Source of the DNA: Actinomycetes bacterium
Lineage (GTDB): Bacteria; Auribacterota; JAJCYG01
Direction of reading: 5' to 3'
Assembly (NCBI GenBank): GCA_029263055.1
Contig: JAJCYG010000065.1
Span: 11,458 to 75,457 of the forward strand
DNA: 64,000 nucleotides
In this document: positions 1-64,000 of the stretch, one piece after another
Layout of the letters: each line of letters starts with the position of its first letter
Position numbering within the stretch: the first letter of the stretch is position 1
Translations under genes and position numbers: made by a program
Notes under the pieces: model-generated
The model's database searches: none
Told to the model about the DNA's origin: nothing
Seen by the model: the letters and a program-made list of their open reading frames with translations, nothing else

Positions 1-428
1 TGCAAAGTGTGCTGCCAATGAAAGATGGTTCGGCGCTTCGTTTGACTACAGCTAAATATTACACACCTAAAGATCGTTCTGTTCATGGAAAAGGAATTAT
101 TCCTGATATTGTGGTCGATATCTCTGATAAAGATATGATTCAACTGCTTCGACAAAGAAGAAAAGAAAAACTGAAAAAAGTTGAAGAAAATATTCCTGAA
201 CCGATTGAAAAAGAAGATAAACCAGAAGTAAAGATAGATAAGAAAGATAAAAAGGATAAGAAAGCAGAAGAGGAAGAGACGATTGCGGACGTTCAATTAG
301 ATCGAGCCGTTGACTTGCTAAAGGGACTTGATATTTTGATGCACAAATCTTTAACCAATCCATTTGCCATCACTCCTTTTCAGGCAAATGCAAAAGATGG
401 AGACGATGTCTCTATCTTAAAAAATTAA
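1..428 (+). CDS. Carboxyl-terminal (tail-specific) protease, S41 family, C-terminal fragment; 5' end lies outside the window. Carries a Lys/Asp/Glu-rich low-complexity insert.
   Basis: The ORF runs off the window start. The motif GKGIIPDIVVD and the surrounding C-terminal region resemble CtpA/Prc-type S41 peptidases. The KDKKDKK repeat is low complexity. Confidence 0.55.
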   Translation, partial: QSVLPMKDGSALRLTTAKYYTPKDRSVHGKGIIPDIVVDISDKDMIQLLRQRRKEKLKKVEENIPEPIEKEDKPEVKIDKKDKKDKKAEEEETIADVQLDRAVDLLKGLDILMHKSLTNPFAITPFQANAKDGDDVSILKN

Positions 429-431
429 CCA

Positions 432-1256
432 TTGAAACGTTATCTGATTTTATTTCAAACTCTTTTTCTTTTAGTGGCAATCGGCTGTAGTCGGGCGCCA
501 CAAAAGACAGCACTGCCTCCGGTCGATTCTGTTGCAATTGGGACTAAAGAAGTGGCTGTTATTCCTCTTCCTGAAAAGAAAATCCCTGTTCTAAAAGCAA
601 AAGCCTTAGTGGCGATTATTATTGATGATGCCGGTCACAACTTGCGTCCAATGGAAGCTTTATCGTCTCTACCTGTTCGGTTTAATATCGCGGTGTTGCC
701 ACGTCTGAAATACTCTAAAAAAGTGGCGCGTGACCTTTATGAACAAGGCTATGAGATTATGCTGCATCAGCCAATGGAACCTAAAAATAGTGCGATTGAT
801 CCGGGACCAGGGGCTATTTTAGTTTCAATGAATGCTGAGGAAATTTCTAAAATATTAGAAGAAAACTTTGCCGGTATCCCTCATTTAGTTGGTTTTAATA
901 ACCATATGGGGTCTAAAGCCACAATGGACCAAACTGTAATGGAAGCGGTTCTAAGAGCAGGGAAGAAAAGTAATTTGTTTTTTATTGATTCACTTACCTC
1001 TGCTTCTAAAGTAAAGGCAGCTGCTAAGGTTGTTGATGTTAATATTTTGACTCGAGATATTTTCTTAGATAATGAACGTGATTTGAATAAGATTAAAACT
1101 CAATTGCGTAAGCTAAAGAAAGTTGCTTTAGAAAAAGGGGCTGCCATTGGAATTGGGCATTTTTATCCTTTAACCATTCAAGCAATTGAAGAAATCCTAC
1201 CTGAGTACGAACAAGATCAAGTGGCGATTGTTCCTGTCTCTCAATTTTTGGAATAA
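432..1256 (+). CDS. Divergent polysaccharide deacetylase (YibQ-like) exported protein
   Basis: It has an N-terminal signal or TM segment. The IIIDDAGHN and LPVRFNIAVLP motifs are typical of the YibQ/DUF610 divergent deacetylase family. It follows ctp, as in many bacteria. Confidence 0.55.
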   Translation: MKRYLILFQTLFLLVAIGCSRAPQKTALPPVDSVAIGTKEVAVIPLPEKKIPVLKAKALVAIIIDDAGHNLRPMEALSSLPVRFNIAVLPRLKYSKKVARDLYEQGYEIMLHQPMEPKNSAIDPGPGAILVSMNAEEISKILEENFAGIPHLVGFNNHMGSKATMDQTVMEAVLRAGKKSNLFFIDSLTSASKVKAAAKVVDVNILTRDIFLDNERDLNKIKTQLRKLKKVALEKGAAIGIGHFYPLTIQAIEEILPEYEQDQVAIVPVSQFLE

Positions 1257-1257
1257 C

Positions 1258-2268
1258 ATGGTTGTTTTAGGTATTGAATCAAGTTGTGACGAAACCTCGG
1301 TTGCCTTAGTTAAAAAAGGGAATCAGGTTCTTTCTAATGTGGTGGCATCTCAAATTAAAGATCATCGTGAGTATGGGGGCGTGGTTCCAGAGCTGGCGAG
1401 TCGCAAGCATTTAGAAAATATTGAGCCTGTGTTTCAACTCGGTCTCAAACAGGCCAAGCTTAAACCCCAAGATATTGATTTGATTGCTGTGACGCAGGGA
1501 CCCGGGTTAACCGGATCTCTTTTAATTGGCGTTTCATTTGCTCGAGCATTAGCCTATAACTTAAAGAAAAAATTAGTGGGCGTTCATCACATTGAGTCGC
1601 ATCTCTATTCTCCTTTTTTAGAAAACTCAAAATTAAAATTTCCTTTTATTAGTTTAGTGGTTTCAGGTGGGCATACCGCTCTATTTCATGTGAAGGGAAT
1701 TGGAAAGTATCGTCAACTGGGACATACAGTGGATGATGCCGTTGGAGAAGCGTATGACAAAGTAGCTAAGATGTTGGAGTTGGGTTACCCCGGTGGGCCG
1801 ATTGTGGATCGGCTGGCTAAAGAGGGTGATCCTAAAGCGATTTCATTTCCCCGCGCTATGCTGCATTCCAAAAATTTAAATTTTAGTTTTAGTGGATTAA
1901 AAACAGCTGTGTTGTATCACATTCGAAAGTATCCAAGCTTAAAAAAAGTTCCGGTTGCAGATGTTTGTGCTTCGTTTCAAGAAGCAGTCATGGATGTGCT
2001 TGTGGCAAAAATAAAAAAAGCAACGCAACAAAGTAAGGTAGAAACAATCACCATGGCAGGTGGCGTGGCGTGTAATTCACGCTTGCGTGTTCGTCTAAAT
2101 GAGTTAGCCGATCAACAAGGCTGGCAGTTTTTTTATCCTTCTCCAATCATGTGTACAGATAACGCGGCCATGATTGCAGGTTTAGGTTATCACAAGCGTG
2201 GTTTAGCCAAATCTCCACAATCAACTTCTCTAAAGCTCGAAGCAAGACCTACTTGGGCCATTGCTTAA
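1258..2268 (+). CDS. tsaD: tRNA N6-adenosine threonylcarbamoyltransferase TsaD (Kae1/Gcp family)
   Basis: The N-terminus MVVLGIESSCDETSVAL, the HHIESH metal-binding motif and the SGGVACN motif identify it. The start was moved to the ATG at 1258, which lies just after the stop of the upstream gene. Confidence 0.9.
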   Translation: MVVLGIESSCDETSVALVKKGNQVLSNVVASQIKDHREYGGVVPELASRKHLENIEPVFQLGLKQAKLKPQDIDLIAVTQGPGLTGSLLIGVSFARALAYNLKKKLVGVHHIESHLYSPFLENSKLKFPFISLVVSGGHTALFHVKGIGKYRQLGHTVDDAVGEAYDKVAKMLELGYPGGPIVDRLAKEGDPKAISFPRAMLHSKNLNFSFSGLKTAVLYHIRKYPSLKKVPVADVCASFQEAVMDVLVAKIKKATQQSKVETITMAGGVACNSRLRVRLNELADQQGWQFFYPSPIMCTDNAAMIAGLGYHKRGLAKSPQSTSLKLEARPTWAIA

Positions 2269-2303
2269 ATTCCGTGGTATAATAATTCCCATAGGGACAA
2301 ACC

Positions 2304-3362
2304 ATGGAACTGGACGCATTACTCCAGACAGTTATTGATAAACAAGCTTCAGACCTTCACCTTACAGTGAAGGAACCTCCCATGTTACGCATTCATGGAC
2401 AGCTCGAACCCATTGAAAACCTTCCCCTCTTAAATGCCAAAGATGTTGAACAATATGCTTTAAAAACAATGACTCTGGAACAACAAGCTCAAGTGATGGA
2501 ACGGGGTGGGACTGACTTTGCTTTGAATTATCAAGATAAAGCACGCTTTCGTGTATCTGTTTATAAGCAAAAAGGAAATTATGGATTGGCCTTGCGCTTG
2601 CTTCCAAATCAAAAGTTAACTTTAGAAGAGATTGGATTGTCTGAAGCGGTTAAAGAATTATTGTTTCGTCCGCGTGGTTTGATTTTAATGACAGGTCCAA
2701 CAGGAAGTGGCAAGACCACCACTTTGGCCAGTATGATTAATGTGATTAATCAAGAACGAGGCGGTCATATTTTAACGTTTGAAGATCCTATTGAATATTT
2801 GCATGAACACAAAAAGGGAATTATCACGCAACGCGAATTAGGTGACGATGTTCCTGACTTTGCCAATGCGATTCGTTCAGGGTTGAGGCAAGACCCTGAT
2901 GTGATGATGGTGGGGGAAATGCGCGACCCTGTCACCATTGAAGCGGCTATTACCGCCGCTGAAACCGGGCATGTGGTTTTTTCTACATTGCATACAACTG
3001 GCGCTGCAAAAACAGTAGATCGTATTTTGGGTGTTTTTCCACCGAGTCAACAAGAGCTGATTCGGATGCAGCTCTCAACTTCTTTATTAGCTGTGATCTC
3101 ACAAGTGTTGGTGCCCCGTTGTGACAAGCCTGGGCGTGTGGCTGCTTTTGAAATCATGATTGCCACTCCTGCGATTCAAAACTATATCCGCGAAAACAAA
3201 ACATTTCGGATCCTCTCAGACATACAAACAGGGGGTAAGTTTGGGATGATCACTTTAGACATGTCGCTGATTAATTTGTATGAGCAAAAGATTATTAGCT
3301 ATGGTGATCTTTTAGCAAAATGCCAAGATGTTGAAGCTGTGATCCAACGAGTGAAGTCGTAA
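2304..3362 (+). CDS. pilT: Type IV pilus retraction ATPase PilT-like (PilT/GspE secretion ATPase family)
   Basis: The Walker A motif LILMTGPTGSGKTTTLASMI is present, and the ~350 aa length fits PilT rather than GspE or PilB. Asp and His box regions are present. Confidence 0.75.
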   Translation: MELDALLQTVIDKQASDLHLTVKEPPMLRIHGQLEPIENLPLLNAKDVEQYALKTMTLEQQAQVMERGGTDFALNYQDKARFRVSVYKQKGNYGLALRLLPNQKLTLEEIGLSEAVKELLFRPRGLILMTGPTGSGKTTTLASMINVINQERGGHILTFEDPIEYLHEHKKGIITQRELGDDVPDFANAIRSGLRQDPDVMMVGEMRDPVTIEAAITAAETGHVVFSTLHTTGAAKTVDRILGVFPPSQQELIRMQLSTSLLAVISQVLVPRCDKPGRVAAFEIMIATPAIQNYIRENKTFRILSDIQTGGKFGMITLDMSLINLYEQKIISYGDLLAKCQDVEAVIQRVKS

Positions 3363-3950
3363 CTACTCGTCCAACCCTAAGATCTTTTTTCCTGATTCAC
3401 TGATCATGCTCGAGTTCCAGGCAGGATCCCAAACCACTTCAACGGTTGCTTTAGCCACGCCAGGAAGGCGAGCAATTTTAGATTCAGCATCACCTGCAAT
3501 GGTGGCGCCCATACCACAACCTTGAGCAGTGAGTGTCATTTTGACATGAATATCATTGTCACCACTGTCTAATTTTTGAACTTCCATGTCATAAATCAAA
3601 CCAAGGTCGACAATGTTTAAAGGAATTTCTGGATCGTAACAAGTCTTGAGTGCGTCCCAAACCCGCTCTTGGCTAAACTCACCTGCTTCAATATCTGAGT
3701 CACCTTGCAAAGCTCCTTCAGGAATCACAGTCCCTTCAGGATAGAGCGCATCCAAATCCTTATCATTAATTCGAGCCAAAGCCCCATAAGAAGGAACTTG
3801 CACAGTAATGTTTCCACCCAAAGTTTGAGTCACCATTGCTTCAGTTCCTTTACGAACTGTCAAAGGATCCCCACTTGGAATCTGAGTAATGGTTGTATCT
3901 CTAAAAAATTGAATGGTATCGCCTGCTTGTAATTCTTTATATGTGCTCAT
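3363..3950 (-). CDS. DUF59 / SufT-like (MIP18 family) Fe-S cluster assembly protein with ~90 aa N-terminal extension
   Basis: The C-terminal half matches the DUF59 pattern: DPEIPLNIVDLGLIY...V.V.MTLT..GCGMG......I..LPGV..V.V..VWDP.W....M...GK..LGL. Confidence 0.55.
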   Translation of the reverse strand: MSTYKELQAGDTIQFFRDTTITQIPSGDPLTVRKGTEAMVTQTLGGNITVQVPSYGALARINDKDLDALYPEGTVIPEGALQGDSDIEAGEFSQERVWDALKTCYDPEIPLNIVDLGLIYDMEVQKLDSGDNDIHVKMTLTAQGCGMGATIAGDAESKIARLPGVAKATVEVVWDPAWNSSMISESGKKILGLDE

Positions 3951-4020
3951 GTTTACTCCTAAAAGGTTTAAAGGTATTAAATCTAAGGTGTCCGATTATA
4001 CCGACTTCCCCCTTCCGCCA

Positions 4021-4086
4021 CAACCCCAAACCCCCCTCCTGTGGATAACCGGGGGTCAGGCTCACTTATCCACAGGTTTGGGGTTG
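4021..4086. promoter_or_regulatory. Imperfect 21-bp palindrome. The arms are 4021-4049 and 4066-4086, and each contains a perfect DnaA-box 9-mer TTATCCACA (minus strand 4040-4048, plus strand 4066-4074). It overlaps the -35 element.
   Basis: Arm 1 is CAACCCCAAACC[CCCCTC]CTGTGGATAA and arm 2 is TTATCCACAGGTTTGGGGTTG. The 17-nt spacer carries a GGGGTCAGGC motif. The element sits in the divergent promoter region between 3950 (minus gene) and 4155 (plus gene). Confidence 0.5.
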
Positions 4087-4112
4087 ATTTTATCGAGGGG
4101 GAGGGGTATAAT
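4084..4112 (+). promoter_or_regulatory. Sigma70-like promoter for the AKR/Cld-like gene: -35 TTGATT (4084-4089), 17-nt spacer, -10 TATAAT (4107-4112)
   Basis: A near-consensus hexamer pair with optimal spacing lies ~43 nt upstream of the ATG at 4155. Confidence 0.5.
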
Positions 4113-4154
4113 TTCTGCTCCTTAATTTTATAAATTTAAAGAAAGAGCTTAGTT

Positions 4155-6038
4155 ATGACAATTGATGCACAAATTCAAGAAGCTTCAAAAGATCAAACCA
4201 TTGTACAAATTGGACCTGCTGTTTTTGGGATGTGGAGTGGGGGACACTTCATGCATTTTGGCGAAGACATCGGAGAAGAGAATTTAAAAGCTCTTGTTCG
4301 TCAAGCTTACCAAAAAGGGATCCGCACTTTTATGACGGCGGATGTTTATGGCAATGGGAAGTCTGATCAAATGTTAGGTGAAGCTCTTTCTGAGTATGAC
4401 CGCAGTTCTTACAAAATTTTAGGCGCAATTGGTCATGATTTTTATACAGGTAGACGAGAAGGGGAAAAAGGGTTTCCTCGATTTACAGACCCGCGTTTGC
4501 GTGATGAATCTGAGTATGAAAATTATATTCGGATGGCAACTCAAAAATCTTTAGAACGTTTAAGGACTGATTATTTTGATGTGTTGTTTTTGCACAACCC
4601 GGATCAAATTGGTTATACCAATAAAAAGATTTGGCAAACATTTGATCAGCTGAAAAAAGAAGGCATTGTCAAGCAAGTTGGGATTGCACCTGGACCGGCA
4701 AATGGTTTTTCTTTAGATTTGATTGGTGCGTTTGAAGATTTTGAATCAAGTATTGATTGGGCCATGATTATTATGAATCCGTTTGAACCATGGCCTGGAA
4801 ATTTTGCTTTAGAACCTGCAAAGAAACATAATGTGAAGTTGTTGATTCGTGTGGTTGATTATGGCGGCTTGTTTCATGAATCAATCAAGCCAGGCGTGCA
4901 ACTTCCTCGAATGGATCACCGAAGCTTTCGTCCTAAAGGATGGATTGAAGCAGGTTGGGAAAAAATAGAGCAGGTTCGTCCTATTGCTGAGAAACATGAC
5001 ATTTCATTGCTTCAGCTCTCTTGTCAATGGAATCGGAGTCAATCTAATGTTGAAGCAGTTGTGCCGACTTTGATTCAAGAAAAAGATCCGAATGCCAAAT
5101 CATTAGAAGCTCAATTAGATGAATTAGTTGGCATTGCTGATTTAAAAACACTTTCTGAAGAAGAAGTTTCGAAGATTTCTGAGATAGGGAATAACAAAGG
5201 ATGCATGGCTCTAAAAGGAGGCTCCCGTCAGTATCAAGGACCGCCTCAAGGAGATCAATGGCACATTTCAGATAAAAATAACGATGTGGCTAAACGTTGG
5301 GGAATTGAGCCTGACCGAGATTTGTTTTATATGGAAGACCCGCGTGACTTAAGAGAAAAAGGAGCGCCTGTTCGAGGCAAACCTCAGTTTCTTGATCGTC
5401 GACTGTTTATTCAGTTCTTGGCTTTTGGCAATTGCCACAACCCTGCCGCAATTATTGATGTGATTAAAGAAAAGAAATGTGAAGCAGTTGTTTACGCCGA
5501 TGCCAATGACCCTAAAGGAATCGGGCTTGTTTTTATGAGTGAAGATCCTGACTTTTTTGTTGGAGAAAAGAACTGTTTGCTCAACCATCACGCTTTTTCT
5601 GAATTAGAAGACAAGCCAGAGTTTACGATGTTTGGCCGTACTTATTCAAGTGGCCGCGAGCCTGATTTAGAAGATTGGGTGCTTCATAAACCACGCAAAA
5701 CCGCTTTTAATCCAGATTGGCCGTGGGCGATTTGGTATCCGCTGCGTCGTAAAGGATCGTTTGAACAACTGACCCCTGCCGAACAAGGAAAAATCTTATT
5801 CGAACATGCTATGATTGGCCGCAACTACGGCAATGCTGATTATGCTCATGACATTCGAATTGCTTGCCATGGCTTAGACCAAAATGACAATGAGTTTGTG
5901 ATTGGTTTAACAGGGCGTGAATTGTTTCCGCTTTCGCACATCATCCAAACCATGCGCAAAACAAAACAGACCTCGGAATATATTGAATCCCTCGGTCCGT
6001 TTTTTGTTGGAAAAGCAATTTACCAATTCCAAAAGTAG
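4155..6038 (+). CDS. Fusion protein. The N-terminal ~330 aa is an aldo/keto reductase (AKR). The C-terminal ~290 aa is a chlorite dismutase/HemQ-like (CDE superfamily) domain.
   Basis: The AKR part shows MTADVYGNGKSDQMLGEAL, LERLRTDYFDVLFLHNPD and a GIAPGP-type region. The C-terminal part shows YAHDIRIACHGLDQNDNEFVIGLTGRELFPLSHIIQTMR, recalling the H...GLDD.DF...E..DL.....L...M pattern of Cld/HemQ family proteins. Confidence 0.55.
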   Translation: MTIDAQIQEASKDQTIVQIGPAVFGMWSGGHFMHFGEDIGEENLKALVRQAYQKGIRTFMTADVYGNGKSDQMLGEALSEYDRSSYKILGAIGHDFYTGRREGEKGFPRFTDPRLRDESEYENYIRMATQKSLERLRTDYFDVLFLHNPDQIGYTNKKIWQTFDQLKKEGIVKQVGIAPGPANGFSLDLIGAFEDFESSIDWAMIIMNPFEPWPGNFALEPAKKHNVKLLIRVVDYGGLFHESIKPGVQLPRMDHRSFRPKGWIEAGWEKIEQVRPIAEKHDISLLQLSCQWNRSQSNVEAVVPTLIQEKDPNAKSLEAQLDELVGIADLKTLSEEEVSKISEIGNNKGCMALKGGSRQYQGPPQGDQWHISDKNNDVAKRWGIEPDRDLFYMEDPRDLREKGAPVRGKPQFLDRRLFIQFLAFGNCHNPAAIIDVIKEKKCEAVVYADANDPKGIGLVFMSEDPDFFVGEKNCLLNHHAFSELEDKPEFTMFGRTYSSGREPDLEDWVLHKPRKTAFNPDWPWAIWYPLRRKGSFEQLTPAEQGKILFEHAMIGRNYGNADYAHDIRIACHGLDQNDNEFVIGLTGRELFPLSHIIQTMRKTKQTSEYIESLGPFFVGKAIYQFQK

Positions 6039-6049
6039 AGCAAAAACAA

Positions 6050-6349
6050 TTAAGCGTTGGCGTAGACTTTGTGTGAAGGTCTGCCGGCTAAGATTTGTTC
6101 TTTTCCCCAGTTGGTGACTGCGGCAAATTCTTCGGATTGAATGAATTTTGAGAACGCTTCTTTTTCTGACCATTCTGAAACAATCAGGTATGAGGTTGCT
6201 TTAGCCACATCTTTATAAAGATGTGATTTTTCATGGCCTTGCATATCTTTCATGACATTTAACACTTTTGTAAACGCATCTTCAAATGCTTGTTCTTTGC
6301 CTGGGATTACTTCGTAGTTCATTCCAATCGTTACCATAATATCCTCCAA
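6050..6349 (-). CDS. Antibiotic biosynthesis monooxygenase (ABM/Dabb) domain protein. The true start may be the ATG at 6337.
   Basis: At ~95 aa it has the ferredoxin-like ABM pattern MVTIGMNYEVIPGKEQAFEDAF...YLIVSEWSEKEAFSKFIQSEEF. IsdG-type heme oxygenases share this fold. Confidence 0.55.
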   Translation of the reverse strand: MEDIMVTIGMNYEVIPGKEQAFEDAFTKVLNVMKDMQGHEKSHLYKDVAKATSYLIVSEWSEKEAFSKFIQSEEFAAVTNWGKEQILAGRPSHKVYANA

Positions 6350-6530
6350 ATTTGCTCAGAGTGTATCAGAAAGCCAAAAATGTTCAAAATGGTATTTTTG
6401 CGTAGAAAGTGAACAAAAATGAGCGTGATTAAAAACGGGCACTTTTATAACAATTTCTAATAGAAGGGGATGGGAAAGTGAGAATTTGGCCTGCTATATG
6501 CAAATAATAGTTATGAAGCCGGAGGGTTGG

Positions 6531-7883
6531 ATGAAGAAGCAAGGAATAGTGATTTTGTTGGTCATTATGTTAGGAGTACCAGGACAGGTTAAGGCGGTTC
6601 AGTCCAACCATTTTAATGATTATTTAGATGTTGCGGCCTCTCGTTTGTCGACTTCTTCTTCAAGTCTTTTTGAGCAAACCCTTCTTGGATTTACTTATTT
6701 AGGACTGGGTGAGTGGGAAAAAGCAGAAGCACAAATCTTGATAGGAAAAGAAGTTGTTGAGAAAAATAAGAACTTGTTAACAAGCTTTAAACTTTGGTTG
6801 GCTCTGCTTTCATTTCAATTTGATTTTTTAACGGAACAAAATAAATACGGTTTGTTTGGCGAAAAACTCTGCTTAGATGTTTGTTCTCTTCCTACTTATA
6901 ATGATTTGCCTGTTATGGGAAAGAGAAAAGATATTTGGAATGTTGATTGGAGTTGTTTTGTTGCATTAGAAGATATTCGTTTTGGAATAGAAGTATTAGA
7001 TGTTGCCACTCAGCTAACTTTAAATTTAAAGAATAAAAAAACGTTTGAAGTAAAAAAACAAAAATTAATTCAAGCACTTCCATTGTTTGAGTCATTTCCT
7101 GAAAATAGTTTTTTTGTTTTTTCTTATTTAGATGATCAGTCTTCTGACATAGAAGATAAGCGCAAAAGCTATTTTTTTAATGTTTCTAATGGGCTTTACT
7201 TTGTGTCTGATCAAAGAAAAATAGCTATGCCTAAGCCTGGAAAAACTAAGAGAACTCTTGCTTACTTTGCTGGTTTAATGAGAGAAGAACAGTCAGAGAG
7301 GGCTATTGCTAAGTATGAAAAAGCTCGCCGATCGATAAATGGATTACGTCCCTTTTCTGTATGGAAAAAAGAAAATCAGCTTAAGATTTATGATCGAAGC
7401 CATCTTGCTTCATTGAATAAAAAAGAAGATTGGTTTTTTCCTGATCGTTTTAAGGATAAATTCTCTGATAAAGGATTAGCAGATATCTGTTTTGATTTTA
7501 TTAAAACATATTCTCATCCATTAAAATTACAGAAAACAGTGGTTGTAAAAGAAGAGTTAAATTCTCTGATTTTGGCAAAAATAGCTAAACGCCATCTTTT
7601 AACAGGAGAGTATAATAAAGCGGAAAGATGGGCTAAAAAATCTGTAGCTACAGATCAAGATCGTGATGCGGTTGCTTCATCATGGTTGATTTTGGGTAAA
7701 ATTTATCGTGATAAAGCGGACCATGCAAAGTCTGATTTTAAATTTGTATTAGCCGATCAATATCAAGAAAAGAGTGAGCATGCTTTTCAGACTGTGGCAC
7801 GCCACTACCCAACAGCCAGTGTGATTGATTCTAAAAGCTCGTTAAAACGAGTGGTTGAGATTATTCAAGGCCTCTACCAGTAA
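6531..7883 (+). CDS. Secreted hypothetical protein (signal peptide), AT-rich
   Basis: The start was moved to MKKQGIVILLVIMLGVPGQVKA, which has a good signal peptide and an SD GGAGGG upstream. The protein is ~450 aa with no recognisable family. Its composition is more AT-rich than the flanking genes. Confidence 0.45.
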   Translation: MKKQGIVILLVIMLGVPGQVKAVQSNHFNDYLDVAASRLSTSSSSLFEQTLLGFTYLGLGEWEKAEAQILIGKEVVEKNKNLLTSFKLWLALLSFQFDFLTEQNKYGLFGEKLCLDVCSLPTYNDLPVMGKRKDIWNVDWSCFVALEDIRFGIEVLDVATQLTLNLKNKKTFEVKKQKLIQALPLFESFPENSFFVFSYLDDQSSDIEDKRKSYFFNVSNGLYFVSDQRKIAMPKPGKTKRTLAYFAGLMREEQSERAIAKYEKARRSINGLRPFSVWKKENQLKIYDRSHLASLNKKEDWFFPDRFKDKFSDKGLADICFDFIKTYSHPLKLQKTVVVKEELNSLILAKIAKRHLLTGEYNKAERWAKKSVATDQDRDAVASSWLILGKIYRDKADHAKSDFKFVLADQYQEKSEHAFQTVARHYPTASVIDSKSSLKRVVEIIQGLYQ

Positions 7884-7927
7884 GTTTCTGTTATACTTCA
7901 GCCTCACCTAAATTATGGAGAATCAAT

Positions 7928-8188
7928 ATGTCAGAGATGGTTCAGAAGATTGAAGCCATTTTAAAAGAAGCGTTGCAGCCTACTTCTATAGAAGTAGAGG
8001 ACCAAAGCTATCTGCACAAAGGGCATGCCGGAGCCATGAAAGGGGGTGGCCATTATAAAGTAGAGGTTATTTCACCTCTTTTTGAGGGCAAATCTCTAGT
8101 GGAGCAGCATCAAATGGTCTACCAAGCCCTTGGGCAGGAAATGAAGGCAGACATCCATGCCTTAGCTCTTAAAACCTCGGTTCGATAA
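7928..8188 (+). CDS. BolA family protein
   Basis: At 86 aa it matches the YLHKGHAG....GGHY.V.V.S..F.G.S.V..H..VY..L pattern of BolA/YrbA. Confidence 0.75.
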   Translation: MSEMVQKIEAILKEALQPTSIEVEDQSYLHKGHAGAMKGGGHYKVEVISPLFEGKSLVEQHQMVYQALGQEMKADIHALALKTSVR

Positions 8189-8196
8189 AATAGGGG

Positions 8197-8225
8197 TTGA
8201 CTCTTTTGGGGGAGTCACTTATAAT
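8197..8225 (+). promoter_or_regulatory. Consensus sigma70 promoter: -35 TTGACT (8197-8202), 17-nt spacer, -10 TATAAT (8220-8225). The spacer contains the palindrome GACTCttttgggggGAGTC.
   Basis: Both hexamers are perfect or near-perfect. It lies ~120 nt upstream of coaE (8347), and no ORF occupies the 120-nt stretch. Confidence 0.55.
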
Positions 8226-8346
8226 AGGCACATAATTAGTTCCTTAAAATTTCTTAAAGCCAGTCCCAAAACTAACCGAGATTTCCTTTAACAGCCAATA
8301 GCTTCAAATAGGACATTAGGTTCTTGAAATATCAAATTTCATTATC

Positions 8347-8943
8347 ATGTTAACAGTAGGACTAACAGGTGGAATTGCTTCCGGTAAAAGTAGTGTGGTG
8401 AAGCTTTTAAAACAGCATGGCGCCAAATCAATAGACAGTGATGTTTTGGTTCATCAACACCTCAGGCAAGGAACCCCAGTTTGGAAAAAGGTTGTTCGTC
8501 AATTTGGAAAAGATGTTTTAACTAATTCCAAAAATATTAGTCGGAAAAAACTTGCGAAAATTGTCTTTAATCATCCTCGAAAACTTCGTCAATTAGAACA
8601 AATTGTTCATCCACCCGTAATTGCCGATCTCAAGAAATGGTTAAAAAGTTGGAATAAAAAGAAGCACATTTCATTAGTAGTGGCAGAAGTGCCGCTCTTG
8701 TTTGAAAAAAAATTAGAGTCATTATTTGATGTGGTTGTTGTCGTGACAGCCTCAAAAAAAGAACAAATTTCGCGTTGCTTGAAAAAAGGTTATTCCTCGC
8801 AGCAAGAGGTGCTCAAGCGAATCAATTCACAAATGAATTTGCGAGATAAAGCTCAAAAAGCAGATTTTGTGGTGCGCAATAACGGAACTGAAAAAGATTT
8901 AAAGCTGAAAGTTAATCAGCTTTTGAAAAAATTAAATAGATAA
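8347..8943 (+). CDS. coaE: Dephospho-CoA kinase
   Basis: The P-loop [13 protein letters not shown] is at the N-terminus, and the ~200 aa length is typical of CoaE. Confidence 0.85.
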
Positions 8944-8960
8944 AAGGAGATCAAGGTATT

Positions 8961-10328
8961 ATGCCTGACGAGAAGGAAACAAAACAAACTAAGATAGAAA
9001 AACGCCCTGCTAATGGAGAAGGGGCAGAAAAAAAGACAGTGGTTCAATCTAAGCCGCAACCTAAAAAAGGTGGCAAGGATATGAGCATTGTTAAACTCCA
9101 AGAAATGAATATGACAGACTTAGCTAAGATGGCTAAGGAACTCGGTGTTGAAGGAATTGGAAGTCTTAAAAAACATGAACTGATTTTTAAAATGTTAGAA
9201 GCCAATGCGCAGCGTGAAGGTGTGATGTTTGGTGAAGGGGTTTTAGAAGTATTGCCTGATGGATTTGGCTTTTTGCGCTCCCCAAATTACAACTACCTTC
9301 CTTGCCCTGAAGATATTTATGTGTCGCCTTCACAGATTCGTCGATTTGATTTACAAACCGGGGATACAGTTAGTGGGCAGATTCGTTCACCAAAAGATAA
9401 AGAACGTTATTTTGCTTTATTAAAGGTTGAAGCGGTTAACTACGAAAACCCAGAAAAAGCAAAAGACAAGATTCTCTTTGATAACTTGACTCCGCTTTAT
9501 CCGCAAGATCAGCTTCATTTGGAAACAGGTCCTGATGATGTTTCGATGCGGGTGATGGATATGTTGACACCGGTTGGGATGGGGCAACGGGCTTTGATTG
9601 TGGCGCCTCCTCGTACAGGTAAAACTGTTTTGCTTCAACAGATTGCTAATGGAATTACAAAGAACCATCCAGACGCTAAATTAATCGTGTTGTTAATTGA
9701 TGAGCGGCCTGAAGAAGTGACTGATATGGAACGTTCTGTGAAAGGTGAAGTGGTTAGTTCTACTTTTGATGAGCCGCCAGATCGTCACGTCCAAGTTGCT
9801 GAGATGGTGATTGAAAAAGCAAAACGAATGGTAGAACACAAAACCGATGTCATTATTTTGCTCGATTCGATTACACGTTTGGCTCGTGCTTATAATACGG
9901 TTCAACCACATAGTGGTAAGATTTTATCCGGTGGGGTTGACTCCAATGCACTGCATAAACCAAAACGCTTTTTCGGAGCAGCCCGAAATATCGAAGAAGG
10001 GGGCAGTTTAACGATTATTGGTACTGCTCTTGTTGATACCGGTAGCCGAATGGACGAAGTGATTTTTGAAGAGTTTAAGGGAACGGGTAACATGGAAATG
10101 TGGCTCGATCGTCGTTTGATGGATAAACGTATTTTTCCTGCCATGGACATTGAAAAATCAGGTACCCGTAAAGAGGAACTCCTTATGGCAGACGATGATC
10201 TGAAGAAAGTCTGGATCTTGCGTAAAGCCTTAACAGGGATGAATCCGGTTGAAGCCATGGAGTTGATTGTCGAACGGATGAAAAAGACCAAAGATAATCA
10301 GGATTTCTTATCGACAATGAACCGGTAG
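8961..10328 (+). CDS. rho: Transcription termination factor Rho (with Lys/Glu-rich N-terminal extension)
   Basis: The RNA-binding OB region and the ATPase core, including [15 protein letters not shown] and the Q- and R-loops, are recognisable. A good SD AAGGAG precedes the start. Confidence 0.95.
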
Positions 10329-10378
10329 TATGGTTTAATGCTAGGCCAAATTGATAATAAGGGCTAAGCTACTGCGTT

Positions 10379-10440
10379 GCAGCTAAAAACAATAGCTTCA
10401 ACGTATATAAAGATACGCATCAGCTATTGTTTTTAGCTGC
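10379..10440. repeat. 19-bp perfect inverted repeat (GCAGCTAAAAACAATAGCT / AGCTATTGTTTTTAGCTGC) with a 24-nt loop, between rho and rpmE
   Basis: Read directly from the sequence at 10379-10397 and 10422-10440. No T-tract follows it. Confidence 0.7.
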
Positions 10441-10506
10441 GCCTTGTATCTTAACCCTTCTTATCAATTTATAGGTATATTCTTAATAGATTTAAGGAGT
10501 TTTAAT

Positions 10507-10749
10507 ATGAAAGCAGAGATACATCCTAAATATGAGACAACATCGATCTCTTGTGTGTGCGGCGAAGTTTTTCAAATCCGTTCAACCAAGCCAGATTTAA
10601 AGATCGGGATTTGTTTTAAATGCCATCCTTTTTACACAGGTAAAGCCAAACACGTTGATACTGAAGGACGTTTGGAACGCTTTAAAAAGAAATATGGCGA
10701 AGGTTATAAAACAAGCAAGAAAGCAAAAAAAGAAGAACCTGCTTCTTAG
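10507..10749 (+). CDS. rpmE: 50S ribosomal protein L31 (with Lys-rich C-terminal tail)
   Basis: The sequence [10 protein letters not shown]...C.C......K.HPF(Y/F)TG is the L31 signature. The start was moved to the ATG at 10507, which has AAGGAG upstream. Confidence 0.85.
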
Positions 10750-10766
10750 CTAAATACATTTGTATA

Positions 10767-10805
10767 AAGACCTCCCTTTTTTAGGGGAGGTCTTTTTGTT
10801 TTTAA
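10767..10805 (+). terminator. Rho-independent terminator after rpmE
   Basis: The stem AAGACCTCCC (10767-10776) pairs with GGGAGGTCTT (10785-10794). It is followed by a TTTGTTTTT tract. Confidence 0.8.
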
Positions 10806-10839
10806 TCAAGAGAACCCTCAACAGATAGTAGAAAAAAAT

Positions 10840-11913
10840 ATGCTTCCAGATTCAGAGCAATTCCGCACCAAACTACACGAACTTGAAACCCAGCTTTCTG
10901 ATCCTGCCATTATTGGTGATCCTAAAAAGTTAAAAGATGTCTCGCTTGATCATGCACGTACTAAAGAGCTTGTGGATGCATTTGATCAGTATGAGTTGAC
11001 TCAAAAAGGACTTAAAGATTCAACTGAAATGTTGAAAGAGAGTCAAGACGACGAAGAGATGGTTCAAATGCTTAATGATGAGATTGAATCGCTGAGCAAA
11101 AAAGAAGCTGAATTAGAGTTTGCCCTTAAAACCTTAATGCTTCCTCCTGACAAAAATGAGGGGAAGAATATGATTATTGAGATTCGAGCAGGCACGGGTG
11201 GAGAAGAAGCCTCTCTTTTTGCCGCGGATCTTTATCGCATGTATGGGAAGTATGCTGAAAGATGTGAGTTAAAAATAGAGCAAATGAGTTTGAGCAATAC
11301 GGGCTTGGGTGGAATCAAAGAAGTTATTTTTACGATTTCAGGAAAAGAAGCCTACAAAAGATTAAAGTTTGAGAGTGGCGTGCATCGCGTGCAGCGTGTT
11401 CCAGATACAGAAGCAAGTGGACGGATTCATACCTCTGCTGTGACTGTGGCTGTGTTGCCTGAAGCTGAAGAAGTGGACCTTGAACTGGATCCTAAAGAAT
11501 TACGTATTGATGTGTACCGTTCTTCAGGACCGGGTGGGCAGAGTGTGAATACCACAGATTCTGCTGTTCGGATTACTCATGTTCCTTCGGGATTGGTTGT
11601 GACCTGTCAGGACGAAAAATCTCAAATTAAAAATAAAGCTAAAGCAATGCGGATTTTGCGCTCGCGTTTGTTAGAAATGAAAGAACGTGAAGAGGCTGAA
11701 AAGCGAGCTAAAGAGCGACGTGAGCAAGTTTCAACAGGGGACCGTAGTGCTAAAATTCGAACGTATAATTTCCCTCAAAGTCGTTTGACCGATCATCGCA
11801 TTAACTTTACCGCACATAATTTGTTGGAAGTACTTGCTGGAAATTTAGATGTATTAGTGGATGCTCTTTTAATGCATGATTACGAAGAACGTTTAAAACA
11901 AGTAAAGAGTTAA
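10840..11913 (+). CDS. prfA: Peptide chain release factor 1
   Basis: The GGQ motif ([20 protein letters not shown]) and the PxT-type region are present, and prmC lies downstream. Confidence 0.95.
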
Positions 11914-12789
11914 ATGAACGAGATATGGACGATTAAAAAAACATTGGCTTGGGGAACAAACTATTTTGACAAAAATGGTGTTGAAAGCCCTCGTCTAAAT
12001 ATTGAACATCTCTTAGCTGAAATCCTTCAAAAAAAACGGATTGAACTTTATGTTGAATTTGATCGTCAACTTAATCCTAAAGAATTAGCTTCTCTTAAAG
12101 AATCTATCCAACGACGAGTTAAAAAAGAACCGCTTCAATATATTTTAGGGTATGTCGAGTTTTCGGATTTAACATTCACGGTTCGTCCTGAAGTTTTAAT
12201 TCCTCGTCCTGAGACAGAGCTCTTAGTTGAAAAACTGACTGCGATTATTAAAGATTTTTTTATCGAACAAAATAAAATCAGAATCGTTGATTTAGGTGTG
12301 GGGAGTGGGTGTATCGGGCTTTCTTTAATTAAACCTTTTTTTCAAGCTGAGTTAATTGGGGTAGATGTTTCCCAAGAAGCATTGAGCTTAGCTCGAGAAA
12401 ATGCCGAAGCAAACGAACTGACTGAACGTGCTCAATTTTTAAAAGGGAGCTGGTTGGCCCCTTTAAAAGAAAAATCAATTGAGCCTGTCGATTTGATTGT
12501 TTCCAATCCTCCTTATGTGACCGAAGCTGAATTTCAAGACTTGCAGCCTGAAGTGAAAGACTTTGAACCTAAGCTTGCTTTGGTTTCAGGTGAGACTGGT
12601 CTTGAAATGTATGAGCAGATTATCCCTGAAGCCAAAGATCATTTAAAAGAGAACGGGATGTTGGCTTTTGAAGTAGGGATGGGACAATCTGAAAAAGTAA
12701 AAAATTTAATGGAAGCAAATGGATTTAAAGACGTCGAAGTGACACACGATTTAAATAATATTGATCGTATTGTGATTGGAAAGAAATAA
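11914..12789 (+). CDS. prmC: Release factor glutamine N5-methyltransferase PrmC (HemK)
   Basis: It has the NPPY motif (IVSNPPYV) and the SAM motif DLGVGSGCIG. It lies immediately after prfA. Confidence 0.85.
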   Translation: MNEIWTIKKTLAWGTNYFDKNGVESPRLNIEHLLAEILQKKRIELYVEFDRQLNPKELASLKESIQRRVKKEPLQYILGYVEFSDLTFTVRPEVLIPRPETELLVEKLTAIIKDFFIEQNKIRIVDLGVGSGCIGLSLIKPFFQAELIGVDVSQEALSLARENAEANELTERAQFLKGSWLAPLKEKSIEPVDLIVSNPPYVTEAEFQDLQPEVKDFEPKLALVSGETGLEMYEQIIPEAKDHLKENGMLAFEVGMGQSEKVKNLMEANGFKDVEVTHDLNNIDRIVIGKK

Positions 12790-12792
12790 GCC

Positions 12793-14061
12793 ATGGATAA
12801 AATCGTACTTGAAGGTGGAACTCAATTAAGAGGTGAAGTGGAACTAAGTGGCGCAAAAAATGCGGCGCTCCCTATTTTGTCTGCCACGATCTTATCTGAT
12901 TCAACCTCTGTGATTCACCGCGTTCCAAATCTTCAAGATATTCGTACCATGGTGACGATTTTAGAATCGTTAGGGGCTGTGGTTGATTGGGATAAGGATC
13001 AAGGGACGATTCAAGTTGATCCTAAAAATATTAATAAAGAAGAAGCACCATATGAGCTGGTTAAAAAGATGCGGGCTTCAATCTGTTTTTTAGGCCCTTT
13101 AATTGGTCGGCTTGGTAAAGCACGTGTTTCTATGCCTGGTGGATGTGTGATTGGACCTCGACCTGTTGATTTGCATTTAAAAGGATTGGAATGTTTGAAT
13201 GTTAAAATCAGTATTGAACAAGGTTATATTTGTGCCGAGACTGAAGAGTTGCGTGGGAATGAAATCTTTTTAGGCGGCCGTTTTGGTTCTTCAGTGTTGG
13301 CAACAGCCAATGTGATGATGGCTGCTGTTCGAGCTAAAGGCCTTACTATTATTGAAAGTGCAGCGTGTGAACCTGAAATTGAAAACCTGGCTCATTTTTT
13401 AATGAAGATGGGAGCTGACATTGAAGGAGCGGGCACACATGTGATTAAAATTCGTGGAGTAGATTCATTGCACGGTGCAGAGCATACTGTGATTCCTGAT
13501 CGGATTGAAGCAGGAACCTTTATGATTGCTGCAGCCATGACGCGTGGGGATGTGTTGATCAAAGGGGTCGACATGGCCATGCTTCACGGTGTGAATGACA
13601 AATTGGCTCAAGCAGGTGTGAAGCTAGAACGAAAAGATGGGAATGTGCGTGTCACGGTTCCGAATGATCTTTCCGTGGTTGATGTGATTACGCTTCCATA
13701 CCCAGGTTTTCCAACAGATTTGCAAGCGCAGATGATGGGGCTAATGAGTGTGACCAATGGTATTAGTGTGATCACAGAAAAAATTTATCCCGAGCGGTTT
13801 ATGCATGTGGCAGAACTCAACCGTATGGCAGCCAGTATTTCTTTAGAAGGGCAGTCTGCCATTGTTAAAGGGGTGAAGCATTTAAATGGTGCGCCTGTGA
13901 TGGCCTCTGATTTACGTGCCAGTGCCGCATTAGTTTTAGCTGGTCTTGTGGCTGATGGATCTACTGAAGTACACCGTGTTTATCACATTGATCGTGGCTA
14001 TGAAAATATAGAAGAAAAATTATCCAAATTAGGCGCAAAAATCCAACGCGTAAAAGAATAG
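12793..14061 (+). CDS. murA: UDP-N-acetylglucosamine 1-carboxyvinyltransferase
   Basis: It shows the EPT fold, the N-terminus LEGGTQLRGEVELSGAKNAALPIL, and the active-site loop with Cys (PGGCVIGPRPVD). Confidence 0.95.
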   Translation: MDKIVLEGGTQLRGEVELSGAKNAALPILSATILSDSTSVIHRVPNLQDIRTMVTILESLGAVVDWDKDQGTIQVDPKNINKEEAPYELVKKMRASICFLGPLIGRLGKARVSMPGGCVIGPRPVDLHLKGLECLNVKISIEQGYICAETEELRGNEIFLGGRFGSSVLATANVMMAAVRAKGLTIIESAACEPEIENLAHFLMKMGADIEGAGTHVIKIRGVDSLHGAEHTVIPDRIEAGTFMIAAAMTRGDVLIKGVDMAMLHGVNDKLAQAGVKLERKDGNVRVTVPNDLSVVDVITLPYPGFPTDLQAQMMGLMSVTNGISVITEKIYPERFMHVAELNRMAASISLEGQSAIVKGVKHLNGAPVMASDLRASAALVLAGLVADGSTEVHRVYHIDRGYENIEEKLSKLGAKIQRVKE

Positions 14062-14092
14062 GGGTCTGGCGCCGCAGGTGCCTGACCCCGGA
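14061..14092. repeat. GC-rich imperfect hairpin immediately after the murA stop. It contains the 15-mer GGTGCCTGACCCCGG, which also occurs at 29360-29374.
   Basis: GGGGTCTGGCGCCGCAGGTGCCTGACCCCGG forms an imperfect 13-bp stem. No T-tract follows. Confidence 0.5.
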
Positions 14093-14100
14093 GAAAAACA

Positions 14101-15441
14101 ATGTTTGAAACTTTAGGTCAAAAATTAAACAAAGTTTTTAAAGATTTACGAGGTTATGGCAAGCTCTCTGAAAAAAACATTTCAGATGCATTGCGTGAAA
14201 TCCGTATGGCTTTACTTGAAGCCGATGTTCATTTTTCTGTGGTGAAAGACTTTTTAAGCAAAGTAAAAGAAAAATCTTTAGGCCAAGAAGTCCTTAATAG
14301 TATTACCCCTGGCCAACAAGTGGTGAAAATTGTTCATGATGAATTAGTCGAGTTGTTAGGGGGAGAAGCCGTTGAGTTAGAACGGCCTAAAGGGTTTGTC
14401 AAAATCTTATTGGTTGGTTTGCAAGGGGCTGGTAAAACAACTACAGCAGGTAAGCTTGCCTCATGGTTGAAACGAAATAAAAAACGGCCTCTACTTGTTT
14501 CTTGTGACACGCAGCGTCCTGCAGCACGCGATCAACTTAGAATTTTAGCCGAACAAGTCGATGTTCCTTTCTTCACCATTAATGATGAAAAAGATCCGAA
14601 AAAAATTGCTGCTGCCGCGATTGACCGTGCAACTGAAGAGGGTGTGGACGCTATTATTGTGGATACAGCAGGACGTTTGCATGTGGATGAAGAATTAATG
14701 GATGAAGTGGTTCAAGTACGTGATCTATTTCAGCCGAACGAAATTTTATTTGTGGCTGATGCGATGACCGGACAAGATGCCGTGCAAAGTGCTAAAGCAT
14801 TTAATGAGTCGGTTGGTACAACCGGAATTATTTTATCTAAGCTTGATGGCGATAGTCGAGGTGGAGCTGCTTTATCAATCCGTTGGATTACAGGTAAGCC
14901 TATTAAGTTTTGTGGAATCGGAGAGAAATTAGATCAACTTGAAGCGTTTTACCCAGACCGAATGGCTTCCCGTATTTTAGGCATGGGAGATGTGGTGAGC
15001 TTAGTTGAAAAAGCTCAAGAAAATTTTAACGAAGATGAAGCTGTTAAAATGCAAGCCAAACTCCAAAAAGGGAGTTTTGATTTTGAAGACTTCTTAAATC
15101 AAATGCGCCAACTCCAAAAAATGGGAGGTATGGGCGAACTCCTAAAAATGATGCCAGGCATGGGCCAGCTCAAAGATTTACAGGTGGATGAAAAAGAGAT
15201 GAAGCGAACCGAAGCCATCATCTTATCCATGACTAAAGTGGAGCGAAGCCGCCCATCCCTACTTGATATTTCCCGGCGCCAACGCATTGCCGATGGAAGC
15301 GGAACCACCTTAAATGAAGTCAATAGCCTCATCAAACGCTTCAACCAATCCCAAAAAATGATGAAAAAAATGGGTGGGATGGCTAAGGGTATGAAGGGCA
15401 AAAAGGGTGGAATGCCCTCAGGACTCCCTTTTGGGAGATAA
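14101..15441 (+). CDS. ffh: Signal recognition particle protein Ffh
   Basis: The NG domain has GLQGAGKTTT and DTAGR, followed by a Met-rich M domain. Confidence 0.95.
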   Translation: MFETLGQKLNKVFKDLRGYGKLSEKNISDALREIRMALLEADVHFSVVKDFLSKVKEKSLGQEVLNSITPGQQVVKIVHDELVELLGGEAVELERPKGFVKILLVGLQGAGKTTTAGKLASWLKRNKKRPLLVSCDTQRPAARDQLRILAEQVDVPFFTINDEKDPKKIAAAAIDRATEEGVDAIIVDTAGRLHVDEELMDEVVQVRDLFQPNEILFVADAMTGQDAVQSAKAFNESVGTTGIILSKLDGDSRGGAALSIRWITGKPIKFCGIGEKLDQLEAFYPDRMASRILGMGDVVSLVEKAQENFNEDEAVKMQAKLQKGSFDFEDFLNQMRQLQKMGGMGELLKMMPGMGQLKDLQVDEKEMKRTEAIILSMTKVERSRPSLLDISRRQRIADGSGTTLNEVNSLIKRFNQSQKMMKKMGGMAKGMKGKKGGMPSGLPFGR

Positions 15442-15457
15442 AAAGCCCTTTTTTTCC

Positions 15458-15485
15458 TTGTAATATATTCCAGTTTACCTATAAT
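15458..15485 (+). promoter_or_regulatory. Sigma70-like promoter upstream of rpsP: -35 TTGTAA (15458-15463), 16-nt spacer, -10 TATAAT (15480-15485)
   Basis: The hexamers and spacing are read from the sequence. It lies ~60 nt upstream of the rpsP ATG. Confidence 0.45.
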
Positions 15486-15546
15486 GCTAGAGCTTTTTAC
15501 CCCGAAATAGTGGGTTTTGAGCTACTTATATAAGGAGAAGCAAGAA

Positions 15547-15798
15547 ATGGCCGTAGTTATCCGGTTACAACGTAAAGGAACGACCAAGCGCCCAACTTAC
15601 CGTGTTGTGGTGACTGATGCTCGTAAACCTAATAATGGAAGATGCTTAGAACGTGTTGGCAACTATTATCCTCTTAAAAATGAAGAGGAAGAACTTGAGT
15701 TGAAATTAGATCGTGTGGAGCATTGGATTGGACAAGGGGCACAGCCTTCTGACACTGTTCGCAGCTTAGTGCGTAAAGCTAAAAAAGCTCAAAAATAA
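15547..15798 (+). CDS. rpsP: 30S ribosomal protein S16
   Basis: MAVVIRLQRKGTTKRPTYRVVV is the S16 N-terminus. The start was moved to 15547, which has AAGGAG upstream. Confidence 0.9.
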   Translation: MAVVIRLQRKGTTKRPTYRVVVTDARKPNNGRCLERVGNYYPLKNEEEELELKLDRVEHWIGQGAQPSDTVRSLVRKAKKAQK

Positions 15799-15801
15799 TA
15801 G

Positions 15802-16482
15802 ATGTTAATTGAATTTTTGACCCTTTTCCCTGAAATGTTTCAGGGGCCTCTTAGTGAAAGCATTCTTAAGCGGGCGCAGGAAAAGGGAGTTGTAGATATT
15901 CGAATTCACGATTTGCGTGAATTTGCTTTAGATCGGCACCAAACCGCTGATGATCGACCTTACGGTGGTGGATCTGGAATGGTGATGTTAGTTGAGCCGA
16001 TTGTGTTGGCATTGGAAAAGTTTTGCCAATCCAATTCAAAAGTTTTGATTCCTTCTCCACGCGGAGAACGGTTTGATCAAAAAAAAGCAGCTGCTCTAAC
16101 TAAAGAAGAGCATTTGATTTTTATCTGTGGGCATTACGAAGGAATTGATGAAAGAGTTTTTGAACTCTTTCCGTGTGAGCCAATCTCGATTGGAGATTTT
16201 GTCTTAACCAACGGTGAAGTTCCTTCTGCTTTGATTGCAGATAGCGTGATTCGGTTGTTGCCAGGTGTGTTGGGAAATCCTGATTCATTAAAACAAGAAT
16301 CGTTTGAAGAGGGGTTGTTAGAATATCCTCACTACACACGTCCAGCAGAGTTTAGAGGAAAAAAGGTTCCAGATGTCTTGTTATCTGGTGACCATCAAGA
16401 GATTGAAAAGTGGCGACAAGCCAAACGGGTAGAAGAGACTCAAAAGTTTCAGCCTGACATGTTAAAGAATTTCGGAGGATAA
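15802..16482 (+). CDS. trmD: tRNA (guanine37-N1)-methyltransferase
   Basis: The SPOUT fold, the FPEMF motif near the N-terminus, and the position between rpsP and rplS identify it. Confidence 0.95.
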
Positions 16483-16483
16483 G

Positions 16484-17002
16484 ATGAGTAATATTATTGA
16501 AGAGTTGCAAAAGAGTCAGTTAAGAGATATCCCAAGTTTTCGTGTGGGAGACACCTTAAAAATTTCTTTGAAGATTGTTGAAGGAACACGTGAGCGGATT
16601 CAGGCTTTTACAGGAACATTGATTGCTCGTAAAGGAAAAGGATCTACTGAAACCATTACTTTACGTCGTATTTCTTTTGGTGAAGGTGTGGAGCGTATTT
16701 TACCACTTCACTCACCCCGTATTGATAAGATCGAAGTGATTCAACGTGGGCATGTTCGTCGCGCAAAACTTTATTATCTACGAAGCTTGTTTGGTAAAAA
16801 AGCACGTATTCAAGAGAGTAAGCGTCCTCAAGATCTTCAAGAAAAAGCAGGCGGAAAAAAGGCAAAAGCTGAAAAACCAAAAGTGTTAGAAGCCAAGCCA
16901 AAAGCAGAAGAAAAAAAAGAAGCGCCAAAGGCCTCTCCTAAACAAGCAGAAGCGCCAAAAGCAGAAGCCAAACCTGCTGACAAAACTAAAGACGCAGAAT
17001 AG
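16484..17002 (+). CDS. rplS: 50S ribosomal protein L19 with ~55 aa Lys/Ala/Pro-rich (histone-H1-like) C-terminal tail
   Basis: The L19 core covers ~115 aa. It is followed by [48 protein letters not shown]. Confidence 0.9.
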
Positions 17003-17016
17003 TCGCTCTTTAGCTG

Positions 17017-17694
17017 ATGCTTGAATACGAACAAACAACCTGGCAACAGGGAAAGCAATTTGTTGCGGGTGTAGATGAAGCAGGTCGGGGTCCTTTAGCA
17101 GGGCCTGTTGTTGCTGCTGCAGTTATCTTTCCTTCTGAAATTCTAGAACTTTTTAAGCAAGAAACATTTTCTGATCAAGAACGTTATCTTAAAGAGATCA
17201 ACGATTCTAAAAAACTAACCCCTAAAAAACGTGAAAAAATATTTGAAGCCATTGTTGCAGATAAACGTGTGGTTAAAGCATGGTCTGTGATTGATGCGCA
17301 ATGCATTGATGAGATTAATATTCTTAATGCTTCTTATTTAGCGATGCAGAAATCATTGGAACAATTAGATCCTGTTCCTGAACATGTGTTGGTGGATGGA
17401 CACCCTATTAATGCGCAGTACTTTGCTCCTTTTGAAGGGCGTTTTACTCAAGAGGGAATAGTCAAAGGGGACGCGAAAAGTTTGACCATTGCTGCTGCTT
17501 CGATACTTGCAAAGGTGATTCGAGATCGAATGATGCTGGAGTATCATCAGGAGTTTCCTGAGTATGGTTTTGACTCGCATAAAGGGTATGGGACTAAAGT
17601 CCATATGCTGAAGATTCAAGAATTGGGTCCCATCGCGATACATCGAAAAACATTTGAGCCTATAAAGAGCCAATTCTTTTCTAAAAAGAGTTGA
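17017..17694 (+). CDS. rnhB: Ribonuclease HII
   Basis: VAGVDEAGRGPLAGPVVAAAV is the N-terminal catalytic motif of RNase HII. Confidence 0.9.
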   Translation: MLEYEQTTWQQGKQFVAGVDEAGRGPLAGPVVAAAVIFPSEILELFKQETFSDQERYLKEINDSKKLTPKKREKIFEAIVADKRVVKAWSVIDAQCIDEINILNASYLAMQKSLEQLDPVPEHVLVDGHPINAQYFAPFEGRFTQEGIVKGDAKSLTIAAASILAKVIRDRMMLEYHQEFPEYGFDSHKGYGTKVHMLKIQELGPIAIHRKTFEPIKSQFFSKKS

Positions 17695-17835
17695 TAAGTT
17701 GTTCTAACCGGCTCTCCTTCATACTCTTTTCTTAATATACTTTAATGATCTATTTGGGGTTTCATAATAAAGGGGCTTGGTGTATAATTTTTCCCCATAA
17801 CTGGAACTATTTCATTGAGAAGGTCTTATTGATTA

Positions 17836-18762
17836 ATGGCTAAACAAGTATTTGATTCAATCCAAGATGAAGTGAAAGAGCTTAAGAAAGAGCGCAATGC
17901 ATTGATTGTGGCGCACAACTATCAGTTGCCAGAGGTTCAAGATGTGGCTGACTTTGTTGGAGATTCGCTTAATCTAGCTCGCTTTGCACAAAAGACAGAG
18001 GCAGAAGTGCTCGTGTTTTGTGGGGTTCACTTTATGGCTGAAACAGCCTCAATTTTATGCCCAGATAAAACAGTGTTGTTGCCTGATTTGGCTGCAGGTT
18101 GTTCGTTGGCAGCTATGGCTGCGCCTAAGCAAGTGATGAAGTGGCGCGAAGAGCATCCAGAGGGTGTGGTGGTTGCTTATGTTAATACTTCTGCTGAAGT
18201 CAAAGCTGTGAGTGACTATTGCTGTACCTCTTCAAATGCCGAACAAGTGGTCCGTGCCATTCCTGAAGATAAAGAGATTCTTTTTCTCCCTGATTTTTTT
18301 CTAGGTAATTTTGTGAAGCAAAAGACCGGACGCAATATTCATCTTTGGAAAGGGTTTTGCGGTACTCATGCCATTATTAGTAGTGAACATATTGATCAAT
18401 TAAAAGTAGAGAATCCAAAAGCAGAATTTATCATGCATCCTGAATGTGGGTGTTCCACCAAGTCGATGCCTTATGCGGATAAAATTTTATCAACTGAGGG
18501 AATGACTAATTACGTTCACGAATCAAAATCTGAAGAGTTTATTGTTGCTACTGAAACAGGGATTTTACACCGCATGCAAAAACAAAATCCTGAGAAAAAA
18601 TTTATTGCGGCAAGCGATGAAGCTGTGTGCGGCTACATGAAGCAAATCACCTTAGAAAAAGTTGTGACTGCTCTCGAACGATTAGAACATCGAATCCAAG
18701 TTCCAGATGAGATCGCCAAAAAAGCCAAACGCGCCATTGACCGCATGATGGAAATTACCTAG
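17836..18762 (+). CDS. nadA: Quinolinate synthase A
   Basis: The ~308 aa length, the VFCGVHFMAET motif and the CGC...HPEC cysteine ligand pattern are typical of NadA. Confidence 0.8.
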   Translation: MAKQVFDSIQDEVKELKKERNALIVAHNYQLPEVQDVADFVGDSLNLARFAQKTEAEVLVFCGVHFMAETASILCPDKTVLLPDLAAGCSLAAMAAPKQVMKWREEHPEGVVVAYVNTSAEVKAVSDYCCTSSNAEQVVRAIPEDKEILFLPDFFLGNFVKQKTGRNIHLWKGFCGTHAIISSEHIDQLKVENPKAEFIMHPECGCSTKSMPYADKILSTEGMTNYVHESKSEEFIVATETGILHRMQKQNPEKKFIAASDEAVCGYMKQITLEKVVTALERLEHRIQVPDEIAKKAKRAIDRMMEIT

Positions 18763-18774
18763 TCAGCAATACTC

Positions 18775-19004
18775 CGTGTTAAAGTGTGCCTCAAAGGGCC
18801 GTTCCATAAGTGACTTGCCGCCCGGCAACTCACTTACTCCACTCATATTCGCAGACACACCCAGATAAAATTGTCTTCTTAGGCAGGGTCTCCCTCCGGC
18901 TCCGCTAACGCTACGCCTACACGAGCCCCTGTCGGAAGCCAACTTTATCCGGGCCCCTGTCTACTCAGATGCCCTTTGATGCACACTTTAACACTGCGTT
19001 TGTT
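18775..19004. repeat. GC-rich ~230-bp structured element (copy L). It is closed by a 24-bp terminal stem (18775-18798 pairs with 18981-19004) and is ~85% identical to the reverse complement of copy R.
   Basis: The terminal stem GTGTTAAAGTGTGCCTCAAAGGGC pairs with GCCCTTTGATGCACACTTTAACAC. The internal sequence aligns to the reverse complement of 19845-20030. Confidence 0.75.
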
Positions 19005-19014
19005 GGTGTTTATT

Positions 19015-19716
19015 TTAAGGGTGGGGTGAAAGAATGACTTCCTTAGTTTTTTTGCTGATTCCGGACGTATCTTCTATTTTATTATAGATAATAGCGAAAA
19101 TATTTTTGCAGTGATCAGTGATTTCTTTTTTATTACACTTTGTTCTATTTAGTTTTATTTCTTCATTTCTTATTAATTCAGGTAGGTCTGGATCTTCTAC
19201 AAGTGTTTTATTATGAGTAATGCTTAAAAAATAATAATTTTTGTATCGAGTTGATATTCCATAAACTGGATCATTCCAATCAAATGTCCTTGATTCAAAT
19301 TGTAATGGTCTACTTGTTGTGATTCCTATTTTGTTTGTTATTTCAAAAAAAACGGGTTTTTCTTTTTCAAAATTTCCAACGTAAAAGAATGTTGGATCTT
19401 TGGGTGTGTAACCGCATTGTCTAAAGTTTTTCTCTAAATCTGAAGTTAACTCATCTCTAATGCTGTTTATTAAGTAAGCTGGATTGTCTATGTAGTGGAA
19501 TTTTTTATAATAGTCTTTATACCAGTCCTGTAGGTTTTGTTCGCTTAATGAGATACCAGCGAAACCTACTAGTGCGAAGTTATTGAAATTATATACTTTT
19601 ATTTGATTGTCTTGATATCTGCTTGGACAATCTTCAGGATGCTTTATATGGGTTAATCTTTTATCGCCTACGAAAACAATATGGTTTTGAATATAAGCTC
19701 CTAGAATTAAAGTCAT
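19015..19716 (-). CDS. Hypothetical protein (233 aa), AT-rich orphan ORF flanked by the inverted GC-rich elements
   Basis: It is a long ORF with a strong AT bias relative to its neighbours and belongs to no recognisable family. Its N-terminus MTLILGAYIQNHIVFVGDKRLT is faintly reminiscent of N-terminal-Thr (Ntn, HslV/proteasome-beta-like) hydrolases. Confidence 0.5.
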   Translation of the reverse strand: MTLILGAYIQNHIVFVGDKRLTHIKHPEDCPSRYQDNQIKVYNFNNFALVGFAGISLSEQNLQDWYKDYYKKFHYIDNPAYLINSIRDELTSDLEKNFRQCGYTPKDPTFFYVGNFEKEKPVFFEITNKIGITTSRPLQFESRTFDWNDPVYGISTRYKNYYFLSITHNKTLVEDPDLPELIRNEEIKLNRTKCNKKEITDHCKNIFAIIYNKIEDTSGISKKTKEVILSPHP

Positions 19717-19832
19717 TTGTTTCTCTTTATAAATAATTATACATGAGTAAAAGGCTCTTTATATAAAGGGTTTATAACAATGTTTTATAGTTGAATGGGG
19801 TGTGGTACAATTTGGGGCTTTAGCGGAGTTCG

Positions 19833-20045
19833 GGAGTCTTTGTGAAAAGGCACCGGAGCAGACAGGGGCCCAGGGAAAGTTGACTTCAGACAGGGGCTCG
19901 TGGAGGCGGAGCGTTAGCGAAGCCGGAAGGAGACCCTGCCTAAGAAGGCAACTTTTTCTGGGTGTGGCTGCGATGATGAGTGAGTCTACCGAGTTGCCGG
20001 GCGGCAAGTCGGTTAGGGAACGTCGTTTTCACAAAGACTCCTGAA
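19833..20045. repeat. GC-rich ~213-bp structured element (copy R), in inverted orientation relative to copy L. It is closed by a 15-17 bp perfect terminal stem (19833-19849 pairs with 20029-20045).
   Basis: GAGTCTTTGTGAAAA pairs with TTTTCACAAAGACTC. The internal sequence is ~85% identical to the reverse complement of copy L. Confidence 0.75.
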
Positions 20046-20064
20046 CGGAGCGTGGACAACTTAT

Positions 20065-21228
20065 ATGAGTAAAAAAATTATTTATTTAGATCATAATGCT
20101 ACGGCGCCTGTGCGGGCTGGGATTAAAGAGGCAGTGTTGCCTTATTTGAACTCGGCTTTTGGGAATCCTTCGTCTATTCATGCTTTGGGGCGTGAGGCAA
20201 AGCGAGATTTAGAGCGGGCGCGGGAGCAAGTGGCTGGTTTTATTGGGGCGCCTTTGACTAATGTTTTTTTTACCTCGGGTGGGACAGAGTCTAATAATTT
20301 AGCTATTTTGGGGGCTGCTCGGTTTGCAAAGAAAAAGGGGAAGGGCAATCACCTTATTACAACAGCAGTGGAACATGATGCTGTTTTGACTACGTGCAAA
20401 TATTTGGAGCAGAATGAAGATTTTGAGTTAACGGTTTTGCCTGTGGATCAGTATGGCATGATTACGGTTGATCAGGTTGTTGAAGCGCTCAAGGATAACA
20501 CGATTCTTGTGAGTGTGATGATGGCGAATAATGAAATTGGAACCTTTTTGCCCATTAAAGAGATTGGAACAATTCTTAGAGAAAAAGATATTTTATTTCA
20601 TACTGATGCGGTTCAAGCAATGAATACGTACGATGTGAATGTGTCGCAGCTTCCTGTTGATTTGCTCTCTTTGTCGGGGCATAAGATTGGGGCGTTAAAA
20701 GGGATTGGGGCATTGTATGTGCGGTCTCAAGTTCGATTGCATCCTTTGCAGCATGGGGGGGAGCAAGAGATGACACTGCGTTCAGGTACAGAGAATTTGA
20801 TCGGAGCGGTTAGTTTGGGCAAAGCGTGTGAGTTAACGGCTCAAGATAAAAAAGAAAAGCGCGATCAGCTTAAACAGTTGCGTGATTGTTTGTGGAAAGG
20901 GATTCAGAGTAGTATTGAAGATGTGTCTGTTAATGGAGCCCCTGAAGCGCGGTTGATCAATACGTTGAGTGTCAGTTTTAAAGGGGCTGAAGGAGAAGCG
21001 ATTCTTTTAGCTTTAGATATGGCTGGTGTGGCTGCTTCAAGTGGTTCGGCGTGTGCGTCAGGTTCTGTTGAGTCGTCTCATGTTTTAGAAGCGATTGGTT
21101 TGCCTGAAGACTTAGCTGAAAACACAGTCCGTTTTTCATTGGGTTATTCCACAACTCAGGAAGAGATTGATCATGTGTTAGAGATTCTTCCGCAACTGAT
21201 TTCTCGAATCCGACTTGCAAATGGGTAA
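20065..21228 (+). CDS. Cysteine desulfurase (NifS/IscS class V aminotransferase family)
   Basis: The PLP lysine region SLSGHKIGALKGIGALYV and the active-site Cys loop SSGSACASG are typical of the family. Confidence 0.9.
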   Translation: MSKKIIYLDHNATAPVRAGIKEAVLPYLNSAFGNPSSIHALGREAKRDLERAREQVAGFIGAPLTNVFFTSGGTESNNLAILGAARFAKKKGKGNHLITTAVEHDAVLTTCKYLEQNEDFELTVLPVDQYGMITVDQVVEALKDNTILVSVMMANNEIGTFLPIKEIGTILREKDILFHTDAVQAMNTYDVNVSQLPVDLLSLSGHKIGALKGIGALYVRSQVRLHPLQHGGEQEMTLRSGTENLIGAVSLGKACELTAQDKKEKRDQLKQLRDCLWKGIQSSIEDVSVNGAPEARLINTLSVSFKGAEGEAILLALDMAGVAASSGSACASGSVESSHVLEAIGLPEDLAENTVRFSLGYSTTQEEIDHVLEILPQLISRIRLANG

Positions 21229-24200
21229 GCCTGTTTTAAGGTTCTTTTTATTCTCTCTTTTGTTTCTCTCCATGGTTCTTTTAGGTGGGTGTAACGAACG
21301 GTTTAAAATTCAAGAAGTAAAGTGGTCAGGTACTGGAGAGTATCTCTCTGTTTTAGCGAATCAAAAAATTTACTTTCTTTCTGCAACCCCTCCTTATATT
21401 AAAGAGTCAATTGAAATAGATACGATTGAAAGCTCAACTCTTTCATGGTCTCCGATTGCTAATAAGGTTGTTTATTCTGTTAAGAACCCAAAAAATGTTT
21501 GGGACCTTGAACAGTTTGATTTAAATAATCAATCAAAACAAAAAATAACCAATGACTTAGCTAAAGATTTTTTACCTCGCTATTTAAACTCTGAAGAAAT
21601 TCTTTTTTATACGGACAGAACAGGGGATGTGTTGCCTTGGGTTTATATGATTTCTTCAGCTCAGTTTTCTCCACTTCAGGACAAAGCTCCAGAGTTATTA
21701 CCTTTGGGGCTTTCATCAGATGATCGTAATGAAATTAAAGTGAGTCCTTTTAAAAAAGGGAGTCTGATCTCAGGGATTTATAAAGATAAAAAGTGGAAGT
21801 GGAAAGAGCCAATATTAAAACTCCATTCGCCTAAGTGGGCGCCTGATAATAAACGCTGTTTGTTTATTGCTGAGAATGAAGATATTTTTAAAGGAGAGTT
21901 TCTCTATATTCTAGACTTTGAGAATAAAGAGGCGCTTTGGGTCCCTATTTTACCTGAGCATTATTTGGTTTTTTCTGATGTTTATTCTAAACAAGGGGAA
22001 TGGGAGACTGCGCTTGATTTTGATCAGCAGCTTATTAAAAAATATCCCAATCATCCGCAAGTCCATTTAGCTTATCAGAATCAAATTAATTATTATTTGC
22101 ATCAGAACGTGAATTTGTCTAAGGCTAAAGAGTTGTTGCTTGCTCTATCTGTTATTCCAACAGCAAATCAATCTGCTGAGCCACCTTATTTATGGTTAGG
22201 AGTGATTTATGCCATAGAAGGGGCTTTTGATCAAGCTCAAGAATCGTTTCAAATTGTTTTAAAAAATGAAGAAGACAAACAGATTGTGTCGCAGGTGAAC
22301 AACTTTTCTGTTTTGATCAAAGAAAAGTCTACGGAGGATCTCTCTTACTTCTTTAGAGGCTTTGTCTTTGCGTATGAAAAAAAGTATGACCAGGCAATAT
22401 CGTCTTATAAGTATTTACTCCAAAGTTTAGAAAAATCAGAAAGCCGTTTTATTGTTTTAGAGTTTTTAGCAGAAGCGCTTCTTGCTAACAATCAAACAAA
22501 ACAATCGATTCAAATATTAGACGAAGTTGTAGAGGAGTCGACAAACCTGGTTTTAAAAGAAAAAGCACGTCTTAAGATCGCTGAATCTCTTGAAAAAGAA
22601 AGAGAGACTGCTCTTGCTTTTAAAGCATACTTAAAAGTAAAACCCCCTTACCAAGAAGAAGCATTGCAGAAGCTCTTTTATATGCTTCGAGATGATGCTT
22701 ATGAATTCAAACAAGCGGTAACCATTGGAGATTTTTATTTAAAAAAATATCCTGGATCAAAAAAATGGAATGAGATCTATGCTGAGTTGAATCAAATTAG
22801 ACAATGGTTTTATGAAGGGGTCTCTAATGAAGAGATTGCTTCTTTTTATTTGGCTCAGAAGTATAAAGAAGCAAAGGAAAATCATCTGGCTGTTAAAGAG
22901 TATGAAAAAGCGTTAAAACAGACTGAGAATCGTTTGTTCAAACAAACTATTTATCAAAACTTAAGTGAGCTTCATTACGATTCTGAGAAGAAACCTGTTT
23001 TTACTTTAGCCGCTCTGTTTTCTTATTATGGTCTGTTTGATTCAGTTTCGTTTAATCCAGAAGAATGGGATGAGCGTTTGGTTGGATCCTTGCAAAAAGC
23101 GCTTCAGGAAAAGAAGACTTCTGATGTGATTGGTTTGTGCCAAGCTTATTTAAAGGAATATTCCAGAGGTGGCTTTGATCTTTTTGTTTATATGGCTTTA
23201 ACGTTGGCTTCATTTTCAGAAAAAGATTGGAAAAAGTCAGAGGAGAGTGTGGCGCATTACTTTGAAGAGAATAAAAAGAATCAATATGAGAGCGCGGATT
23301 CTTTTTTACTGCTTGTGGCTGCAATGAGTGCGGTTCAACAAGAAGAGTGGGATCGAGCTTTGTCTTATTACAATAAACCGTATAAAGAAGAGTATGCTGA
23401 GATTGCCCGGAGCCACTCTAATTGGATTCAACTTTTTCGTCTTTCTTCACCCAAAGAATTAAAACAATTTCTTTTGGCTGATCTAAAACTTCATTCAGAG
23501 TTTTCACTTTTGGAGGAAGATAAGAAAAGTTCGTTTGAAGTGATTGATTTGCTTGCTAAACAATCTGGAGAACTGCAGCCCTTGGCATTGTTAAAAAAGA
23601 TTGATTGGTTGGTGGAACGTGATTTGAGAGATGACAATGAAAAGAGAATTGAGTTATACCAATGGTTTAAACAGATTCGAGCTAATTATTCTCAAACAGA
23701 GTGGGATGCGCAGGCATGGTTGAAAATTGTGCAGTTTGAACGCGATGCTTCTTTCTTTTTAGTGGCAAAAAAGAGCTTAGAGAATTTTATTGAAACATTT
23801 AAGCAGCCTCAGTTACAAGACCAAGCCCGTTTTTATTTGGCTCAGCTTTATTTGAATCAGTTAGAGAGTGGTTCTGAGGCAGAAGCTTTGTTCAAACAAA
23901 ATCAGAGCTCTCCTGAAAATTCTGAGTGGAAGAGAAAAGCGATTTTAGAATTAGCTCAAATGGAGGGAGAAAATTCTGAAGCTTTGTACAAACAATTGGT
24001 TCAAGAGACTCCTTACAGTGAAGAAGCTGAAAAAGCTTTGATTGCTTTGGGGCTAATGGCTTTTGACGCGGGAGAGTTGAAAGAAGCAGAAGTCTATTTT
24101 AATGAATTGAAACGATTTGATTTGTCTGAAGATGACTTGGGGTTAGTGACGCAACGGCTGATTCTTTTAAAAGCAGGGAAAAAAGCAGTTAAGTTGTGGA

Positions 24201-24664
24201 AGCAAGTTCAAGTTGATTTGGACAATGACCGTTGGCATAAACTTGGAAAGAAATTTAAGAAGTTAGTCTCTTTGTCAGATGACTTGCCGTATCAAATTCT
24301 GATTTGTGATTTGTGGGTGGAGTCTATTCGTGATTCCAAGCAGTGGGGGCAATTTCCAAATGCGTTGGGCCAGCGGATCAAAAGCCCGATGAGTGAAGCT
24401 GATTGGGGGCGCGTTTTTGATTGGCATGACCAATATGTGGATGAGACTTCTTGGTTTTCATTTGTAGACCAAGCTTTGAGTTTAAAAGGGCTGCCCAAGC
24501 CAGTCCAAAATCGACTGATTTTGATGAAAGCCAAGGAGTGGATTAAGCAGGGGAAGGTGATTCAAGCTAAGCATCTCCTGTCAGGGCTTTTAAAGCGAAA
24601 AGAGCTGCATCCTGATATTTTAAAAACCTATTTTTCTACGTTGAAAAAACTCTCTGCTTCATAA
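21215..24664 (+). CDS. Large lipoprotein (1149 aa). It has an N-terminal TolB-like/beta-propeller-like region followed by extensive TPR-like repeats.
   Basis: It has a lipoprotein signal (LLGGCN). A WSP...VVYSV-type beta-strand repeat sits at the N-terminus. The remainder consists of many helical repeat units with aromatic and Ala positions. Confidence 0.4.
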   Translation: MQMGKPVLRFFLFSLLFLSMVLLGGCNERFKIQEVKWSGTGEYLSVLANQKIYFLSATPPYIKESIEIDTIESSTLSWSPIANKVVYSVKNPKNVWDLEQFDLNNQSKQKITNDLAKDFLPRYLNSEEILFYTDRTGDVLPWVYMISSAQFSPLQDKAPELLPLGLSSDDRNEIKVSPFKKGSLISGIYKDKKWKWKEPILKLHSPKWAPDNKRCLFIAENEDIFKGEFLYILDFENKEALWVPILPEHYLVFSDVYSKQGEWETALDFDQQLIKKYPNHPQVHLAYQNQINYYLHQNVNLSKAKELLLALSVIPTANQSAEPPYLWLGVIYAIEGAFDQAQESFQIVLKNEEDKQIVSQVNNFSVLIKEKSTEDLSYFFRGFVFAYEKKYDQAISSYKYLLQSLEKSESRFIVLEFLAEALLANNQTKQSIQILDEVVEESTNLVLKEKARLKIAESLEKERETALAFKAYLKVKPPYQEEALQKLFYMLRDDAYEFKQAVTIGDFYLKKYPGSKKWNEIYAELNQIRQWFYEGVSNEEIASFYLAQKYKEAKENHLAVKEYEKALKQTENRLFKQTIYQNLSELHYDSEKKPVFTLAALFSYYGLFDSVSFNPEEWDERLVGSLQKALQEKKTSDVIGLCQAYLKEYSRGGFDLFVYMALTLASFSEKDWKKSEESVAHYFEENKKNQYESADSFLLLVAAMSAVQQEEWDRALSYYNKPYKEEYAEIARSHSNWIQLFRLSSPKELKQFLLADLKLHSEFSLLEEDKKSSFEVIDLLAKQSGELQPLALLKKIDWLVERDLRDDNEKRIELYQWFKQIRANYSQTEWDAQAWLKIVQFERDASFFLVAKKSLENFIETFKQPQLQDQARFYLAQLYLNQLESGSEAEALFKQNQSSPENSEWKRKAILELAQMEGENSEALYKQLVQETPYSEEAEKALIALGLMAFDAGELKEAEVYFNELKRFDLSEDDLGLVTQRLILLKAGKKAVKLWKQVQVDLDNDRWHKLGKKFKKLVSLSDDLPYQILICDLWVESIRDSKQWGQFPNALGQRIKSPMSEADWGRVFDWHDQYVDETSWFSFVDQALSLKGLPKPVQNRLILMKAKEWIKQGKVIQAKHLLSGLLKRKELHPDILKTYFSTLKKLSAS

Positions 24665-24716
24665 TTCCGGTTTGGTTGTTGCTTCTCAAGACTCAAGTAT
24701 GTTAAAAATATAGGCT

Positions 24717-25484
24717 ATGTTTGCCATTTTCAGAGAGTTACGTCAATATCGTGAGTTGATCTGGAATTTGGTGGTTCGCAATTTGAAGATCCGTTACAAG
24801 GGGTCGTTCCTTGGTTTTTTTTGGACGCTGGTCAATCCCTTGTTCATGATGGCGATCTACCTTGTTTTTATCAAGCTGATGCGTTTTGAGATGAATCTAG
24901 CTGCCCTTTTAGTGGGGCTGATTCCATGGCAGTTCTTTGTCATGTGTCTGAGCGATTCAGTGGAGTCGATTACTGGGAATGCTAATCTGGTTAAAAAGAC
25001 TCCGTTTCCACGTTTTTTACTTCCACTCTCTATTGTGCTCGCTAACTTGGTGAATTTCTTACTTTCATTAGTGGTGTTGTTTCTCTTTTTGTTGATTTTG
25101 CAGTATCCGATCACGTTTTCCTTTCTCTGGTTGCCTCTGATTATTGGTATTCAATTCTTTCTCTGTTTGGGGCTCTCTCTTTTTGTGGCCTGCACACATG
25201 TCTATTTCAAAGACACACAACATATTTTATCGGTGGGTCTCTTAGCCTGGTTTTTCTTAACCCCGATTATTTATCCACTCAGTATTATTCCTGAAAACTA
25301 TTTGAAATGGTTTTTGTTTAATCCCATGGCATCAATCGTGGGGCTGTACCGACAAGCATTGTTGGGCATTTCCTCAGTCTCCATTCTTTCGTTAACACTC
25401 TGTTTATTAACAACAGTGGTGTTTTGTTTTGTTGGATTAAGCCTTTTTCGAAAATATGAACCTGATTTTGCGGATGAACTGTAA
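24717..25484 (+). CDS. ABC-2 type polysaccharide/O-antigen export permease (Wzm/TagG/KpsM-like)
   Basis: It has six predicted TM segments and the LKIRYKGSFLGFFW ABC-2 N-terminal motif. An ATPase gene follows directly. Confidence 0.7.
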   Translation: MFAIFRELRQYRELIWNLVVRNLKIRYKGSFLGFFWTLVNPLFMMAIYLVFIKLMRFEMNLAALLVGLIPWQFFVMCLSDSVESITGNANLVKKTPFPRFLLPLSIVLANLVNFLLSLVVLFLFLLILQYPITFSFLWLPLIIGIQFFLCLGLSLFVACTHVYFKDTQHILSVGLLAWFFLTPIIYPLSIIPENYLKWFLFNPMASIVGLYRQALLGISSVSILSLTLCLLTTVVFCFVGLSLFRKYEPDFADEL

Positions 25485-26695
25485 TGAATGCAATTGAAGT
25501 ACAAAATTTAACCAAGTCATTTAAAAAACGATCTCAAGGGGGTCATTCACTTAAGGGAATGGTTTTGGATTGGGTGCGTTCAAATAAAAAGAAGGAGGAC
25601 CATCTTTTTACCGCACTTAAAGACCTTTCATTTGATGTTCAGCAAGGGGAAGTGCTTGGTATCATTGGTTCCAATGGAGCAGGAAAAAGTACTCTACTCT
25701 CAATTTTAGCTCAAACCATGCGTCCGACAACCGGAACCGTTTCTGTGAAGGGGCGTGTCTCTTCTTTGTTAGAGTTGGGAGCTGGTTTTCATCCTGATCT
25801 AACTGGACGTGAAAATGTATTTTTAAATGGTTCGATTTTAGGCTTAACACGCAAACAGATTGAAGAACGTTATGAAAACATTGTTGAGTTTTCAGAGTTG
25901 CGTGAGTTTATGGACACCCCAGTGAAACATTATTCTTCAGGCATGTATGTGCGTCTTGGTTTTGCTGTGGCCGTTGAAGTCGATCCTGATGTGTTGTTGA
26001 TTGATGAAGTCTTAGCTGTAGGAGATGAAAAGTTTCGCAAACGGTGTTTGGCTAAGATTGAAGAGTTTCAACAAAAGAAAAAAACCATGTTAGTGGTGTC
26101 TCACGATTTAGAAGTGATTACAAAGATCAGTGATCGCGTTTTAGTCTTAGATCATGGCCAAGTCTTAAAAGTAGATGACCCGCAACGTGCTGTGGATGAA
26201 TATAAAAGTTTAGGTTTTGTGCGCGAAGGGGCTGTGGTTAAAAAAGAAGTGGGGACCAAGCAGATTGAGATTGAAACCGTCCGGTTTTTAGATGAAGCAG
26301 GCAATGAGACCGATCAAATCGAATCAGGGCATTCGCTTAAACTAGAAATTCAGTTTCGAGCCAATGAAGAGGTGCAAGACCCTGCATTTGGATTTGGGAT
26401 TTCAAGCATGGATGGAAAACTCTGTTTTGGAACCAATACCATTAATGAAGAGGTGAAGATTGATTCGGTTAAAGGGACTGGAGTGATTCAAATCCAAATT
26501 GAAAAATTGAATCTACTCCAAGGGAAATATTATTTCTCCTTTTCTTCTCATTCACGCGATCATAAAACCCAATACCATCGTTTAGACCATTATCATGAAC
26601 TTTTTGTTTCAAGTAAGCGAAAAGCTGAAGGAACAGTTCAATTAGAGTGTCAGTGGGATTTTCAACAAAAGGAGAAAAGTGTTGGAAACATTTGA
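25484..26695 (+). CDS. ABC transporter ATP-binding protein (Wzt/TagH-like) with C-terminal extension, possibly a glycan-binding domain
   Basis: The Walker A GSNGAGKST, the LSGGM-like signature and the Walker B LLIDEVLAVGD are present. A ~150 aa beta-rich C-terminal tail resembles that of Wzt. Confidence 0.85.
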   Translation: MNAIEVQNLTKSFKKRSQGGHSLKGMVLDWVRSNKKKEDHLFTALKDLSFDVQQGEVLGIIGSNGAGKSTLLSILAQTMRPTTGTVSVKGRVSSLLELGAGFHPDLTGRENVFLNGSILGLTRKQIEERYENIVEFSELREFMDTPVKHYSSGMYVRLGFAVAVEVDPDVLLIDEVLAVGDEKFRKRCLAKIEEFQQKKKTMLVVSHDLEVITKISDRVLVLDHGQVLKVDDPQRAVDEYKSLGFVREGAVVKKEVGTKQIEIETVRFLDEAGNETDQIESGHSLKLEIQFRANEEVQDPAFGFGISSMDGKLCFGTNTINEEVKIDSVKGTGVIQIQIEKLNLLQGKYYFSFSSHSRDHKTQYHRLDHYHELFVSSKRKAEGTVQLECQWDFQQKEKSVGNI

Positions 26696-27089
26696 AATTA
26701 AAACACCGGGTGTGGATGTTAAGAAGATCATGGATGATATCCAATCCAAAATTAAAGAGAAAAAAGAACAAGGCGTTTACAACCAATACAGCCTGGACCG
26801 CGTAACCCGGCTTGAAATTGAGAACATTAAGGGCGATGTCGAATACCTGCAATGGTTGATGAAGGTGATGAACCAGAGTTGGGACATTAATATTGGCGAC
26901 CCTCAGATTGTGAATAAAGGGGGATTGTTAGGCAAGCCTGAGATGTGGCTTAAAAAAATTATTTGGCATCTGCTTAAGTTTTATACTTACCGGATGTTTT
27001 CTCAGCAAAAAGAATTTAATTCTCAAACTGTGATGGCTTTAGGGTTGCTTTCAAAACGGATTGACCAGCTCGAAGAGAAAAGTAAATAA
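26679..27089 (+). CDS. Hypothetical protein (136 aa)
   Basis: The ORF overlaps the wzt end by 17 nt and has no family assignment. Confidence 0.3.
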   Translation: MLETFEIKTPGVDVKKIMDDIQSKIKEKKEQGVYNQYSLDRVTRLEIENIKGDVEYLQWLMKVMNQSWDINIGDPQIVNKGGLLGKPEMWLKKIIWHLLKFYTYRMFSQQKEFNSQTVMALGLLSKRIDQLEEKSK

Positions 27090-28292
27090 ATGAGTTCCTT
27101 TCGATTGGCATTTATCACACCTCGTTATTTACCCAAGTCTGCAGGCGGGGCAGAAGTGCATGCGCAGCTATTAGCTGAGCGGGTGGCTGCAGATGGCCAT
27201 CAAGTTGATGTGCTCACAACATGCGCACGCGACCACTACACTTGGGAGAATTATTTTAAAAAGGGAACTGAAAAGATTAATGGAGTCACGGTTCACCGGT
27301 TTGAAGTTAATGAAGATCGAAAGATCGAGCAGTTCCATTCTATTCAGAGTCGCATTTCTAATCGCCAACCGGTTTCACCTGAAGAAGAGGTGCAATGGAT
27401 TGAGGGGAGTGTGAAGAGTCAGGCTCTAGAAGATTATATTCAATCCAATCATCAAAACTATGACTTTCTCATCTGCATTCCTTATCTTTTTGGAACCACC
27501 TATTGGGGTTCTAAGCTTTATCCTGAAAAAACATTGTTGATTCCTTGTCTTCATGATGAATCATTTGCTTATCTCTCTATTTTTAAGGAAATGTTTCAAT
27601 CGGTTAAAGGATTGATGATGAACACGCTTCCTGAAATGGCTCTAGCCAAACAATTATACGAGCTTCCTGATGAAAAATGCACGATTGTGAGTTTGGGTTT
27701 TGAAAAGGGGAGAACTGTTGGCCATGAACTGTTTCGTAAAAAGTTTAAAGTGAATGATCCTTATCTTTTGTTTGCAGGACGCCGTGAAAAAGGAAAGAAT
27801 GTCCCGCTTTTAATTGAAAACTTTAGAGCGTATAAGAAGCAGAATCAAAATAATTTAAAATTAGTGTTGTTGGGGAGTGGTGCGGTTGATCTTCTTCCTG
27901 AAGATGAGGGGAATATTTTTGACTTTGGGTATGTGAGCGAAGATGAAAAGATCTCTGCTTCTGAAGGGGCGCTTGCTTTTTGCCAGCCTTCGATTAATGA
28001 GTCGCTTTCTATTGTGGTTTTAGAGTCGTGGCTCAAAAAAGTCCCTGTTTTAGTGCATGCGGATTGTGCCGTGACCAAAGCACACTGTGATGGTTCTAAT
28101 GGCGGACTCTATTTCAAAAACTATTTTGAATTTGAAGAATGTTTGAACTTTTTAGTTCAAAACCAAGAGACGGCTAAAAAAATGGGGGAGTATGGTTGTC
28201 AGTATGTGGAGCAATTCTTTAACTGGGAAAGCGTGATCAAGCGTTTTAACCAATCATTAGAACATTTTAGTTCTCCAGTAGGCCAAACTTAA
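27090..28292 (+). CDS. Glycosyltransferase family 4 (GT-B fold)
   Basis: The N-terminus PKSAGGAEVHAQLLAERVAADGHQVDVLT and the C-terminal E..S..VLES nucleotide-sugar binding region are typical of GT4. Confidence 0.65.
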   Translation: MSSFRLAFITPRYLPKSAGGAEVHAQLLAERVAADGHQVDVLTTCARDHYTWENYFKKGTEKINGVTVHRFEVNEDRKIEQFHSIQSRISNRQPVSPEEEVQWIEGSVKSQALEDYIQSNHQNYDFLICIPYLFGTTYWGSKLYPEKTLLIPCLHDESFAYLSIFKEMFQSVKGLMMNTLPEMALAKQLYELPDEKCTIVSLGFEKGRTVGHELFRKKFKVNDPYLLFAGRREKGKNVPLLIENFRAYKKQNQNNLKLVLLGSGAVDLLPEDEGNIFDFGYVSEDEKISASEGALAFCQPSINESLSIVVLESWLKKVPVLVHADCAVTKAHCDGSNGGLYFKNYFEFEECLNFLVQNQETAKKMGEYGCQYVEQFFNWESVIKRFNQSLEHFSSPVGQT

Positions 28293-28293
28293 G

Positions 28294-29355
28294 ATGCAAA
28301 TCGATCAATACCTTCCAGGGGTTGCTCCTGGAGATGCGGTCACAACCCATGCTTTAGAAATTCAAAAGACACTTCAATCATTTGGAGTCACCTCTAATCT
28401 TTATGCACCCAAGCAGCATGTTGAGCCTGCTTCAGAACATCTCTGCCGTGATTACCGTGAAGCAACTAAAAATGGGGCGGCTGATTCCACGCACCTTTAC
28501 CACTTTTCAATTGGTTCTGAGCTTTCTGAATTTGTTCCTGGTTTAAAAGGGAAGAAAGTAATGATCTATCATAATATTACACCGCACACCTTCTTCTTAA
28601 AGTTTAACAATGAAAAAGCTTTAGCTGCCTATGTTGGGCGTGAACAACTGGAAACATTAGCTAATAAATTTGATTTAGCTTTAGGCGATTCTGAATACAA
28701 CCGAAAAGAATTAGAAGCCGCTGGTTTTAAACAAACAGGAGTATTGCCGCTTTTTATTGATGCCCATGATTGGGATTCACCGGGTGAAGACTCTGTTCCT
28801 TTAGATGATGGCTTTGTGAACTTTTTGTTTGTGGGGCGTTTTGTGCCAAACAAAAAATTCGAAGATGTGATTAAAACTTTTTATACGTATCAAAAAACAA
28901 TTGAACCTCGATCCCGTCTTTATTTGGTAGGACCTACTGATAGTTTTGATAAGTACAAAGTTTATCTTCAATGTTTAGTGGAAACATTAGGGGTTGAAAA
29001 TGTCATTTTTACAGGACGCATTCCTACAGAAGAACGGAACCGTCTTTATAAAGAAGCTGATGTTTTTTTGTGCATGAGTGAGCATGAAGGGTTTTGCATG
29101 CCTCTTTTAGAAGCGATGCACTTTGGGGCGCCGGTTGTGGCCTATGACGCGGCAGCAGTTCCCGAAACCATGGGAGGAGCTGGGGTCTTAGTCAAAGAAA
29201 AGAATTTTCCTCAAATCGCAGAGATGATTCATCAGATTGTGTTGAACAAAGAATTGCGCCAACAAATTGTTGAAGGCCAGCGAAAACGCTTAAAAGATTT
29301 TGATCGTTCTAAGGTTCAGCAGCAGTTAAAAGACTATTTAGGACTAAAACGTTGA
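28294..29355 (+). CDS. Glycosyltransferase family 4-like (paralog of 29396-30469)
   Basis: FVGRFVPNKKFEDVI and EGFCMPLLEAMHFGAPVVAYD form an EX7E-type motif. It is highly similar to the next gene. Confidence 0.6.
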   Translation: MQIDQYLPGVAPGDAVTTHALEIQKTLQSFGVTSNLYAPKQHVEPASEHLCRDYREATKNGAADSTHLYHFSIGSELSEFVPGLKGKKVMIYHNITPHTFFLKFNNEKALAAYVGREQLETLANKFDLALGDSEYNRKELEAAGFKQTGVLPLFIDAHDWDSPGEDSVPLDDGFVNFLFVGRFVPNKKFEDVIKTFYTYQKTIEPRSRLYLVGPTDSFDKYKVYLQCLVETLGVENVIFTGRIPTEERNRLYKEADVFLCMSEHEGFCMPLLEAMHFGAPVVAYDAAAVPETMGGAGVLVKEKNFPQIAEMIHQIVLNKELRQQIVEGQRKRLKDFDRSKVQQQLKDYLGLKR

Positions 29356-29384
29356 CATCGGTGCCTGACCCCGGCGTCAACGTT
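29348..29384. repeat. Hairpin (AACGTTGACATCGG ... CCGGCGTCAACGTT) overlapping the GT4 stop codon. It contains the 15-mer GGTGCCTGACCCCGG (29360-29374).
   Basis: The 15-mer is identical to that at 14077-14091. A related GCCTGACCCCCGG motif occurs on the opposite strand at 4049-4062. Confidence 0.5.
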
Positions 29385-29395
29385 GAAAAGAGAGT

Positions 29396-30469
29396 GTGAT
29401 GCAAGTACATCAATTAGTACCAGGTTTGAGTGTGGGGGATGCGGTGACCAACCACGCGCTAGAGATTCAACAGATTTTGCGTGAGCTTGGGCATGAATCA
29501 AATATTTATTCAGTCTCCAAACATGTGAGCCCACATATGAAGTCTGCTTGTTTAGATTACAAGGAGCATGCCTCTAAAAGCTCTAAAGAAAATATTGCCT
29601 TATATCATTTTTCAACTGGCTCTGAATTAACTCCTTATTTTCAATCGTTACCTGATAAAAAAATGATGGTCTACCACAACATTACTCCGGCCCGTTTTTT
29701 TCAAGGCTTGAGTGAAGAAAAAGCAAAGAGTGTGGAAGAAGGGCGAACTCAGTTAAATCAATTGGCCACTTCTTCTGAAATCTCTTTAGGTGTTTCTGAA
29801 TACAATCGATCTGAATTAGAAGAAGCAGGTTACAAAAATACCGGTGTGTTGCCTCTTGTGATTGATCCTCCTAGTTGGGATGGTTCGATTAATGACTCAT
29901 TGTTAAAACAATATCGAGATGGAAAAACAAACATCTTATTTGTCGGACGAATCGCACCGAATAAGAAATTTGAAGATTTGATCCGAACCTTTTATTATTA
30001 TCAAAAAACAGTTAATCCAAATTCTCGTCTTCTTTTAGTGGGATCCCATATTGGCATGGAAAAGTACTATGCTTTCTTAAAAGCATTAGTCAATGAGCTT
30101 GATTTAAAAGATGTGGTTTTTTCAGGCCATGTCTCTGATGAGGATGTTCGTACTTATTATCAATGTGGCGATCTATTCCTTTGTTTGAGTGAGCACGAAG
30201 GGTTTTGTTTGCCTCTTTTAGAGGCGATTCATGTGGGATTGCCTGTGATGGCTTATGATGCGTGTGCCATTGGCGAAACCTTAGGGGGAAGAGGGGTTTT
30301 GATCAAAGAGAAGAACTTTCTTGAAATTGCTGAGTTGGCTGGTAAGATCATGGCTGATTCTGCTTTAACTGAGCAGATTGTGGCAGGGCAAAAAGAGCGT
30401 TTGAATGCTTTTACCCGTGAAAAAGTGGGGGAACGCTTGAAACATTATTTGGAGACGTTGACTTCGTGA
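29396..30469 (+). CDS. Glycosyltransferase family 4-like (tandem paralog)
   Basis: Same architecture as 28294-29355: EGFCLPLLEAIHVGLPVMAYD. Confidence 0.6.
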   Translation: MMQVHQLVPGLSVGDAVTNHALEIQQILRELGHESNIYSVSKHVSPHMKSACLDYKEHASKSSKENIALYHFSTGSELTPYFQSLPDKKMMVYHNITPARFFQGLSEEKAKSVEEGRTQLNQLATSSEISLGVSEYNRSELEEAGYKNTGVLPLVIDPPSWDGSINDSLLKQYRDGKTNILFVGRIAPNKKFEDLIRTFYYYQKTVNPNSRLLLVGSHIGMEKYYAFLKALVNELDLKDVVFSGHVSDEDVRTYYQCGDLFLCLSEHEGFCLPLLEAIHVGLPVMAYDACAIGETLGGRGVLIKEKNFLEIAELAGKIMADSALTEQIVAGQKERLNAFTREKVGERLKHYLETLTS

Positions 30470-31329
30470 AAGAAAAAGTGATTGTTTTTGGTGGTTCAGG
30501 GATGTTGAGTACTTCTCTAGTCCCGTTGCTTGAAGAAAAATATGAAGTCCATGTTTTTGATCGCAATGCATGTGATGTTTCAGATGCTGAAAAAGTTGAT
30601 TCAATCATTTCAGAAACCCAACCTAAGTGGGTCTTTAATTGCGCGGCTTATACCAAAGTCGATGATTGTGAAACCAATGTAGAACATGCGTTTAATGTGA
30701 ACCGTGAAGGCCCTCGAAATATTGCTGAAGCAGTTTCTCGAGTTAAGGGGGCTAAGATGGTTCATATCTCAACTGATTTTGTGTTTGATGGTTCTAAAAA
30801 AGAACCGTATACCGAAACAGATGAAGTGAGTCCTCAATCTGTTTATGGAAAGAGCAAGGAAGAGGGCGAACAGGCTGTTTGGTCTGTGTTGCCGCAACGT
30901 TCTTTAATTGTGCGTACAGCTTGGGTGTTTGGTGTGGGGGGTGGAAACTTTGTTGAGACCATGTTGAGCCTAGCTGAAAAGCATCCTGAGTTAAAAGTAG
31001 TGGATGATCAGGTGGGGCGTCCCACCTACACTAAAGATTTAGCTCAAGCCTTGTTACATTTAATTGATGTCAATGCCATGGGATGGGTTCACTTTGCTAA
31101 CGAAGGGGTTTGTTCGTGGAATGGATTCACACGCGGCATTTTTGAAATCGCAGGTATTGATATTCCTGTGAACAAAGTAACGAGTGCCGAGTTTGTGCGT
31201 CCAGCTAAACGCCCTAGTTATTCGGTGCTCGATACCACGCGTTACACAAAATTAACCGGTCAAACTATTCGACCTTGGCAAGAGGCCATTAAAGACTATT
31301 TAGAAGAAAGAACTAAAATAAAGGTATAA
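30466..31329 (+). CDS. dTDP-4-dehydrorhamnose reductase-like (RmlD family) sugar-nucleotide reductase
   Basis: The Rossmann motif VFGGSGMLS, the ~287 aa length and the YTKDLAQAL region are typical of RmlD. Confidence 0.75.
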   Translation: MKEKVIVFGGSGMLSTSLVPLLEEKYEVHVFDRNACDVSDAEKVDSIISETQPKWVFNCAAYTKVDDCETNVEHAFNVNREGPRNIAEAVSRVKGAKMVHISTDFVFDGSKKEPYTETDEVSPQSVYGKSKEEGEQAVWSVLPQRSLIVRTAWVFGVGGGNFVETMLSLAEKHPELKVVDDQVGRPTYTKDLAQALLHLIDVNAMGWVHFANEGVCSWNGFTRGIFEIAGIDIPVNKVTSAEFVRPAKRPSYSVLDTTRYTKLTGQTIRPWQEAIKDYLEERTKIKV

Positions 31330-31333
31330 AACA

Positions 31334-32443
31334 ATGTCGGTTCCTTTTTTAGATTTAAAATTACAGTACCAACAAATTAAAGATGAGTTGCAGCCTCTAC
31401 TTCAAGACCTCTATGAGTCCCAACAATTTGTCTTAGGGATTCCTGTTTCAGAATTTGAATCCACTTTTGCGCAATATTGCGGCAGTGCTGAAGCGATTGG
31501 AGTGGCGTCAGGAACCGATGCCTTAAGTATTTCGTTAGAAGCTTTGGATATTGGAGCCGGGGATGAAGTGATTACCTCAGCTTTTACTTTTATTGCTTCG
31601 GCTGGAGCCGTGGTCTCTTGTGGAGCTAAGCCTGTTTTTGTTGATATTGATCCGGTCACTTTTAATTTAGATCCAAATCAGGTTGAAGACAAAATCACGA
31701 AGAAAACAAAAGCAATCATTCCAGTCCACCTCTTTGGTCTAGCTGCGGATATGAAATCGTTACTAGAAATTTCAGAAACATCAGGCATTCCACTTATTGA
31801 AGATGCGTGCCAAGCCGTAGGGGCAGAGTACCAACAACAAAAAGTGGGCACCTTTGGTAGAACTGGTTGTTTTAGCTTTTTTCCAACCAAAAACTTAGGT
31901 GGTTTTGGGGATGGGGGAATGGTGACGACTGAAGATGAAAAATTAGCAGAAAAGATTCGTATGATTCGGGTGCATGGGAGTAAAGAACGCTACAAGTCAG
32001 AAGTGATTGGCCGAAATGTCCGTTTAGATGCGCTTCAAGCCATTATTTTAGATGTGAAACTGAAATATTTAGATGAGTGGAATAACAAACGTCGAAGCAT
32101 TGCCCAGTTCTATAATGAACAATTGAAGTCTTTGCCAATGACACTTCCTTTAGAATCGCCTGGTTATCACTCGGTTTACAACCAATATACGGTGCGCGTT
32201 GAAAATCGAGATCAGTTAGTCGATCATCTGGTTGAAAAAGAAATCGGGTATTCTATCTATTATCCTATTCCTTTACACTTGCAACCTTGCTATGATTACC
32301 TTGGCTATAAAAAAGGGGATTTCCCTGAATCTGAAAAAGCAGCTGATTCAGTCTTGTCTTTGCCAATCTATCCTGAACTAAAAACAGAACAACTTAAAGA
32401 AGTGGCGCAAACATTAGGGGCCTTTTATGTCAAAGTGGGTTAA
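31334..32443 (+). CDS. DegT/DnrJ/EryC1/StrS-family PLP-dependent sugar aminotransferase
   Basis: The N-terminus VPFLDLKLQY fits the family, and the PLP Lys region is SFFPTKNLGGFGDGG. Confidence 0.85.
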   Translation: MSVPFLDLKLQYQQIKDELQPLLQDLYESQQFVLGIPVSEFESTFAQYCGSAEAIGVASGTDALSISLEALDIGAGDEVITSAFTFIASAGAVVSCGAKPVFVDIDPVTFNLDPNQVEDKITKKTKAIIPVHLFGLAADMKSLLEISETSGIPLIEDACQAVGAEYQQQKVGTFGRTGCFSFFPTKNLGGFGDGGMVTTEDEKLAEKIRMIRVHGSKERYKSEVIGRNVRLDALQAIILDVKLKYLDEWNNKRRSIAQFYNEQLKSLPMTLPLESPGYHSVYNQYTVRVENRDQLVDHLVEKEIGYSIYYPIPLHLQPCYDYLGYKKGDFPESEKAADSVLSLPIYPELKTEQLKEVAQTLGAFYVKVG

Positions 32444-32747
32444 ACAGTTTATTGTGTTGTCGATGATTGTTGTTGTGTCAGGGTGTACAGGAGTCGATAA
32501 ACGACCTGTTCAGCCGATTTCATCTCTTGCCTCAAGACGGGGTCAAGATGGTTCCAATCAAATGTTAAAAATACCTGCCGAAATCATTCATCAAAGTGGT
32601 GAAGGGTTTGTTTGGGTGATTAAAGAACTTCTTTCACCTTTTAATGCACTCCGAAAAGGGATGGTAAACGCTTTTGGCGTGACTGAAGAATCAAGCGTTA
32701 AAGAAAAGAGCTATCCCCCTTCTTTAAAAAGATACGATTCTCAATAA
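32427..32747 (+). CDS. Small lipoprotein, hypothetical
   Basis: It has a lipobox VVSGC after a hydrophobic N-terminus and no family assignment. Confidence 0.35.
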   Translation: MSKWVKQFIVLSMIVVVSGCTGVDKRPVQPISSLASRRGQDGSNQMLKIPAEIIHQSGEGFVWVIKELLSPFNALRKGMVNAFGVTEESSVKEKSYPPSLKRYDSQ

Positions 32748-35395
32748 ATATTAATGTCTGAGATGGACCACTCGCTATGAGTGAAGTCTTGGGTCAGTTT
32801 GATTTTAAGGTAGCGTGTTTCCGTAGGACTGATTTCAATAGGAAGTATTCTGTTTTTGAGTTGGCTTTTCACGAGTCGTTTTCCATCCCAAAAAGCAAGG
32901 CCGATCTGTTTGATCTCTATTTCTTTCCAGTTGTTTTGATCCTTTGAAGCATAAAGTTTAAAGTGGCGTGGGTATTCCCAAAAAGAGGGGCCTGTGGTGA
33001 GCTCTACTTTTGAAATGGTTTCATTTTTATTTAGATCAAGAGTAAATTCCATCCCCTTTGCTTGAGGCTCGGTTGTATTCCATCTTTTTTCAGGGCGGCT
33101 AATGGCACGACTCGCTCGTTTTGATTTAGGCGAAGCTGTTGCACTCCAATTCTTTTTTGAAAGAGCTTTCCATATTCTCTGTGGTGCTTCTTTTAGTTGG
33201 TAAATTTTCCAGGCTCCTGCTTGTTTATGAGTCCACTCTAAATTTTTAAAATAAGAGCCACTTTCAAAAAGAGGGGCTTTACTTTGATGGATCACAAATA
33301 GCGGGTGTTTATTCCAATCAACAAAACGGTCTAGAGTGGTTTGTTCTGGTTTTAAGACGCTGAGTCTTTCTCGAGGGTTGTAATAAGGGAGTAGATTGAG
33401 TAGACCTGTTTCAGGTAGAGAACGTAATTTTTCTGAAAGCCATGTATCTGTATAGATAGGGCTCTGACCTGCGTTGTTGAGTTCTTTGATGAGTTGCTCT
33501 AGAGACTCATCTGTTTCAAAGGCATTTTGAGTTGGTTCATATAAATAAACTTCGTGAACAGACCAATAGGTTGCAGGAGAGCGGCTCATTTGTGTGAAGC
33601 GAATAAATCGAGCAGGAGTTGGCTCAAATGAAAGTTCTAGTCGCCCATGTTCTAAGTCTGAAAAAGGGTGAGGCCCTGAAAAATAGAGTGGGGTTGGCGT
33701 AAAAGGTAAAAGAGCAATCTGCTTCCATTCTTTTTGATTATTGGAGACTTCTACCTTTAATGAACGAGGCAGGTCATGGGCTTCAATGCAACGAAGTTCT
33801 ATTCCTGCTAAAGAATGTGATTGGCCTAAATCAAGTTCAAATTGTTGGCCTGGCTTTTGGGGCACATTAGGTGTCCAGCGAGTGATGCGATTACGGTCAA
33901 ATGCGGCTTCAGGCCCTTTCCATTTTTTAGGTGAAATCGATTTGAGTTGTGAGTGAACTTGTTTCACATCAAAAAAGAGGACATGGTTCTCAACTTCTCT
34001 CTTTTTAAAAGTGCAACCTAAAGTACTGAGATTTATTTCAAAGTGAGGCGCAAAGTTTTTTGTCATGATAAAGCCAGGATGGTCACTGGCATTGAGTCTG
34101 TTTTTATAACCCGGGACAGGTTCTTCCAAAAAGTTTCCTGCAATGAGTTGTTCTTCTGTTTTAAAAGAGAGGACAGGGGCTAACGAATAAGGAGCGTAAA
34201 CCGTATCGAGTTGAGCTTCTTTAATTGCGGTTAAAATAGTTTGAGTTACCTTTTCAAAGTGGTGCGCGTTTTGTTGGCGTCCAACAGAACTGGCATAAGT
34301 TTGCAAGCTATATGAAGGAATCAGAATCAAAATAAATCCCCAAAAGATCAGTTTAGACTGTTGGTTTAAATAAGAGAGAAAAATGCCTATGAGAGCTGGG
34401 AAGATAAATAAAAGGGGAAGGGCTACCATAGGAGAACGATCCCCGACGTAATTGCTTCGAGAAAAAAGAAACAGTGTGATCACAAAAAGTAAAGGTAAAG
34501 GGAGCTGAGCATGTTTTCGCTGCCATTTGATTTGCCCTAAGAGCCAAATGAGTCCCGCAAAAAAGAGCACGCCAATCAGAATCCATCCCCCTTTGCGTAA
34601 AAGGGTGTCTGCCTGAAAGCCCCAACCTAAAATAGCAGGAACATAAAAGTTGAAAAAAGAGAGGAAGTGGTCAAAAAATTGTGAGAGAGATGCTTTTTTG
34701 ACCATGCCAAATGAATTAAATTGGTGGTAGATGTTAAATAGCCAAAACGGAGCACTGCCAATCAAAAAACTAAATCCAAATAAAGGGAGTGTTTTTGAAA
34801 AAATATTACTCGGCCTTAAAATAAAAAGAGCTGTTCCAATGGTGATTAAATAATAACCACTTAATGGAAATTGCCATAATGCTAGCCCACTAAAAAGCCC
34901 AAGAGCAAGCGACCACTTCCATTTATGTTGGGCTTCACCAAAACAAAATTTATGTAAAAAGATAAAGAGCAGGTTGCCGTAAAATAGGGTGTCCATATAC
35001 CCGCCCACAATTTCAGCAGAAAATAGGGTCATCCATTGAGAGGCTAGGATAGTAAAGAGCATGGCAATTTGTGAGGCTTTGCGATTGGCAACTAAACTGA
35101 CCCACCAATAAGTGGTGATTGAAAATCCAACATAAAAAAGAGCGGGTAAGAGGAGGAGTGTTTTTGTATTGGCTCCAAAAACGGTAAAAAGCCCGGCACC
35201 AATAAAACTTTTTAAACTGCCAATATAACCATAGCCATAAAAAAAGATCGGAAATTGTCCTTCTAATATATGGCGCGCCATTAATCCAATCATGGCGCCA
35301 TCTGGATTAAGGTGGTTGTGCTGATAAAGAAAAAAAGTTTTCCAAATCAGTCCAGCCAGAAGAATAAGAAAAATAAAATCAAATCGCTTTTTCAT
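32741..35395 (-). CDS. GT-C-type polytopic membrane glycosyltransferase (ArnT/PMT-like N-terminal ~450 aa) fused to two discoidin (F5/8 type C) domains
   Basis: The N-terminal third has multiple TM helices. The C-terminus carries two repeats with W...Q...Q.ELDLG....IE......P..L.V.VS......W, typical of discoidin/galactose-binding-like domains. Confidence 0.5.
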   Translation of the reverse strand: MKKRFDFIFLILLAGLIWKTFFLYQHNHLNPDGAMIGLMARHILEGQFPIFFYGYGYIGSLKSFIGAGLFTVFGANTKTLLLLPALFYVGFSITTYWWVSLVANRKASQIAMLFTILASQWMTLFSAEIVGGYMDTLFYGNLLFIFLHKFCFGEAQHKWKWSLALGLFSGLALWQFPLSGYYLITIGTALFILRPSNIFSKTLPLFGFSFLIGSAPFWLFNIYHQFNSFGMVKKASLSQFFDHFLSFFNFYVPAILGWGFQADTLLRKGGWILIGVLFFAGLIWLLGQIKWQRKHAQLPLPLLFVITLFLFSRSNYVGDRSPMVALPLLFIFPALIGIFLSYLNQQSKLIFWGFILILIPSYSLQTYASSVGRQQNAHHFEKVTQTILTAIKEAQLDTVYAPYSLAPVLSFKTEEQLIAGNFLEEPVPGYKNRLNASDHPGFIMTKNFAPHFEINLSTLGCTFKKREVENHVLFFDVKQVHSQLKSISPKKWKGPEAAFDRNRITRWTPNVPQKPGQQFELDLGQSHSLAGIELRCIEAHDLPRSLKVEVSNNQKEWKQIALLPFTPTPLYFSGPHPFSDLEHGRLELSFEPTPARFIRFTQMSRSPATYWSVHEVYLYEPTQNAFETDESLEQLIKELNNAGQSPIYTDTWLSEKLRSLPETGLLNLLPYYNPRERLSVLKPEQTTLDRFVDWNKHPLFVIHQSKAPLFESGSYFKNLEWTHKQAGAWKIYQLKEAPQRIWKALSKKNWSATASPKSKRASRAISRPEKRWNTTEPQAKGMEFTLDLNKNETISKVELTTGPSFWEYPRHFKLYASKDQNNWKEIEIKQIGLAFWDGKRLVKSQLKNRILPIEISPTETRYLKIKLTQDFTHSEWSISDINIY

Positions 35396-35416
35396 AGGGA
35401 TAAGGTATCAAAAAAA

Positions 35417-37339
35417 CTACTCCTGAAGTAGGATCTCTTTGGCTTTAAAATTACGAAAATCATAGACAGGGGGTTGAACTGGAAGCTTGAAATGAGGTTT
35501 TTCCCCTTTTTCAAGGATTTCAAAAAGTCGGTAGTCCTTATTAGAGTAAAGAAGCTGAAAGTGTTTTAACGTAATAGGATCAAAATGAAGTTGGTATAAG
35601 ACCATTTCTTTGTTCATTAAGAGGTTGTTTGTCCGGTATCGAAGTGAGTCTTGAGCCAGATCAAGCATGGCGCCTGAATCAATAATTAAATAGCGTGCCC
35701 CATATTTATTACACAACTGATGAAACGTTTCTTCATCAGTGAAGTGTCCCTCTTCAAATTCTTTAACCTTGCGTCGGATTGTTCCGTTCTCAAACTTTGA
35801 ATGCAGTACAACGGGGCGATCTGTGAAAGCAGCAATCGAAGGTCCCATGAAAAAAGGAGGGACAATGGGCCCCTCTTTTTGAGTGAGTGATTCGACTTTA
35901 CGTAAAAGGTCGAGCAATGTTGGAACGGGGGGTGTGACTTGACGAATTCGACTGTGACTTAATTTGTAGAGATTAAAGCTTAAGCCACAAACTAAAATAA
36001 GAAGTAAGGTGATTAATCTTTTATGCGTGAATGGATGTGGAAGATTAGGGAGTATACCTATTAGGGCAATGGAAAAAAAGACGAGAAAACAATCCATGCG
36101 CACCATAAGCCAATAAAAAAAGATAAAACTAACAAAAAAGTAGAGAAGCATGATTTTGTCTAGAGTTAGTTCTTTATTGCGATACTGTTGAATTGATCCA
36201 ATGATTCCTGGAATGATCAATAGAGGAATGACTCCAAAAAAACTCCAAATTGTTTTTAAAGAAGGGGTGGCAAAAGAACTCATCCACATCACATTGGCTT
36301 CATAGGAGAGAGCGCCAGGCAAAGTAGGCTTGATCCCTAAATGAAGAATCTTTCCTTTTAAAAACGCATACACATGTGAAAACTCTGAAGCATGACTTGA
36401 TTGAAAGAGTGAAAAGAGAAAGATAAGAAAGCAAGCTCCTGCAATCAGGCTGATTCGTTTTGTGAGCAGATTCCAGTTTTGCGGTAGCCAATAAAGGCCA
36501 ATTAAAAAAACATAAGATAAGGTGGCGGCATAAGAAGCAAGAAAGCCTCCCTTAATCAGATGGGGCTGAGTCATGCCTGCTAAAAGAGCAAACAAGATTT
36601 GAATCGCAAAACAAAAGGGGACATTCCCTTTTGAAGGTGTCCGTAAAAGAGTCCCAAACATAAAAAGAATGAGAAGTGCGTAATAAAACTGAGAGACGTG
36701 CCAAGCAAAGAGTGAAATAAATAAAAATATTCCAGAAAGAATCGCCCATCTCAAACGTTGTTCGTTGATGGCTAATATCAGAAACGCAAATTGAAAAAAG
36801 ATAAAAACTAAAGCAAAAATCTCTCGAGGAATCGATCCTGAAGCAATAGAAGAAAGGTGGGCAATAGAAAAAACAAACAGAGCCGCGCAAACTAATCCCA
36901 GCCACCGATTCCGACTTAAAGAATAGACCACCATAAAAAGTGGAAAGATCACAAGCGAACTAAAGTAACTGTGAAACAAAATCACAAAATGATGAAACGG
37001 CATTTTGATTTTTAGAACGCGATAGGTGGTTCCAACCAACCAATCCATAAAAGGAGTTTCATCTTGAAAAGGAAGAATCCCTTCGGGGTGTTGAATTCGC
37101 GTGTCGCGCTCCGTAATGCTCTGACCTTCAGCCACCATCTTAGCCCAACGATAATGAACCGCATTCTCAGTCCAAAAAGCAGCATAGTCACTCGTCTTAG
37201 CAATCAAAGGATTTTTAAACGCAGTATGGACCTTAAAGAGGGAAGCCCCCATAAAAATTAAAAACAACAGTCCAAACACGATCCAAGTCTTTGTTTTCAA
37301 TAGATCCTCAATGTAATGGTTGAGAAAAACAGACTGCAA
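35417..37339 (-). CDS. Polytopic membrane protein, putative GT-C family glycosyltransferase
   Basis: It has ~12 TM segments and a first extracytoplasmic loop with acidic motifs (ITERD, FQDET) like PMT/ArnT-type enzymes. A soluble C-terminal domain follows. Confidence 0.4.
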   Translation of the reverse strand: MQSVFLNHYIEDLLKTKTWIVFGLLFLIFMGASLFKVHTAFKNPLIAKTSDYAAFWTENAVHYRWAKMVAEGQSITERDTRIQHPEGILPFQDETPFMDWLVGTTYRVLKIKMPFHHFVILFHSYFSSLVIFPLFMVVYSLSRNRWLGLVCAALFVFSIAHLSSIASGSIPREIFALVFIFFQFAFLILAINEQRLRWAILSGIFLFISLFAWHVSQFYYALLILFMFGTLLRTPSKGNVPFCFAIQILFALLAGMTQPHLIKGGFLASYAATLSYVFLIGLYWLPQNWNLLTKRISLIAGACFLIFLFSLFQSSHASEFSHVYAFLKGKILHLGIKPTLPGALSYEANVMWMSSFATPSLKTIWSFFGVIPLLIIPGIIGSIQQYRNKELTLDKIMLLYFFVSFIFFYWLMVRMDCFLVFFSIALIGILPNLPHPFTHKRLITLLLILVCGLSFNLYKLSHSRIRQVTPPVPTLLDLLRKVESLTQKEGPIVPPFFMGPSIAAFTDRPVVLHSKFENGTIRRKVKEFEEGHFTDEETFHQLCNKYGARYLIIDSGAMLDLAQDSLRYRTNNLLMNKEMVLYQLHFDPITLKHFQLLYSNKDYRLFEILEKGEKPHFKLPVQPPVYDFRNFKAKEILLQE

Positions 37340-37367
37340 ACTGGTTGTAAATAAAGAGGATGGGAGT

Positions 37368-38183
37368 TTATTTCACTCTTACGCCGCGAATACCAATGCC
37401 GAATTGGTTTGAGCCTCTTAGTACGGTTCCGTTATCATACAGTCTTAGAGTATCGACCCAAATCTTGCCGCGCCAATTAACTGTAAAAACATCTCCATCG
37501 ACTGTCCAAGAAGCGGCAATTTTACCATTTCTTCTGTAAACATTGCCGTCACTTCTAAAGGTGACTCTTTTTCCGGAAAACCAATTCCATGTTCCTAAAA
37601 CACGTTCTGAAGATGGGGATGGGAGTGGTTCTACTACAATAATAGATCTGATTTCTTGGCCTGAAAGAATGAGAGCAAGTTCATCGATTCTAGTAGGAAT
37701 TTCAGAAACATCTTCAGCCTTAACATCTGCTGCTTTTAAGATGGTTCCGGTTTGGGTATCGATTAATCGGGCTGTGACTGAAATGATTCGGCCCCATTTC
37801 AACACGCTGCCTGTGACAATTGCTTCAACGCCGTAAAGTTCACCTGCTTTTGCGGCAATGGTTTGTTCATCAACCATTCCGCTAGACTGAAACATTTGTT
37901 CTTCTATTACTTTAGCTAAAAGGACTCTTTCTCTAAGCTCAAAGTGCCCGGTTTTGGCTAAGGCGCTGATCATCCATTCCGCTGTAATCGCTCCAGCATC
38001 TTGAATACCAAGGTCGCCTTTGACTTCAAACTCAATCACAGCCGCACTTATTTGGGAAAAAGAATCAGTCTCCAAAGCAAAAGTACTTTTAGATTGAAAG
38101 AAGACAATACCGACTAAAATGAATAGCCCTAAGATAAGTCTGAATTTATTGATCAATAGAATCCCTTTGAATAATTCCAGCAA
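37368..38183 (-). CDS. Exported protein, hypothetical (N-terminal domain weakly CsgG/LpoB-like)
   Basis: It has a signal or TM segment. The pattern VIEFEVKGD...ERVLLAKVIEEQ...GMVDEQT...GVEAIVTGSV resembles a periplasmic lipoprotein fold. This call is weak. Confidence 0.3.
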   Translation of the reverse strand: MLELFKGILLINKFRLILGLFILVGIVFFQSKSTFALETDSFSQISAAVIEFEVKGDLGIQDAGAITAEWMISALAKTGHFELRERVLLAKVIEEQMFQSSGMVDEQTIAAKAGELYGVEAIVTGSVLKWGRIISVTARLIDTQTGTILKAADVKAEDVSEIPTRIDELALILSGQEIRSIIVVEPLPSPSSERVLGTWNWFSGKRVTFRSDGNVYRRNGKIAASWTVDGDVFTVNWRGKIWVDTLRLYDNGTVLRGSNQFGIGIRGVRVK

Positions 38184-38455
38184 TTATCTCATTAAAGATG
38201 TGGGGTGTCTATCATTCTAGGGTAAATGGTCGGTTATCAGATGATTATCCTTTTTTTAGTTGGAACAGGGTTAGGAATCTCCTGAGTAGAATATTAGCTA
38301 CGTTTAATAAATAAGGATAAATGTTCTTTGTGATCGATCTTGATTTCTGTACTATTGCTTCTCTGCCAATGTCTTAGATAAAGATTATTCCCTTGACTTT
38401 TAAGGGCACTTTTTAGTATCTTTAAAAATCACAAAATTCCTATATAGCGATACTT

Positions 38456-39754
38456 ATGAATAATACTGAAGAAATTCAAGTGGTTCCTGAGCAGGGAACG
38501 GCGCAAAAAAAGTGTATCAAGAAGAGCTTGATGGAGCATGCTGGCTTGCTTCTTGTGGCTACTTTGGTTGCAGGCGTGGCCAATTATCTGTTTCATATTT
38601 TGATGTCTCGTTCTTTGGGGACTCAAAATTATGGTGTCTTATCCTCATTAATCTCTCTTTTTATGATCTTTGCTTTTCCTTTAAGCACAGTTCAAATGGT
38701 GTTGACCAAGTATGTGGCGATCTACAAAGGGCAAAACAATGAAAAGCAAATTCGTTATCTTTTTTCTGATTTCTTTAAAAAGCTAGCGATTGCTGGAGTT
38801 GTGTTGCTTGGGCTGATGATTTTATTTAGTGGTGGGATTGCTAACTATTTACAAATCCCTTTAAAAGAGCCTGTTATTTTATTAGGTGTTTTTGCTTTCT
38901 TTTCATTTTTAATGCCATTGATGTTGGGCATGCTGCAAGGGTTGGAACACTTTTTCTATTTGAGTTTGAATAGTGCGATGGCTTCTGTTTCAAAATTAGT
39001 GTTGGCTCTGTTGTTTGTTTACATGGGCTTTCAAGTGAATGGGGCGTTGTTTGCGTGTGTGTTGTCTGTGGGAGTGACCTTCCTTTTAGCCTGGTTGCCA
39101 CTTCGAAAGTTTTTAACCATGCATACCGCAGAAAAGAATCAATCCCGTCGAGAAGTCTATCAATTTTTTATTCCTGTTTTTGCTGCTCTTTGTTGTTTTG
39201 GGTTGCTTGCGTATCAAGACATTGTGCTGGTGAAGCATTGGTTTAGTCCGTTACAAGCTGGGGCTTATGCCACAGCCGCTCTTTTAGGCAAAGCCTTTCT
39301 TTTTCCTGCTCAATCTTTAGCCATGGCTATGTTTCCAAAAGTGTCTCAAGCTCATTCTAAAGGCGAAGAGACGGTGGGTCTTTTAAAGCACACGCTGCTT
39401 TTAACCGCAGGTGTTTTGGGAGCGGGATTAATAGTAATGTTTACCTTTTCAGACCTTTTGACGAGCCTCTTGCTGAAAAAGGGGAGTTATACAGTAGAGA
39501 CCTATGATTTGGTGTTTAAACTGATTCGCTATTATGGCTTTGCGTTTGTGCCCGTCTCATTAGTTTACATTTTAACGTTCTATTATTTAGGGTGCCATAA
39601 GAAGCGCTTCGTGCTCGTCTTAGCAGGGGTGACTGTGTTATTCTTAGGGGTTACTCATTTCTATCATCCTACGATGTGGTCTGTGCTCATTACAATGGGA
39701 GCCTGTGGGGTGTTAGCTTCAATCTTATTGTTAATAGGAAGTTTGAAAAAATAA
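38456..39754 (+). CDS. Polysaccharide biosynthesis/oligosaccharide flippase family protein (Wzx/MOP-like)
   Basis: It is 432 aa with 12-14 predicted TM helices and sits in a glycan-locus context. Confidence 0.55.
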   Translation: MNNTEEIQVVPEQGTAQKKCIKKSLMEHAGLLLVATLVAGVANYLFHILMSRSLGTQNYGVLSSLISLFMIFAFPLSTVQMVLTKYVAIYKGQNNEKQIRYLFSDFFKKLAIAGVVLLGLMILFSGGIANYLQIPLKEPVILLGVFAFFSFLMPLMLGMLQGLEHFFYLSLNSAMASVSKLVLALLFVYMGFQVNGALFACVLSVGVTFLLAWLPLRKFLTMHTAEKNQSRREVYQFFIPVFAALCCFGLLAYQDIVLVKHWFSPLQAGAYATAALLGKAFLFPAQSLAMAMFPKVSQAHSKGEETVGLLKHTLLLTAGVLGAGLIVMFTFSDLLTSLLLKKGSYTVETYDLVFKLIRYYGFAFVPVSLVYILTFYYLGCHKKRFVLVLAGVTVLFLGVTHFYHPTMWSVLITMGACGVLASILLLIGSLKK

Positions 39755-40599
39755 TGAAAGAATTTAAAGGTAGAATTTCAGTGATTATGCCCGCTCATAA
39801 TGAAGGGCATCATATTTATGAGAACATTCGCGAAACACAACATGTGTTTGAAGAAGCAGAATGTGATTATGAAATCATTGTGGTTAATGATGGAAGTGGG
39901 GATGATACCGGTAAAGAATCAAAGCGGGCGTCTCTAGGTTTTGACAATATAAAAGTAGTGGATCGAGATCGTAACAGTGGTAAAGGAAACGCGCTTCGCC
40001 GAGGTTTTTATCATGCTACTGGAGATGTGGTGGTGTTGTTAGATGCTGATTTGGACTTGCATCCAAACCAGTTGCACACTCTCTTTACCATTATGAAAAT
40101 GGAAGAAGCTGATGTGGTGGTCGGGTCTAAGCGTCATCCTGATTCAAAGCTTGATTATCCTACCCGTAGAAAATTTGTGAGTAAGATTTATTATTTTATT
40201 TTGTGGACCCTTTTTGGATTGCCATTAAATGACACGCAAACCGGTTTGAAATTGTATAAACATGAAGTGCTACGCAAAGTAATGAAACGTGTGTTGTGTA
40301 AGCGGTATGCGTTTGATGTTGAGATTCTTGCCAATGTGCATCACTTAGGTTATAAGATTGTCGAAGCACCGATTGTGTTGACTTACCGTCGAACAGTGAA
40401 GTGGGGACGGATCACATCGCAAGATTTGTGGCACACAGGTTTAGATACATTGGCGATTTGGTACCGCATGTTTATTGTGAAAACCTATGATTTAGAAAAA
40501 CGAGAGATCAAAAAAAAAGTCTTTCAAGAAAAAAACGCAAAAGACACAAAAAACACAAAAAGCGTAAAAGTCATTAATGAGGTAACAGAAAAAGTATGA
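39754..40599 (+). CDS. Glycosyltransferase family 2 (polyprenyl-phosphate sugar transferase-like, ArnC/DPM1-like)
   Basis: ISVIMPAHNE, VVNDGSGDDT and the DAD motif VVLLDADLD are present. The start was moved to the ATG at 39754. Confidence 0.8.
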   Translation: MKEFKGRISVIMPAHNEGHHIYENIRETQHVFEEAECDYEIIVVNDGSGDDTGKESKRASLGFDNIKVVDRDRNSGKGNALRRGFYHATGDVVVLLDADLDLHPNQLHTLFTIMKMEEADVVVGSKRHPDSKLDYPTRRKFVSKIYYFILWTLFGLPLNDTQTGLKLYKHEVLRKVMKRVLCKRYAFDVEILANVHHLGYKIVEAPIVLTYRRTVKWGRITSQDLWHTGLDTLAIWYRMFIVKTYDLEKREIKKKVFQEKNAKDTKNTKSVKVINEVTEKV

Positions 40600-41591
40600 A
40601 CACTCCGTTTGTTTCTATTATCATTCCTTATCCAAAAGACAATCCCTTTTTACAAGAGTGTATGGAACACTGTTTGAAAATTGATTATCCTGCATATGAA
40701 ATTATTCTTTTGCCTGATGGCGAAGAAACACATGATTGGGCTCACACTCAAATTATTCCAACCGGTAAAATTGGCCCTTCTGAAAAAAGAGATATTGGTT
40801 TGAATAATGCCAAAGGAGAGATTGTTGCTTTTTTAGATGATGACACTTTTCCTGTTAAAGATTGGTTAAAGAATGCGGTGCGACATTTTGAAAATGACGA
40901 AATCGCAGCAGTAGGGGGTCCCGCAGCGACTCCGGCAAATGATGGACCGTTGCAACAAGTGAGTGGGGCGATTTATGAATCTCCGCTTGTGAGTGGAAAA
41001 TATGTGTACCGTTATTTACCAAAAACAAAACAGTATGTTGATGATTACCCTTCTTGTAATTTGATTGTGCGCAAATCAATTATGGAAGAGATTGGTGGAT
41101 ACAATAGTTTTTATTATCCAGGCGAAGATACCGTCATCTGTTTGAAGATCACTAAAGAACTGAATAAGAAAATTATTTATGATCCTGAAGCATTGGTGTA
41201 TCACCACCGTCGTAATGTTTACCGTGCTCATCTTAAGCAGATTAAAAATTATGCGTTGCACCGTGGTTATTTTGTGAAGAAATTTCCTGAAACATCTCTC
41301 AAACCAGCTTACTTTGTGCCGTCTGCTTTTACATTGGGAGTGGTGCTAGGGCCGTTAGTTGGAGTCTTTTCTTCATTTTTAATGTCTGTATATGTCTTGG
41401 TGTTAACAGGTTACTTAATTTCTGTTTTTTATAGCTCTTTTAACCATAAAAGTGCTAAACTATTTCAACATCTCTTCCTTGGGATTATCGTCACCCACTT
41501 AACCTATGGCTATTGGTTTTTGGTAGGGCTTTGTTCTAAGAAGATGAGAGAAGAGAAGGCTGCTTTAAACGAACAAGCAGCAACATCTTAA
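40596..41591 (+). CDS. Glycosyltransferase family 2 with C-terminal TM helices
   Basis: VSIIIPY near the N-terminus and the motif FLDDDTFP identify it. A hydrophobic C-terminal region follows. Confidence 0.75.
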   Translation: MNTPFVSIIIPYPKDNPFLQECMEHCLKIDYPAYEIILLPDGEETHDWAHTQIIPTGKIGPSEKRDIGLNNAKGEIVAFLDDDTFPVKDWLKNAVRHFENDEIAAVGGPAATPANDGPLQQVSGAIYESPLVSGKYVYRYLPKTKQYVDDYPSCNLIVRKSIMEEIGGYNSFYYPGEDTVICLKITKELNKKIIYDPEALVYHHRRNVYRAHLKQIKNYALHRGYFVKKFPETSLKPAYFVPSAFTLGVVLGPLVGVFSSFLMSVYVLVLTGYLISVFYSSFNHKSAKLFQHLFLGIIVTHLTYGYWFLVGLCSKKMREEKAALNEQAATS

Positions 41592-41620
41592 ATAAACTAT
41601 TTTCAGGAGGAATTTCTAAT

Positions 41621-43150
41621 ATGAAGGTGATGATTGCTTATCCCCCAATCGAGACAGATAAAGGGGTCCCACTTTTGGCGCAAAATCGTCAGTTTCAATT
41701 TTTTAACAATCCAACTTATATTTATCCTGTGATTCCTGCTTATGCAGCGACGTTATTGAAATCTAAAGGATACAATGTAATCTGGAGTGATGGAATTTCT
41801 GAAGGATGGACTGAAGAACAATTTAGAAACCACTACCTTGAAGAAAAGCCTGATGTCATTGCTATTGAATCCAAAACACCTACCATTAAAGCGTACTGGA
41901 CACGCATCAATCGTTTAAAAGAATTATTACCAGAAACTGAAATTGTTCTTTACGGTGACCATGTCACAGCCATGCCTGATGAGTCGATGGAAAATTGTAA
42001 CACCGACTATGTGATGACCGGTGGAGATTATGACTTCCTGCTTTTAAATATTTGTAACCACATTAAAACCAAACGCCAATTAGAAAATAATGAGATCACA
42101 GCGGATAAAGTTGAACCATTAGAACCCGGTGTTTGGTCACGTGTTGACGGTAAAATTGTCAACACAGGTAAATTTGTTCAAAACCACAATGTGCATGATC
42201 TTCCTTTAATTGATCGTGATTTAACAAAGTGGAATCTTTACAGTGAAAAGAACGGAAACTACAAAGCGCTTCCAGGAACTTACACCATGGTAGGACGTGA
42301 CTGTTGGTGGCATAAATGTACGTTTTGTTCTTGGACAACAACCTATCCTAAATTTCAAACACGTAAACCTGAAAGTTTGTTAGACGAAGTTGGAATGTTA
42401 ATTGAAAAATATGGCATCCGCGAAATCTTTGATGACACAGGAACATTTCCTGCAGGGGGTTGGTTGAAAAACTTTTGTAATGGAATGATTGAGCGTGGGT
42501 ATAACAAAAAATTATACTTTGGTTGTAACATGCGTTTTGGTGCCGTGGATTACAGCATGTACAAGCTCATGAAGAAAGCAAACTTCCGTTTTATTTTATT
42601 TGGATTGGAATCAGGGAACCAAAAGTCTCAAGATTTGCTTCAGAAGGGGAACACCCGAGAAGAGATTATTAAATCTTGTAGTGAAGCCGCTAAAGCTGGT
42701 TTAGATCCACATATCACAATTATGTTCGGGTATCCGTGGGAAACTTATGAAGATGCGATGGAGACGGTGAAGTTGGGTAAATATCTTCTTCGTAAAGGTT
42801 ATGCTAAAACCATGCAGGCCACAATTGTGATTCCTTATCCAGGCACACCCTTGTTTGACCAATGTAAAGAAAATGATTGGTTGAAAACATATGATTGGGA
42901 TGAGTTTGATATGCGGGGTGCGGTCATGAAAGTTCCTATGGGTGAAGAGCAGTTGCAAAAAGCTGTGCAACAACTTTACAAAGTGGCTTTTAACCCTGAG
43001 TTTATTGCCCGTCGTCTACTTGCTATCCGGGGTGCGGATGATCTTCAATTTATTGCCCGTGGTGTTAAATATATCTGGGGTCACTTAGCTGACTTTAGTC
43101 CTAGCGGTAATAAAAAAATCAAAGAAAAACAAGCTGCCGCTTCTATCTAA
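41621..43150 (+). CDS. B12-binding domain / radical SAM domain protein (class B-like)
   Basis: The N-terminal region resembles a cobalamin-binding Rossmann domain. The cysteine cluster is GRDCWWHKCTFCS, with Cx4Cx2C spacing. Confidence 0.6.
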   Translation: MKVMIAYPPIETDKGVPLLAQNRQFQFFNNPTYIYPVIPAYAATLLKSKGYNVIWSDGISEGWTEEQFRNHYLEEKPDVIAIESKTPTIKAYWTRINRLKELLPETEIVLYGDHVTAMPDESMENCNTDYVMTGGDYDFLLLNICNHIKTKRQLENNEITADKVEPLEPGVWSRVDGKIVNTGKFVQNHNVHDLPLIDRDLTKWNLYSEKNGNYKALPGTYTMVGRDCWWHKCTFCSWTTTYPKFQTRKPESLLDEVGMLIEKYGIREIFDDTGTFPAGGWLKNFCNGMIERGYNKKLYFGCNMRFGAVDYSMYKLMKKANFRFILFGLESGNQKSQDLLQKGNTREEIIKSCSEAAKAGLDPHITIMFGYPWETYEDAMETVKLGKYLLRKGYAKTMQATIVIPYPGTPLFDQCKENDWLKTYDWDEFDMRGAVMKVPMGEEQLQKAVQQLYKVAFNPEFIARRLLAIRGADDLQFIARGVKYIWGHLADFSPSGNKKIKEKQAAASI

Positions 43151-43163
43151 TCAGGAAATCTTC

Positions 43164-44702
43164 ATGGTCCTTTTGGTTGGAATTCTTACTGCCTTTGCCG
43201 GCTTTATTTTAGAGAGTTGGCCTCGTTGGTCTGTCCGTTATTTCGGGATTGATACGTGGCGCCATTTAATGGTGGCAGACATTGTGCGTCGTGAAAAACG
43301 TTGGCCTAAAGCGATTCCTGAAAAATATCTTTTACCTGAAGAGTCTGACTATCCGCCACTCTTTCGTCTGTTTCTTGCTTTCTTTCCTAAAAAGTTTTTA
43401 GAAGAGAAGCAGGGGTTTATCAGCCCTATCTTTGATGCGATCCATTCTCTCTTTTTATATTTCATTGTTTATTCACTAACAAAAAATGTGGCCATTGCGT
43501 TTATGGCGCAAGTGGCTTATGTGGCCAATCCTTTAGTGGTGATGGAAAACTCTAATCTCACAACCCGTCCCGTTGCTTCCATGCTCTTTAGTTTTGCTTT
43601 TGTGGCACTCCTTTATTACACCTCGTTTGGCGGCACAACCATGCTTGTCCTTTCAGTGGTGCTTTTAACTGCTTTGATTTTAACGCATCGATTTGCGTTG
43701 CAAGCCTTGCTTGCTTTAACACTCTCTTTTGCCATTTTTCAACAGAGTTGGATTTATATTGCTGTTTTAGTCGGTTCGATTTTATTGGCAGGGGCCGTGA
43801 CCAAAGGGTTTTATTTTAAAGTGTTGTGGGGGCATATCCAGATGTTGAATTGGTGGCGTCTGAATATTCATAACCGTTATGCGCATCAAGTGCGTGGTTT
43901 GCCTAAAAAAGGGGAGAAGAGTCCTGACATTGTGTTTCGCCTTTATCAGTTTGTGTTTAAGTTGCCACCGATTGCCGTGATTGCGGCAATTCCATGTGTG
44001 GTGATTGCGATCTTAACGGTTGTCTGGTATTTCTTTGGCTGGGTGATTGCTGATTTTTCTCGTTTGGGTGTTCCCTCTCAATTGTTTGAGAGTTTGGGTT
44101 TGTGGGTTCTCACGTTGTTTGTCGTAGGTGTTTTTATCCGCTCGTTTAAATTTGTGGAGTGGGCTGGAGAAGGGGAACGCTACATGGAGTTTGGCGCGTT
44201 TCCAACAGCCATTCTAACCTCGCTCTTTGTTTGGAATGTTTACCGCTCTTGGCCTTCAGCCTGGGTCTTTGTTTTGTTTGGTCTGTTTCTTTTAGTGGGT
44301 GGTTTGTTGCCTGCTCTCTTTTTGCAAAAAAAGGTGATCATTGATTCAAAAGACCGTTCCCTTGGCAAAGACATGTTTAATTGTTTTGACCATATTAATA
44401 AACTTCCTAAGGGGAGTGTGAAAATGGCCACTATTCCTTTGGGTTTAGCTGATTCAACCATGTACTTTACCCATGCCACGGTTTTTTCAACAGACAGTTC
44501 ATTAGCTCATTACAATCACTATTCTGATTTTTTTCCTGTCATACAAAAACCATTAAATGAAATTTTTAGTCGCTATGATGTGAACACACTTTTCTTAAAT
44601 GAAAACTATGCCCGCGTCGAGGAATTGCCGTTAAAGGGGTATGAAGAAATCTTTCAATCAGGACCGTATAAAATATTTAAAATCAACCAAAACGGGAACT
44701 AA
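43164..44702 (+). CDS. Polytopic membrane protein, hypothetical (possible GT-C-like)
   Basis: It has ~10 TM segments and no confident family. Confidence 0.35.
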   Translation: MVLLVGILTAFAGFILESWPRWSVRYFGIDTWRHLMVADIVRREKRWPKAIPEKYLLPEESDYPPLFRLFLAFFPKKFLEEKQGFISPIFDAIHSLFLYFIVYSLTKNVAIAFMAQVAYVANPLVVMENSNLTTRPVASMLFSFAFVALLYYTSFGGTTMLVLSVVLLTALILTHRFALQALLALTLSFAIFQQSWIYIAVLVGSILLAGAVTKGFYFKVLWGHIQMLNWWRLNIHNRYAHQVRGLPKKGEKSPDIVFRLYQFVFKLPPIAVIAAIPCVVIAILTVVWYFFGWVIADFSRLGVPSQLFESLGLWVLTLFVVGVFIRSFKFVEWAGEGERYMEFGAFPTAILTSLFVWNVYRSWPSAWVFVLFGLFLLVGGLLPALFLQKKVIIDSKDRSLGKDMFNCFDHINKLPKGSVKMATIPLGLADSTMYFTHATVFSTDSSLAHYNHYSDFFPVIQKPLNEIFSRYDVNTLFLNENYARVEELPLKGYEEIFQSGPYKIFKINQNGN

Positions 44703-44703
44703 T

Positions 44704-45579
44704 ATGGATACGGTTCGTTATTTGATGCTTTCGTTGCGCCCTAAGCAATGGACAAAAAACTTAATCTTATTTGCAGGCCTTCTTTTTTCTCAAAACTTTT
44801 TAAATAAGGCTCTTTTTTTAGAGACGCTGTTTGCCTTTTTTATCTTTTGTTTTTTATCAGGTGCTGTTTATTTAGTGAATGATCTGGTGGATGCACAAAA
44901 AGATCGCAAGCATCCTGAAAAGAAAAAACGTCCGATTGCGGCTAAAAAATTATCGCAATCAACAGCTTTAATCGCGGCTATTGTGATTCCTCTTAGTTGC
45001 ATGGTGCTTGCTTTGCAGCTGAACTTTTCTTTCTTTTTAGTTGCCGCCATCTACTATATTTTAATGCTTGCTTATTCGTTTGCTCTAAAAAAGATGGTGA
45101 TCTTAGATGTGATGACTATTGCCTTTGGGTTTGTGTTGCGGGCTTTAGCAGGGGCTTTGGCGATTCAAGTGGATGTCTCTTCTTGGTTTTTGATCTGTAC
45201 GATCTTATTAGCTCTTTTTCTGGGTCTGGCCAAACGTCGTCATGAGCTTCGTTTGCTTGAGGGAAAGGCAGCTGCCCATCGGGAATCGCTCTCATCTTAT
45301 TCGCCCCAGCTCTTAGATCAGTTGATTGCTGCAGTGACCTCTTCAACCATTTTAGCCTATGCGCTTTACACAATGGGTGAGGAAACAGTGGCAAAATTCG
45401 GAACAGAAAATTTGATATATACCTTACCCTTTGTGATTTACGGTATTTTCCGCTATCTTTACTTGATGTATGTCAAAGAGCATGGGGGCTCTCCTGAAAA
45501 AGTGCTTTTAACGGATAAACCAATGATTGCCAATATCCTTTTGTACCTTGCCGCAGCAGGGGTAATTTTATACTCATAA
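44704..45579 (+). CDS. UbiA-family prenyltransferase. It is homologous to decaprenyl-phosphate phosphoribosyltransferase (the DPPR synthase of the decaprenylphosphoryl-arabinose pathway).
   Basis: The N-terminal LRPKQWTKN motif and YLVNDLVDAQKDRKHPEKKKRPIAA match the RPxQWxKN and YLxNDxxDxxxDRxHPxKxxRPIAAG signatures recalled for Rv3806c-type enzymes. The start was moved to the ATG at 44704. Confidence 0.7.
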   Translation: MDTVRYLMLSLRPKQWTKNLILFAGLLFSQNFLNKALFLETLFAFFIFCFLSGAVYLVNDLVDAQKDRKHPEKKKRPIAAKKLSQSTALIAAIVIPLSCMVLALQLNFSFFLVAAIYYILMLAYSFALKKMVILDVMTIAFGFVLRALAGALAIQVDVSSWFLICTILLALFLGLAKRRHELRLLEGKAAAHRESLSSYSPQLLDQLIAAVTSSTILAYALYTMGEETVAKFGTENLIYTLPFVIYGIFRYLYLMYVKEHGGSPEKVLLTDKPMIANILLYLAAAGVILYS

Positions 45580-45600
45580 TGGAACAATTTTGCTATGATA

Positions 45601-45637
45601 TCTGCCTTCTGACTAGAAGAGTGGCAGACTTTTTTTA
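45601..45637 (+). terminator. Rho-independent terminator after the UbiA-family gene
   Basis: The hairpin TCTGCCTTCT...AGAAGAGTGGCAGA has a bulged stem and is followed by TTTTTTT (45631-45637). Confidence 0.65.
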
Positions 45638-45665
45638 GATAAACGTGAATTAAGGGATTTAAAAC

Positions 45666-46643
45666 ATGAATATTATTGTTACAGGTGGTGCAGGTTTCTT
45701 AGGGTCACATATTTGTGAAAAATTGTTAGATCGAGGGCATCATGTCACTGTGGTTGATATGGCGGATGGCTCCAAAATTGAACATTTGTTGGAAAACCCA
45801 CAATTTGTTTTTCATCAAGATTCTATTTTAAACAACGATCTATGGACTCGAGACATCAATCTAGAAAACATTGATATGATCTTTCACTTTGCTGCTATTG
45901 CAGATCCAAAGCGATATGTGTTTGATCCTTTAACCACATTAGAAATTGATCTTCAAGGGAGCTTAAATGTTTTTAAAGCAGCTGCCCGTCATAAAATTAA
46001 AGTCACTTTTGCTTCAACTTCTGAAATCTATGGAAAGAATCCAAACGTTCCTTGGAAAGAAGATGATGATCGTTTGCTCGGTTCCACACAAATCAATCGT
46101 TGGTGTTACTCTACAGCCAAAGCTGCTGGAGAACATTACCTTCAAGCGTACAATCAAAAAGAGGGTGTTCCCTTTGTGATCTACCGTTTTTTCAATGTGT
46201 ATGGTCCTCGCTTAGATGATTTGGGAAGTGGTCGCGTGATCCCAATCTTTTTAGAGCAGTTCTTAAAAGGGGATCCCATTACGATCCATGGGGATGGAGA
46301 GCAGACTCGAAGTTATGCGTATGTGGATGATGTTGTGGATGGGGTTGTGGAGTGTGGTTTAAACCCTAAAGCCGAAAACCAAATTTTTAATATTGGTAAT
46401 AGCCGTGAAACAAGTGTGAAAGAATTAGCTCAGCTTCTTAAAGAAGCGGGTGGTTTTGATTCAGAGATTACATTTGTGCCGCATAAAGAAGTTTTTGGAG
46501 ACAAATACGAAGATATTCCGCGTCGCGTTCCTGATGTCTCTAAAATCAAACAAGTTGTGGGATGGGAAGACAAGACACCTCTAGAAGAGGGCTTGAAAAA
46601 AACGATCGAGTATTATCAACAACGATCACTTGTCAAAGGATAA
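45666..46643 (+). CDS. NAD-dependent epimerase/dehydratase (extended SDR), UDP-glucuronate decarboxylase / ArnA C-terminal domain-like
   Basis: TGGAGFLGSH, the YxxxK region and the GDGEQTRSYAYVDDVVDG motif are typical of the UXS/ArnA-C family. Confidence 0.75.
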   Translation: MNIIVTGGAGFLGSHICEKLLDRGHHVTVVDMADGSKIEHLLENPQFVFHQDSILNNDLWTRDINLENIDMIFHFAAIADPKRYVFDPLTTLEIDLQGSLNVFKAAARHKIKVTFASTSEIYGKNPNVPWKEDDDRLLGSTQINRWCYSTAKAAGEHYLQAYNQKEGVPFVIYRFFNVYGPRLDDLGSGRVIPIFLEQFLKGDPITIHGDGEQTRSYAYVDDVVDGVVECGLNPKAENQIFNIGNSRETSVKELAQLLKEAGGFDSEITFVPHKEVFGDKYEDIPRRVPDVSKIKQVVGWEDKTPLEEGLKKTIEYYQQRSLVKG

Positions 46644-47622
46644 GCCGTTGTGTCCTCAAACACTATCTCAACTGAATAGTTTAGTTGAAAAGAGTGGTTT
46701 TAATCCTTACCTAGGTGGTCCGGTTCCTTTGAACGCGGACTCAATCCAGCTTTTTGTCCAACAAATCGAATCCCAAAAAGACCAAGAAGGAAATGCTCTC
46801 TTTGTTGAAGAAGAAAAGGGTGTTCTTGTAGGAGCGCTTCTTGTTGAATCGCTTGTCTTTGATTCTGAGTTGTATGGTTTTCCTATGGCTCGCATTAATT
46901 TTCTTTTAGCTGAGGGTGAGTACGAGCAAGAAAAAGAAATTAAGAATCGATTGTTGCAACGTTGTTTTCAGTGGTGTCGTGAAAATGGGATCAAGCATTT
47001 GAGCGCATGCGCTTTGCCTGATGAGATGTCTAAAATTCATGCGTTAGAAGAACATGACTTTTATATGGTGGCCGGGCTATCTACTTTTCTTATTGATCTG
47101 AAAAAATATTCTAATCCATCTAAAGAAAACTCTGTGTTGATTCGTCCTTTTCAAAAGAGTGATTTAGATCCTTTAAGCGAGTTGTCCCGTGTCTCATTTG
47201 GTAATCCTAAAGATTGGTTAGATAAAGCGCATGCCGATCCAAATTTGCCTAAAGATAAAAGTGATGAACTCTATGTGCGTTGGTTTCAAAATTGTTGTAA
47301 TGGCACCCAAGCGCATCAAGTCTTAGTGGCTGATGTAGAGGGCAAGCCTGCAGGTTATATTGCGCTTAAGTTAGAAGAGGGATTGACTCAAGCATGTGGA
47401 GCTCGAGCAGGAAATGTGCCGCTTAATGCTGTGAGCCCTGAGTATAGAAAGATGGGAATTTACTCTAGTTTAGTGCGTGCAGGTTTGGACTGGTACAGCG
47501 GCCAAGTTGATTGGGTGTCGATTAAAACTCAAGTGACTACTTTGGCTGTTCATCGTACTTGGTTAAAGTTAGGTGCGCACATGTCTTCAGTTGAATATGC
47601 TTTCCACAGGTTTTTTAAATAG
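46630..47622 (+). CDS. Hypothetical protein, possibly GNAT-like N-acetyltransferase
   Basis: The C-terminal RKMGIYSSLV region resembles GNAT motif A. The call is weak. Confidence 0.3.
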   Translation: MSKDKPLCPQTLSQLNSLVEKSGFNPYLGGPVPLNADSIQLFVQQIESQKDQEGNALFVEEEKGVLVGALLVESLVFDSELYGFPMARINFLLAEGEYEQEKEIKNRLLQRCFQWCRENGIKHLSACALPDEMSKIHALEEHDFYMVAGLSTFLIDLKKYSNPSKENSVLIRPFQKSDLDPLSELSRVSFGNPKDWLDKAHADPNLPKDKSDELYVRWFQNCCNGTQAHQVLVADVEGKPAGYIALKLEEGLTQACGARAGNVPLNAVSPEYRKMGIYSSLVRAGLDWYSGQVDWVSIKTQVTTLAVHRTWLKLGAHMSSVEYAFHRFFK

Positions 47623-47632
47623 AGGTCTTAAG

Positions 47633-48802
47633 ATGAAAACAGAATCACCGGTTCGAGAAAAATTTTTACCTGTGTCGTTACCTCAGATTGATCAAGAAGA
47701 GATTGATGAAGTGGTTGATTCCATGAAGTCGGGCTGGATTACTACCGGCCCTAAAGTCATGAAGTTTGAAGAAAAGTTTCAAGACTATTTTAATGTTCCT
47801 CATGCGGTTGCGTTGAATTCAGGAACAGCTGCGTTGCATATTTCTTATTTGACAGCAGGTATTGGGCCTGGGGATGAAGTGATCACCACTCCAATGACTT
47901 TTGCCGCAACAGTGAGCATGATCATGCTAGCAGGAGCTAAGCCTGTTTTAGTTGATATTGATTCAGCCACACTGAATCTTGATCCAAACTTAATTGAAAA
48001 AGCAATCACTCTTAAAACCAAAGCGATCGTGCCTGTTCATTTTGGGGGATTGCCATGTGACATGGATGCAATTAACGCTATTGCTAAAAAACATAATTTA
48101 AAAGTGATTGAAGATGCTGCCCATGCAGTTGGTTCGGAATATAAAGGAAAAAAGATAGGACAAATCAGCCCCTTTACCTGTTTTAGTTTTCATCCTATGA
48201 AAAATTTAACCACTGCTGAAGGGGGAATGGTGATTGCTCACTCAGAAGAAGATGCTGAGCAGCTTCGTTTACTTCGTTTCCATGGGATTGATAAAGATGC
48301 TTGGAAACGTTATGAGAAAAAAGGTTCGGCTCGTTATGGTGTGCACCAACTTGGTTTTAAATACAATATGCTTGATCTGCAAGCCGCAATTGGTTTGCAT
48401 CAATTAGATAAGCTGGCTCAATTTAATCATCGCCGTGCTGAGTTGGCTCAACTTTATTTAGGAGTGCTAAGTGATGTAGAAAATATCATCTTACCTCCGA
48501 TCAGTCCGGCTGATTCTGTGCATACATGGCATCTTTTTCCTGTTCAATTTGACATAGATAAAATAGGGAAGAGTCGCGAAGTGATTATGGATGAATTAAA
48601 AGCTGAGAATATTGGGACAGGGGTTCATTACGAAGCCATTCATTTGCATCCTTACTTTGGTGAAGCGTTAAAGTATGAACGAGGAGCCTTTCCAAAAGCA
48701 GAATTTATGTCTGACCGTGTGTTATCACTTCCTTTATTTCCGAAAATGACCAATCAAGATGTTGCTGATGTGGTTGCAGCCATCAAAAAGGTTCTAGGCT
48801 AA
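47633..48802 (+). CDS. DegT/ArnB-like PLP-dependent sugar aminotransferase (UDP-4-keto-sugar aminotransferase)
   Basis: FLPVSLPQIDQEEIDEV...SGWITTGPK matches the ArnB/DegT N-terminus, and the PLP-Lys region is SFHPMKNLTTAEGG. The start was moved to 47633. Confidence 0.85.
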   Translation: MKTESPVREKFLPVSLPQIDQEEIDEVVDSMKSGWITTGPKVMKFEEKFQDYFNVPHAVALNSGTAALHISYLTAGIGPGDEVITTPMTFAATVSMIMLAGAKPVLVDIDSATLNLDPNLIEKAITLKTKAIVPVHFGGLPCDMDAINAIAKKHNLKVIEDAAHAVGSEYKGKKIGQISPFTCFSFHPMKNLTTAEGGMVIAHSEEDAEQLRLLRFHGIDKDAWKRYEKKGSARYGVHQLGFKYNMLDLQAAIGLHQLDKLAQFNHRRAELAQLYLGVLSDVENIILPPISPADSVHTWHLFPVQFDIDKIGKSREVIMDELKAENIGTGVHYEAIHLHPYFGEALKYERGAFPKAEFMSDRVLSLPLFPKMTNQDVADVVAAIKKVLG

Positions 48803-50704
48803 ATGTGCGGACTTTCCGGGGTTTTTTTTGAAGACCCAACCCAACAGATTGAAGAAGTAGCTCTCATTGCCATGCGCGATGTCATGCAATTGCGTGGACC
48901 AGATGAAGCCGGTCTTTTTCGCGAGCCAGGGATAGGTCTGGGGCATCGTCGTCTTTCTGTGATTGATTTGGCTCAAGGGCATCAGCCGATGACCAATGAG
49001 AATGAATCTGTTTGGCTTGTCTATAATGGAGAAGTCTACAACTTTTCCAAACTCCGCTCTCAACTTCAAGGCAAAGGCTATTCTTTTAAAACTAACTCTG
49101 ACACGGAAGTGATTCTACGTGCCTATGAAGCTTATGGTGCGGATTGTGTGCAGCATTTTAATGGGATGTTTGCGTTTGCGATTTACGATAAAAAAGATCG
49201 CTCGCTCTTTATTGCCCGAGACCGCTTGGGAATCAAACCTCTTTATTACACGCATCAAAAAGGAATGTTTGCATTTGCTTCTTCTTTAAAAGCATTATTG
49301 AAGCATGCTGATGTTCCTCTTGAAATTGATAAAGAAGCACTGAATGAATACCTTCTTTTTGAATATGTGCCAGCCCCTCTTTCTATGGTTAAAAATGTGT
49401 TTAAGCTTTTACCGGGTCATCGCGCTCTGTTTAAAGATGGGAAATTAAAGATTGATAAGTATTGGGACTTAAATTATCAGAAGAAAGAGACTAAATCAGT
49501 TCCTGAGTTGTGTGAAGAGCTTAAAGACTTACTCCAGGCATCTGTTAAGCGTCGTCTTATTAGCGATGTGCCGCTCGGTGTTTTTTTGAGTGGTGGCATT
49601 GATTCGAGCGCGATTTTAAGTAGCATGACTGATTTAGGCCACGCCCCTTTAAAAACATTTTCTATTGGGTTTAAGGAAACCTCTTTTAATGAACTAAGCT
49701 ATGCTAGAAAAGTGGCGCAGTATTTTTCAACGGATCACAATGAAATGATGGTGACCCCGCAATCTTTGATTGATCTCTTTCCAAAGGTTTTAGAAGGGAT
49801 TGATGATCCAATAGGAGATCCTTCAGCCGTGCCGACTTATTTGGTTTCTCAATTAGCTCGTCAAAATGTCACAGTCTGTTTGTCTGGAGATGGAGGGGAT
49901 GAACTCTTTGCTGGTTATCCAACTTATCAAGCCTTAAAAATATGGCAGCTTTATTCAAAATTGCCAAAATCAATTCAAAAAGGGATTGCTTTAGGAGTGG
50001 CTGCGCTTCCAACCTCTTTTAGTGATATTAGCTTAGATTATAAATTAAAGAAATTTATGGAAGGAATGCCTTATCCGATTGAACAAGCTAATTTTTTATG
50101 GAAAGGGGCATTCCGTCCTGAAGAAAAAGAACGGCTGCTTTCACCTGAGTATTCTTTAACTCAAGATGGGTACAAAAACTACCAATCCTTAGAACCTTAC
50201 TTAAAGGGGTATCAAGGAAAGGGGCTTTTAGATAAACTATTGTTTCTAGATACCCATGTTTATATGCAAGATGACATTTTGGTTAAAGTCGATCGAATGA
50301 GTATGGCTAATTCATTAGAGGTGCGGGTTCCTCTTTTGGATCATACGATTGCTGAGTTTGCGGCTCGACTACCTGAGAATCTGAAGTTAAAAGGATTAAC
50401 CTCTAAGTTTCTTTTGAAAAAGACAATGGAGGGGAGTCTGCCTAAAGAGATTATCCACCGAAAGAAAAAGGGATTTGGAATTCCTTTTGCGGTTTGGGTG
50501 GCTGAGGCTCTGCTTAAAAACTTTGTGCTAGATTTTTTTGATGAAAAAAAGATTAATGAAGAAGGTTTCTTTAGGTTTGAAGAGATCAAACGCATTTTAG
50601 ATGACCACTTTGGCCAAAAACGAGACAATCGTAAATTGATTTGGACGTTGCTTGTTTTTATTGCTTGGTATCGCGAAGTGCTATCCATTAAAACAAATAG
50701 TTAA
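48803..50704 (+). CDS. Asparagine synthase (glutamine-hydrolysing) family amidotransferase
   Basis: The MCGLSG N-terminal Cys nucleophile and the SGGIDSS PP-loop identify the family. Confidence 0.85.
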   Translation: MCGLSGVFFEDPTQQIEEVALIAMRDVMQLRGPDEAGLFREPGIGLGHRRLSVIDLAQGHQPMTNENESVWLVYNGEVYNFSKLRSQLQGKGYSFKTNSDTEVILRAYEAYGADCVQHFNGMFAFAIYDKKDRSLFIARDRLGIKPLYYTHQKGMFAFASSLKALLKHADVPLEIDKEALNEYLLFEYVPAPLSMVKNVFKLLPGHRALFKDGKLKIDKYWDLNYQKKETKSVPELCEELKDLLQASVKRRLISDVPLGVFLSGGIDSSAILSSMTDLGHAPLKTFSIGFKETSFNELSYARKVAQYFSTDHNEMMVTPQSLIDLFPKVLEGIDDPIGDPSAVPTYLVSQLARQNVTVCLSGDGGDELFAGYPTYQALKIWQLYSKLPKSIQKGIALGVAALPTSFSDISLDYKLKKFMEGMPYPIEQANFLWKGAFRPEEKERLLSPEYSLTQDGYKNYQSLEPYLKGYQGKGLLDKLLFLDTHVYMQDDILVKVDRMSMANSLEVRVPLLDHTIAEFAARLPENLKLKGLTSKFLLKKTMEGSLPKEIIHRKKKGFGIPFAVWVAEALLKNFVLDFFDEKKINEEGFFRFEEIKRILDDHFGQKRDNRKLIWTLLVFIAWYREVLSIKTNS

Positions 50705-50714
50705 GAGGGCGGAT

Positions 50715-51326
50715 ATGTCTGAAGGACATGGCGAACATGACGAGTGGTTTTTTAAATACCCTTCGATCTATCGCTTTTTAAGAACCATTGTCAATCTTGG
50801 GCGATTCACTCAGCCTGTAAAAGAATACCTTCGAGCGACCCCTGAGGAGTCAGTGATTGATGTGGGGTGTGGAGTGGGAGACTTTTCAACAGTGGTTCCG
50901 GGTTCTTACGAGGGCTATGACTTGAATGAACGTTTTATTCAATATGCTCAGAAGAAATTTGGCAATGGGAACAAATCTTTTCATTTCAAGGACGTGTTGG
51001 CTTTACCTGAAACTCAACTTTATGACAAAGGGGTTGTTGTTAATATCATGCATCACTTCACTGATGAAGAACTGAAAATTTTATTGGCTCGCCTCAGAAA
51101 GTTAGTCACAAACTATTTTGTGATTGTGGATGCGGATTGGAACTCTTCTAATCGTTTTCAACGTTGGTTGCTCAATAAAGATCAGGGGAGTCATTTTCGT
51201 GATCGAAAAGATTTGCAAGCACTCTTGTCTCAATATTTTGATTTAGAAGACTTTTCTGTCTTTGAAACACGGTCAAAGTCTGTCTCTTTATTTCGATGCA
51301 TAGCGAAACCTAAACATGAAAATTAA
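50715..51326 (+). CDS. Class I SAM-dependent methyltransferase
   Basis: Motif I is VIDVGCGVGDFS. The start was moved to the ATG at 50715, which has an SD upstream. Confidence 0.55.
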   Translation: MSEGHGEHDEWFFKYPSIYRFLRTIVNLGRFTQPVKEYLRATPEESVIDVGCGVGDFSTVVPGSYEGYDLNERFIQYAQKKFGNGNKSFHFKDVLALPETQLYDKGVVVNIMHHFTDEELKILLARLRKLVTNYFVIVDADWNSSNRFQRWLLNKDQGSHFRDRKDLQALLSQYFDLEDFSVFETRSKSVSLFRCIAKPKHEN

Positions 51327-54300
51327 AGCTGAAAACTATCATTATATTCTTATCTTTTTTTTAGGTTTGACACCCCTTTTGTGGTTTGAGCCTGAGTATT
51401 TGATCAAACAGATTGATTTTGATCTTCCTTTAACTTTAGAGCGATTTAAAGCAACTTTTTTCTCTATGTGGGATTATCGGAATGGGGCAGGTCTGCCGCG
51501 TAGTTTGCATATGCCTGCTTTTATGTTTTTTCTTCCTCAAGCAGCCATGGGGCTTTTAGGGTTTTCGCTTGAAACCATCCAACGTTTTTTCTTTTGTTTT
51601 TGGTTTATGCTTCCTGGTTTTGCTTTTTACTATTTAATGAAGAGTTTGCTTCCTGAAAACAGTTTGGGAAATTATGCAGGACGGTTGGTTGCGGTTAGTT
51701 TTTATATGTTTAACCTTTATTTAGAACCGATTTGGATTGGTTTTAATATGGCTAACTTATCTTCTTATGTGGCTGTTCCCTTTGCATTAGGAGTTTTGAT
51801 TAAAAGCCTGCCTCAAAAAAGCTCTATCTATTTAACGGCATTTAAAGTTGCTTTAATTTTTACTCTGTTTCCAGCCATGGCAACCAACCCTTCTATGACT
51901 CTTATAGCAGCTGTTCCCTTTGTTGTTTTAGTGATTAAGTATCTTTTTGATGAAAAATTCAAATTAGCTTCGATTGGCTATATTATCGGTCTGCTCACTT
52001 TGACAGTCACTTTGTTAGGGCTTTTTAACCTTTATTGGATTTGGCCTGAGGTGAAAAAATTATTTGAAGCGAATATGGTTTTAACTTCTTCGGGTGTGAT
52101 GGGAGGGAGTCTTTCTGAGGATGTCTTTTTTGTGACAGATTGGCTAAAAGGGATTAGTTCGCGTACAAGTATTCCTGCTGTGATTAAAATGCAAGGGGAT
52201 TGGCCTTGGTATCAAGGGTACCGGGATTATGTGTCCACCTACTGGGGAAATCCTCTCTGGATTATTTTAGCTTGGTTTCCTTTTGCTCTTTCTGTCTTTG
52301 CTCTATGGAAAGCCAAACACCAATACAAATGGTTTTTTGGCGGGATGTTGATCGTGGCTCTTATATTAAGTACAGGGTTGCATCCTCCTTTTGGAATATT
52401 GTTTAAATTCTTATTAGAAAACGTGCCGCTCTTTTGGACGATTCGTAGCCCTTGGTATAAGTTTACCTTTTTAACTTGTCTGGGCTATGGTGTGTTAATT
52501 GGATTAGGTTCTCAAATCATTTTTAATGCGTTATCAACAAGAAAAACTAAGTGGCTTAATACACGTTACATTGCCATATTATTAATTTTTATTGCTGTAA
52601 GTCCTACTTATGCATTTCCGTTAGTTAAAGGAAAACATTTCAGACGTCCTGGTCCAGAACAAGGCTATCCCAATCATTTTAAACTTCCTTCTCATGCTAA
52701 AAAAGCAGCAGATTGGTTTAATCAGCAAAAAGAAGGAGGACGTATTCTAGACCTTCCTAGTCGTGGGATTACATACAATGAGTGGGGTTATGAAGGGTTT
52801 CTTCCTTTAATTGGTTATTTCACGCACTGGCCTTTAATGGTCGATAATCATCCACTCCATATTCCGTATCAAGGGGCTTGGGGATCTTCATGGATGTACA
52901 TGCAAAAACTGACACGGAATGCTTTTGAAAGAGGGTTGACCCCTTATGTGTCCAACTTAATGAGATTATTGCGCATTCGATATATTTTACATGAGCAAGA
53001 TTTTAAGTATCCAGTCCTTCCTTTTCCTACATCTGTTAAAGAAATTAATTCAAAGGTAGACTCTATGGTTGGAGTGGAACCAGCTAAAACATTTGAAGAT
53101 AAGTGGAGGGTCTGGGAATTAGAGAATTTGGTTCCAGAAGTCTATTCTATTGATAAGGTCTCTTTAGTGAATGGAAGTATTGATTCTTTTGTTCCATTGT
53201 CTGTTCGGATGAATGAAGAAGAACCTGGTTATGTGCTTTTGCCTGAAATAGGGAGTGAGACGTTTGAGACCTTGATTGCCGAGAAAACGATTGGTGAGGT
53301 GATTAGTTTTGAAGAGTCTCTTATGGATTGGGCTATTGAAAGTCTGAATCCTATTTATTTGCATCGTATCACGGTAAAAAATTCTGAAGAGTGGATGGTT
53401 TCTAAGACTAAAAAGTTTCTTCTTTCAAAGTCTGATGATTATTTGATCTTTGCTAAAAAGTTAGTCGCGAATCGAGAAATTAATTTAAGATTGGGTGTTG
53501 ATTTTACTCCTTATCCTCAGACAACAAAAATACATTGGAATTTAAATCTATTTCAACATTCGATTAAAGAGATTAAAAAATCAGATTTTCTTCCTGAGAA
53601 CGTTCAAATGGTTGCTTTAAAATCACTCGTGATTTTATTTGGAATCCAATACCAAGACGTCTCTTTTCATCTAGTGAAAAAAGCAGCCAATATTTTCTTA
53701 GATAAGAATAAGCAGGGAATTTGGAATCAAGCTTGTCTGGTAATTGATGGAAAAAGTGGATTGAATATAGACCAAGATGTACATCAACTTTCTCAAAAAT
53801 ACGAATCTAAAAAATGGGAGTTTTTGGGAACTCGATTTTTTGAAGAGGGAAGTCACCGGTTGTTTGCTCAAGCTGTTTTAAACAGGCGTTCGGTTTGGGA
53901 GTTTTATGTGGTGCCTAAACAACATTTTATGCAACGTTTTGAACAGGTCTTGAGTCTTTTTAAAGACAAGAGTGTGGGGCAGTCCTACCTTTTATCCTCT
54001 ACATCTAACTGGACTTCAGTAAGTGATTTAGAAAGGAAAAGTTATGTGATTACAGATGTTGAAGGATTGGAGGCCGAGTCAGATATTTATAACCGTACTT
54101 TTGGTTATTCTATTTTTAATAAAGAGTTTGAGTGTTCTGCTTCTGGGTCATATTCAATCATTGTAAAAAATGACTTTGATAAGCCTATAAAAAAATCTTT
54201 AGCTTTTAATGTTATTAGTCTTCAGAAGGGGCCGAAAACATTTGATGTTCAGTTTAATGGGAAAAAGATAAGGCAAATTATTGTTGATCCGATGCAAAAC

Positions 54301-55068
54301 TTTGCCATCTTTCTTAAGAATTTAGAGTTTAAACCAGGAAAGAATAGGGTTTCTCTTTCATTTTATGCCGGTGCTATTCCATTAGGAGAGCTTTTGGGTA
54401 ATGAGGAGCCTCGAGAGGTTCAGTTTGGTGTTCGAAATATTAGAGTGGGTGATTTGACTTTTAGGGAAAAATTTGTGATTCCTTCGGAAAGAGCCTTTAC
54501 TGTGAAATTATTTCCCTTTTTAGGAAAGAACCAAAATAAAAAAGCGTTTCAAGCCGCGAAACATATCTCTTCTGTTGTGATTGATGATCGAGAGTTGTTG
54601 TTGGAGGATGTTTTGGATGGAGAGAAAGGGATGTTTCTTCAAACCAAAGAGCCAATCTTATTAAAAGAGGGGACTCATTTTATTGGGTTTTCAAAGCAAA
54701 TGGACCCCGATTATTTTATTTTGTTACAGAGTGTTGTTAAACCTAAACCCTATGAGTCTAAGTTACAGTTTAAAAGGCTGAATCCAACTCGCATTGAGGC
54801 CCATCTCAACTTAGATCTCGATCAGATTCTTGTTTTTTCTGAAGCATTTGATGGAAAATGGCGTGCTTCTTCAAAAGAGAAAGAGTTTTTTCAGCATTTT
54901 AAGATCAATGGGTATGCTAATGGTTATCTTATCCCTGCTTCTAGTGGTAGAGAGATTACCTTAGAGTATTTTCCTCAAAGAGCTTTCCGTTTTGGGTTGT
55001 CTGTTTCTATACTTTCATTTTTATTGCTTTCACTAACAGCGTTATGGATTAGAAGGTCAAAAAAATAA
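51316..55068 (+). CDS. Large polytopic membrane protein, AftD/DUF3367-like GT-C family glycosyltransferase candidate (paralog 1 of 3)
   Basis: The N-terminal ~450 aa has many TM helices. Its conserved N-terminal block (LLWF...D..LP.T..R....F..W; P.F.F.LPQA..GLLG.S....QR..F..W) resembles the DUF3367 N-terminus. A large extracytoplasmic domain and a C-terminal TM anchor follow. Confidence 0.5.
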   Translation: MKIKAENYHYILIFFLGLTPLLWFEPEYLIKQIDFDLPLTLERFKATFFSMWDYRNGAGLPRSLHMPAFMFFLPQAAMGLLGFSLETIQRFFFCFWFMLPGFAFYYLMKSLLPENSLGNYAGRLVAVSFYMFNLYLEPIWIGFNMANLSSYVAVPFALGVLIKSLPQKSSIYLTAFKVALIFTLFPAMATNPSMTLIAAVPFVVLVIKYLFDEKFKLASIGYIIGLLTLTVTLLGLFNLYWIWPEVKKLFEANMVLTSSGVMGGSLSEDVFFVTDWLKGISSRTSIPAVIKMQGDWPWYQGYRDYVSTYWGNPLWIILAWFPFALSVFALWKAKHQYKWFFGGMLIVALILSTGLHPPFGILFKFLLENVPLFWTIRSPWYKFTFLTCLGYGVLIGLGSQIIFNALSTRKTKWLNTRYIAILLIFIAVSPTYAFPLVKGKHFRRPGPEQGYPNHFKLPSHAKKAADWFNQQKEGGRILDLPSRGITYNEWGYEGFLPLIGYFTHWPLMVDNHPLHIPYQGAWGSSWMYMQKLTRNAFERGLTPYVSNLMRLLRIRYILHEQDFKYPVLPFPTSVKEINSKVDSMVGVEPAKTFEDKWRVWELENLVPEVYSIDKVSLVNGSIDSFVPLSVRMNEEEPGYVLLPEIGSETFETLIAEKTIGEVISFEESLMDWAIESLNPIYLHRITVKNSEEWMVSKTKKFLLSKSDDYLIFAKKLVANREINLRLGVDFTPYPQTTKIHWNLNLFQHSIKEIKKSDFLPENVQMVALKSLVILFGIQYQDVSFHLVKKAANIFLDKNKQGIWNQACLVIDGKSGLNIDQDVHQLSQKYESKKWEFLGTRFFEEGSHRLFAQAVLNRRSVWEFYVVPKQHFMQRFEQVLSLFKDKSVGQSYLLSSTSNWTSVSDLERKSYVITDVEGLEAESDIYNRTFGYSIFNKEFECSASGSYSIIVKNDFDKPIKKSLAFNVISLQKGPKTFDVQFNGKKIRQIIVDPMQNFAIFLKNLEFKPGKNRVSLSFYAGAIPLGELLGNEEPREVQFGVRNIRVGDLTFREKFVIPSERAFTVKLFPFLGKNQNKKAFQAAKHISSVVIDDRELLLEDVLDGEKGMFLQTKEPILLKEGTHFIGFSKQMDPDYFILLQSVVKPKPYESKLQFKRLNPTRIEAHLNLDLDQILVFSEAFDGKWRASSKEKEFFQHFKINGYANGYLIPASSGREITLEYFPQRAFRFGLSVSILSFLLLSLTALWIRRSKK

Positions 55069-55069
55069 G

Positions 55070-58000
55070 ATGAAAAACGAATCAAAGTGGTCCTCTTTAT
55101 TTGATCTGAGTTTGATTTTTCTTTTTGGACTCTTGCCTTTAACTTGGTTTGTAGCAAACCATTTTATTCTTTCAGTTGATTCAAATCTTCCATTTACATT
55201 TGAGCGTTGGATTAACGAAGTCTTTTTTAGTTGGGACACGCACCTTCGAGCAGGGTGGTCGCCTCGGATGATTGAATCGACGCATTTCTTTTTCTTTGTG
55301 CAGTGGTTTTTTCAGTTTTTAGGGCTTGATTTATTAGGCGCACAACGAGCTGTTTTTGTTTTTTGGTTTATGTTGCCTGGATTTACTCAATACTTTTTTC
55401 TTCGATATCTTTTTCGAGACATGCCTCCTGTCGCCAAGCGACTAGCCTGTTTAGCAGGGGTGATGTTTTATATGTTTAATCTCTATCTAGAGCCGATTTG
55501 GTTAGGATTGAATGTGAGTAATTTGTTGGGATATGCGTTTCTGCCTTTATTACTTCGGATTTGGGTTCAAGTTTTAGAAGAACGTCGTTCCCCTGTGTTG
55601 TACGGCTTTTTATTTGCTTTGGTCTCTATCATGGCCTCAGGAATTGCCACAAATCCTGCCAATGTCTTTGTTTGTTCTATTCCTTTTTTTATTTTTGCTG
55701 CGATTGCTTTAGTTAAAGGCTTTAAAACAAAGGGTGGGGTGATTCATCTTATTTTATTCCTCTTTTTTACTCTGTTGTTTTCTCTGTTGTTTAATGCTTA
55801 TTGGATATTAACGGAATGGCAAAAAGTTTTTGTGACTTCTTTTGATTCAACAAAAGCAGCTGGTGAGGGCTTTATTGTTGAAGCATGGTTAGAAGGGGTC
55901 TCTAGGTACACGAGTTTTACTAATGTGATTCGTCTGTTAGGGAGTTGGACTTGGTTTGCTTCTCCTCGGGCATACAATACCTTGATTTTAACCAATCCAA
56001 TTTTTGTCATTTTTAGTTGGTTGGTTCCTGTCTTTGGTTTAATTGGACTGTTCTGTAAGACTCGTTATCGTTCTTTGTTTGGGGTCGTGCTTGTTTTAGG
56101 CATCATTCTCTCTATGGGAATCCATTTTCCTTTTAAACATGTTTATATGTGGATGGTGGAGCATGTCCCATTCTTTTGGTTGGTAAGAAGTCCTTGGTAT
56201 AAATTTATGATCTTAACTTGTTTGGGCTATTCATATTTTTTTGGAGTGGCTGCGGCTAAAATTTATCAGTGGGGAATGACGCCAAGTCGCAATCCTAAAA
56301 GGCGACGGCGTTTGACTTTTGCTGTTGTCTTTTTAGTGATTTTTCTTTCACCTATTTATGCGTTTCCTGTTTCTTTAGGAAAAATGTTTTTAAAACCAGA
56401 AGAGTCTAGTTATACAAATCATTTTCAAGTTCCTGAGTATGTTTATCAAACGAGCGATTATCTGAATAAAAAACCTGGGAATAATCGTATTTGGTCTCTG
56501 CCTGGAAAAGGTTTCTTCATGAATAACTGGGGCTTCTCTGGTTTTTCACCTTTTTTACCGTATGAGGTTTCCAAACCGATTCTTTACACAGATCACAACT
56601 TATCGATCCCTATTTCAGAGCAATGGCTCTCAGCTATTTCTCATCCCTTTCACATTATTCAGAATAGCTTTGAAAAGCAACTCACCCCTAATTTGTACCG
56701 AGTCTTAGGTCTTTTTAATGTAGATACACTTGTGACTGAAAATGATTTTAAATTCGCAGCATTGCCAGTTCCTTATTCTAAGAAAGAAATGAGTGACTCG
56801 GTTGAATTGCTTTGGGGAGTGGATAAAGAAAAATCATTTGGAGAATGGGATGTTTATCAATTGGCTCAACCTCAGCCTCTGATTTATAAAACTCAATCTG
56901 TTAATTTTGTTGAAGATCACATCGATGCACTGGTTCCTCTTTCAAATACAAACCAGTTAAATCGTTCTGCTTCATTTTTTGCTGAAGATTTGTCTGATAA
57001 GCAAAGAAACCTTCTTTTTCAAGACCAGGAAGTGAAGCACTTGGTTTTAAATAATCGATCCTGGTTTGATTTGGCTGTTGATTTGATGGAGCCTATTGAA
57101 AAAGTTCGCCTCTCTTTTGATAAAAAAGAGATTCCAGCCATTGAAATTAATGTGTCTGAAACAGGCTTTTATTATTTCTATGCGACTGCAGGTCGATCTA
57201 TAGGCTGGACGCGGCCTCGGCCTTTAGTCGATAAGCAGGAACTGGCTCAGACCCTTCCTGTGCAGTGGAGTCCTAATCTATTAGAAAAAGAGAATTGGCT
57301 TTCTGTAAACCAAATTCAAATTAAGCCAGTTTTATTTCAAGATCGTCCTAAAAAAGAGATGAATCAAGCGATCAAATGGGAAATGGTGGGGCAGCTTTAC
57401 TTGGAAGAGGGAAAACAGGAGCTTCGAGTAGAAGGATGGCAGCCAGACAAAGGGAATGTGACTGTTGCGGTTGTGCCTAAAGAAGAGGCTCAAGTCAAGC
57501 TGAGTCGCGTGCAAGAGCTCTATAAGAGTTCAACACTTTCTGTTTCTCAGTTCTTATCAACAGATTCTGCTTGGAGGCATGGGGGATGGGCACAAACCGA
57601 TCCTGGATTAGTGTCTCCTGATCCTGCTGTTAAATGGAAGCTAGCTGGCGTTTTTGAAAAATTGTTTGAGTTTCAAGGTTCTTCTCAGTGGCATCAATTG
57701 AGGCATGATGATATTGCGCTTGAGATTGAGAACAATCAGAAAGAATTGAAGCAGACTCGATTGGCTTTTAAGGTACTTTCCATTCAACCGACTCAAAGAG
57801 AAATTTATGTTTTTTTAAATGGAGAGCGGATTCAAAAGCTTAACGTTGAACCGATGGAAGAGTTAGGGGTTTCTGTTTTATTACAGCTAAATCCAGGTTT
57901 GAATAAAGTGCATTTTCAAACAAATGGATCGCCTGAGCCAATCAGTAAATTCTATAAAAATGATGATGAGCGTAGAGTGATTATGCTGGCAAAACAAATT

Positions 58001-58654
58001 GAGATAGGGCACCTTTCTTTTGTTTCGGATCTTTACTTGCCTGAAAGAGAGTCTTTTGTGGTTCGAGTCTATCCTTTTCGAGTACAAAAAGAGAGGGATC
58101 CTGAATTTTCAGATTTAAATAGAACGTTGAAGATTAATAACAAAGCTCTTCCTTTAAAAATGACAAAAGGGGAGTTTGGAGCACCTTATTGGGAGTCTGC
58201 CCAGCTTCATTCTTTTTCTGGAAAAAGAGTAAAGATTGAGTTTAAAGAAAGAGAAGGAAATCGTTATTTTATTGAAGTTCTTTCGGGGCAACCTGCTTCC
58301 CTTGAGAATGAGTCCCTTGTTGAGTTTACTCGACTTAATCCAACTAAGATTGAAGGGAGCCTTCAAACCAACAAGCCTGAATGGTTTATCTTTAGTGAAT
58401 CGTTTGATCCTCGGTGGGTTCTTTTGATTAATGGAAAAGAGTTTTTGCCCATTAAAGTAAATAGCTATGCCAATGCTTATAAAATTCCTTCTACAAATGG
58501 AGAGGTTGTTTCATTTGAATTGGAGTTTGGGCCTCAGAAGTGGATGTGGCGAGGCATTCGAATCTCTTTAGCCAGCTTGGCAGGATCGACTTTATTTGTT
58601 TTGATCTTATTGCTTTTTAAACGCCACTATCGTAGAAAAAAGTACACTCAGTAG
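55070..58654 (+). CDS. AftD/DUF3367-like GT-C family membrane protein (paralog 2 of 3)
   Basis: Same architecture and N-terminal motifs as 51316-55068. Confidence 0.5.
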   Translation: MKNESKWSSLFDLSLIFLFGLLPLTWFVANHFILSVDSNLPFTFERWINEVFFSWDTHLRAGWSPRMIESTHFFFFVQWFFQFLGLDLLGAQRAVFVFWFMLPGFTQYFFLRYLFRDMPPVAKRLACLAGVMFYMFNLYLEPIWLGLNVSNLLGYAFLPLLLRIWVQVLEERRSPVLYGFLFALVSIMASGIATNPANVFVCSIPFFIFAAIALVKGFKTKGGVIHLILFLFFTLLFSLLFNAYWILTEWQKVFVTSFDSTKAAGEGFIVEAWLEGVSRYTSFTNVIRLLGSWTWFASPRAYNTLILTNPIFVIFSWLVPVFGLIGLFCKTRYRSLFGVVLVLGIILSMGIHFPFKHVYMWMVEHVPFFWLVRSPWYKFMILTCLGYSYFFGVAAAKIYQWGMTPSRNPKRRRRLTFAVVFLVIFLSPIYAFPVSLGKMFLKPEESSYTNHFQVPEYVYQTSDYLNKKPGNNRIWSLPGKGFFMNNWGFSGFSPFLPYEVSKPILYTDHNLSIPISEQWLSAISHPFHIIQNSFEKQLTPNLYRVLGLFNVDTLVTENDFKFAALPVPYSKKEMSDSVELLWGVDKEKSFGEWDVYQLAQPQPLIYKTQSVNFVEDHIDALVPLSNTNQLNRSASFFAEDLSDKQRNLLFQDQEVKHLVLNNRSWFDLAVDLMEPIEKVRLSFDKKEIPAIEINVSETGFYYFYATAGRSIGWTRPRPLVDKQELAQTLPVQWSPNLLEKENWLSVNQIQIKPVLFQDRPKKEMNQAIKWEMVGQLYLEEGKQELRVEGWQPDKGNVTVAVVPKEEAQVKLSRVQELYKSSTLSVSQFLSTDSAWRHGGWAQTDPGLVSPDPAVKWKLAGVFEKLFEFQGSSQWHQLRHDDIALEIENNQKELKQTRLAFKVLSIQPTQREIYVFLNGERIQKLNVEPMEELGVSVLLQLNPGLNKVHFQTNGSPEPISKFYKNDDERRVIMLAKQIEIGHLSFVSDLYLPERESFVVRVYPFRVQKERDPEFSDLNRTLKINNKALPLKMTKGEFGAPYWESAQLHSFSGKRVKIEFKEREGNRYFIEVLSGQPASLENESLVEFTRLNPTKIEGSLQTNKPEWFIFSESFDPRWVLLINGKEFLPIKVNSYANAYKIPSTNGEVVSFELEFGPQKWMWRGIRISLASLAGSTLFVLILLLFKRHYRRKKYTQ

Positions 58655-61651
58655 GCTGGTAATCAATCCAATAAGTGTTAGTAGCCAGAAGAGGTCAAAC
58701 CACTTTTGCGGCGTGAAGTCGAGCAAGACCGTAAAGCTTCCTGTCTGATCAATGTAATAACCGTTTGCAAATCCATTTGCCTTACCGTGAATATTAAAAT
58801 AATGATTTTCCCCATCTATGATTGTTGAAGCTTTCCAATAAGGGTGGTAAGACTCGGAAAAGATAAGCACAAATGGTTTTTCTGTTTTGACTTTAATTTG
58901 ATGTTGAGTTGAAGAAATCATTTCGTGGCTTAAATCGGTCTTTTCTTCTTTAGTTGAAAATGAAGCTTTAGCTGTTCGGCTCAATTCGATAAAGTAGTTA
59001 TCTTTTCCTGATTGTTCTACGAGTAATTGTTTGTTTTTATCGTTAAGATTAAGTGTTGCTTTAAAGTGGTCTACCTTTGAGTTGTTTGCCTTCTTAAGAG
59101 ATATTTTATTCTGATCTAACCATGCAAAAGGTGAGGCGCTTCCTTGTGGGGGATAGATTTTAAGTTGCACACTCTCTTTTTTAGGTTGTTCTAGTGGGAC
59201 TTTAAAAGAGATTGTGCCGTATTTAAATGAGTTTTTGTTTAATCCAAAGCTTGTCCCGAAACCTCCCCATCCAGAATGTTGAAATGGAGAATAAAAATGG
59301 ATTTTATTTTTACCTGGTTTTAACTCAATTTTTTTAACAAGAAGAGAGGTTATTTGATCCGCTTTTAGTTGAACAATTCTAAGGTTTTTTCCATCTTGTT
59401 GAACGTAAAATGAACGATCATTTTCTAGACTAAACACATCAAAAGAAAAGTTAATAAAGATTGTTTCTTGGGTGGGATTATTAAAGTAGATGCCATCTGT
59501 ATTCCCATCCCACCAGGTCCAGGTAATGTTGTCTTCGATTTTTAAAGGAACATGGTTTAAAAACTGGATGTCCATTTTGATTTTTTGGTGTAGTTTTTTG
59601 TTATTAGGGCTTTCTTCAATAATCACAGCTTCCAGATTTTCGCTGTTTACGACAAGGCGGTTGTCATGCGAAAAAACAGAATCGATTTTTGTGGCTTCAG
59701 CAAGTTTAAAACTAGAATCAGGGTTTAAGAAGAGTGCCTCATGTTCTTGGGGATGATTTTGAAAGGTCCACCAAGTGAATAAGGAAGTGTCTCCATTTAA
59801 GAGCAATGTATTTTTAGGGGAGGCAGCATAAATAAATGGAGTGATGCTACTTGTTTCATAAAATTGCCATTCACCAAATAACTGGCTTTGCTTGATCCCT
59901 TTTTGTTTATTTAGTTTGCTTTCAATAAATTTAGGATCATCTCCCAAAACATAGCCAAGCCCCTTGTAGAAGTCATACCGAATATCTTTTTCATGTAAAA
60001 GGTACTTGATTTGAAATAAGCTTAAAAGCTCTTCAGCGTAAGGAGTGGTTTCATTATAAATTTGATAGCGTATGGCTTCTAACAGTTCCTTGCCTTGGTT
60101 AATCGGGCCTTGTGCTGTGAGTGTGTAGTGGTGATGGTGAGGGAATGCCAAATTCTTAGAAGAAAACTCATTTGAAAAAGAACCATAGTTTGTCCCCCCC
60201 CAATTATAAATATAGGGGTTGTCACCAGGCAGAGTGAAGTAACGAAAAAAGCCTGGCTGATCATCTAGCCACTTTGATGCTTTAAAGACATAGTCAGGGA
60301 TTTCAAACCGATTTGGAGAAAGAAACTTTCGAGTCTCTTTAGCATGAAAAAACTTTCCTGTTGTGATTGGAAAGGCATAAACCAAATTGCTTAAACAAAG
60401 GAGAGTGATTAAAGTAATGCCGATTGCTTTTCTCTTAGACGTTATTTTATAAATTAAATGACACGCTGCGCCAAACAATACTGCGTAACCTAGGCAGACC
60501 CAGAAATAAAATTTTAAATAAGGACTTCTGAAGATCCAAAACAGAGGCATATTTTCAGTTAACCAAATATAGAGAGAACCAAATGGAGCATGGGCACCCA
60601 TTGAAAGAAAAATACCGGTGAGGGTTAAAAAGATAAATGTTTTCCGAAATGAGATTGATTTGTTCCAGCAACCGATTAAAGCCATTAAAGGGACTATCCA
60701 GCTCAGGCAGTAGAGAAATGTTTTAGGGGCATAAGAAGATGAGTAAGAACGATACGGATCCACACATCCTTGATACCAAGTCCAATCACCTAAGGTGCGA
60801 ATCACATTTGAGAAACTAGTATAAATACTCATTCCTTTTAACCAGCCGATTAGTTCTGCTGGAGTTGCGATTTCACCCCCCATTTTTAAAATTGCATTTC
60901 TATAGATTGCCATGGCTTGAGGAAAGAGCCAGTAGATATTGGCACAAAGCCAAATGCAAAGAAGCGCCAAGGTTTTAAATGTTAAAAGTTTAAACAGACC
61001 AAAGTTTTTCCATGCTTTGCCGCGAATAAAAAAGGAGATAAAGACAATAATGATTGGAGCAACCGACGCGCCAAATTCAGAAGGATTATTTCCCATCCCT
61101 GAAGCGAAAAAAGAGACTAAGAAATAAAGGGCCGCTCCAAGAGAAAACTTAATTTCACCTCGAAAGATTTGAATGCTGAGTGCGAGTAAAATAGGAACCA
61201 GTGCATAGGCTGTGATAAGTGGGGGCTTAAACCCAATCCAAACATTTTCAAGCCAGAGGTTAAAAAGGTAAAAGCTCAGTCCGCCTAAGCGAAAGATGAG
61301 AGAGCCGGGTCCTTTGTAAAGCGTGCGTAGCAAATAAATAATCCCAAAACCAGCCAAGGTGTACCAAAAGACAAACATGATTTTTTGAGTGGAGAGAAGT
61401 GAGAGTCCCCATTCTTGCAATAAGGCAGGTAAAAGCATCATGGGCATCAAGCAGTTATCAAAAATCAGTTCGCTTCCAGTGTTCCATCCATGATGCCAAA
61501 CTGAGAAGAGGGCCTTCCATTTGTCTAAGGTATAAGGCAAGCGGACATCTTCTGCTTTTAAAATCTCATTTCCCTCAAACCACAATAGGGGAACAAGTCC
61601 GCAAAGCAAGACAACTAAGAAGTCAATATTTCGAATAAAACGGTTCTTCAT
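58607..61651 (-). CDS. AftD/DUF3367-like GT-C family membrane protein (paralog 3 of 3), on the opposite strand
   Basis: Same architecture. Its 3' end overlaps the 3' end of 55070-58654 by 48 nt, so both C-terminal TM anchors are encoded in the same DNA. Confidence 0.5.
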   Translation of the reverse strand: MKNRFIRNIDFLVVLLCGLVPLLWFEGNEILKAEDVRLPYTLDKWKALFSVWHHGWNTGSELIFDNCLMPMMLLPALLQEWGLSLLSTQKIMFVFWYTLAGFGIIYLLRTLYKGPGSLIFRLGGLSFYLFNLWLENVWIGFKPPLITAYALVPILLALSIQIFRGEIKFSLGAALYFLVSFFASGMGNNPSEFGASVAPIIIVFISFFIRGKAWKNFGLFKLLTFKTLALLCIWLCANIYWLFPQAMAIYRNAILKMGGEIATPAELIGWLKGMSIYTSFSNVIRTLGDWTWYQGCVDPYRSYSSSYAPKTFLYCLSWIVPLMALIGCWNKSISFRKTFIFLTLTGIFLSMGAHAPFGSLYIWLTENMPLFWIFRSPYLKFYFWVCLGYAVLFGAACHLIYKITSKRKAIGITLITLLCLSNLVYAFPITTGKFFHAKETRKFLSPNRFEIPDYVFKASKWLDDQPGFFRYFTLPGDNPYIYNWGGTNYGSFSNEFSSKNLAFPHHHHYTLTAQGPINQGKELLEAIRYQIYNETTPYAEELLSLFQIKYLLHEKDIRYDFYKGLGYVLGDDPKFIESKLNKQKGIKQSQLFGEWQFYETSSITPFIYAASPKNTLLLNGDTSLFTWWTFQNHPQEHEALFLNPDSSFKLAEATKIDSVFSHDNRLVVNSENLEAVIIEESPNNKKLHQKIKMDIQFLNHVPLKIEDNITWTWWDGNTDGIYFNNPTQETIFINFSFDVFSLENDRSFYVQQDGKNLRIVQLKADQITSLLVKKIELKPGKNKIHFYSPFQHSGWGGFGTSFGLNKNSFKYGTISFKVPLEQPKKESVQLKIYPPQGSASPFAWLDQNKISLKKANNSKVDHFKATLNLNDKNKQLLVEQSGKDNYFIELSRTAKASFSTKEEKTDLSHEMISSTQHQIKVKTEKPFVLIFSESYHPYWKASTIIDGENHYFNIHGKANGFANGYYIDQTGSFTVLLDFTPQKWFDLFWLLTLIGLITSLLSVLFSTIVAFKKQ

Positions 61652-61867
61652 ATATATTTTTCAGAGTAATAATTGTGGATTAGGTCTTTGTTGCACATAG
61701 GGTCAGAGCCTTTGAACTTCTTCTACAAATGGCATATTCACTGTAACACGTTGAGTTTGGTAAAGATATCAAATAGCGTGTCAAAAAAGTAGCTAAATCA
61801 ATCCATTGACGGAGAGCCTGTTTTTTGGAAGACTATTAGGTCAAATCATTCATTTTAGAGGATTTAA

Positions 61868-63532
61868 ATGTATATATTAGGAATTACAGCCCCAATTTCA
61901 TGGAACAATGCCGCAGCTCTGATTCAAGATGGTAATGTCATCGCTGCTGCTGAAGAAGAGCGATTTAACCGGGTTAAGCATGCGCCTCGGACACCTCCGA
62001 TTGAAGCGATTAAATTTTGCCTCGACTTTGCCAAAATTGATCTTTCTCAAGTTGATACGATTGCTGTTGGGTTTAAAAGTCCTTTAGCCTATCTTCCTAT
62101 TTCACAATGGACAGAACTTCGTCGAGGATCGGTTCCTAATGCGATTGCTCAATTTGGAGCTGTTGCAGAATATGCGATTTTACTTCAAAAATTAAAGCGT
62201 CAGTTGGCCCAAATTTATGGTGAAATTCCTCCTACATTAAAGTGGGAATTTATTCCTCATCATATTGCACATGCAGCTAGTGCTTATTATGTTTCTGGTT
62301 TTGATAAAGCCAACATTATTAGTTTGGATGGAAATGGAGAGGATGATTGCGGTTTGTTAGCTTATGGTCAACCTTCAGGAATTGATCCGATTCATAAACT
62401 TTCATTGTCTGATTCGATTGGCGAGTTATTTGGAACGTGTACTGATATTTTGGGTTTTCGCAAACATAGTGATGAAGGCAAGACAATGGGATTGGCTGCG
62501 TTTGGAAGTCCTCAATATTTAAAAGATGTGGTTAACTTTAAGAATGGTGCGTTTACTTTAAAGAAGGGGTATGCAAACGAGTTGTGGAAGGAGTTTGGTC
62601 CGCGTCGTCCTCAAGAAGAAGCATTGAATGAGCGCCATAAAGATTTAGCGGCTTCTGTTCAGAGTGTGACAGAGCAAGTGGGGGTTCATTTAGCTCAAGG
62701 TTTAAAGAACAAAACAAAATCAGCTAACTTTTGTTTGGCAGGTGGGGTTGCTTTAAACTGTGATATGAATGCTCAGATTTTATTAAAAGGTGTGGCTGAA
62801 AATATTTTTGTTCAACCGGCTGCTCATGATGCAGGAACAGCTTTAGGCGCTGCTTATGAAGTGTATGTGCGTCGTGGAGGTCGTTCTAATTTTGTGATGG
62901 ACCATGCTTCTTGGGGGCCTGAGTATACTAATGAAGAGATTGAGCATGTTTTGCGTGAATCTAAATTAGAATACACGCATCATAGAAATATTGAAGAAGT
63001 GGCTGCTGAGAGTTTGAAAAATGCCAAGATTTTAGGTTGGTTTCAAGGGCGTATGGAATGGGGGCCACGTGCATTAGGGAACCGTTCTATTTTAGCCAAT
63101 CCGGCGATTCCTCAAATGAAAGAAAAAGTAAACCGCGAAGTCAAACACCGAGAGAACTGGCGTCCGTTTGCACCTGCGATTTTAGCTGAAGAAGTGAAGA
63201 ATTATGCGGATGGGGCTTACCCTTCTCCTTTTATGTTGCTCTTCTTTCATGTTTTTAAAGAGAAGCAAAAAGATTTAGCTGCTGGGATCCATATTGATGG
63301 AACAGCACGTGTGCAATCTGTAACTGAAAAAGCAAATCCTACTTTTTATCGTCTGCTTCAAGAAATGCAGAAGAAGACAGGGGTCCCTTCAGTAGTGAAT
63401 ACTTCTTTTAATGATCGTGGAGAACCGATTGTGATGAGTCCGCGGCATGCGGTGCGCACATTTTTTGCGACCGGGCTGGATGAACTCTTTATTGGTAATT
63501 ACCGCATTGTTAAACCTGCAAGTGCTAAGTAA
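61868..63532 (+). CDS. Carbamoyltransferase (NodU/CmcH family)
   Basis: MYILGI...NAAAALIQDG...AAEEERFNRVKH matches the carbamoyltransferase N-terminal Kae1-like domain, and the ~550 aa length fits. Confidence 0.75.
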   Translation: MYILGITAPISWNNAAALIQDGNVIAAAEEERFNRVKHAPRTPPIEAIKFCLDFAKIDLSQVDTIAVGFKSPLAYLPISQWTELRRGSVPNAIAQFGAVAEYAILLQKLKRQLAQIYGEIPPTLKWEFIPHHIAHAASAYYVSGFDKANIISLDGNGEDDCGLLAYGQPSGIDPIHKLSLSDSIGELFGTCTDILGFRKHSDEGKTMGLAAFGSPQYLKDVVNFKNGAFTLKKGYANELWKEFGPRRPQEEALNERHKDLAASVQSVTEQVGVHLAQGLKNKTKSANFCLAGGVALNCDMNAQILLKGVAENIFVQPAAHDAGTALGAAYEVYVRRGGRSNFVMDHASWGPEYTNEEIEHVLRESKLEYTHHRNIEEVAAESLKNAKILGWFQGRMEWGPRALGNRSILANPAIPQMKEKVNREVKHRENWRPFAPAILAEEVKNYADGAYPSPFMLLFFHVFKEKQKDLAAGIHIDGTARVQSVTEKANPTFYRLLQEMQKKTGVPSVVNTSFNDRGEPIVMSPRHAVRTFFATGLDELFIGNYRIVKPASAK

Positions 63533-64000
63533 TGGGAGCGTCTGTTCCTGAATATTTTTTTGGAACAACTGATCCTGCTTTAAATCAAGCAATTTATTCT
63601 TCGTCTGCAAATGAAATCGAATCACTCTGTTCTAAGTATTTAAATAAACCTTTTAATGAATGTCGTTTGATTGATGTTGGTTCAGGCAATGGAGGCGTGG
63701 CAGAGCAGCTTGCAAAAAAAGCAGCTTCTGTTTGTGGATTGGAAGTGGTTCCAGCCCTTCACCAGCATGCGATTCAACGATTAAAAAAAGAGCCGCGAGC
63801 AAACTTAAATTTTACTTTAGGTAGTGTCTATGACATGCCTTATAAAGAAGAATTTGATTTGGCTGTTTTTTTAACGGCAATTGAACATATTAAAGAGCAT
63901 CATCTTGCCATTGAAAAGATTCTTCAATCACTCAAGCCTGGGGGGCTTTTATATTTAACCGCTCCAAATAAATTATGGCCAATTGAACAGCATTACAATC
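63532..64000 (+). CDS. Class I SAM-dependent methyltransferase, 3'-truncated by the window end
   Basis: An open frame runs from the ATG at 63532 (it overlaps the upstream stop as TAATG) to the window end. Motif I is IDVGSGNGGVAEQLA. This ORF is not in the supplied track because no stop occurs within the window. Confidence 0.5.
   Translation, partial: MGASVPEYFFGTTDPALNQAIYSSSANEIESLCSKYLNKPFNECRLIDVGSGNGGVAEQLAKKAASVCGLEVVPALHQHAIQRLKKEPRANLNFTLGSVYDMPYKEEFDLAVFLTAIEHIKEHHLAIEKILQSLKPGGLLYLTAPNKLWPIEQHYN

Follow-up and report, generated by a model that had tools for sequence, protein, structure and literature searches.

A palindrome that lies between two divergent genes and carries two perfect DnaA boxes has the look of an operator. 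Its core (about 4024-4083 of the 64,000-nucleotide stretch of DNA that was analysed, referred to here as the window) is nevertheless interpreted, tentatively, as a lineage-specific, GC-rich insertion of the REP/MITE-like kind whose arms happen to be DnaA boxes, a reading that is quite possible and that we hold with a confidence stopping just short of even. It draws on several lines of evidence: the palindrome is absent from relatives, the gap in which it lies is plastic, the motif at its centre is common to a small insertion that can be demonstrated as such, its composition is GC-rich, and there exists a family of similar hairpins that is linked to RAYT-like genes.

Anatomy of the Palindrome and Its Two Promoters

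The initial annotation described two consensus DnaA-box 9-mers in inverted orientation 17 bp apart, a longer palindrome in which they are embedded, and a right arm that overlaps the -35 element of a TTGATT-17-TATAAT promoter, and all of these observations hold (Table 1). The arms are perfect throughout, with 12 bp in the outer pair (CAACCCCAAACC and GGTTTGGGGTTG, complementary at 12/12 positions) and 11 bp in the inner pair, the spacer between the boxes comprises the 17 bp of 4049-4065, and the rightward promoter agrees with the consensus at 10/12 positions, its -35 box sharing 3 nt (TTG) with the right outer arm. The two boxes are the only exact DnaA-box 9-mers in the 64 kb, where 0.63 would be expected and where at least two occur in 13/100 shuffles. 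A search for inverted 10-mers without mismatch, the spacer being limited to 50 bp, gives 28 hits in the window, as compared with 4.55 +/- 2.65 in block shuffles, and the palindrome is the sole locus in it at which two perfect arms of at least 10 bp each are nested. Folded as single-stranded DNA, the palindrome region reaches -29.4 kcal/mol (z = -4.7), with 0/200 shuffles as good, and its GC content is 63%, against roughly 34-37% in ordinary intergenic DNA of the window. In size, intergenic site and hairpin potential, the inner hairpin unit corresponds to a REP as it is usually delimited (an extragenic imperfect palindrome of 20-40 nt). The symmetry is broken only in the left arm, by a CCCCTCC that has the appearance of a partial, slipped duplicate of the C-rich arm beside it.

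Table 1. Features of the palindrome locus and of related hairpins in the window (strand given as a point where none applies)
Feature	Position	Strand	Remarks
sufT, leftward gene	3363-3950	-	DUF59/FeS_assembly_P domain; homologues called SufT by sources
Weaker mirror symmetry, outer limits	3967-4140	.	GGTATAAT on both sides; similar leader segments CCTTA.ATTT.ATA..TTTAAA
Leftward promoter of sufT, TTGTGG-17-TATAAT	3996-4023	-	mirror image; hexamers read from sequence
Left outer arm CAACCCCAAACC	4021-4032	.	first 3 nt are part of the leftward (sufT) -35 box
CCCCTCC, 7-nt asymmetry	4033-4039	.	left arm only, between its two arm segments
Inner hairpin unit CCTGTGGATAA-N17-TTATCCACAGG	4038-4076	.	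39 nt, intergenic; arms 11 bp, perfect
Left DnaA-box 9-mer, consensus	4040-4048	-	TGTGGATAA as read; TTATCCACA on the - strand
Non-palindromic 17-bp centre CCGGGGGTCAGGCTCAC	4049-4065	-	reverse complement contains GCCTGACCCCCGG
Right DnaA-box 9-mer, consensus	4066-4074	+	TTATCCACA
Right outer arm GGTTTGGGGTTG	4075-4086	.	last 3 nt are the TTG of the rightward -35 box
Rightward sigma-70-type promoter of the fusion gene, TTGATT-17-TATAAT	4084-4112	+	-35 at 4084-4089, -10 at 4107-4112
Fusion gene, rightward	4155-6038	+	aldo-keto reductase (AKR) fused to a chlorite-dismutase-like (Cld) domain
Hairpin GGGGTCTGGC-N9-GCCTGACCCC(GG)	14061-14092	+	related GC-rich hairpin, between murA and ffh
Hairpin AACGTTGAC-atcGGTGCCTGACCCCGGc-GTCAACGTT	29350-29385	+	related hairpin, between two glycosyltransferase genes
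GCCTGACCCCGG hairpins			motif-bearing small GC-rich hairpins of the window

A second promoter, which the initial annotation did not mention, is the mirror image of the first, back to back with it, and serves sufT. Its -10 is the reverse complement of 3996-4001 and its -35 the reverse complement of 4018-4023, with a spacer of 17 bp between them; the -35 has only 3/6 consensus matches, so that the promoter scan did not list it, and this -35 shares 3 nt with the left outer arm. The palindrome exactly fills the gap between the two -35 boxes, each outer arm ending in the first three bases of one of them. With transcription starts put near 4119 (+) and 3989 (-), the centres of the boxes fall at about -49/-75 with respect to the rightward start and at about -55/-81 with respect to the leftward one, which places the DnaA boxes upstream of both core promoters and not over them. 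The centres of the half-sites are 26 bp, or 2.5 helical turns, apart and on opposite faces of the helix.

A weaker mirror symmetry extends outward into the two leaders, where the mirror score of 22 compares with 12.2 +/- 2.4 in shuffles and is reached by 2/1000 of them; the mirroring of the two promoter spacers is not significant (155/1000 shuffles). A recent inverted duplication of one promoter with its leader, giving rise to the whole intergenic region, was considered and rejected. The spacers are not significantly mirrored, and the rightward promoter agrees with its orthologue in one relative (L092) at 18/29 positions and with the leftward promoter of the window at 15/29 (hand counts), so that both promoters are ancestral.

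The palindrome is not called by an intrinsic terminator scan, and its placement upstream of both flanking genes, with only ATTTTAT after the right arm, does not fit a terminator. Rfam gives no match at gathering score in the window and chance-level matches only (E at least 5) at 3850-4250. An RNA element was rejected on this ground and because the site lies upstream of both promoters, where transcription is not expected; for the same reason the structured element common to the divergent genes that the initial annotation had offered as an alternative is unlikely as RNA.

The Gene Pair and Its Promoters in Relatives

The lineage of this organism is poorly sampled. Ffh has a handful of relatives at 73-83% identity and is followed by proteins at no more than 61% across mixed phyla, the best named matches of SufT are to Verrucomicrobiota/Opitutaceae at about 53-54%, and the best match of the fusion protein in the GTDB species set is at 55% identity. 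Five relatives (L082, L084, L085, L090 and L092) were obtained through exact-protein look-ups of homologues; at 66-80% protein identity to the window (SufT or fusion protein) they are not close.

The divergent gene pair is retained together with both promoters in 5/5 of these relatives. At the site orthologous to the rightward promoter, L084 has identical TTGATT-17-TATAAT hexamers, and the promoters of L082, L090 and L092 are related to it; in L092 the sufT promoter, TTGTCC-17-TATAAT, is called by the scan. The sufT promoters share GGTTGT...GGGGAAGCCGATATAAT, the leftward promoter of the window being orthologous to the GGTTGTNC...GGGGAAGCCGATATAAT of the relatives, and the fusion-gene promoters share TTG(T/A)TTTT, then a purine-rich spacer, then TATAAT. 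These common hexamer patterns identify the two promoters of the window as orthologous to those of the relatives, and on this comparison of the loci both promoters are shown to predate the palindrome.

The initial annotation had named absence of the palindrome from close relatives as a finding that would refute its operator, and absence is the result in these genomes, which are not close: the palindrome is missing from all five at 66-80% protein identity, none of the five orthologous gaps contains a DnaA box with at most one mismatch, and no box with at most two mismatches aligns to the palindrome in any of them. In all, the DnaA-arm palindrome is found once in the 64-kb window and not at all in about 85 kb of the relatives, and judging by these loci it is specific to the lineage of the window. 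The distance of the relatives is such that turnover of a genuine operator, or a species-specific site, is possible as well. At its 5' end L084 has a stretch (GCCTGACCCCG ... GGGGATAACCGGG ... AGGTTTGG) that by eye suggested a related copy; it was discarded as non-significant given the search space.

What separates the two promoters varies a great deal from one genome to the next. The distance from -35 to -35 is 20 bp in L092, 34 bp in L084 and L085, and 60 bp in the window, so that in the window the distance between the promoters exceeds that of L084 and L085 by 26 bp (2.5 helical turns). The gap of L082 consists of about 48 bp plus an inserted palindromic element of 233 bp with 59-nt inverted arms, and that of L090 has grown to about 1.4 kb and contains genes for a BrnT-like toxin, an antitoxin and an HTH protein. 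The inter-promoter gap is a recurrent insertion site, or hot spot, in the lineage.

A Common Motif in GC-Rich Hairpins of the Window

The centre of the palindrome contains GGGGTCAGGC (4052-4061), which, as the initial annotation had correctly noticed, recurs after a gene of the MurA family and at the junction of two glycosyltransferase genes (group 1/GT4); the exact repeats are at 14080-14089 and 29363-29372, and an inverted copy with one mismatch is at 14061-14070. The repeat proves to be longer than the motif first seen, in that an exact 15-mer, GGTGCCTGACCCCGG, occurs at 14077 and 29360, within the hairpins at 14061-14092 and 29356-29385, and the palindrome centre holds a variant of it, GTGAGCCTGACCCCCGG (GCCTGACCCCCGG on the reverse complement). 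The window has very few GC-rich 13-mers that are repeated; GGTGCCTGACCCCGG and the unrelated W1/W2 repeats are among them.

Both of the other sites at which the spacer motif GCCTGACCCC(C)GG is found are themselves small GC-rich hairpins. The hairpin between murA and ffh is made of the motif and its inverted copy and lies within an insertion of 38 bp by comparison with L088 and L085, in which murA and ffh are 1-2 bp apart. At 29350-29385 an unrelated 9-bp stem has the motif in its loop, and the motif is placed likewise within the palindrome, where it lies between the DnaA-box arms (4049-4065). The recurrence of the spacer motif points to a repeat element rather than to a regulatory origin. More broadly, 5/5 of the GC-rich intergenic stretches in this window of 39.5% GC carry repeats or palindromes, the hallmark of small repeat elements that have inserted.

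DnaA-Box Hairpins beside RAYT-Like Genes in Metagenomes

The exact 21-mer of the right arm has no match in the JGI metagenomes. A scan of metagenomes with the pattern TGTGGATAA-N17-TTATCCACA yielded at least 132 matches in at least 120 loci, in which two classes stand out. The first consists of oriC/dnaA regions with many boxes, DnaA being encoded beside the match in at least 15 loci. The second, present in at least 35 loci, is a perfect hairpin of the form (A)CC-TGTGGATAA-N-CGACTTGCGAAGTCG-N-TTATCCACA-GG(T), with CGACTT(GCG/CGC)AAGTCG between the N's; the loci that harbour it have 34-51% GC and hold up to five copies in 2.5 kb. In at least 7 loci such hairpins tightly flank a gene for a PF01797 Y1_Tnp protein of 221-244 aa with an HYH motif, and the best NCBIfam match of these proteins, below the model cut-off, is 'REP-associated tyrosine transposase'. 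Hairpins that flank a Y1_Tnp gene are the architecture of a REP with its RAYT.

The spacing of 17 is kept in 48/48 copies of this hairpin (47 exact and one variant with another centre, in 138 kb), and the CC/GG extension, which the palindrome of the window also has, is present in 28/47. The palindrome of the window has the arms, the CC/GG extension and the 17-bp spacing of the family, and agrees with it at only 6/17 positions of the centre (hand count). The agreement in arms and spacing is partly built into the search pattern; independent of the pattern are only the CC/GG extension and the existence of a family at exactly N17. A literature search with five sequence variants of the repeat found no paper, and tblastn found no Y1/HUH gene in the window or in the loci of the relatives. 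A C-terminus resembling DnaA domain IV was sought in the RAYT-like proteins flanked by the hairpins and rejected: Pfam at E up to 10 returns only Y1_Tnp, a profile search of the same proteins against the PDB gives only IS200-type transposases, and hhalign against an alignment of DnaA domain IV from 8 metagenome DnaA proteins gives a probability of 0.08.

Origin of the Palindrome

On the favoured reading, the insertion would lie between the -35 boxes of two ancestral promoters arranged back to back, that of sufT and that of the AKR-Cld fusion gene, and would have been placed or maintained there by hairpin-directed single-strand DNA transposition of the RAYT/TIRYT type or by a related kind of repeat spreading, and the two consensus DnaA boxes would simply be the stem of the hairpin. 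G/C-rich upstream flanks at both -35 boxes would be a likely consequence, and between the divergent promoters, where the DNA is negatively supercoiled, extrusion of a cruciform would be possible. A conserved DnaA would be expected on both predicted high-affinity sites, with any effect on transcription being a by-product and not the reason for the sequence; DnaA may well bind to the palindrome, and a regulatory role is putative. No target-site duplication is readable at the palindrome.

The insertion reading is weakened by the single copy in 64 kb, by a centre unrelated to that of the metagenome family, by the lack of a transposase in the window and in the loci of the relatives, and by the circularity of a match that was defined by pattern. 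Like the repeats of REP/RAYT REPtrons (Nunvar 2010 PMC2817692; Bertels & Rainey 2011 PMC3116915), the palindrome is a short extragenic hairpin that is lineage-specific and GC-rich with respect to its genome. It differs from them in that it is found as one copy in the window, in that its centre is non-palindromic and unlike CGACTTGCGAAGTCG, in that it has no GTAG or CGTC tag, and in that the window has no RAYT, so that its hairpin as a whole (centre 6/17, no tag) is not that of an established REP family. Its position between divergent promoters is also unusual, REPs being usually found after genes.

TIRYT genes, which are RAYT-like, come with terminal inverted repeats that share GGGGWSAS and that occur as singles, dimers or clusters (Di Nocera 2013 PMC3733652). 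Most such proteins, those of subclass 2.1, have a C-terminal domain like DnaA domain IV, and it has been remarked that their known repeats do not look like DnaA boxes (Quentin 2018 PMC6006769). The GGGGTCAG of the palindrome centre (4052-4059), found also in the two other hairpins as its reverse complement (14082 and 29365), fits GGGGWSAS, a loose motif that matches 10 times in the window where shuffles give 6.2 +/- 2.3, and the inverted-dimer arrangement described for TIRYT repeats is that of the copy at 14061-14089. The window differs in having no TIRYT gene, and the palindrome in having DnaA boxes, which the published repeats are reported not to resemble. The occurrence of GGGGWSAS between two DnaA boxes is, on sequence grounds, suggestive of a link with the DnaA-domain-IV-like C-terminus of subclass 2.1, a link that is weakened by the looseness of the motif and by the finding that the RAYT-like proteins flanked by DnaA-box hairpins show no DnaA-like domain.

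The Correia elements of Neisseria are promoter-proximal MITEs. The palindrome is like them a small palindromic insertion whose ends contribute to or abut promoter hexamers, and is unlike them in lacking a family consensus, a TA duplication and an IHF site.

A species-specific operator, at which DnaA or another regulator would bind the inverted 11-bp half-sites and co-regulate both promoters (for example by coupling Fe-S/haem-related genes to the replication cycle), is an unlikely alternative, though one with some substance. It would give meaning to two perfect consensus 9-mers, whose chance occurrence is in the order of 1 in 10,000 per given 21-bp arm (an estimate from 4^9), and single consensus boxes are bound by DnaA with high affinity in E. 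coli. It would also explain why the site is exactly symmetrical to two mirrored promoters and why a motif is common to both leaders, as co-regulated genes might have. However, the two boxes count as one independent occurrence if both arms go back to a single palindrome, and the relatives dispense with the site in 5/5 cases while retaining both promoters. The boxes lie off the core promoters, and the placing of half-sites 26 bp apart on opposite helix faces is unusual for a simple dimer. Furthermore, there is no third box with at most one mismatch within 1.2 kb (the nearest such box is at 5285), and in the gene annotation of the window no regulator gene adjoins the palindrome. DnaA-regulated promoters include those of dnaA, nrdAB and mioC in E. 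coli and of sda and ywlC in B. subtilis; they too have consensus boxes near sigma-70-type promoters, whereas here the boxes are upstream of both -35 elements and are absent upstream of orthologues. The operator for DnaA or another dimeric regulator that the initial annotation proposed is therefore disfavoured by the relatives, by the positions of the boxes and by the half-site spacing, and a selfish hairpin repeat would be the most economical account of the same sequence.

Somewhat less probable again is a locally generated, neutral palindrome, the product of template switching or quasi-palindrome correction between the inverted -35 regions (CAACC...GGTTG), by which a short inverted repeat would have grown into a long one, neither a mobile element nor a function being involved. 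The outer arms do end in ancestral -35 boxes that are mutually inverted in all relatives (ACAACC ... GTTG), the arms are perfect while the remaining mirror symmetry is weak, as in the promoter spacers, and slippage during replication is suggested by the slipped 7 nt of the left arm. What a local origin leaves unexplained is the motif that the centre has in common with two other GC-rich hairpins and the coincidence of arms and spacing with a RAYT-associated repeat, and a GC content of 63% is unlike the local sequence.

A role of the palindrome in titrating or reactivating DnaA, in the manner of datA or DARS, or as a piece of a replication origin, is very improbable and, on its anatomy, largely refuted: in an intergenic promoter region it has two opposed DnaA boxes, which are the defining core of DARS1 and DARS2 of E. 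coli, and many of the metagenome matches are true oriC/dnaA regions, but the DARS core has boxes I and II 5 bp apart, not 17, and needs a box III (PMC6868365) that the palindrome lacks; only the two boxes are present, neither dnaA nor dnaN is encoded in the window, a box cluster and an adjoining AT-rich unwinding element are lacking, the genes on both sides are mostly co-directional with no strand switch, and the site is absent in relatives.

Implications for Annotation and for DnaA

The locus calls for caution in annotation. DnaA boxes, a palindrome and a good promoter together look like an operator, yet the promoters are ancestral and the palindrome is recent and probably selfish, so that an annotation as a DnaA-regulated promoter would be out of place. 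In this lineage very different insertions have landed repeatedly between the promoters of sufT and of the AKR-Cld gene, which amounts to a natural experiment on what a promoter pair will tolerate.

Of more interest than the locus itself is a by-product of the scan, the REP-type family with a consensus DnaA-box stem. Perhaps REP/TIR-type hairpin repeats with a perfect DnaA-box stem, comprising the palindrome of the window and the RAYT-flanking family, are selfish repeats that double as high-affinity DnaA sites, and might titrate DnaA, tie Y1-transposase activity to the replication machinery, or even be the missing targets of the DnaA-domain-IV-like C-termini of subclass 2.1 Y1 transposases (Quentin 2018); this is a speculation to which we give little credence. 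Should DnaA bind repeats of this kind in vivo, a genome with dozens of copies would contain a sizeable DnaA sink. Stems of this kind beside RAYT-like genes touch on an open question, namely what the DnaA-like domains of some Y1 transposases recognise.

A minor lead concerns the hairpin after murA, where GGGGTCTGGCGC at 14061 resembles GGGGTCTGACGC of Tn3-type inverted-repeat ends; the hairpins of the window are far shorter than a 38-bp Tn3 repeat.

Hairpins with DnaA-Box Cores

In groundwater (Hainich) and other metagenomes, at 34–51% GC, there is a family of hairpin repeats with the consensus DnaA box as the 9-bp core of the stem, the full repeat reading CC-TGTGGATAA-N-CGACTTGCGAAGTCG-N-TTATCCACA-GG. 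These repeats flank a Y1/HUH RAYT-like gene of 221–244 aa, which often has genes for an NTP_transferase and a winged-helix protein as neighbours, a setting that suggests vertical inheritance of the locus. No publication on the family came up when the literature was searched for five variants of its sequence. The hairpin in L085, a relative's locus that keeps the sufT/AKR-Cld gene pair and lacks the palindrome, is an unrelated palindrome, yet its loop region contains one exact TGTGGATAA; a DnaA-box 9-mer in a hairpin therefore also arises by chance in this lineage.

Positions of the features discussed, in the window and in comparison loci
Feature	Locus	Position	Strand	Remarks
Conserved neighbourhood	window	3363–8188		SufT; AKR-Cld-like fusion (627 aa); ABM monooxygenase, opposite strand; ~460-aa protein; BolA
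5′ leaders of the divergent genes	window	3951–3994; 4113–4154		
Inverted repeat	window	10379–10440		28-nt arms, 6-nt loop, 86% complementary; ~50 bp 3′ of rho
GC-rich hairpin, murA/ffh	window	14061–14092		
GC-rich hairpin, glycosyltransferase gene	window	29350–29385		
Insertion with W2, ORF and W1	window	18763–20064		
Structured element W2	window	~18783–18994	−	
233-aa ORF	window	19015–19716	−	
Structured element W1	window	19828–20045	+	
Structured element, three copies	L082	5131–5363; 9449–9669; 6–128		
Hairpin with one DnaA box	L085	6286–6347		26-nt arms; 3′ of a 345-aa gene
sufT–AKR-Cld gap insertion	L090	8478–10000		
DnaA-box hairpin family	L127	3785–4568		
DnaA-box hairpin family	L096	2621–3404		
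DnaA-box hairpin family	L157	1590–2341		
DnaA-box hairpin family	L208	236–1019		
DnaA-box hairpin family	L137, L167, L193			

A Structured Element with Variable Arms

Distinct from the palindrome is a larger structured element of ~160–220 nt, of which nhmmer finds exactly five copies across the window and the comparison loci: two in the window (W1 and W2) and three in L082, another relative's locus with the sufT/AKR-Cld pair. The core is conserved, and RNAalifold predicts 40 pairs in it, of which 15 show compensatory double changes, but the inverted arms that close it are wholly unlike between copies, measuring 14, 21, 53 and 59 nt. No match to the element was found in Rfam. One of the L082 copies occupies the same promoter gap as the window's palindrome.

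The two window copies are inverted with respect to each other and bracket a 233-aa ORF. This entire 1.3-kb stretch is inserted DNA: NadA and the aminotransferase lie 41 bp from each other in the comparison loci L087 and L088. The ORF matches nothing in Pfam, NCBIfam or PADLOC, and among 1.84 billion representative proteins its sole match is itself. Either it is an orphan gene that came with the insertion, or it is not a gene.

The sufT/AKR-Cld Locus

In L090, from a relative in DRR538838, ~1.4 kb containing a BrnT-like toxin, a CopG/HicB-like antitoxin, an HTH_3 protein and an 87-aa ORF fills the sufT–AKR-Cld gap and is another independent insertion at this site. The 5′ leaders of the window's two divergent genes resemble each other in mirror image (CCTTAGATTTAATACCTTTAAA against CCTTA-ATTTTATAAATTTAAA); 2 of 1000 shuffles score at least as high. 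The sufT leader also resembles that of L084, and the rightward leader is ~29 nt longer than in L092 and L082, all loci of relatives with the same gene pair. The neighbourhood is conserved, with syntenic loci in L082, L085 and L088, and has an iron/haem flavour; its ~460-aa protein has no match in Pfam, and the AKR-Cld-like fusion is widespread at 50–60% identity in Planctomycetota, Verrucomicrobiota, Latescibacterota and Omnitrophota.

Other Features of the Window and Lineage Sampling

The exact 15-mer GGTGCCTGACCCCGG is common to a pair of small GC-rich hairpins. One of them, a 38-bp insertion, separates murA from ffh and also supplies the GGAG preceding ffh; the left stem arm of the other shares bases with the stop codon of the glycosyltransferase gene that lies upstream. 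The inverted repeat after rho is probably a terminator.

The source organism belongs to a sparsely sampled lineage: among 5.8 billion proteins, only five relatives of its Ffh stand at 73–83% identity, and the next, at ≤61%, are spread over several phyla. The window sequence is also present in the Logan assemblies of SRR15505515.

Follow-up and report, generated by a model that had tools for sequence, protein, structure and literature searches.

The question raised by this locus is whether one polypeptide really joins an aldo-keto reductase (AKR) to a heme-binding domain of the chlorite dismutase (Cld)/HemQ type and, if so, what the two parts would accomplish together. Such a fusion had been proposed from the sequence of the 64-kb stretch of DNA analysed here (the window), as an unusual architecture that might combine an NADPH-dependent module with a heme enzyme. 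Table 1 gives the positions of the elements discussed below.

Integrity and distribution of the fusion

The fusion of an AKR-fold domain and a CDE-superfamily (Cld/HemQ) domain within a single polypeptide is confirmed. Its reading frame has no internal stop, both Pfam domains lie in this one frame and pass their curated cut-offs, and the peptide quoted in the original prediction, YAHDIRIACHGLDQNDNEFVIGLTGRELFPLSHIIQTMR, corresponds to residues 563-601 of the translation. An independent Logan assembly yields exactly the same 627-aa protein. Moreover, database searches for the fused form returned at least 85 clusters of homologs of about 590-680 aa, 51-80% identical to the fusion protein, and all but one of these full-length clusters carry both Pfam domains. 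They are found in Planctomycetota, Verrucomicrobiota, Gemmatimonadota, Latescibacterota, Omnitrophota, Sumerlaeota and Bdellovibrionota. What had been presented as an unusual architecture turns out to be a conserved family spread over these phyla. The AF2 model of the two-domain protein, computed as a monomer, is confident (mean pLDDT 89.2, pTM 0.82).

The obvious artefact would be the artificial joining of two adjacent genes through a sequencing or assembly frameshift. We found nothing in its support, and the continuous frame, the identical protein in an independent assembly, the fused full-length clusters from many phyla and the confident two-domain model all contradict it; with a probability next to nil, it is ruled out. 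The best explanation of the data is that the fusion is a cytoplasmic two-module enzyme. Annotation pipelines already name the family 'oxidoreductase/chlorite dismutase', and a literature search combining chlorite dismutase(-like) with keto reductase or aldo-keto reductase found no paper about the fusion.

Table 1. Coordinates, in the window, of the fusion gene, its modules and key codons, and of adjacent features
Feature	Position	Strand	Description
Inverted repeat	4029..4085	.	20-nt arms 4029-4048 and 4066-4085, 17-nt spacer; divergent intergenic region
Promoter-like TTGATT-17-TATAAT	4084..4112	+	10/12 match to consensus; 42 nt upstream of the ATG
AKR-like/ChdC-like fusion ORF	4155..6038	+	ATG start, 627 aa plus stop, single frame
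AKR-fold (beta/alpha)8 module, residues 1 to ~390	4155..5324	+	PF00248, Foldseek, stand-alone homologs
Tyr65 codon, conserved AKR catalytic Tyr	4347..4349	+	Profile alignment to Kvbeta2 and IolS
ChdC/Cld-family domain, residues ~395-627	5337..6035	+	Two ferredoxin-like lobes; predicted heme pocket in the second lobe
Tyr528 codon, WYPLRR motif	5736..5738	+	Aligned with the ChdC catalytic radical-site Tyr, Listeria Y147 (HMMER, hhalign)
His551 codon	5805..5807	+	Aligned with the proximal heme ligand, Listeria H174 (HMMER, hhalign)
Asp566-Ile567-Arg568	5850..5858	+	Subfamily-specific distal-strand pair; same register in three independent alignments
ABM-domain gene	6050..6349	-	PF03992, E=4e-14; 99-aa ORF from TTG

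Fold and conserved residues of the two modules

The C-terminal module combines the fold of a coproheme decarboxylase (ChdC, or HemQ) with the key residues of its pocket. By both criteria it is ChdC-like rather than a chlorite dismutase. Pfam returns the expected CDE-superfamily match, Chlor_dismutase PF06778, at residues 518-620 (E=4e-11; 43.2 bits for a cut-off of 25) and picks up only the C-terminal lobe of the domain. AF2 modelling and Foldseek (220-248 alignment columns) delimit a complete two-lobed Cld-like domain at about residues 395-627; the Cld/HemQ-like part first placed at about 340-627 is thus upheld, with its start moved to about 395. The two-lobe subunit organization of ChdCs, in which the C-terminal lobe houses the heme, is found in this domain. 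Its profile matches in the PDB are ChdC-type chains only, and both fold searches rank ChdCs above Clds.

When compared with the ChdC/HemQ proteins of Listeria monocytogenes (5LOQ/6FXJ), Geobacillus (1T0T), Corynebacterium diphtheriae (6XUB) and Thermus (1VDH), the fusion nevertheless differs in its low identity to validated ChdCs (about 15%), in its distal residues, in an N-terminal lobe that cannot be aligned by sequence and in being joined to a 390-aa AKR-fold module. As sequence alignment is confined to the C-terminal lobe, no counterpart could be mapped for Y113 and R133 of the N-terminal lobe of Listeria ChdC. The NCBIfam HemQ equivalog models NF042928 and NF008913 give 29.0 and 28.7 bits, to be compared with cut-offs of 235 and 253.

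The pocket residues themselves are strictly kept. According to HMMER and hhalign, R532, F536, R601 and T606 correspond to K151, W159, R220 and S225 of Listeria ChdC, where Arg220 presumably plays a role alongside the propionate contacts. These four residues, together with Tyr528, His551, Asp566 and Arg568, are invariant in all 93 fused and stand-alone members. Tyr528 is also invariant in a set of 39/39 sequences, and His551, the proximal His that the original prediction had recommended looking for, is present in at least 90% of alignment A1 as well as throughout the locus set. In the Listeria enzyme, H174 is the proximal ligand, while Lys151, Trp159 and Ser225 contact the propionates (PMC5157759). 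The radical-site role of the ChdC Tyr has been described for Listeria Y147 and C. diphtheriae Y135 (PMC10427985), whereas Clds have Ile at this position (PMC7611857).

On the distal side, the search for the canonical Cld Arg gave a different result. Asp566 and Arg568 replace Gln187 and Ile189 of Listeria ChdC, so that the canonical Arg is absent, its position being taken by an invariant Asp, and an invariant Arg lies two residues further on the same strand. Characterised ChdCs have a hydrophobic distal cavity without a base, the position of the Cld Arg being occupied by Gln in Firmicutes and Ala in Actinobacteria. Listeria Q187 is the counterpart of the Cld catalytic Arg, I189 is 4.3 A from the iron (PMC5157759), and DyPs use a distal Asp, with a distal Arg beside it, to deprotonate H2O2 (PMC7611857). 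With the distal-side orientation of Asp566 and Arg568 deduced from the alignments and beta-strand periodicity, we infer a polar, DyP-peroxidase-like cavity that would differ from that of every characterised ChdC. The two residues would form a DyP-like acid/base pair activating peroxide. DyP-type peroxidases are nonetheless a more distant fold match to the domain, which keeps the ChdC catalytic Tyr and whose Asp/Arg pair is carried not by the structural element used in DyPs but by the homolog of the Cld Arg strand.

The N-terminal module folds as an AKR barrel; the subfamily to which it belongs is distinct and very strongly conserved. Aldo_ket_red PF00248 matches residues 24-344 (E=2e-31; 109.6 bits, cut-off 24), a match that like the PF06778 one far exceeds chance, and the best Foldseek match is the AKR11A protein IolS (1pyf; E=6e-19, TMt 0.81). 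The barrel had been assigned residues 1 to about 330; its boundary moves to about 390, as shown by stand-alone homologs, about 380 aa long, that cover residues 1-390 with 52-58% identity. The module includes a subfamily-specific C-terminal extension of about 45 aa (~345-390), a long insertion in the beta3-alpha3 loop (~93-118) and a 5-residue APGPA insertion.

The AKR signatures described as clear hold for the barrel fold and fail for half of the Asp-Tyr-Lys-His catalytic tetrad, of which only Tyr65 and His147 are kept. In profile alignments with Kvbeta2 and IolS, D85 falls on a variable hydrophobic position (Met60), Y90 on Tyr65 and K118 on Ala91, and the IolS catalytic His aligns with His147. 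Position 60, five residues upstream of Tyr65, is M, L, I or V in 92/92 locus sequences, and position 91 of the same sequences is A, M or I, with a single T, L and G. Among the NAD(P)H pocket positions, Asn183 in the beta5 motif and Gly237-Gly238 are kept. Met204 occupies what we take, from the IolS alignment and general AKR knowledge, to be the place of the nicotinamide-anchoring Gln, and the C-terminal Lys/Arg motif is poorly conserved. With Asp and Lys lost and Gln changed to Met in all members, the proposed in-built NADPH-dependent redox partner is therefore not established.

The barrel thus shares with IolS (1PYF) the (beta/alpha)8 fold, the catalytic Tyr and His and the beta5-motif Asn, while it departs from AKR11A, AKR6 Kv-beta2 and the AKR-fold regulator KidO by the replaced Asp, Lys and Gln, the two insertions and the C-terminal extension. 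It displays instead an invariant set of its own, Arg-rich and comprising at least 25 residues, among them D63, H94, D95, R109 and D254-H255-R256, which is the same in fused and stand-alone forms. Kv-beta2 is among its best sequence relatives in the PDB, and an NCBIfam model gives a weak match to the regulator KidO (E=0.24). Both Kv-beta, where Asn replaces the His, and KidO are non-enzymatic AKR-fold proteins, and the loss of catalytic residues in the barrel may be of a similar kind.

Gene neighbours, stand-alone modules and the upstream region

The convergent ABM gene pointed out in the original prediction is supported by its Pfam match and recurs next to the fusion in another phylum. Its translation probably begins at the ATG at 6337 (MVTIG...), giving a protein of about 95 aa, and the two ORFs are 11 nt apart. 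In Planctomycetota, the gene immediately upstream of the fusion, on the same strand, is an ortholog (45% identity over 93 aa, E=4e-29), and an orthologous ABM gene is also found near the fusion in an 80%-identical relative. ABM orthologs thus adjoin the fusion in two phyla with differing orientations. They are absent next to most of the fused loci examined, a Nitrospinaceae ortholog has no adjacent Cld-family gene, and no ABM-Cld fusion occurs among the 120 homologs listed.

We consider the ABM protein a probable functional partner of the fusion. Given the conserved adjacency and the precedent of PitA, this small protein would receive or handle the heme product. In PitA of Haloferax volcanii, a ChdC domain is fused to an ABM-like domain that holds protoheme, and its loss causes an aerobic growth defect complemented by added protoheme (PMC5746218). 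Here the association is with a gene neighbour: ABM is a separate protein, the His-rich linker is missing and the fusion partner is an AKR-fold barrel. In Cutibacterium acnes, ChdC is joined to another protein of the same pathway, ferrochelatase (HemH-HemQ fusion; PMC8529089). Unlike this preceding pathway enzyme, the AKR-fold partner has no known tetrapyrrole role.

Two Sumerlaeota-type genomes show the order cydA-cydB-fusion with gaps of 32-33 nt. In one relative the fusion partner is a PCP_red domain, a family that Pfam assigns to a protochlorophyllide reductase subunit. No heme-biosynthesis gene was found beside the fusion, within about 8-10 kb, in about nine contexts with Pfam-annotated neighbours, and no hem gene was seen among the checked ORFs of the window.

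Each module also occurs alone with the same invariant residues, the AKR-like one in Verrucomicrobiota and Solirubrobacterales, the ChdC-like one in Alphaproteobacteria/Rhodospirillales and Polyangiales. The latter groups use the protoporphyrin pathway, for which ChdC should be unneeded. By Rosetta-stone logic, AKR-like and Cld-like genes that stand alone should be found side by side elsewhere. This expectation was rejected: both lie within 10 kb of each other in 0/153 stand-alone loci, and none of the 76 AKR-like loci has an adjacent Cld-like gene. As to the origin of the fusion, an unrooted neighbour-joining split test separates, by one split, 52/52 fused AKR modules from 75/76 stand-alone ones.

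The neighbours of stand-alone AKR-like genes, inspected by eye on representative sequences, gave no consistent signal. They include an MFS-type transporter, ClpB, a possible molybdopterin-type oxidoreductase and a methyltransferase, and several neighbour clusters are ORFs read in the wrong frame in high-GC genomes. MoaA/B12-radical-SAM genes precede the stand-alone Cld-like gene in 12/61 loci. These loci are about 73% identical to each other versus about 57% overall; as the linkage is confined to one sub-clade, it is treated as lineage synteny and was not retained as a functional lead.

Upstream of the fusion, the near-consensus promoter said to drive the gene does match 10 of 12 consensus positions. 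It is not statistically distinctive, since the region holds 3 such sites versus 5.1 expected from shuffles. The DnaA-box palindrome described as overlapping it is likewise real as a palindrome. The perfect TTATCCACA 9-mers at 4040-4048 (-) and 4066-4074 (+), the only two in 64 kb, form the core of the inverted repeat, and by a rough estimate the chance of a second perfect copy within 40 nt is about 8e-4. However, the boxes only abut the -35 hexamer, which the extended right arm alone overlaps, by 2 nt, and L083, the 80%-identical relative, does not share the palindrome. A DnaA/origin reading was rejected on the grounds that there are only two perfect boxes, no one-mismatch cluster near 4 kb and no conservation.

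Candidate functions of the fused protein

Known ChdCs are homopentamers that convert coproheme into heme b with two H2O2. We tentatively favour, at a little under even confidence, the idea that the fusion is a variant terminal heme synthase made of a ChdC-like module and an accessory barrel. The C-terminal module would bind iron-coproporphyrin III and oxidatively decarboxylate two propionates to vinyls, yielding heme b; by correspondence, His551 would be the proximal iron ligand and Tyr528 the catalytic radical site. The weakest step concerns the barrel, which would be something other than an ordinary carbonyl reductase because the catalytic Asp and Lys are replaced. It might be a nucleotide- or ligand-binding accessory that either supplies or senses reducing equivalents and so couples heme formation to the cellular redox state. 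ChdC has been reported in most Planctomycetota genomes analysed (PMC10991733, PMC5095920). Several observations point away from heme synthesis: the remoteness from ChdCs, the lack of hem neighbours, the stand-alone members in protoporphyrin-pathway groups, the moaA sub-clade, the polar distal pocket and the absence of ABM from most fused loci. The barrel, lacking half of its tetrad and also existing alone without an adjacent Cld-like gene, leaves a role in heme chemistry unsupported, which weakens this explanation.

An unlikely though substantial alternative is a peroxidase or oxygenase that depends on heme and whose substrate is not coproheme. Asp/Arg would make compound I, Tyr528 would relay the radical and the barrel would bind or convert the substrate or product, as a two-step bifunctional enzyme outside heme biosynthesis. 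The invariance of Asp566 and Arg568 in distal positions recalls the distal Asp/Arg of DyPs (PMC7611857) and argues for such an activity. So do the stand-alone homologs in proteobacterial lineages that should not rely on the coproporphyrin pathway, the absence of adjacent hem genes, HemQ equivalog scores far under their cut-offs and the Arg-rich invariant residues of the AKR-like module, typical of a real active site. Yet ChdCs stand clearly above DyPs in the fold ranking, the propionate-contact positions, kept as Arg/Thr, fit a four-propionate ligand better than a fixed heme b cofactor, the neighbouring ABM and cydAB genes suggest heme handling, and without Asp and Lys the AKR chemistry is compromised. 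Less probable still is a non-catalytic or regulatory heme-binding protein, that is a sensor, store or chaperone of heme or coproheme, delivering it for example to cytochrome bd or to the ABM protein, with the barrel as a pyridine-nucleotide redox sensor in the manner of Kv-beta and KidO. This would agree with the incomplete tetrad, the Kv-beta2 and KidO matches, the operon-like position after cydAB and the ABM partner, following the PitA model in which ABM simply holds heme. Against it, the invariance of Tyr528 and of the Asp/Arg pair over 93 sequences exceeds the needs of binding, the many invariant polar residues of the barrel look catalytic, and Pfam finds no DNA-binding or signalling output domain.

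The name 'chlorite dismutase family protein' given by NCBI might suggest a true Cld, converting chlorite into chloride and O2 with Arg568 as the distal Arg. The domain indeed shares PF06778, the fold, the proximal His and an Arg on the distal strand with the Clds of Nitrospira defluvii (3NN1) and Azospira oryzae (2VXH), this invariant Arg being two residues from the canonical position, and Planctomycetes are among Cld-rich phyla (PMC9751292). Nevertheless, Asp566 occupies the canonical catalytic position, Tyr528 stands where Clds conserve Ile and Clds score below ChdCs in both fold searches; moreover, PF06778 members other than Clds are mostly HemQ and often misannotated as Cld (PMC9751292). 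This activity is rejected on residues and fold ranking, and we regard it as highly improbable. A bolder form of the heme-synthase proposal, which we hold to be improbable, is a self-sufficient terminal heme synthase. Its barrel would bind NAD(P)H/NAD(P)+ and provide the oxidising equivalents for coproheme decarboxylation, either through an oxidant generated in situ from trace O2 or by accepting electrons directly.

To our knowledge, nearly all work on coproheme decarboxylase concerns Firmicutes and Actinobacteria. Its oxygen-independent counterpart is reported as unidentified (PMC10965808). The fusion family could bear both on the in-cell source of the oxidant for ChdC and on its anoxic replacement, being widespread in Planctomycetota, Verrucomicrobiota and other diderm phyla and combining the Tyr and His of ChdC with a DyP-like Asp/Arg pair and a joined redox-fold barrel. 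If it were the heme synthase of these phyla, it would represent a natural experiment on peroxide activation in a ChdC scaffold and on coupling to a redox carrier. If, in addition, the synthase were self-sufficient, dependence on free H2O2 from CgoX would be removed, and the protein would become a candidate for the ChdC counterpart that needs neither peroxide nor oxygen in diderm, micro-oxic or anoxic bacteria using the coproporphyrin pathway. Even otherwise, this work delimits two strongly constrained protein subfamilies for which we found no published characterisation, corrects the database label 'chlorite dismutase' and extends to bacteria the ChdC-ABM association known from haloarchaeal PitA.

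A recurrent fusion of two domains

The fusion of an aldo/keto reductase (AKR) with a chlorite dismutase (Cld)/HemQ-like domain described in the original prediction is borne out in this uncultured bacterium. Its single frame matches PF00248 (Aldo_ket_red) at residues 24-344 (Pfam; E=2e-31, 109.6 bits, cut-off 24 bits) and PF06778 (Chlor_dismutase) at residues 518-620 (E=4e-11, 43.2 bits, cut-off 25 bits). No frameshift interrupts the ORF, and the identical 627-aa protein is called in an independent Logan assembly. Full-length homologs found by database search form at least 85 clusters (~590-680 aa, 51-80% identity) that, with a single exception, carry both Pfam domains. An artefactual joining of two genes, a rival reading to which we give practically no weight, is thus ruled out by the independent assembly and these homologs.

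Homolog sources are named Planctomycetes, Verrucomicrobia, Gemmatimonadetes, Latescibacteria, Omnitrophica and Sumerlaeaceae; Bdellovibrionota joined them through a genome scan. The architecture, first taken for a non-standard one, therefore recurs in several phyla and is already recorded by annotation pipelines, as 'aryl-alcohol dehydrogenase-like predicted oxidoreductase/chlorite dismutase' (JGI) and 'chlorite dismutase family protein' (NCBI). Our literature search returned no paper pairing chlorite dismutase (or -like) with keto reductase or aldo-keto reductase, and the words 'fusion' and 'fused' are absent from a review of the fold shared by Clds, coproheme decarboxylases (ChdC, or HemQ) and dye-decolorizing peroxidases (DyPs) (PMC7611857). 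Mean column identity is 60% across both halves in a 39-sequence alignment of fusion homologs. The composition of the gene matches its surroundings (GC 41.1% vs 39.5% for the window); the nearest named relatives of the bacterium's Rho protein are Candidatus Auribacterota/Aureabacteria (78-81%), then Chlamydiota (74-76%).

Both modules also occur alone. Stand-alone barrels (~380 aa) cover residues 1-390 at 52-58% identity and come from MAGs labelled Verrucomicrobiota, Solirubrobacterales and other Actinomycetota. The C-terminal profile matched 688 representatives in a whole-library HMM search (476 at E<=1e-10), among them stand-alone Cld-like proteins of 240-260 aa from Polyangiales, Alphaproteobacteria/Rhodospirillales and Lentisphaeria. 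Our set of 169 loci comprises 16 fused, 77 stand-alone Cld-like and 76 stand-alone AKR-like ones, and in none are the two modules encoded by separate genes within 10 kb of each other. The residues that are invariant in a module do not differ between its fused and stand-alone forms. In neighbour-joining trees, built without support values, one split has all 52 fused AKR modules on one side and 75 of the 76 stand-alone ones on the other, and all fused Cld-like modules lie on one side of a split with 14 stand-alone ones; these splits would fit a fusion that arose once. Relatives of the C-terminal domain with other architectures include P0121, P0129 and P0153. The Cld-like domain is preceded by PCP_red (the Pfam family of the protochlorophyllide reductase 57 kD subunit) in one architecture and combined with Clp_N repeats in another, and it occurs in a 555-aa protein of Amoebophrya, a eukaryotic parasite.

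A ChdC-like pocket and an AKR-fold barrel

A PDB profile search with residues 385-627 matched coproheme-decarboxylase-type chains only: Thermus 1vdh, Listeria 5loq/6fxj/4wws, Geobacillus 1t0t, Corynebacterium 6xub, Thermoplasma 3dtz and Streptomyces 9miq. HMMER and hhalign concur on the register against Listeria ChdC, in which Tyr528, Arg532, Phe536, His551, Asp566, Arg568, Arg601 and Thr606 of the fusion correspond to Tyr147, Lys151, Trp159, His174, Gln187, Ile189, Arg220 and Ser225, respectively. In the Listeria enzyme, the proximal ligand is His174, a cleaved propionate is contacted by Tyr147 and Ser225 (Thr in S. aureus) and a retained one by Lys151 and Trp159, and the distal cavity is hydrophobic and without a base, Ile189 being the distal residue nearest to the iron at 4.3 A (PMC5157759). 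The domain thus has the fold, proximal His and catalytic Tyr of a ChdC. Between the two residues singled out by the original prediction, the proximal His is found (His551) and the distal Arg is not, Asp566 occupying the canonical Arg position. What distinguishes the domain from every characterised ChdC is an invariant polar pair, Asp566/Arg568, on the distal strand; from the alignment and the beta-strand periodicity (strand 565-570 of the predicted model), we infer that both side chains would face the heme. In DyPs, H2O2 is deprotonated by a distal Asp beside a distal Arg (PMC7611857). The domain is remote in sequence, scoring 29 bits with NCBIfam HemQ equivalog models (cut-offs 235-253).

The predicted full-length model (pLDDT 89.2, pTM 0.82) has AKR11A IolS as best structural match (Foldseek E=6e-19, TMt 0.81). 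The claimed AKR signatures hold for PF00248, the fold, Tyr65 and His147, but two of the four catalytic tetrad residues are lost in profile alignments to Kv-beta2 and IolS: the Asp position is Met60 (M/L/I/V across members) and the Lys position Ala91 (mostly A/M/I). Met204 occupies what we take, from the IolS alignment and AKR motifs, to be the position of the Gln anchoring the nicotinamide carboxamide. Judged by its sequence, the barrel is not a conventional carbonyl reductase. Its invariant residues are Asp63, Arg83, Asp95, Arg109, Arg135, Asn148, Asp150, Asn183, Glu211, Trp213, Arg232, Gly237-Gly238, Asp254-His255-Arg256, Arg259, Trp263, Pro304, Asn347, Asp367 and Trp369, with His94, Arg116, Thr305, Gln308 and Glu309 nearly so. 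The subfamily also stands out by its APGPA insertion, its long beta3-alpha3 loop and its extension to ~residue 390.

Genomic surroundings

Features of the window
Feature	Position	Strand	Description
FeS_assembly_P gene	3363-3950	-	195 aa
Inverted repeat	4029-4048 / 4066-4085		20-nt arms, 85% complementary, 17-nt spacer
Promoter-like TTGATT-17-TATAAT	4084..4112	+	10/12 consensus positions
Fusion ORF	4155..6038	+	ATG start, 627 aa, one unbroken frame
ABM gene	6050..6349	-	PF03992
465-aa ORF	6486-7883	+	hydrophobic N-terminus, no Pfam match
B12-radical SAM	41621-43150		in polysaccharide cluster
Asparagine synthase	48803-50704		in polysaccharide cluster
Three large ORFs	51316-61651	two +, one -	1250, 1194, 1014 aa
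Carbamoyltransferase	61868-63532		in polysaccharide cluster

A promoter overlapped by a DnaA-box palindrome had been proposed upstream. The promoter-like site exists, and the core of the inverted repeat is formed by the only two perfect TTATCCACA 9-mers (DnaA-box consensus) in the 64-kb window; but the repeat, between the divergent FeS_assembly_P and fusion genes, abuts the -35 hexamer, the region shows no excess of promoter-like sites, and conservation of the repeat was sought in the 80%-identical relative (GCA_040960375.1) and found absent. The window has no DnaA-box cluster. The repeat could be an operator (for a dimeric regulator) or a hairpin, and any DnaA role is hypothetical. Upstream of the relative's fusion gene (P0002), L083 5131-5363 holds an inverted repeat with 59-nt arms, 98% complementary and 115 nt apart, and nested perfect hairpins of 16 and 11 nt; it looks like a MITE or large structured element. 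The divergent gene arrangement is kept in this relative. The FeS_assembly_P protein bears its domain (DUF59/SufT-like, E=4e-17) in the C-terminal half, after an N-terminal extension of ~90 aa without Pfam match.

The convergent ABM-domain gene (95-99 aa) is there as claimed, 11 nt from the fusion ORF. It is nearby in the 80% relative, with one gene in between, and in two Planctomycetota assemblies an ortholog (45% identity over 93 aa, E=4e-29) precedes the fusion by 72-139 nt in the same orientation. Retained in two phyla through rearrangement, the adjacency suggests that ABM and fusion are coupled. A parallel is PitA of Haloferax, in which ChdC and ABM are fused: protoheme is held by its ABM domain, and supplying protoheme complements the phenotype of the deletion (PMC5746218). 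The ABM gene is missing from most fused loci, and a Nitrospinaceae ortholog has no Cld-family neighbour; there (L173 5945-7285, GCA_021604505.1) it directly follows a Radical_SAM + Radical_SAM_C gene. The ABM subfamily (~94 aa) is highly conserved, with 64-73% identity to the window's member in many lineages, and labelled 'heme-degrading monooxygenase HmoA' by the JGI pipeline.

In two Sumerlaeota-type genomes (L087 7518-11878; L172 5515-9878), the fusion begins 32-33 nt behind the pair cydA-cydB and shares their strand, which suggests co-transcription with these cytochrome bd (heme-b/d oxidase) genes. No heme-biosynthesis gene lies beside the fusion in any annotated context looked at. In one sub-clade only, moaA is directly upstream of stand-alone Cld-like genes. 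Its loci include L132, L135, L143, L144, L149 and L151 (metagenome), with the Cld-like gene 2-22 nt downstream; this moaA looks bona fide (Radical_SAM + Mob_synth_C, C-terminal Gly-Gly) and has a B12-binding radical-SAM gene before it, the whole resembling an operon. Where the window has its 465-aa ORF, L001 and L083 have a protein of 456-459 aa with no Pfam match. Further along the window, the three large ORFs have similar N-termini (…LLWFE…/…LTWF…), and the middle one alone matches GT-C_AftD (arabinofuranosyltransferase-like), weakly; probably all three are GT-C-type glycosyltransferase paralogs in a ~40-kb polysaccharide cluster.

Possible roles of the fusion

We tentatively favour reading the fusion as a variant of coproheme decarboxylase, the enzyme that completes heme synthesis in the coproporphyrin pathway. 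The ChdC-like domain would work with a DyP-like distal acid/base pair, the AKR-fold barrel would be its accessory and the ABM protein the probable heme acceptor. Most of the Planctomycetota genomes that have been analysed are reported to contain ChdC (PMC10991733, PMC5095920). The decarboxylase reading is weakened chiefly by the distance from validated ChdCs, the lack of hem neighbours, the proteobacterial stand-alone homologs and a barrel left unexplained. A peroxidase or oxygenase with another substrate is somewhat unlikely, and a protein that senses heme and redox state or acts as a chaperone is more doubtful. A true Cld is very improbable, since the domain lacks both the canonical Arg and the Ile conserved in Clds at the ChdC catalytic-Tyr position (PMC7611857).

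That the decarboxylase would be a self-sufficient heme synthase, independent of CgoX peroxide, is a long shot. The oxygen-independent counterpart of ChdC is unknown (PMC10965808), and such a synthase, if real, would bear on it.

Follow-up and report, generated by a model that had tools for sequence, protein, structure and literature searches.

A foreign cassette between nadA and a cysteine desulfurase gene carries two inverted Y-shaped elements that may be copies of an undescribed structured RNA

Long helices built from the 5' and 3' ends of an RNA are known from the RNase III processing stalks of rRNA precursors and 23S intervening sequences, and from the RNase III-cleaved hairpins of Correia elements. 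Integron attC sites are simple hairpins of 57-141 nt, present once per cassette in one orientation beside an integrase. Type III toxin-antitoxin systems, retron msr-msd and TnpB/IscB guide RNAs combine a protein and a noncoding RNA in one cassette. GC-rich hairpins also occur in AT-rich organelle genomes as yeast GC clusters and double-hairpin elements, and sponge organelle genomes reportedly carry repetitive hairpin-forming elements. REPtron or REPIN-RAYT loci, including those of TIRYT and class-3 Y1 proteins, place a small gene between inverted GC-rich self-complementary elements, in which the hairpin is kept, sequence drifts between the conserved parts and a short conserved foot lies beside the stem (PMC3337134, PMC6006769). 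RAYT proteins are defined by an HUH motif with a catalytic tyrosine motif 58-67 aa downstream (PF01797 core), and class-3 Y1 proteins, mainly from Planctomycetes, are associated with a 'CnGA foot' (PMC3337134, PMC6006769).

We describe a locus, in a 64-kb stretch of DNA (the window), that resembles each of these systems in part. Its features are as follows:

17836-18762, + strand: nadA (quinolinate synthase), left host flank (Pfam NadA, E = 6e-121)
18761-20061, no strand assigned: whole inserted cassette; related lineages hold only 1-46 bp at the site
18766-19002, predicted functional fold on the - strand: element A (RNA fold z = -10.4; covariance-model score 279.8 bits)
Parts of element A, - strand: closing helix P1, 18971-18994 paired with 18776-18800; long arm P2, 18851-18964; short arm P3, 18801-18842
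19015-19716, - strand: ORFan of 233 aa (30% GC; probability of lacking a stop codon by chance, 3e-9)
19717-19822, no strand assigned: AT-rich spacer with divergent promoter-like sites (consensus matches only)
19823-20054, predicted functional fold on the + strand: element B (RNA fold z = -8.9; covariance-model score 277 bits)
Parts of element B, + strand: closing helix P1, 19828-19851 paired with 20022-20046; long arm P2, 19858-19971; short arm P3, 19980-20021
20065-21228, + strand: cysteine desulfurase-like class-V aminotransferase, right host flank (Pfam Aminotran_5, E = 1e-80)

The cassette is about 1.3 kb long and consists of the single ORFan and two inverted GC-rich elements of about 235 nt. 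Its imperfect inverted repeat runs from within the nadA stop codon, which is overlapped by the outer end of element A, to 3 nt upstream of the desulfurase ATG (outer repeat limits taken from sequence and alignment). NadA ends in EIT* here and in EIV* or AIV* in relatives. Five related lineages (loci L081/L082, L083/L084, L085, L092/L093 and L095) have an empty site, with gene order kept and just 1-46 bp between nadA and the desulfurase gene. The desulfurase is 60-72% identical and syntenic in all five, and the neighbours of the cassette are conserved housekeeping genes there; the relatives reached by the NadA-based locus search were at most 60% identical and belonged to other phyla. No target-site duplication or flanking direct repeat was found at the cassette ends. 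We conclude that positions 18761-20061 are a lineage-specific insertion of foreign DNA, exactly between nadA and the desulfurase gene. This agrees with the initial annotation, which had suggested an inserted cassette between these two genes, both recognized by Pfam, and had proposed a search for empty sites; the identical arrangement was not found in the five lineages.

The repeat arms (18772-18977 and 19845-20050) are 80% complementary without gaps over 206 nt, and the roughly 85% reverse-complement identity reported initially was reproduced by blastn (84.9% over 179 nt, E = 1e-50). In a MAFFT alignment of 237 columns, mean column identity between A and B is 87%; the copies differ at 57 positions, and no stretch of identity between the arms exceeds 20 nt, the next longest being 19 and 14 nt. 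Both copies are as GC-rich as first noted (A 53%, B 58%, against 39.5% for the window) and are its top GC outliers, with 11 of the 12 most GC-rich 200-nt intervals of the 64 kb falling in them. The terminal stems were found in both copies: that of A pairs 18771-18799 with 18971-18999 (29 nt, 90% paired), and that of B pairs 19828-19848 with 20026-20046 (21 nt, 95% paired), which is longer than the 15-17 bp given earlier. Protein coding within the elements was considered and rejected: the shared frame differs between copies almost solely by amino-acid-changing substitutions. As a protein query for further copies, an 80-aa spurious frame inside B gave no match.

Each element folds as a Y, in which a closing helix of 22 pairs (22 consensus pairs over 24-25 nt per arm) carries a 114-nt and a 42-nt arm. 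RNA folding z-scores range from -8.7 to -10.4, and none of 200 shuffles folded equally well. All 75 consensus pairs are kept in both copies (150 of 150 cells paired, in what is one pairwise comparison of two sequences), and 14 of them are altered on both sides with pairing kept in this single A-B comparison, where at least one apparent compensatory change had been noted before. The main closing helix holds ten of these doubly altered pairs, and its 2-pair outer extension one more; shifting the partner columns by 1-3 positions brings the total down from 14 to 0-2. Of the 81 pairs in the minimum-energy structure of A, 76 are also satisfied by B, whereas simulated substitutions of equal number and placement kept 53.1 +/- 3.4 of them and never more than 67 in 20,000 trials (p < 5e-5 for the observed retention). 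The closing helix is only 55% identical between A and B yet fully paired, and the paired core positions are 89% identical. Conserved structure extends beyond the terminal stems into the core arms P2 and P3, which both copies share. Two 3x3 internal loops have GNA opposite GRA, with G and A conserved and the middle base alone varying; like the share of G.U pairs given below, this is an RNA-like feature.

The strand that carries the fold can be read from the wobble pairs. There are 11 (9 distinct positions, with G.U making up 7-8% of pairs); all are G.U on the G-rich strand, that is, the minus strand for A and the plus strand for B, and C.A mismatches on the opposite strand. Seven varying pairs are G.U in one copy and Watson-Crick in the other, five of them one-step changes. 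The wobble pairs are G.U on one strand only, which argues that selection acts on a single-stranded fold. Folding energies favour the same strands: -118.8 kcal/mol (minus) against -95.4 (plus) for A, and for B -114.3 (plus) against -94.7 (minus) over 19825-20050, or -118 against -95 over 19823-20054. The G-richness of A runs opposite to the local GC skew and so does not reflect replication bias. With DNA energy parameters the folds are also significant and the same strand is favoured (-60.5 against -44.8 kcal/mol), so folding energy does not separate RNA from single-stranded DNA. A long-range duplex between A and B would be thermodynamically stronger (-310 to -329 kcal/mol) than the separate folds; we rejected it as the selected structure because the closing helices pair only within their own copy. 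The kept pairs, the doubly altered pairs and the one-sided wobbles together indicate that each module is maintained by selection as a single-stranded Y fold (P1, P2, P3), with the selected fold on the minus strand for A and the plus strand for B, in line with the selection on structure suggested initially.

Searches for further copies and for known families were negative. Rfam 15 returned no match over the whole window at gathering thresholds, and at E <= 10 only chance-level matches of 9-17 bits. A covariance model of the element (R1), run over the window, the loci of the relatives and a further 1.4 Mb from other loci, recovered the two known copies only. The exact 19-mer GGAGACCCTGCCTAAGAAG had no match in genome contigs or metagenome contigs, and neither the 20-mer hairpin seed nor the three-block pattern matched viral contigs. 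Six metagenome matches of the 20-mer (L086-L091) were dismissed as chance, being GC-rich contigs that share just 20-23 nt. The whole cassette gave no blastn match to the PLSDB plasmids or INPHARED phages.

The enclosed ORF is as AT-rich as first described (30% GC, GC3 of 24%) and, among minus-strand ORFs of 120 aa or more, is the only one from about 4 to 32 kb that lies outside any longer plus-strand ORF. It is intact despite this composition, which argues that the cassette is being kept. Searches of 5.8 billion proteins and of 1.84 billion representative proteins matched the ORFan to itself only. There was no accepted match in Pfam (nothing at E <= 1 with the whole protein as query, nor at E <= 10 with residues 1-170), NCBIfam, PADLOC or PDB, the last yielding four weak matches only, and the sole PHROGs match was phrog_22817, of unknown function (E = 0.008). 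AlphaFold2 run without an alignment produced an unusable model (mean pLDDT 31). Pfam, PADLOC, PHROGs and NCBIfam revealed no transposase or recombinase domain and no reverse transcriptase, RuvC nuclease or ToxN-like endoRNase. H-x-H occurs nowhere in the sequence, so there is no HUH motif; 'HYIDNP' (residues 74-79) resembles the RAYT tyrosine motif as an isolated short match only. Residues 1-54 align tentatively with residues 1-49 of E. coli HslV (pairwise E = 0.01), sharing an MT start, VGD/AGD, a K and GFAG. An Ntn hydrolase (HslV or proteasome beta) was therefore considered, a family marked by an N-terminal Thr nucleophile, the GD and K landmarks, GxxG and an alpha-beta-beta-alpha fold. Pfam gave no Proteasome match, and none of the four weak PDB matches is to an HslV or proteasome chain.

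The spacer between the ORFan and element B holds promoter-like sites that point both ways. On the minus strand, a consensus match to TATAAT (19741-19736) lies upstream of the ORFan; on the plus strand, a consensus match TTTATA-16-TACAAT (19784-19811), the promoter-like site of B detected by the promoter scan, ends 12 nt upstream of element B. A palindrome, CTTTATATAAAG, occupies 19757-19768. In both copies a -10-like hexamer ends 12-13 nt ahead of the start of homology, the promoter-like site of A being weak, with a -35 hexamer that agrees with the consensus at 3 of 6 positions. No run of U follows A or B.

We compared the elements with the systems introduced above. Like RNase III stalks, they have a near-perfect end helix, free in sequence while paired, around a conserved core; the stalks differ in belonging to rRNA operons and being cleaved, whereas the elements lie elsewhere and any cleavage is putative. 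Like attC sites, they conserve structure rather than sequence and fold in a strand-specific, single-stranded form beside a promoterless or orphan cassette gene, but here there are two inverted, branched 235-nt modules on a single cassette, and no integrase among the syntenic neighbours. The locus shares with protein-plus-noncoding-RNA cassettes a small mobile or foreign unit with one gene and a structured RNA with a terminal helix, and differs in its two inverted RNA copies in place of one and in having no YxDD motif, TnpB/RuvC domain or tandem direct repeats. A retron was specifically rejected, both for want of a reverse transcriptase and because the selected strand carries its helices in the wrong order. 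Organelle GC-rich hairpins are likewise self-folding, intergenic and distinct from an AT-rich background, but they are short, occur in many copies and do not flank a gene in pairs. Two RNA classes were also set aside: a CsrB-like GGA decoy (a hand count of 10 GGA in B, with about 7 expected by composition) and a C/D-box kink-turn, whose motif is in B only.

The REPtron likeness raises the main rival explanation, which we regard as doubtful: the modules would bound a mobile DNA element and work as single-stranded DNA hairpins, one on each strand, that the ORFan protein processes, as with REP hairpins around a RAYT gene, IS200/IS605 ends or the T/Y terminal hairpins of rolling-hairpin replicons. 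The layout of a single gene between strand-specific inverted hairpins fits (PMC3337134, PMC6006769), DNA-parameter folds are significant on the same strand, and CGGA directly 5' of the B stem corresponds to the CnGA foot of class-3 Y1 proteins. The inverted repeat also extends to the exact insertion edges, where the termini of mobile DNA would be expected, an observation that counts against an RNA reading. On the other hand, the foot of A is CGCA and does not fit CnGA; the ORFan carries neither an HUH nor a Y1 signature, with no match to Pfam Y1_Tnp (PF01797) or to a REP-associated transposase in PDB; and the dispersed repeat population of REPtrons is missing from the sequence searched, including the window. 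With a length of 235 nt, three helices and internal loops that are conserved, the modules far exceed 20-40-nt REPs, REPINs of about 90 nt and IS200 hairpins in size and complexity, and G.T pairs at 7-8% would be unusual in DNA hairpin sites. The initial annotation had also proposed a MITE-like or composite element, whose terminal repeats would act as duplex DNA, or a segment inverting by recombination between its arms. Long inverted repeats around one gene on an inserted cassette are what such an element would show, but we consider it improbable. Divergence is highest at the termini (about 55% identity), each complementary only within its own copy, the opposite of transposase-recognized terminal repeats, and a strand-specific wobble pattern is not expected at a duplex site. 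No further copies were found in the window, the relatives' loci or exact-seed scans of three public collections, and there is no target-site duplication. The ORFan has no transposase or recombinase domain, the neighbours are all housekeeping genes with no recombinase among them, and the identical runs of at most 20 nt fall below the roughly 23-27 bp needed for efficient RecA recombination.

Element B lies on the coding strand, downstream of a promoter-like site and ahead of the desulfurase start codon, where it could be a cis-regulatory leader, riboswitch-like or protein-binding, of the desulfurase operon, with A as a redundant copy. This too appears improbable: the five related lineages express the desulfurase without such a leader, behind a spacer of only 1-46 bp, no gene lies downstream of A, and Rfam has no match even at E <= 10. 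Nor is an expression platform apparent, since the closed P1 does not involve the start-codon region. That only two copies exist, both at one locus, would suit a decayed local inverted duplication without function. Yet 75 of 75 consensus pairs are intact despite 57 differences (p < 5e-5 in the simulation) and the ORF has stayed open in AT-rich sequence, and the covariation brings this least likely of the explanations close to refutation.

Among the alternatives raised initially, two copies of an undescribed structured noncoding RNA fit best, with support on the structural side: pairs conserved by compensatory change and a fold on one strand are what was found, on two sequences only. The accompanying proposal of a 5' leader plus a 3' trailer, whichever strand is transcribed, did not hold. 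With the fold on the minus strand for A and the plus strand for B, the functional forms would point outward and could not share one transcript. Judging from the sequence, our main reading, to which we give a probability of roughly one half, is that the foreign cassette bears two copies of an undescribed structured RNA, both facing outward, whose variable closing helix would serve for processing or insulation. The module would be transcribed outward at both cassette ends. Element A, which lies 3' of the ORFan, may trail it on its mRNA or use its own weak promoter, while B, 5' of the desulfurase gene, would start from the promoter-like site at 19784-19811 and form the 5' end of a transcript that would now have to drive the desulfurase and downstream genes. 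The closing helix, free in sequence, is probably a double-stranded processing stem of RNase III type or a folding insulator; it would free or shield the core, whose sequence is conserved, and this core probably acts together with the ORFan protein, a putative link. Rather unlikely, in our view, is a new kind of selfish element whose Y-module ends act as RNA, single-stranded DNA or both, with the ORFan as a new type of protein, outside the HUH, DDE and serine or tyrosine recombinase families, that processes the ends or binds RNA; it would be REPtron-like or OMEGA-like but built from wholly different parts.

The finding comes from a single locus in a single genome, which limits its reach for now. 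If the modules act as RNA, they would represent a new large, branched and strongly structured bacterial RNA tied to a relative-less protein on foreign DNA, in a probably chlamydial, obligate intracellular lineage of a kind in which noncoding RNAs and mobile elements have been little surveyed; if they act as DNA, hairpin-dependent mobility would extend beyond HUH enzymes. The locus is also a clean natural experiment, in which an insertion into a tight operon seems to have brought its own outward promoter and insulating structures.

The window carries two GC-rich blocks in inverted orientation around an AT-rich gene, an arrangement described in the initial annotation and borne out by blastn, alignment and a GC scan. 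The features of the locus are as follows.

17836-18762, + strand: nadA, quinolinate synthase gene (Pfam NadA, E = 6e-121)
~18766-19002, selected fold on the - strand: element A, GC-rich block
19015-19716, - strand: ORFan, a 233-codon reading frame
19717-19822, divergent promoter-like: AT-rich spacer separating the ORFan from element B
~19823-20054, selected fold on the + strand: element B, second GC-rich block
20065-21228, + strand: class-V aminotransferase/cysteine desulfurase gene (Pfam, E = 1e-80)

As reverse complements, A and B are 80% complementary over 206 nt ungapped; blastn matched them at 84.9% identity over 179 nt (E = 1e-50), and their alignment spans 237 columns with 87% column identity. 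The terminal stems proposed for both copies are present, as inverted repeats of 29 nt in A (18771-18799 with 18971-18999, 90%) and 21 nt in B (19828-19848 with 20026-20046, 95%), the latter longer than first estimated. GC content is 53% in A and 58% in B against a window mean of 39.5%, and when the 64 kb are ranked by GC in 200-nt windows, 11 of the top 12 fall in the two elements. The ORFan (GC 30%, GC3 24%) lies within one of the two lowest-GC stretches. The other (6951-7200, ~26%) falls inside a 465-aa ORF (6486-7883) without an NCBIfam match. Almost all genes between 4 kb and 32 kb are on the + strand, and the ORFan is conspicuous by its - orientation. Just inside each element the + strand carries the 7-mer TGGGGTG (19022-19028 and 19796-19802), a direct, not inverted, repeat that may have arisen by chance.

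Comparison with related lineages upheld the proposal that this DNA is an inserted cassette. In contigs carrying desulfurase relatives (72, 71, 66, 62 and 60% identity), gene order is the same as in the window (L081/L082, L083/L084, L085 and L092/L093): S16, TrmD, L19, RNase HII, a response-regulator pair in some, NadA, desulfurase, a large TPR protein and an ABC transporter. A short contig, L095, covers the nadA-desulfurase junction only. The nadA-desulfurase gap is 1-46 bp in all related contigs. Traced outward, the imperfect inverted repeat reaches 18761, within the stop codon of nadA, on one side and 20061, 3 nt upstream of the desulfurase ATG, on the other. The stop codon (TAG, 18760-18765 region) sits in the outer end of the repeat, and NadA ends in EIT* in the window versus EIV* or AIV* in the relatives (last residue T versus V). 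Because the repeat reaches both gene edges and the NadA end differs, the cassette fills the entire gap and supplies the nadA stop; the original nadA end seems to have been replaced by the insertion. No target-site duplication was seen around the cassette.

The same conserved block has a second variable spot between rnhB and nadA, where L081 (7614-8886), L085 (7560-8859) and L092 (1870-3178) carry two - strand genes, one for a response regulator and one unannotated or HisKA-like, that are missing from the window and L083. The order L31, RF1, Ffh, S16, TrmD, L19, RnhB is that of Chlamydia trachomatis CT022-CT029, which would fit the chlamydial genome suggested in the initial annotation. The best NadA matches in a species-representative genome set (<=60% identity) are from Elusimicrobiota, Chloroflexota and Gemmatimonadota MAGs, and nadA is also present in the syntenic relatives recovered via the desulfurase, a hint that the clade acquired nadA horizontally long ago.

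Folding the two copies revealed a common structure beyond the terminal stems, in line with the selection on structure suggested earlier. The G-rich strands fold to -118.8 kcal/mol for A (- strand, z = -10.4) and -114.3 kcal/mol for B (+ strand, z = -8.9), the opposite strands to only about -95 kcal/mol. The consensus is Y-shaped, with a closing helix of 22 pairs (P1), a 114-nt arm that has a GUUA tip and is interrupted by several small internal loops (P2) and a 42-nt arm with a GGGC loop (P3). Near the P2 tip are two 3x3 internal loops, GNA opposite GRA, with variation confined to the middle base.

All 75 consensus pairs are standard in both copies. At least one compensatory stem change had been noted earlier; we counted 14 pairs in which both bases differ between the copies yet still pair (10 in P1, another in its two-pair outer extension, one in P2 and two in P3), and five further pairs differ by a one-sided single step between G.U and Watson-Crick. 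Sliding the partner columns by 1-3 positions lowered pairing to 36-46% and double changes to 0-2. The minimum-energy structure of A itself holds in B at 76 of 81 pairs, whereas random substitutions matched in number and region to the A-B differences kept 53.1 +/- 3.4 pairs (maximum 67 in 20,000 trials). Identity between A and B is ~55% in P1, 89% at paired and 75% at unpaired core positions. Each of the 11 wobble pairs, at 9 distinct positions, is G.U when the G-rich strand folds and would become a C.A mismatch if the other strand did; the G-richness of A also opposes the local GC skew. The selected fold is thus strand-specific, - for A and + for B. On one transcript, a long-range A::B duplex (-310 to -329 kcal/mol) would be stronger than the local folds, but the closing helices pair only within their own copy, so we rejected the duplex and took the local fold as the maintained one. 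We conclude that selection has kept each element folded as a single strand.

Searches with Rfam 15 gave no match in the window at gathering thresholds and only chance-level matches for the region or single elements at E <= 10; the whole 64 kb yielded no tRNA, tmRNA or Rfam family. At its junction (19972-19979) B reads GAUGAUGA, with sub-threshold matches to archaeal C/D-box sRNA models (E 0.6-9.5); this likeness is probably chance, since A reads GAAUAUGA at the equivalent site. Further copies were sought, as had been proposed, in the window, the relatives' loci and collections, with the organism's own genome covered over 64 kb; none was found. The two best-conserved 18-20-mers occur only twice in the window even with 3 mismatches, and a covariance model built from A and B recovered only these two from the window and the relatives' loci and nothing real from 1.4 Mb of other loci. 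Exact-seed scans of genome, metagenome and viral collections, which diverged copies would escape, gave no real copy; six metagenome matches were rejected as having only the 20-mer in common. Plasmid and phage collections gave no blastn match. By these searches, the module is outside every described RNA family and without detectable relative.

At this composition, 233 codons would stay open by chance with a probability of ~3e-9, so the ORFan is, or recently was, a gene. It matched only itself among 5.8 billion clustered proteins and in a full HMMER pass over 1.84 billion representatives; no match came from Pfam, NCBIfam, PADLOC or PDB, and PHROGs gave a single weak match to a family of unknown function. 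An AlphaFold2 model made without alignment was unusable (pLDDT 31). Residues 1-54 can be aligned with E. coli HslV, starting at residue 1 (pairwise E = 0.01, with an approximate HslV sequence), and share with it an MT start, GD, K and GFAG; HYIDNP (residues 74-79) is similar to the Tyr motif at the catalytic site of Y1 transposases. Both are weak leads, below database-level significance. H-x-H occurs nowhere in the protein, which therefore has no HUH motif.

That the folded strand is RNA we infer from G.U at 7-8% of pairs with one-step G.U to Watson-Crick differences, the conserved GNA/GRA loops, the large, branched, sequence-conserved core and -10-like hexamers ending 12-13 nt upstream of the start of homology in both copies. 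On the B side the hexamer is TACAAT with a -35-like TTTATA; on the A side it is TAAAAT, which is weaker. The spacer also holds a perfect 12-nt palindrome, CTTTATATAAAG (19757-19768), and a direct repeat, CTCTTTATA (19723 and 19755), which look like an operator between divergent promoters. As a divergent promoter region, the spacer would drive the ORFan followed by A on the - strand; on the + strand it would drive B followed by the desulfurase operon, which the insertion has separated from nadA. Because the closing helix is long enough for dsRNA processing and free to drift, we propose, with a probability of about one half, that it serves as a processing stalk of the RNase III type, or as a folding insulator, round a conserved functional core that probably acts with the ORFan protein.

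The strongest rival, which we hold possible but doubtful, is that the modules are single-stranded-DNA ends of a mobile element. The repeats do coincide with the exact insertion ends, and the CGGA foot of B resembles the CnGA foot that has been described at class-3 Y1 loci of Planctomycetes; the foot of A, however, is CGCA, the ORFan lacks HUH, none of the searches turned up dispersed copies and the modules far exceed any REP in size. Energy cannot separate RNA from single-stranded DNA here, since DNA-parameter folding prefers the same strand. The layout is like that of a REPtron (PMC3337134, PMC6006769), but the cassette lacks the REPtron-defining protein; we consider it rather improbable that this is a hairpin-ended selfish element of a new type, carrying a protein of a new kind. 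An invertible switch, or a MITE or composite element with the modules as its duplex terminal repeats, would be still harder to reconcile with divergent termini, A-B identical runs of <=20 nt, the absence of a recombinase and of other copies in the sequences searched. It is equally unlikely that B is a regulatory leader for the desulfurase, as the relatives do without one, and covariation between the copies brings a functionless decayed duplication close to exclusion.

Broadly, we class the module as a structured, single-stranded element carried by a foreign cassette. Drawn from one locus and two copies by sequence alone, this finding would be of relevance to RNA and mobile-element specialists.
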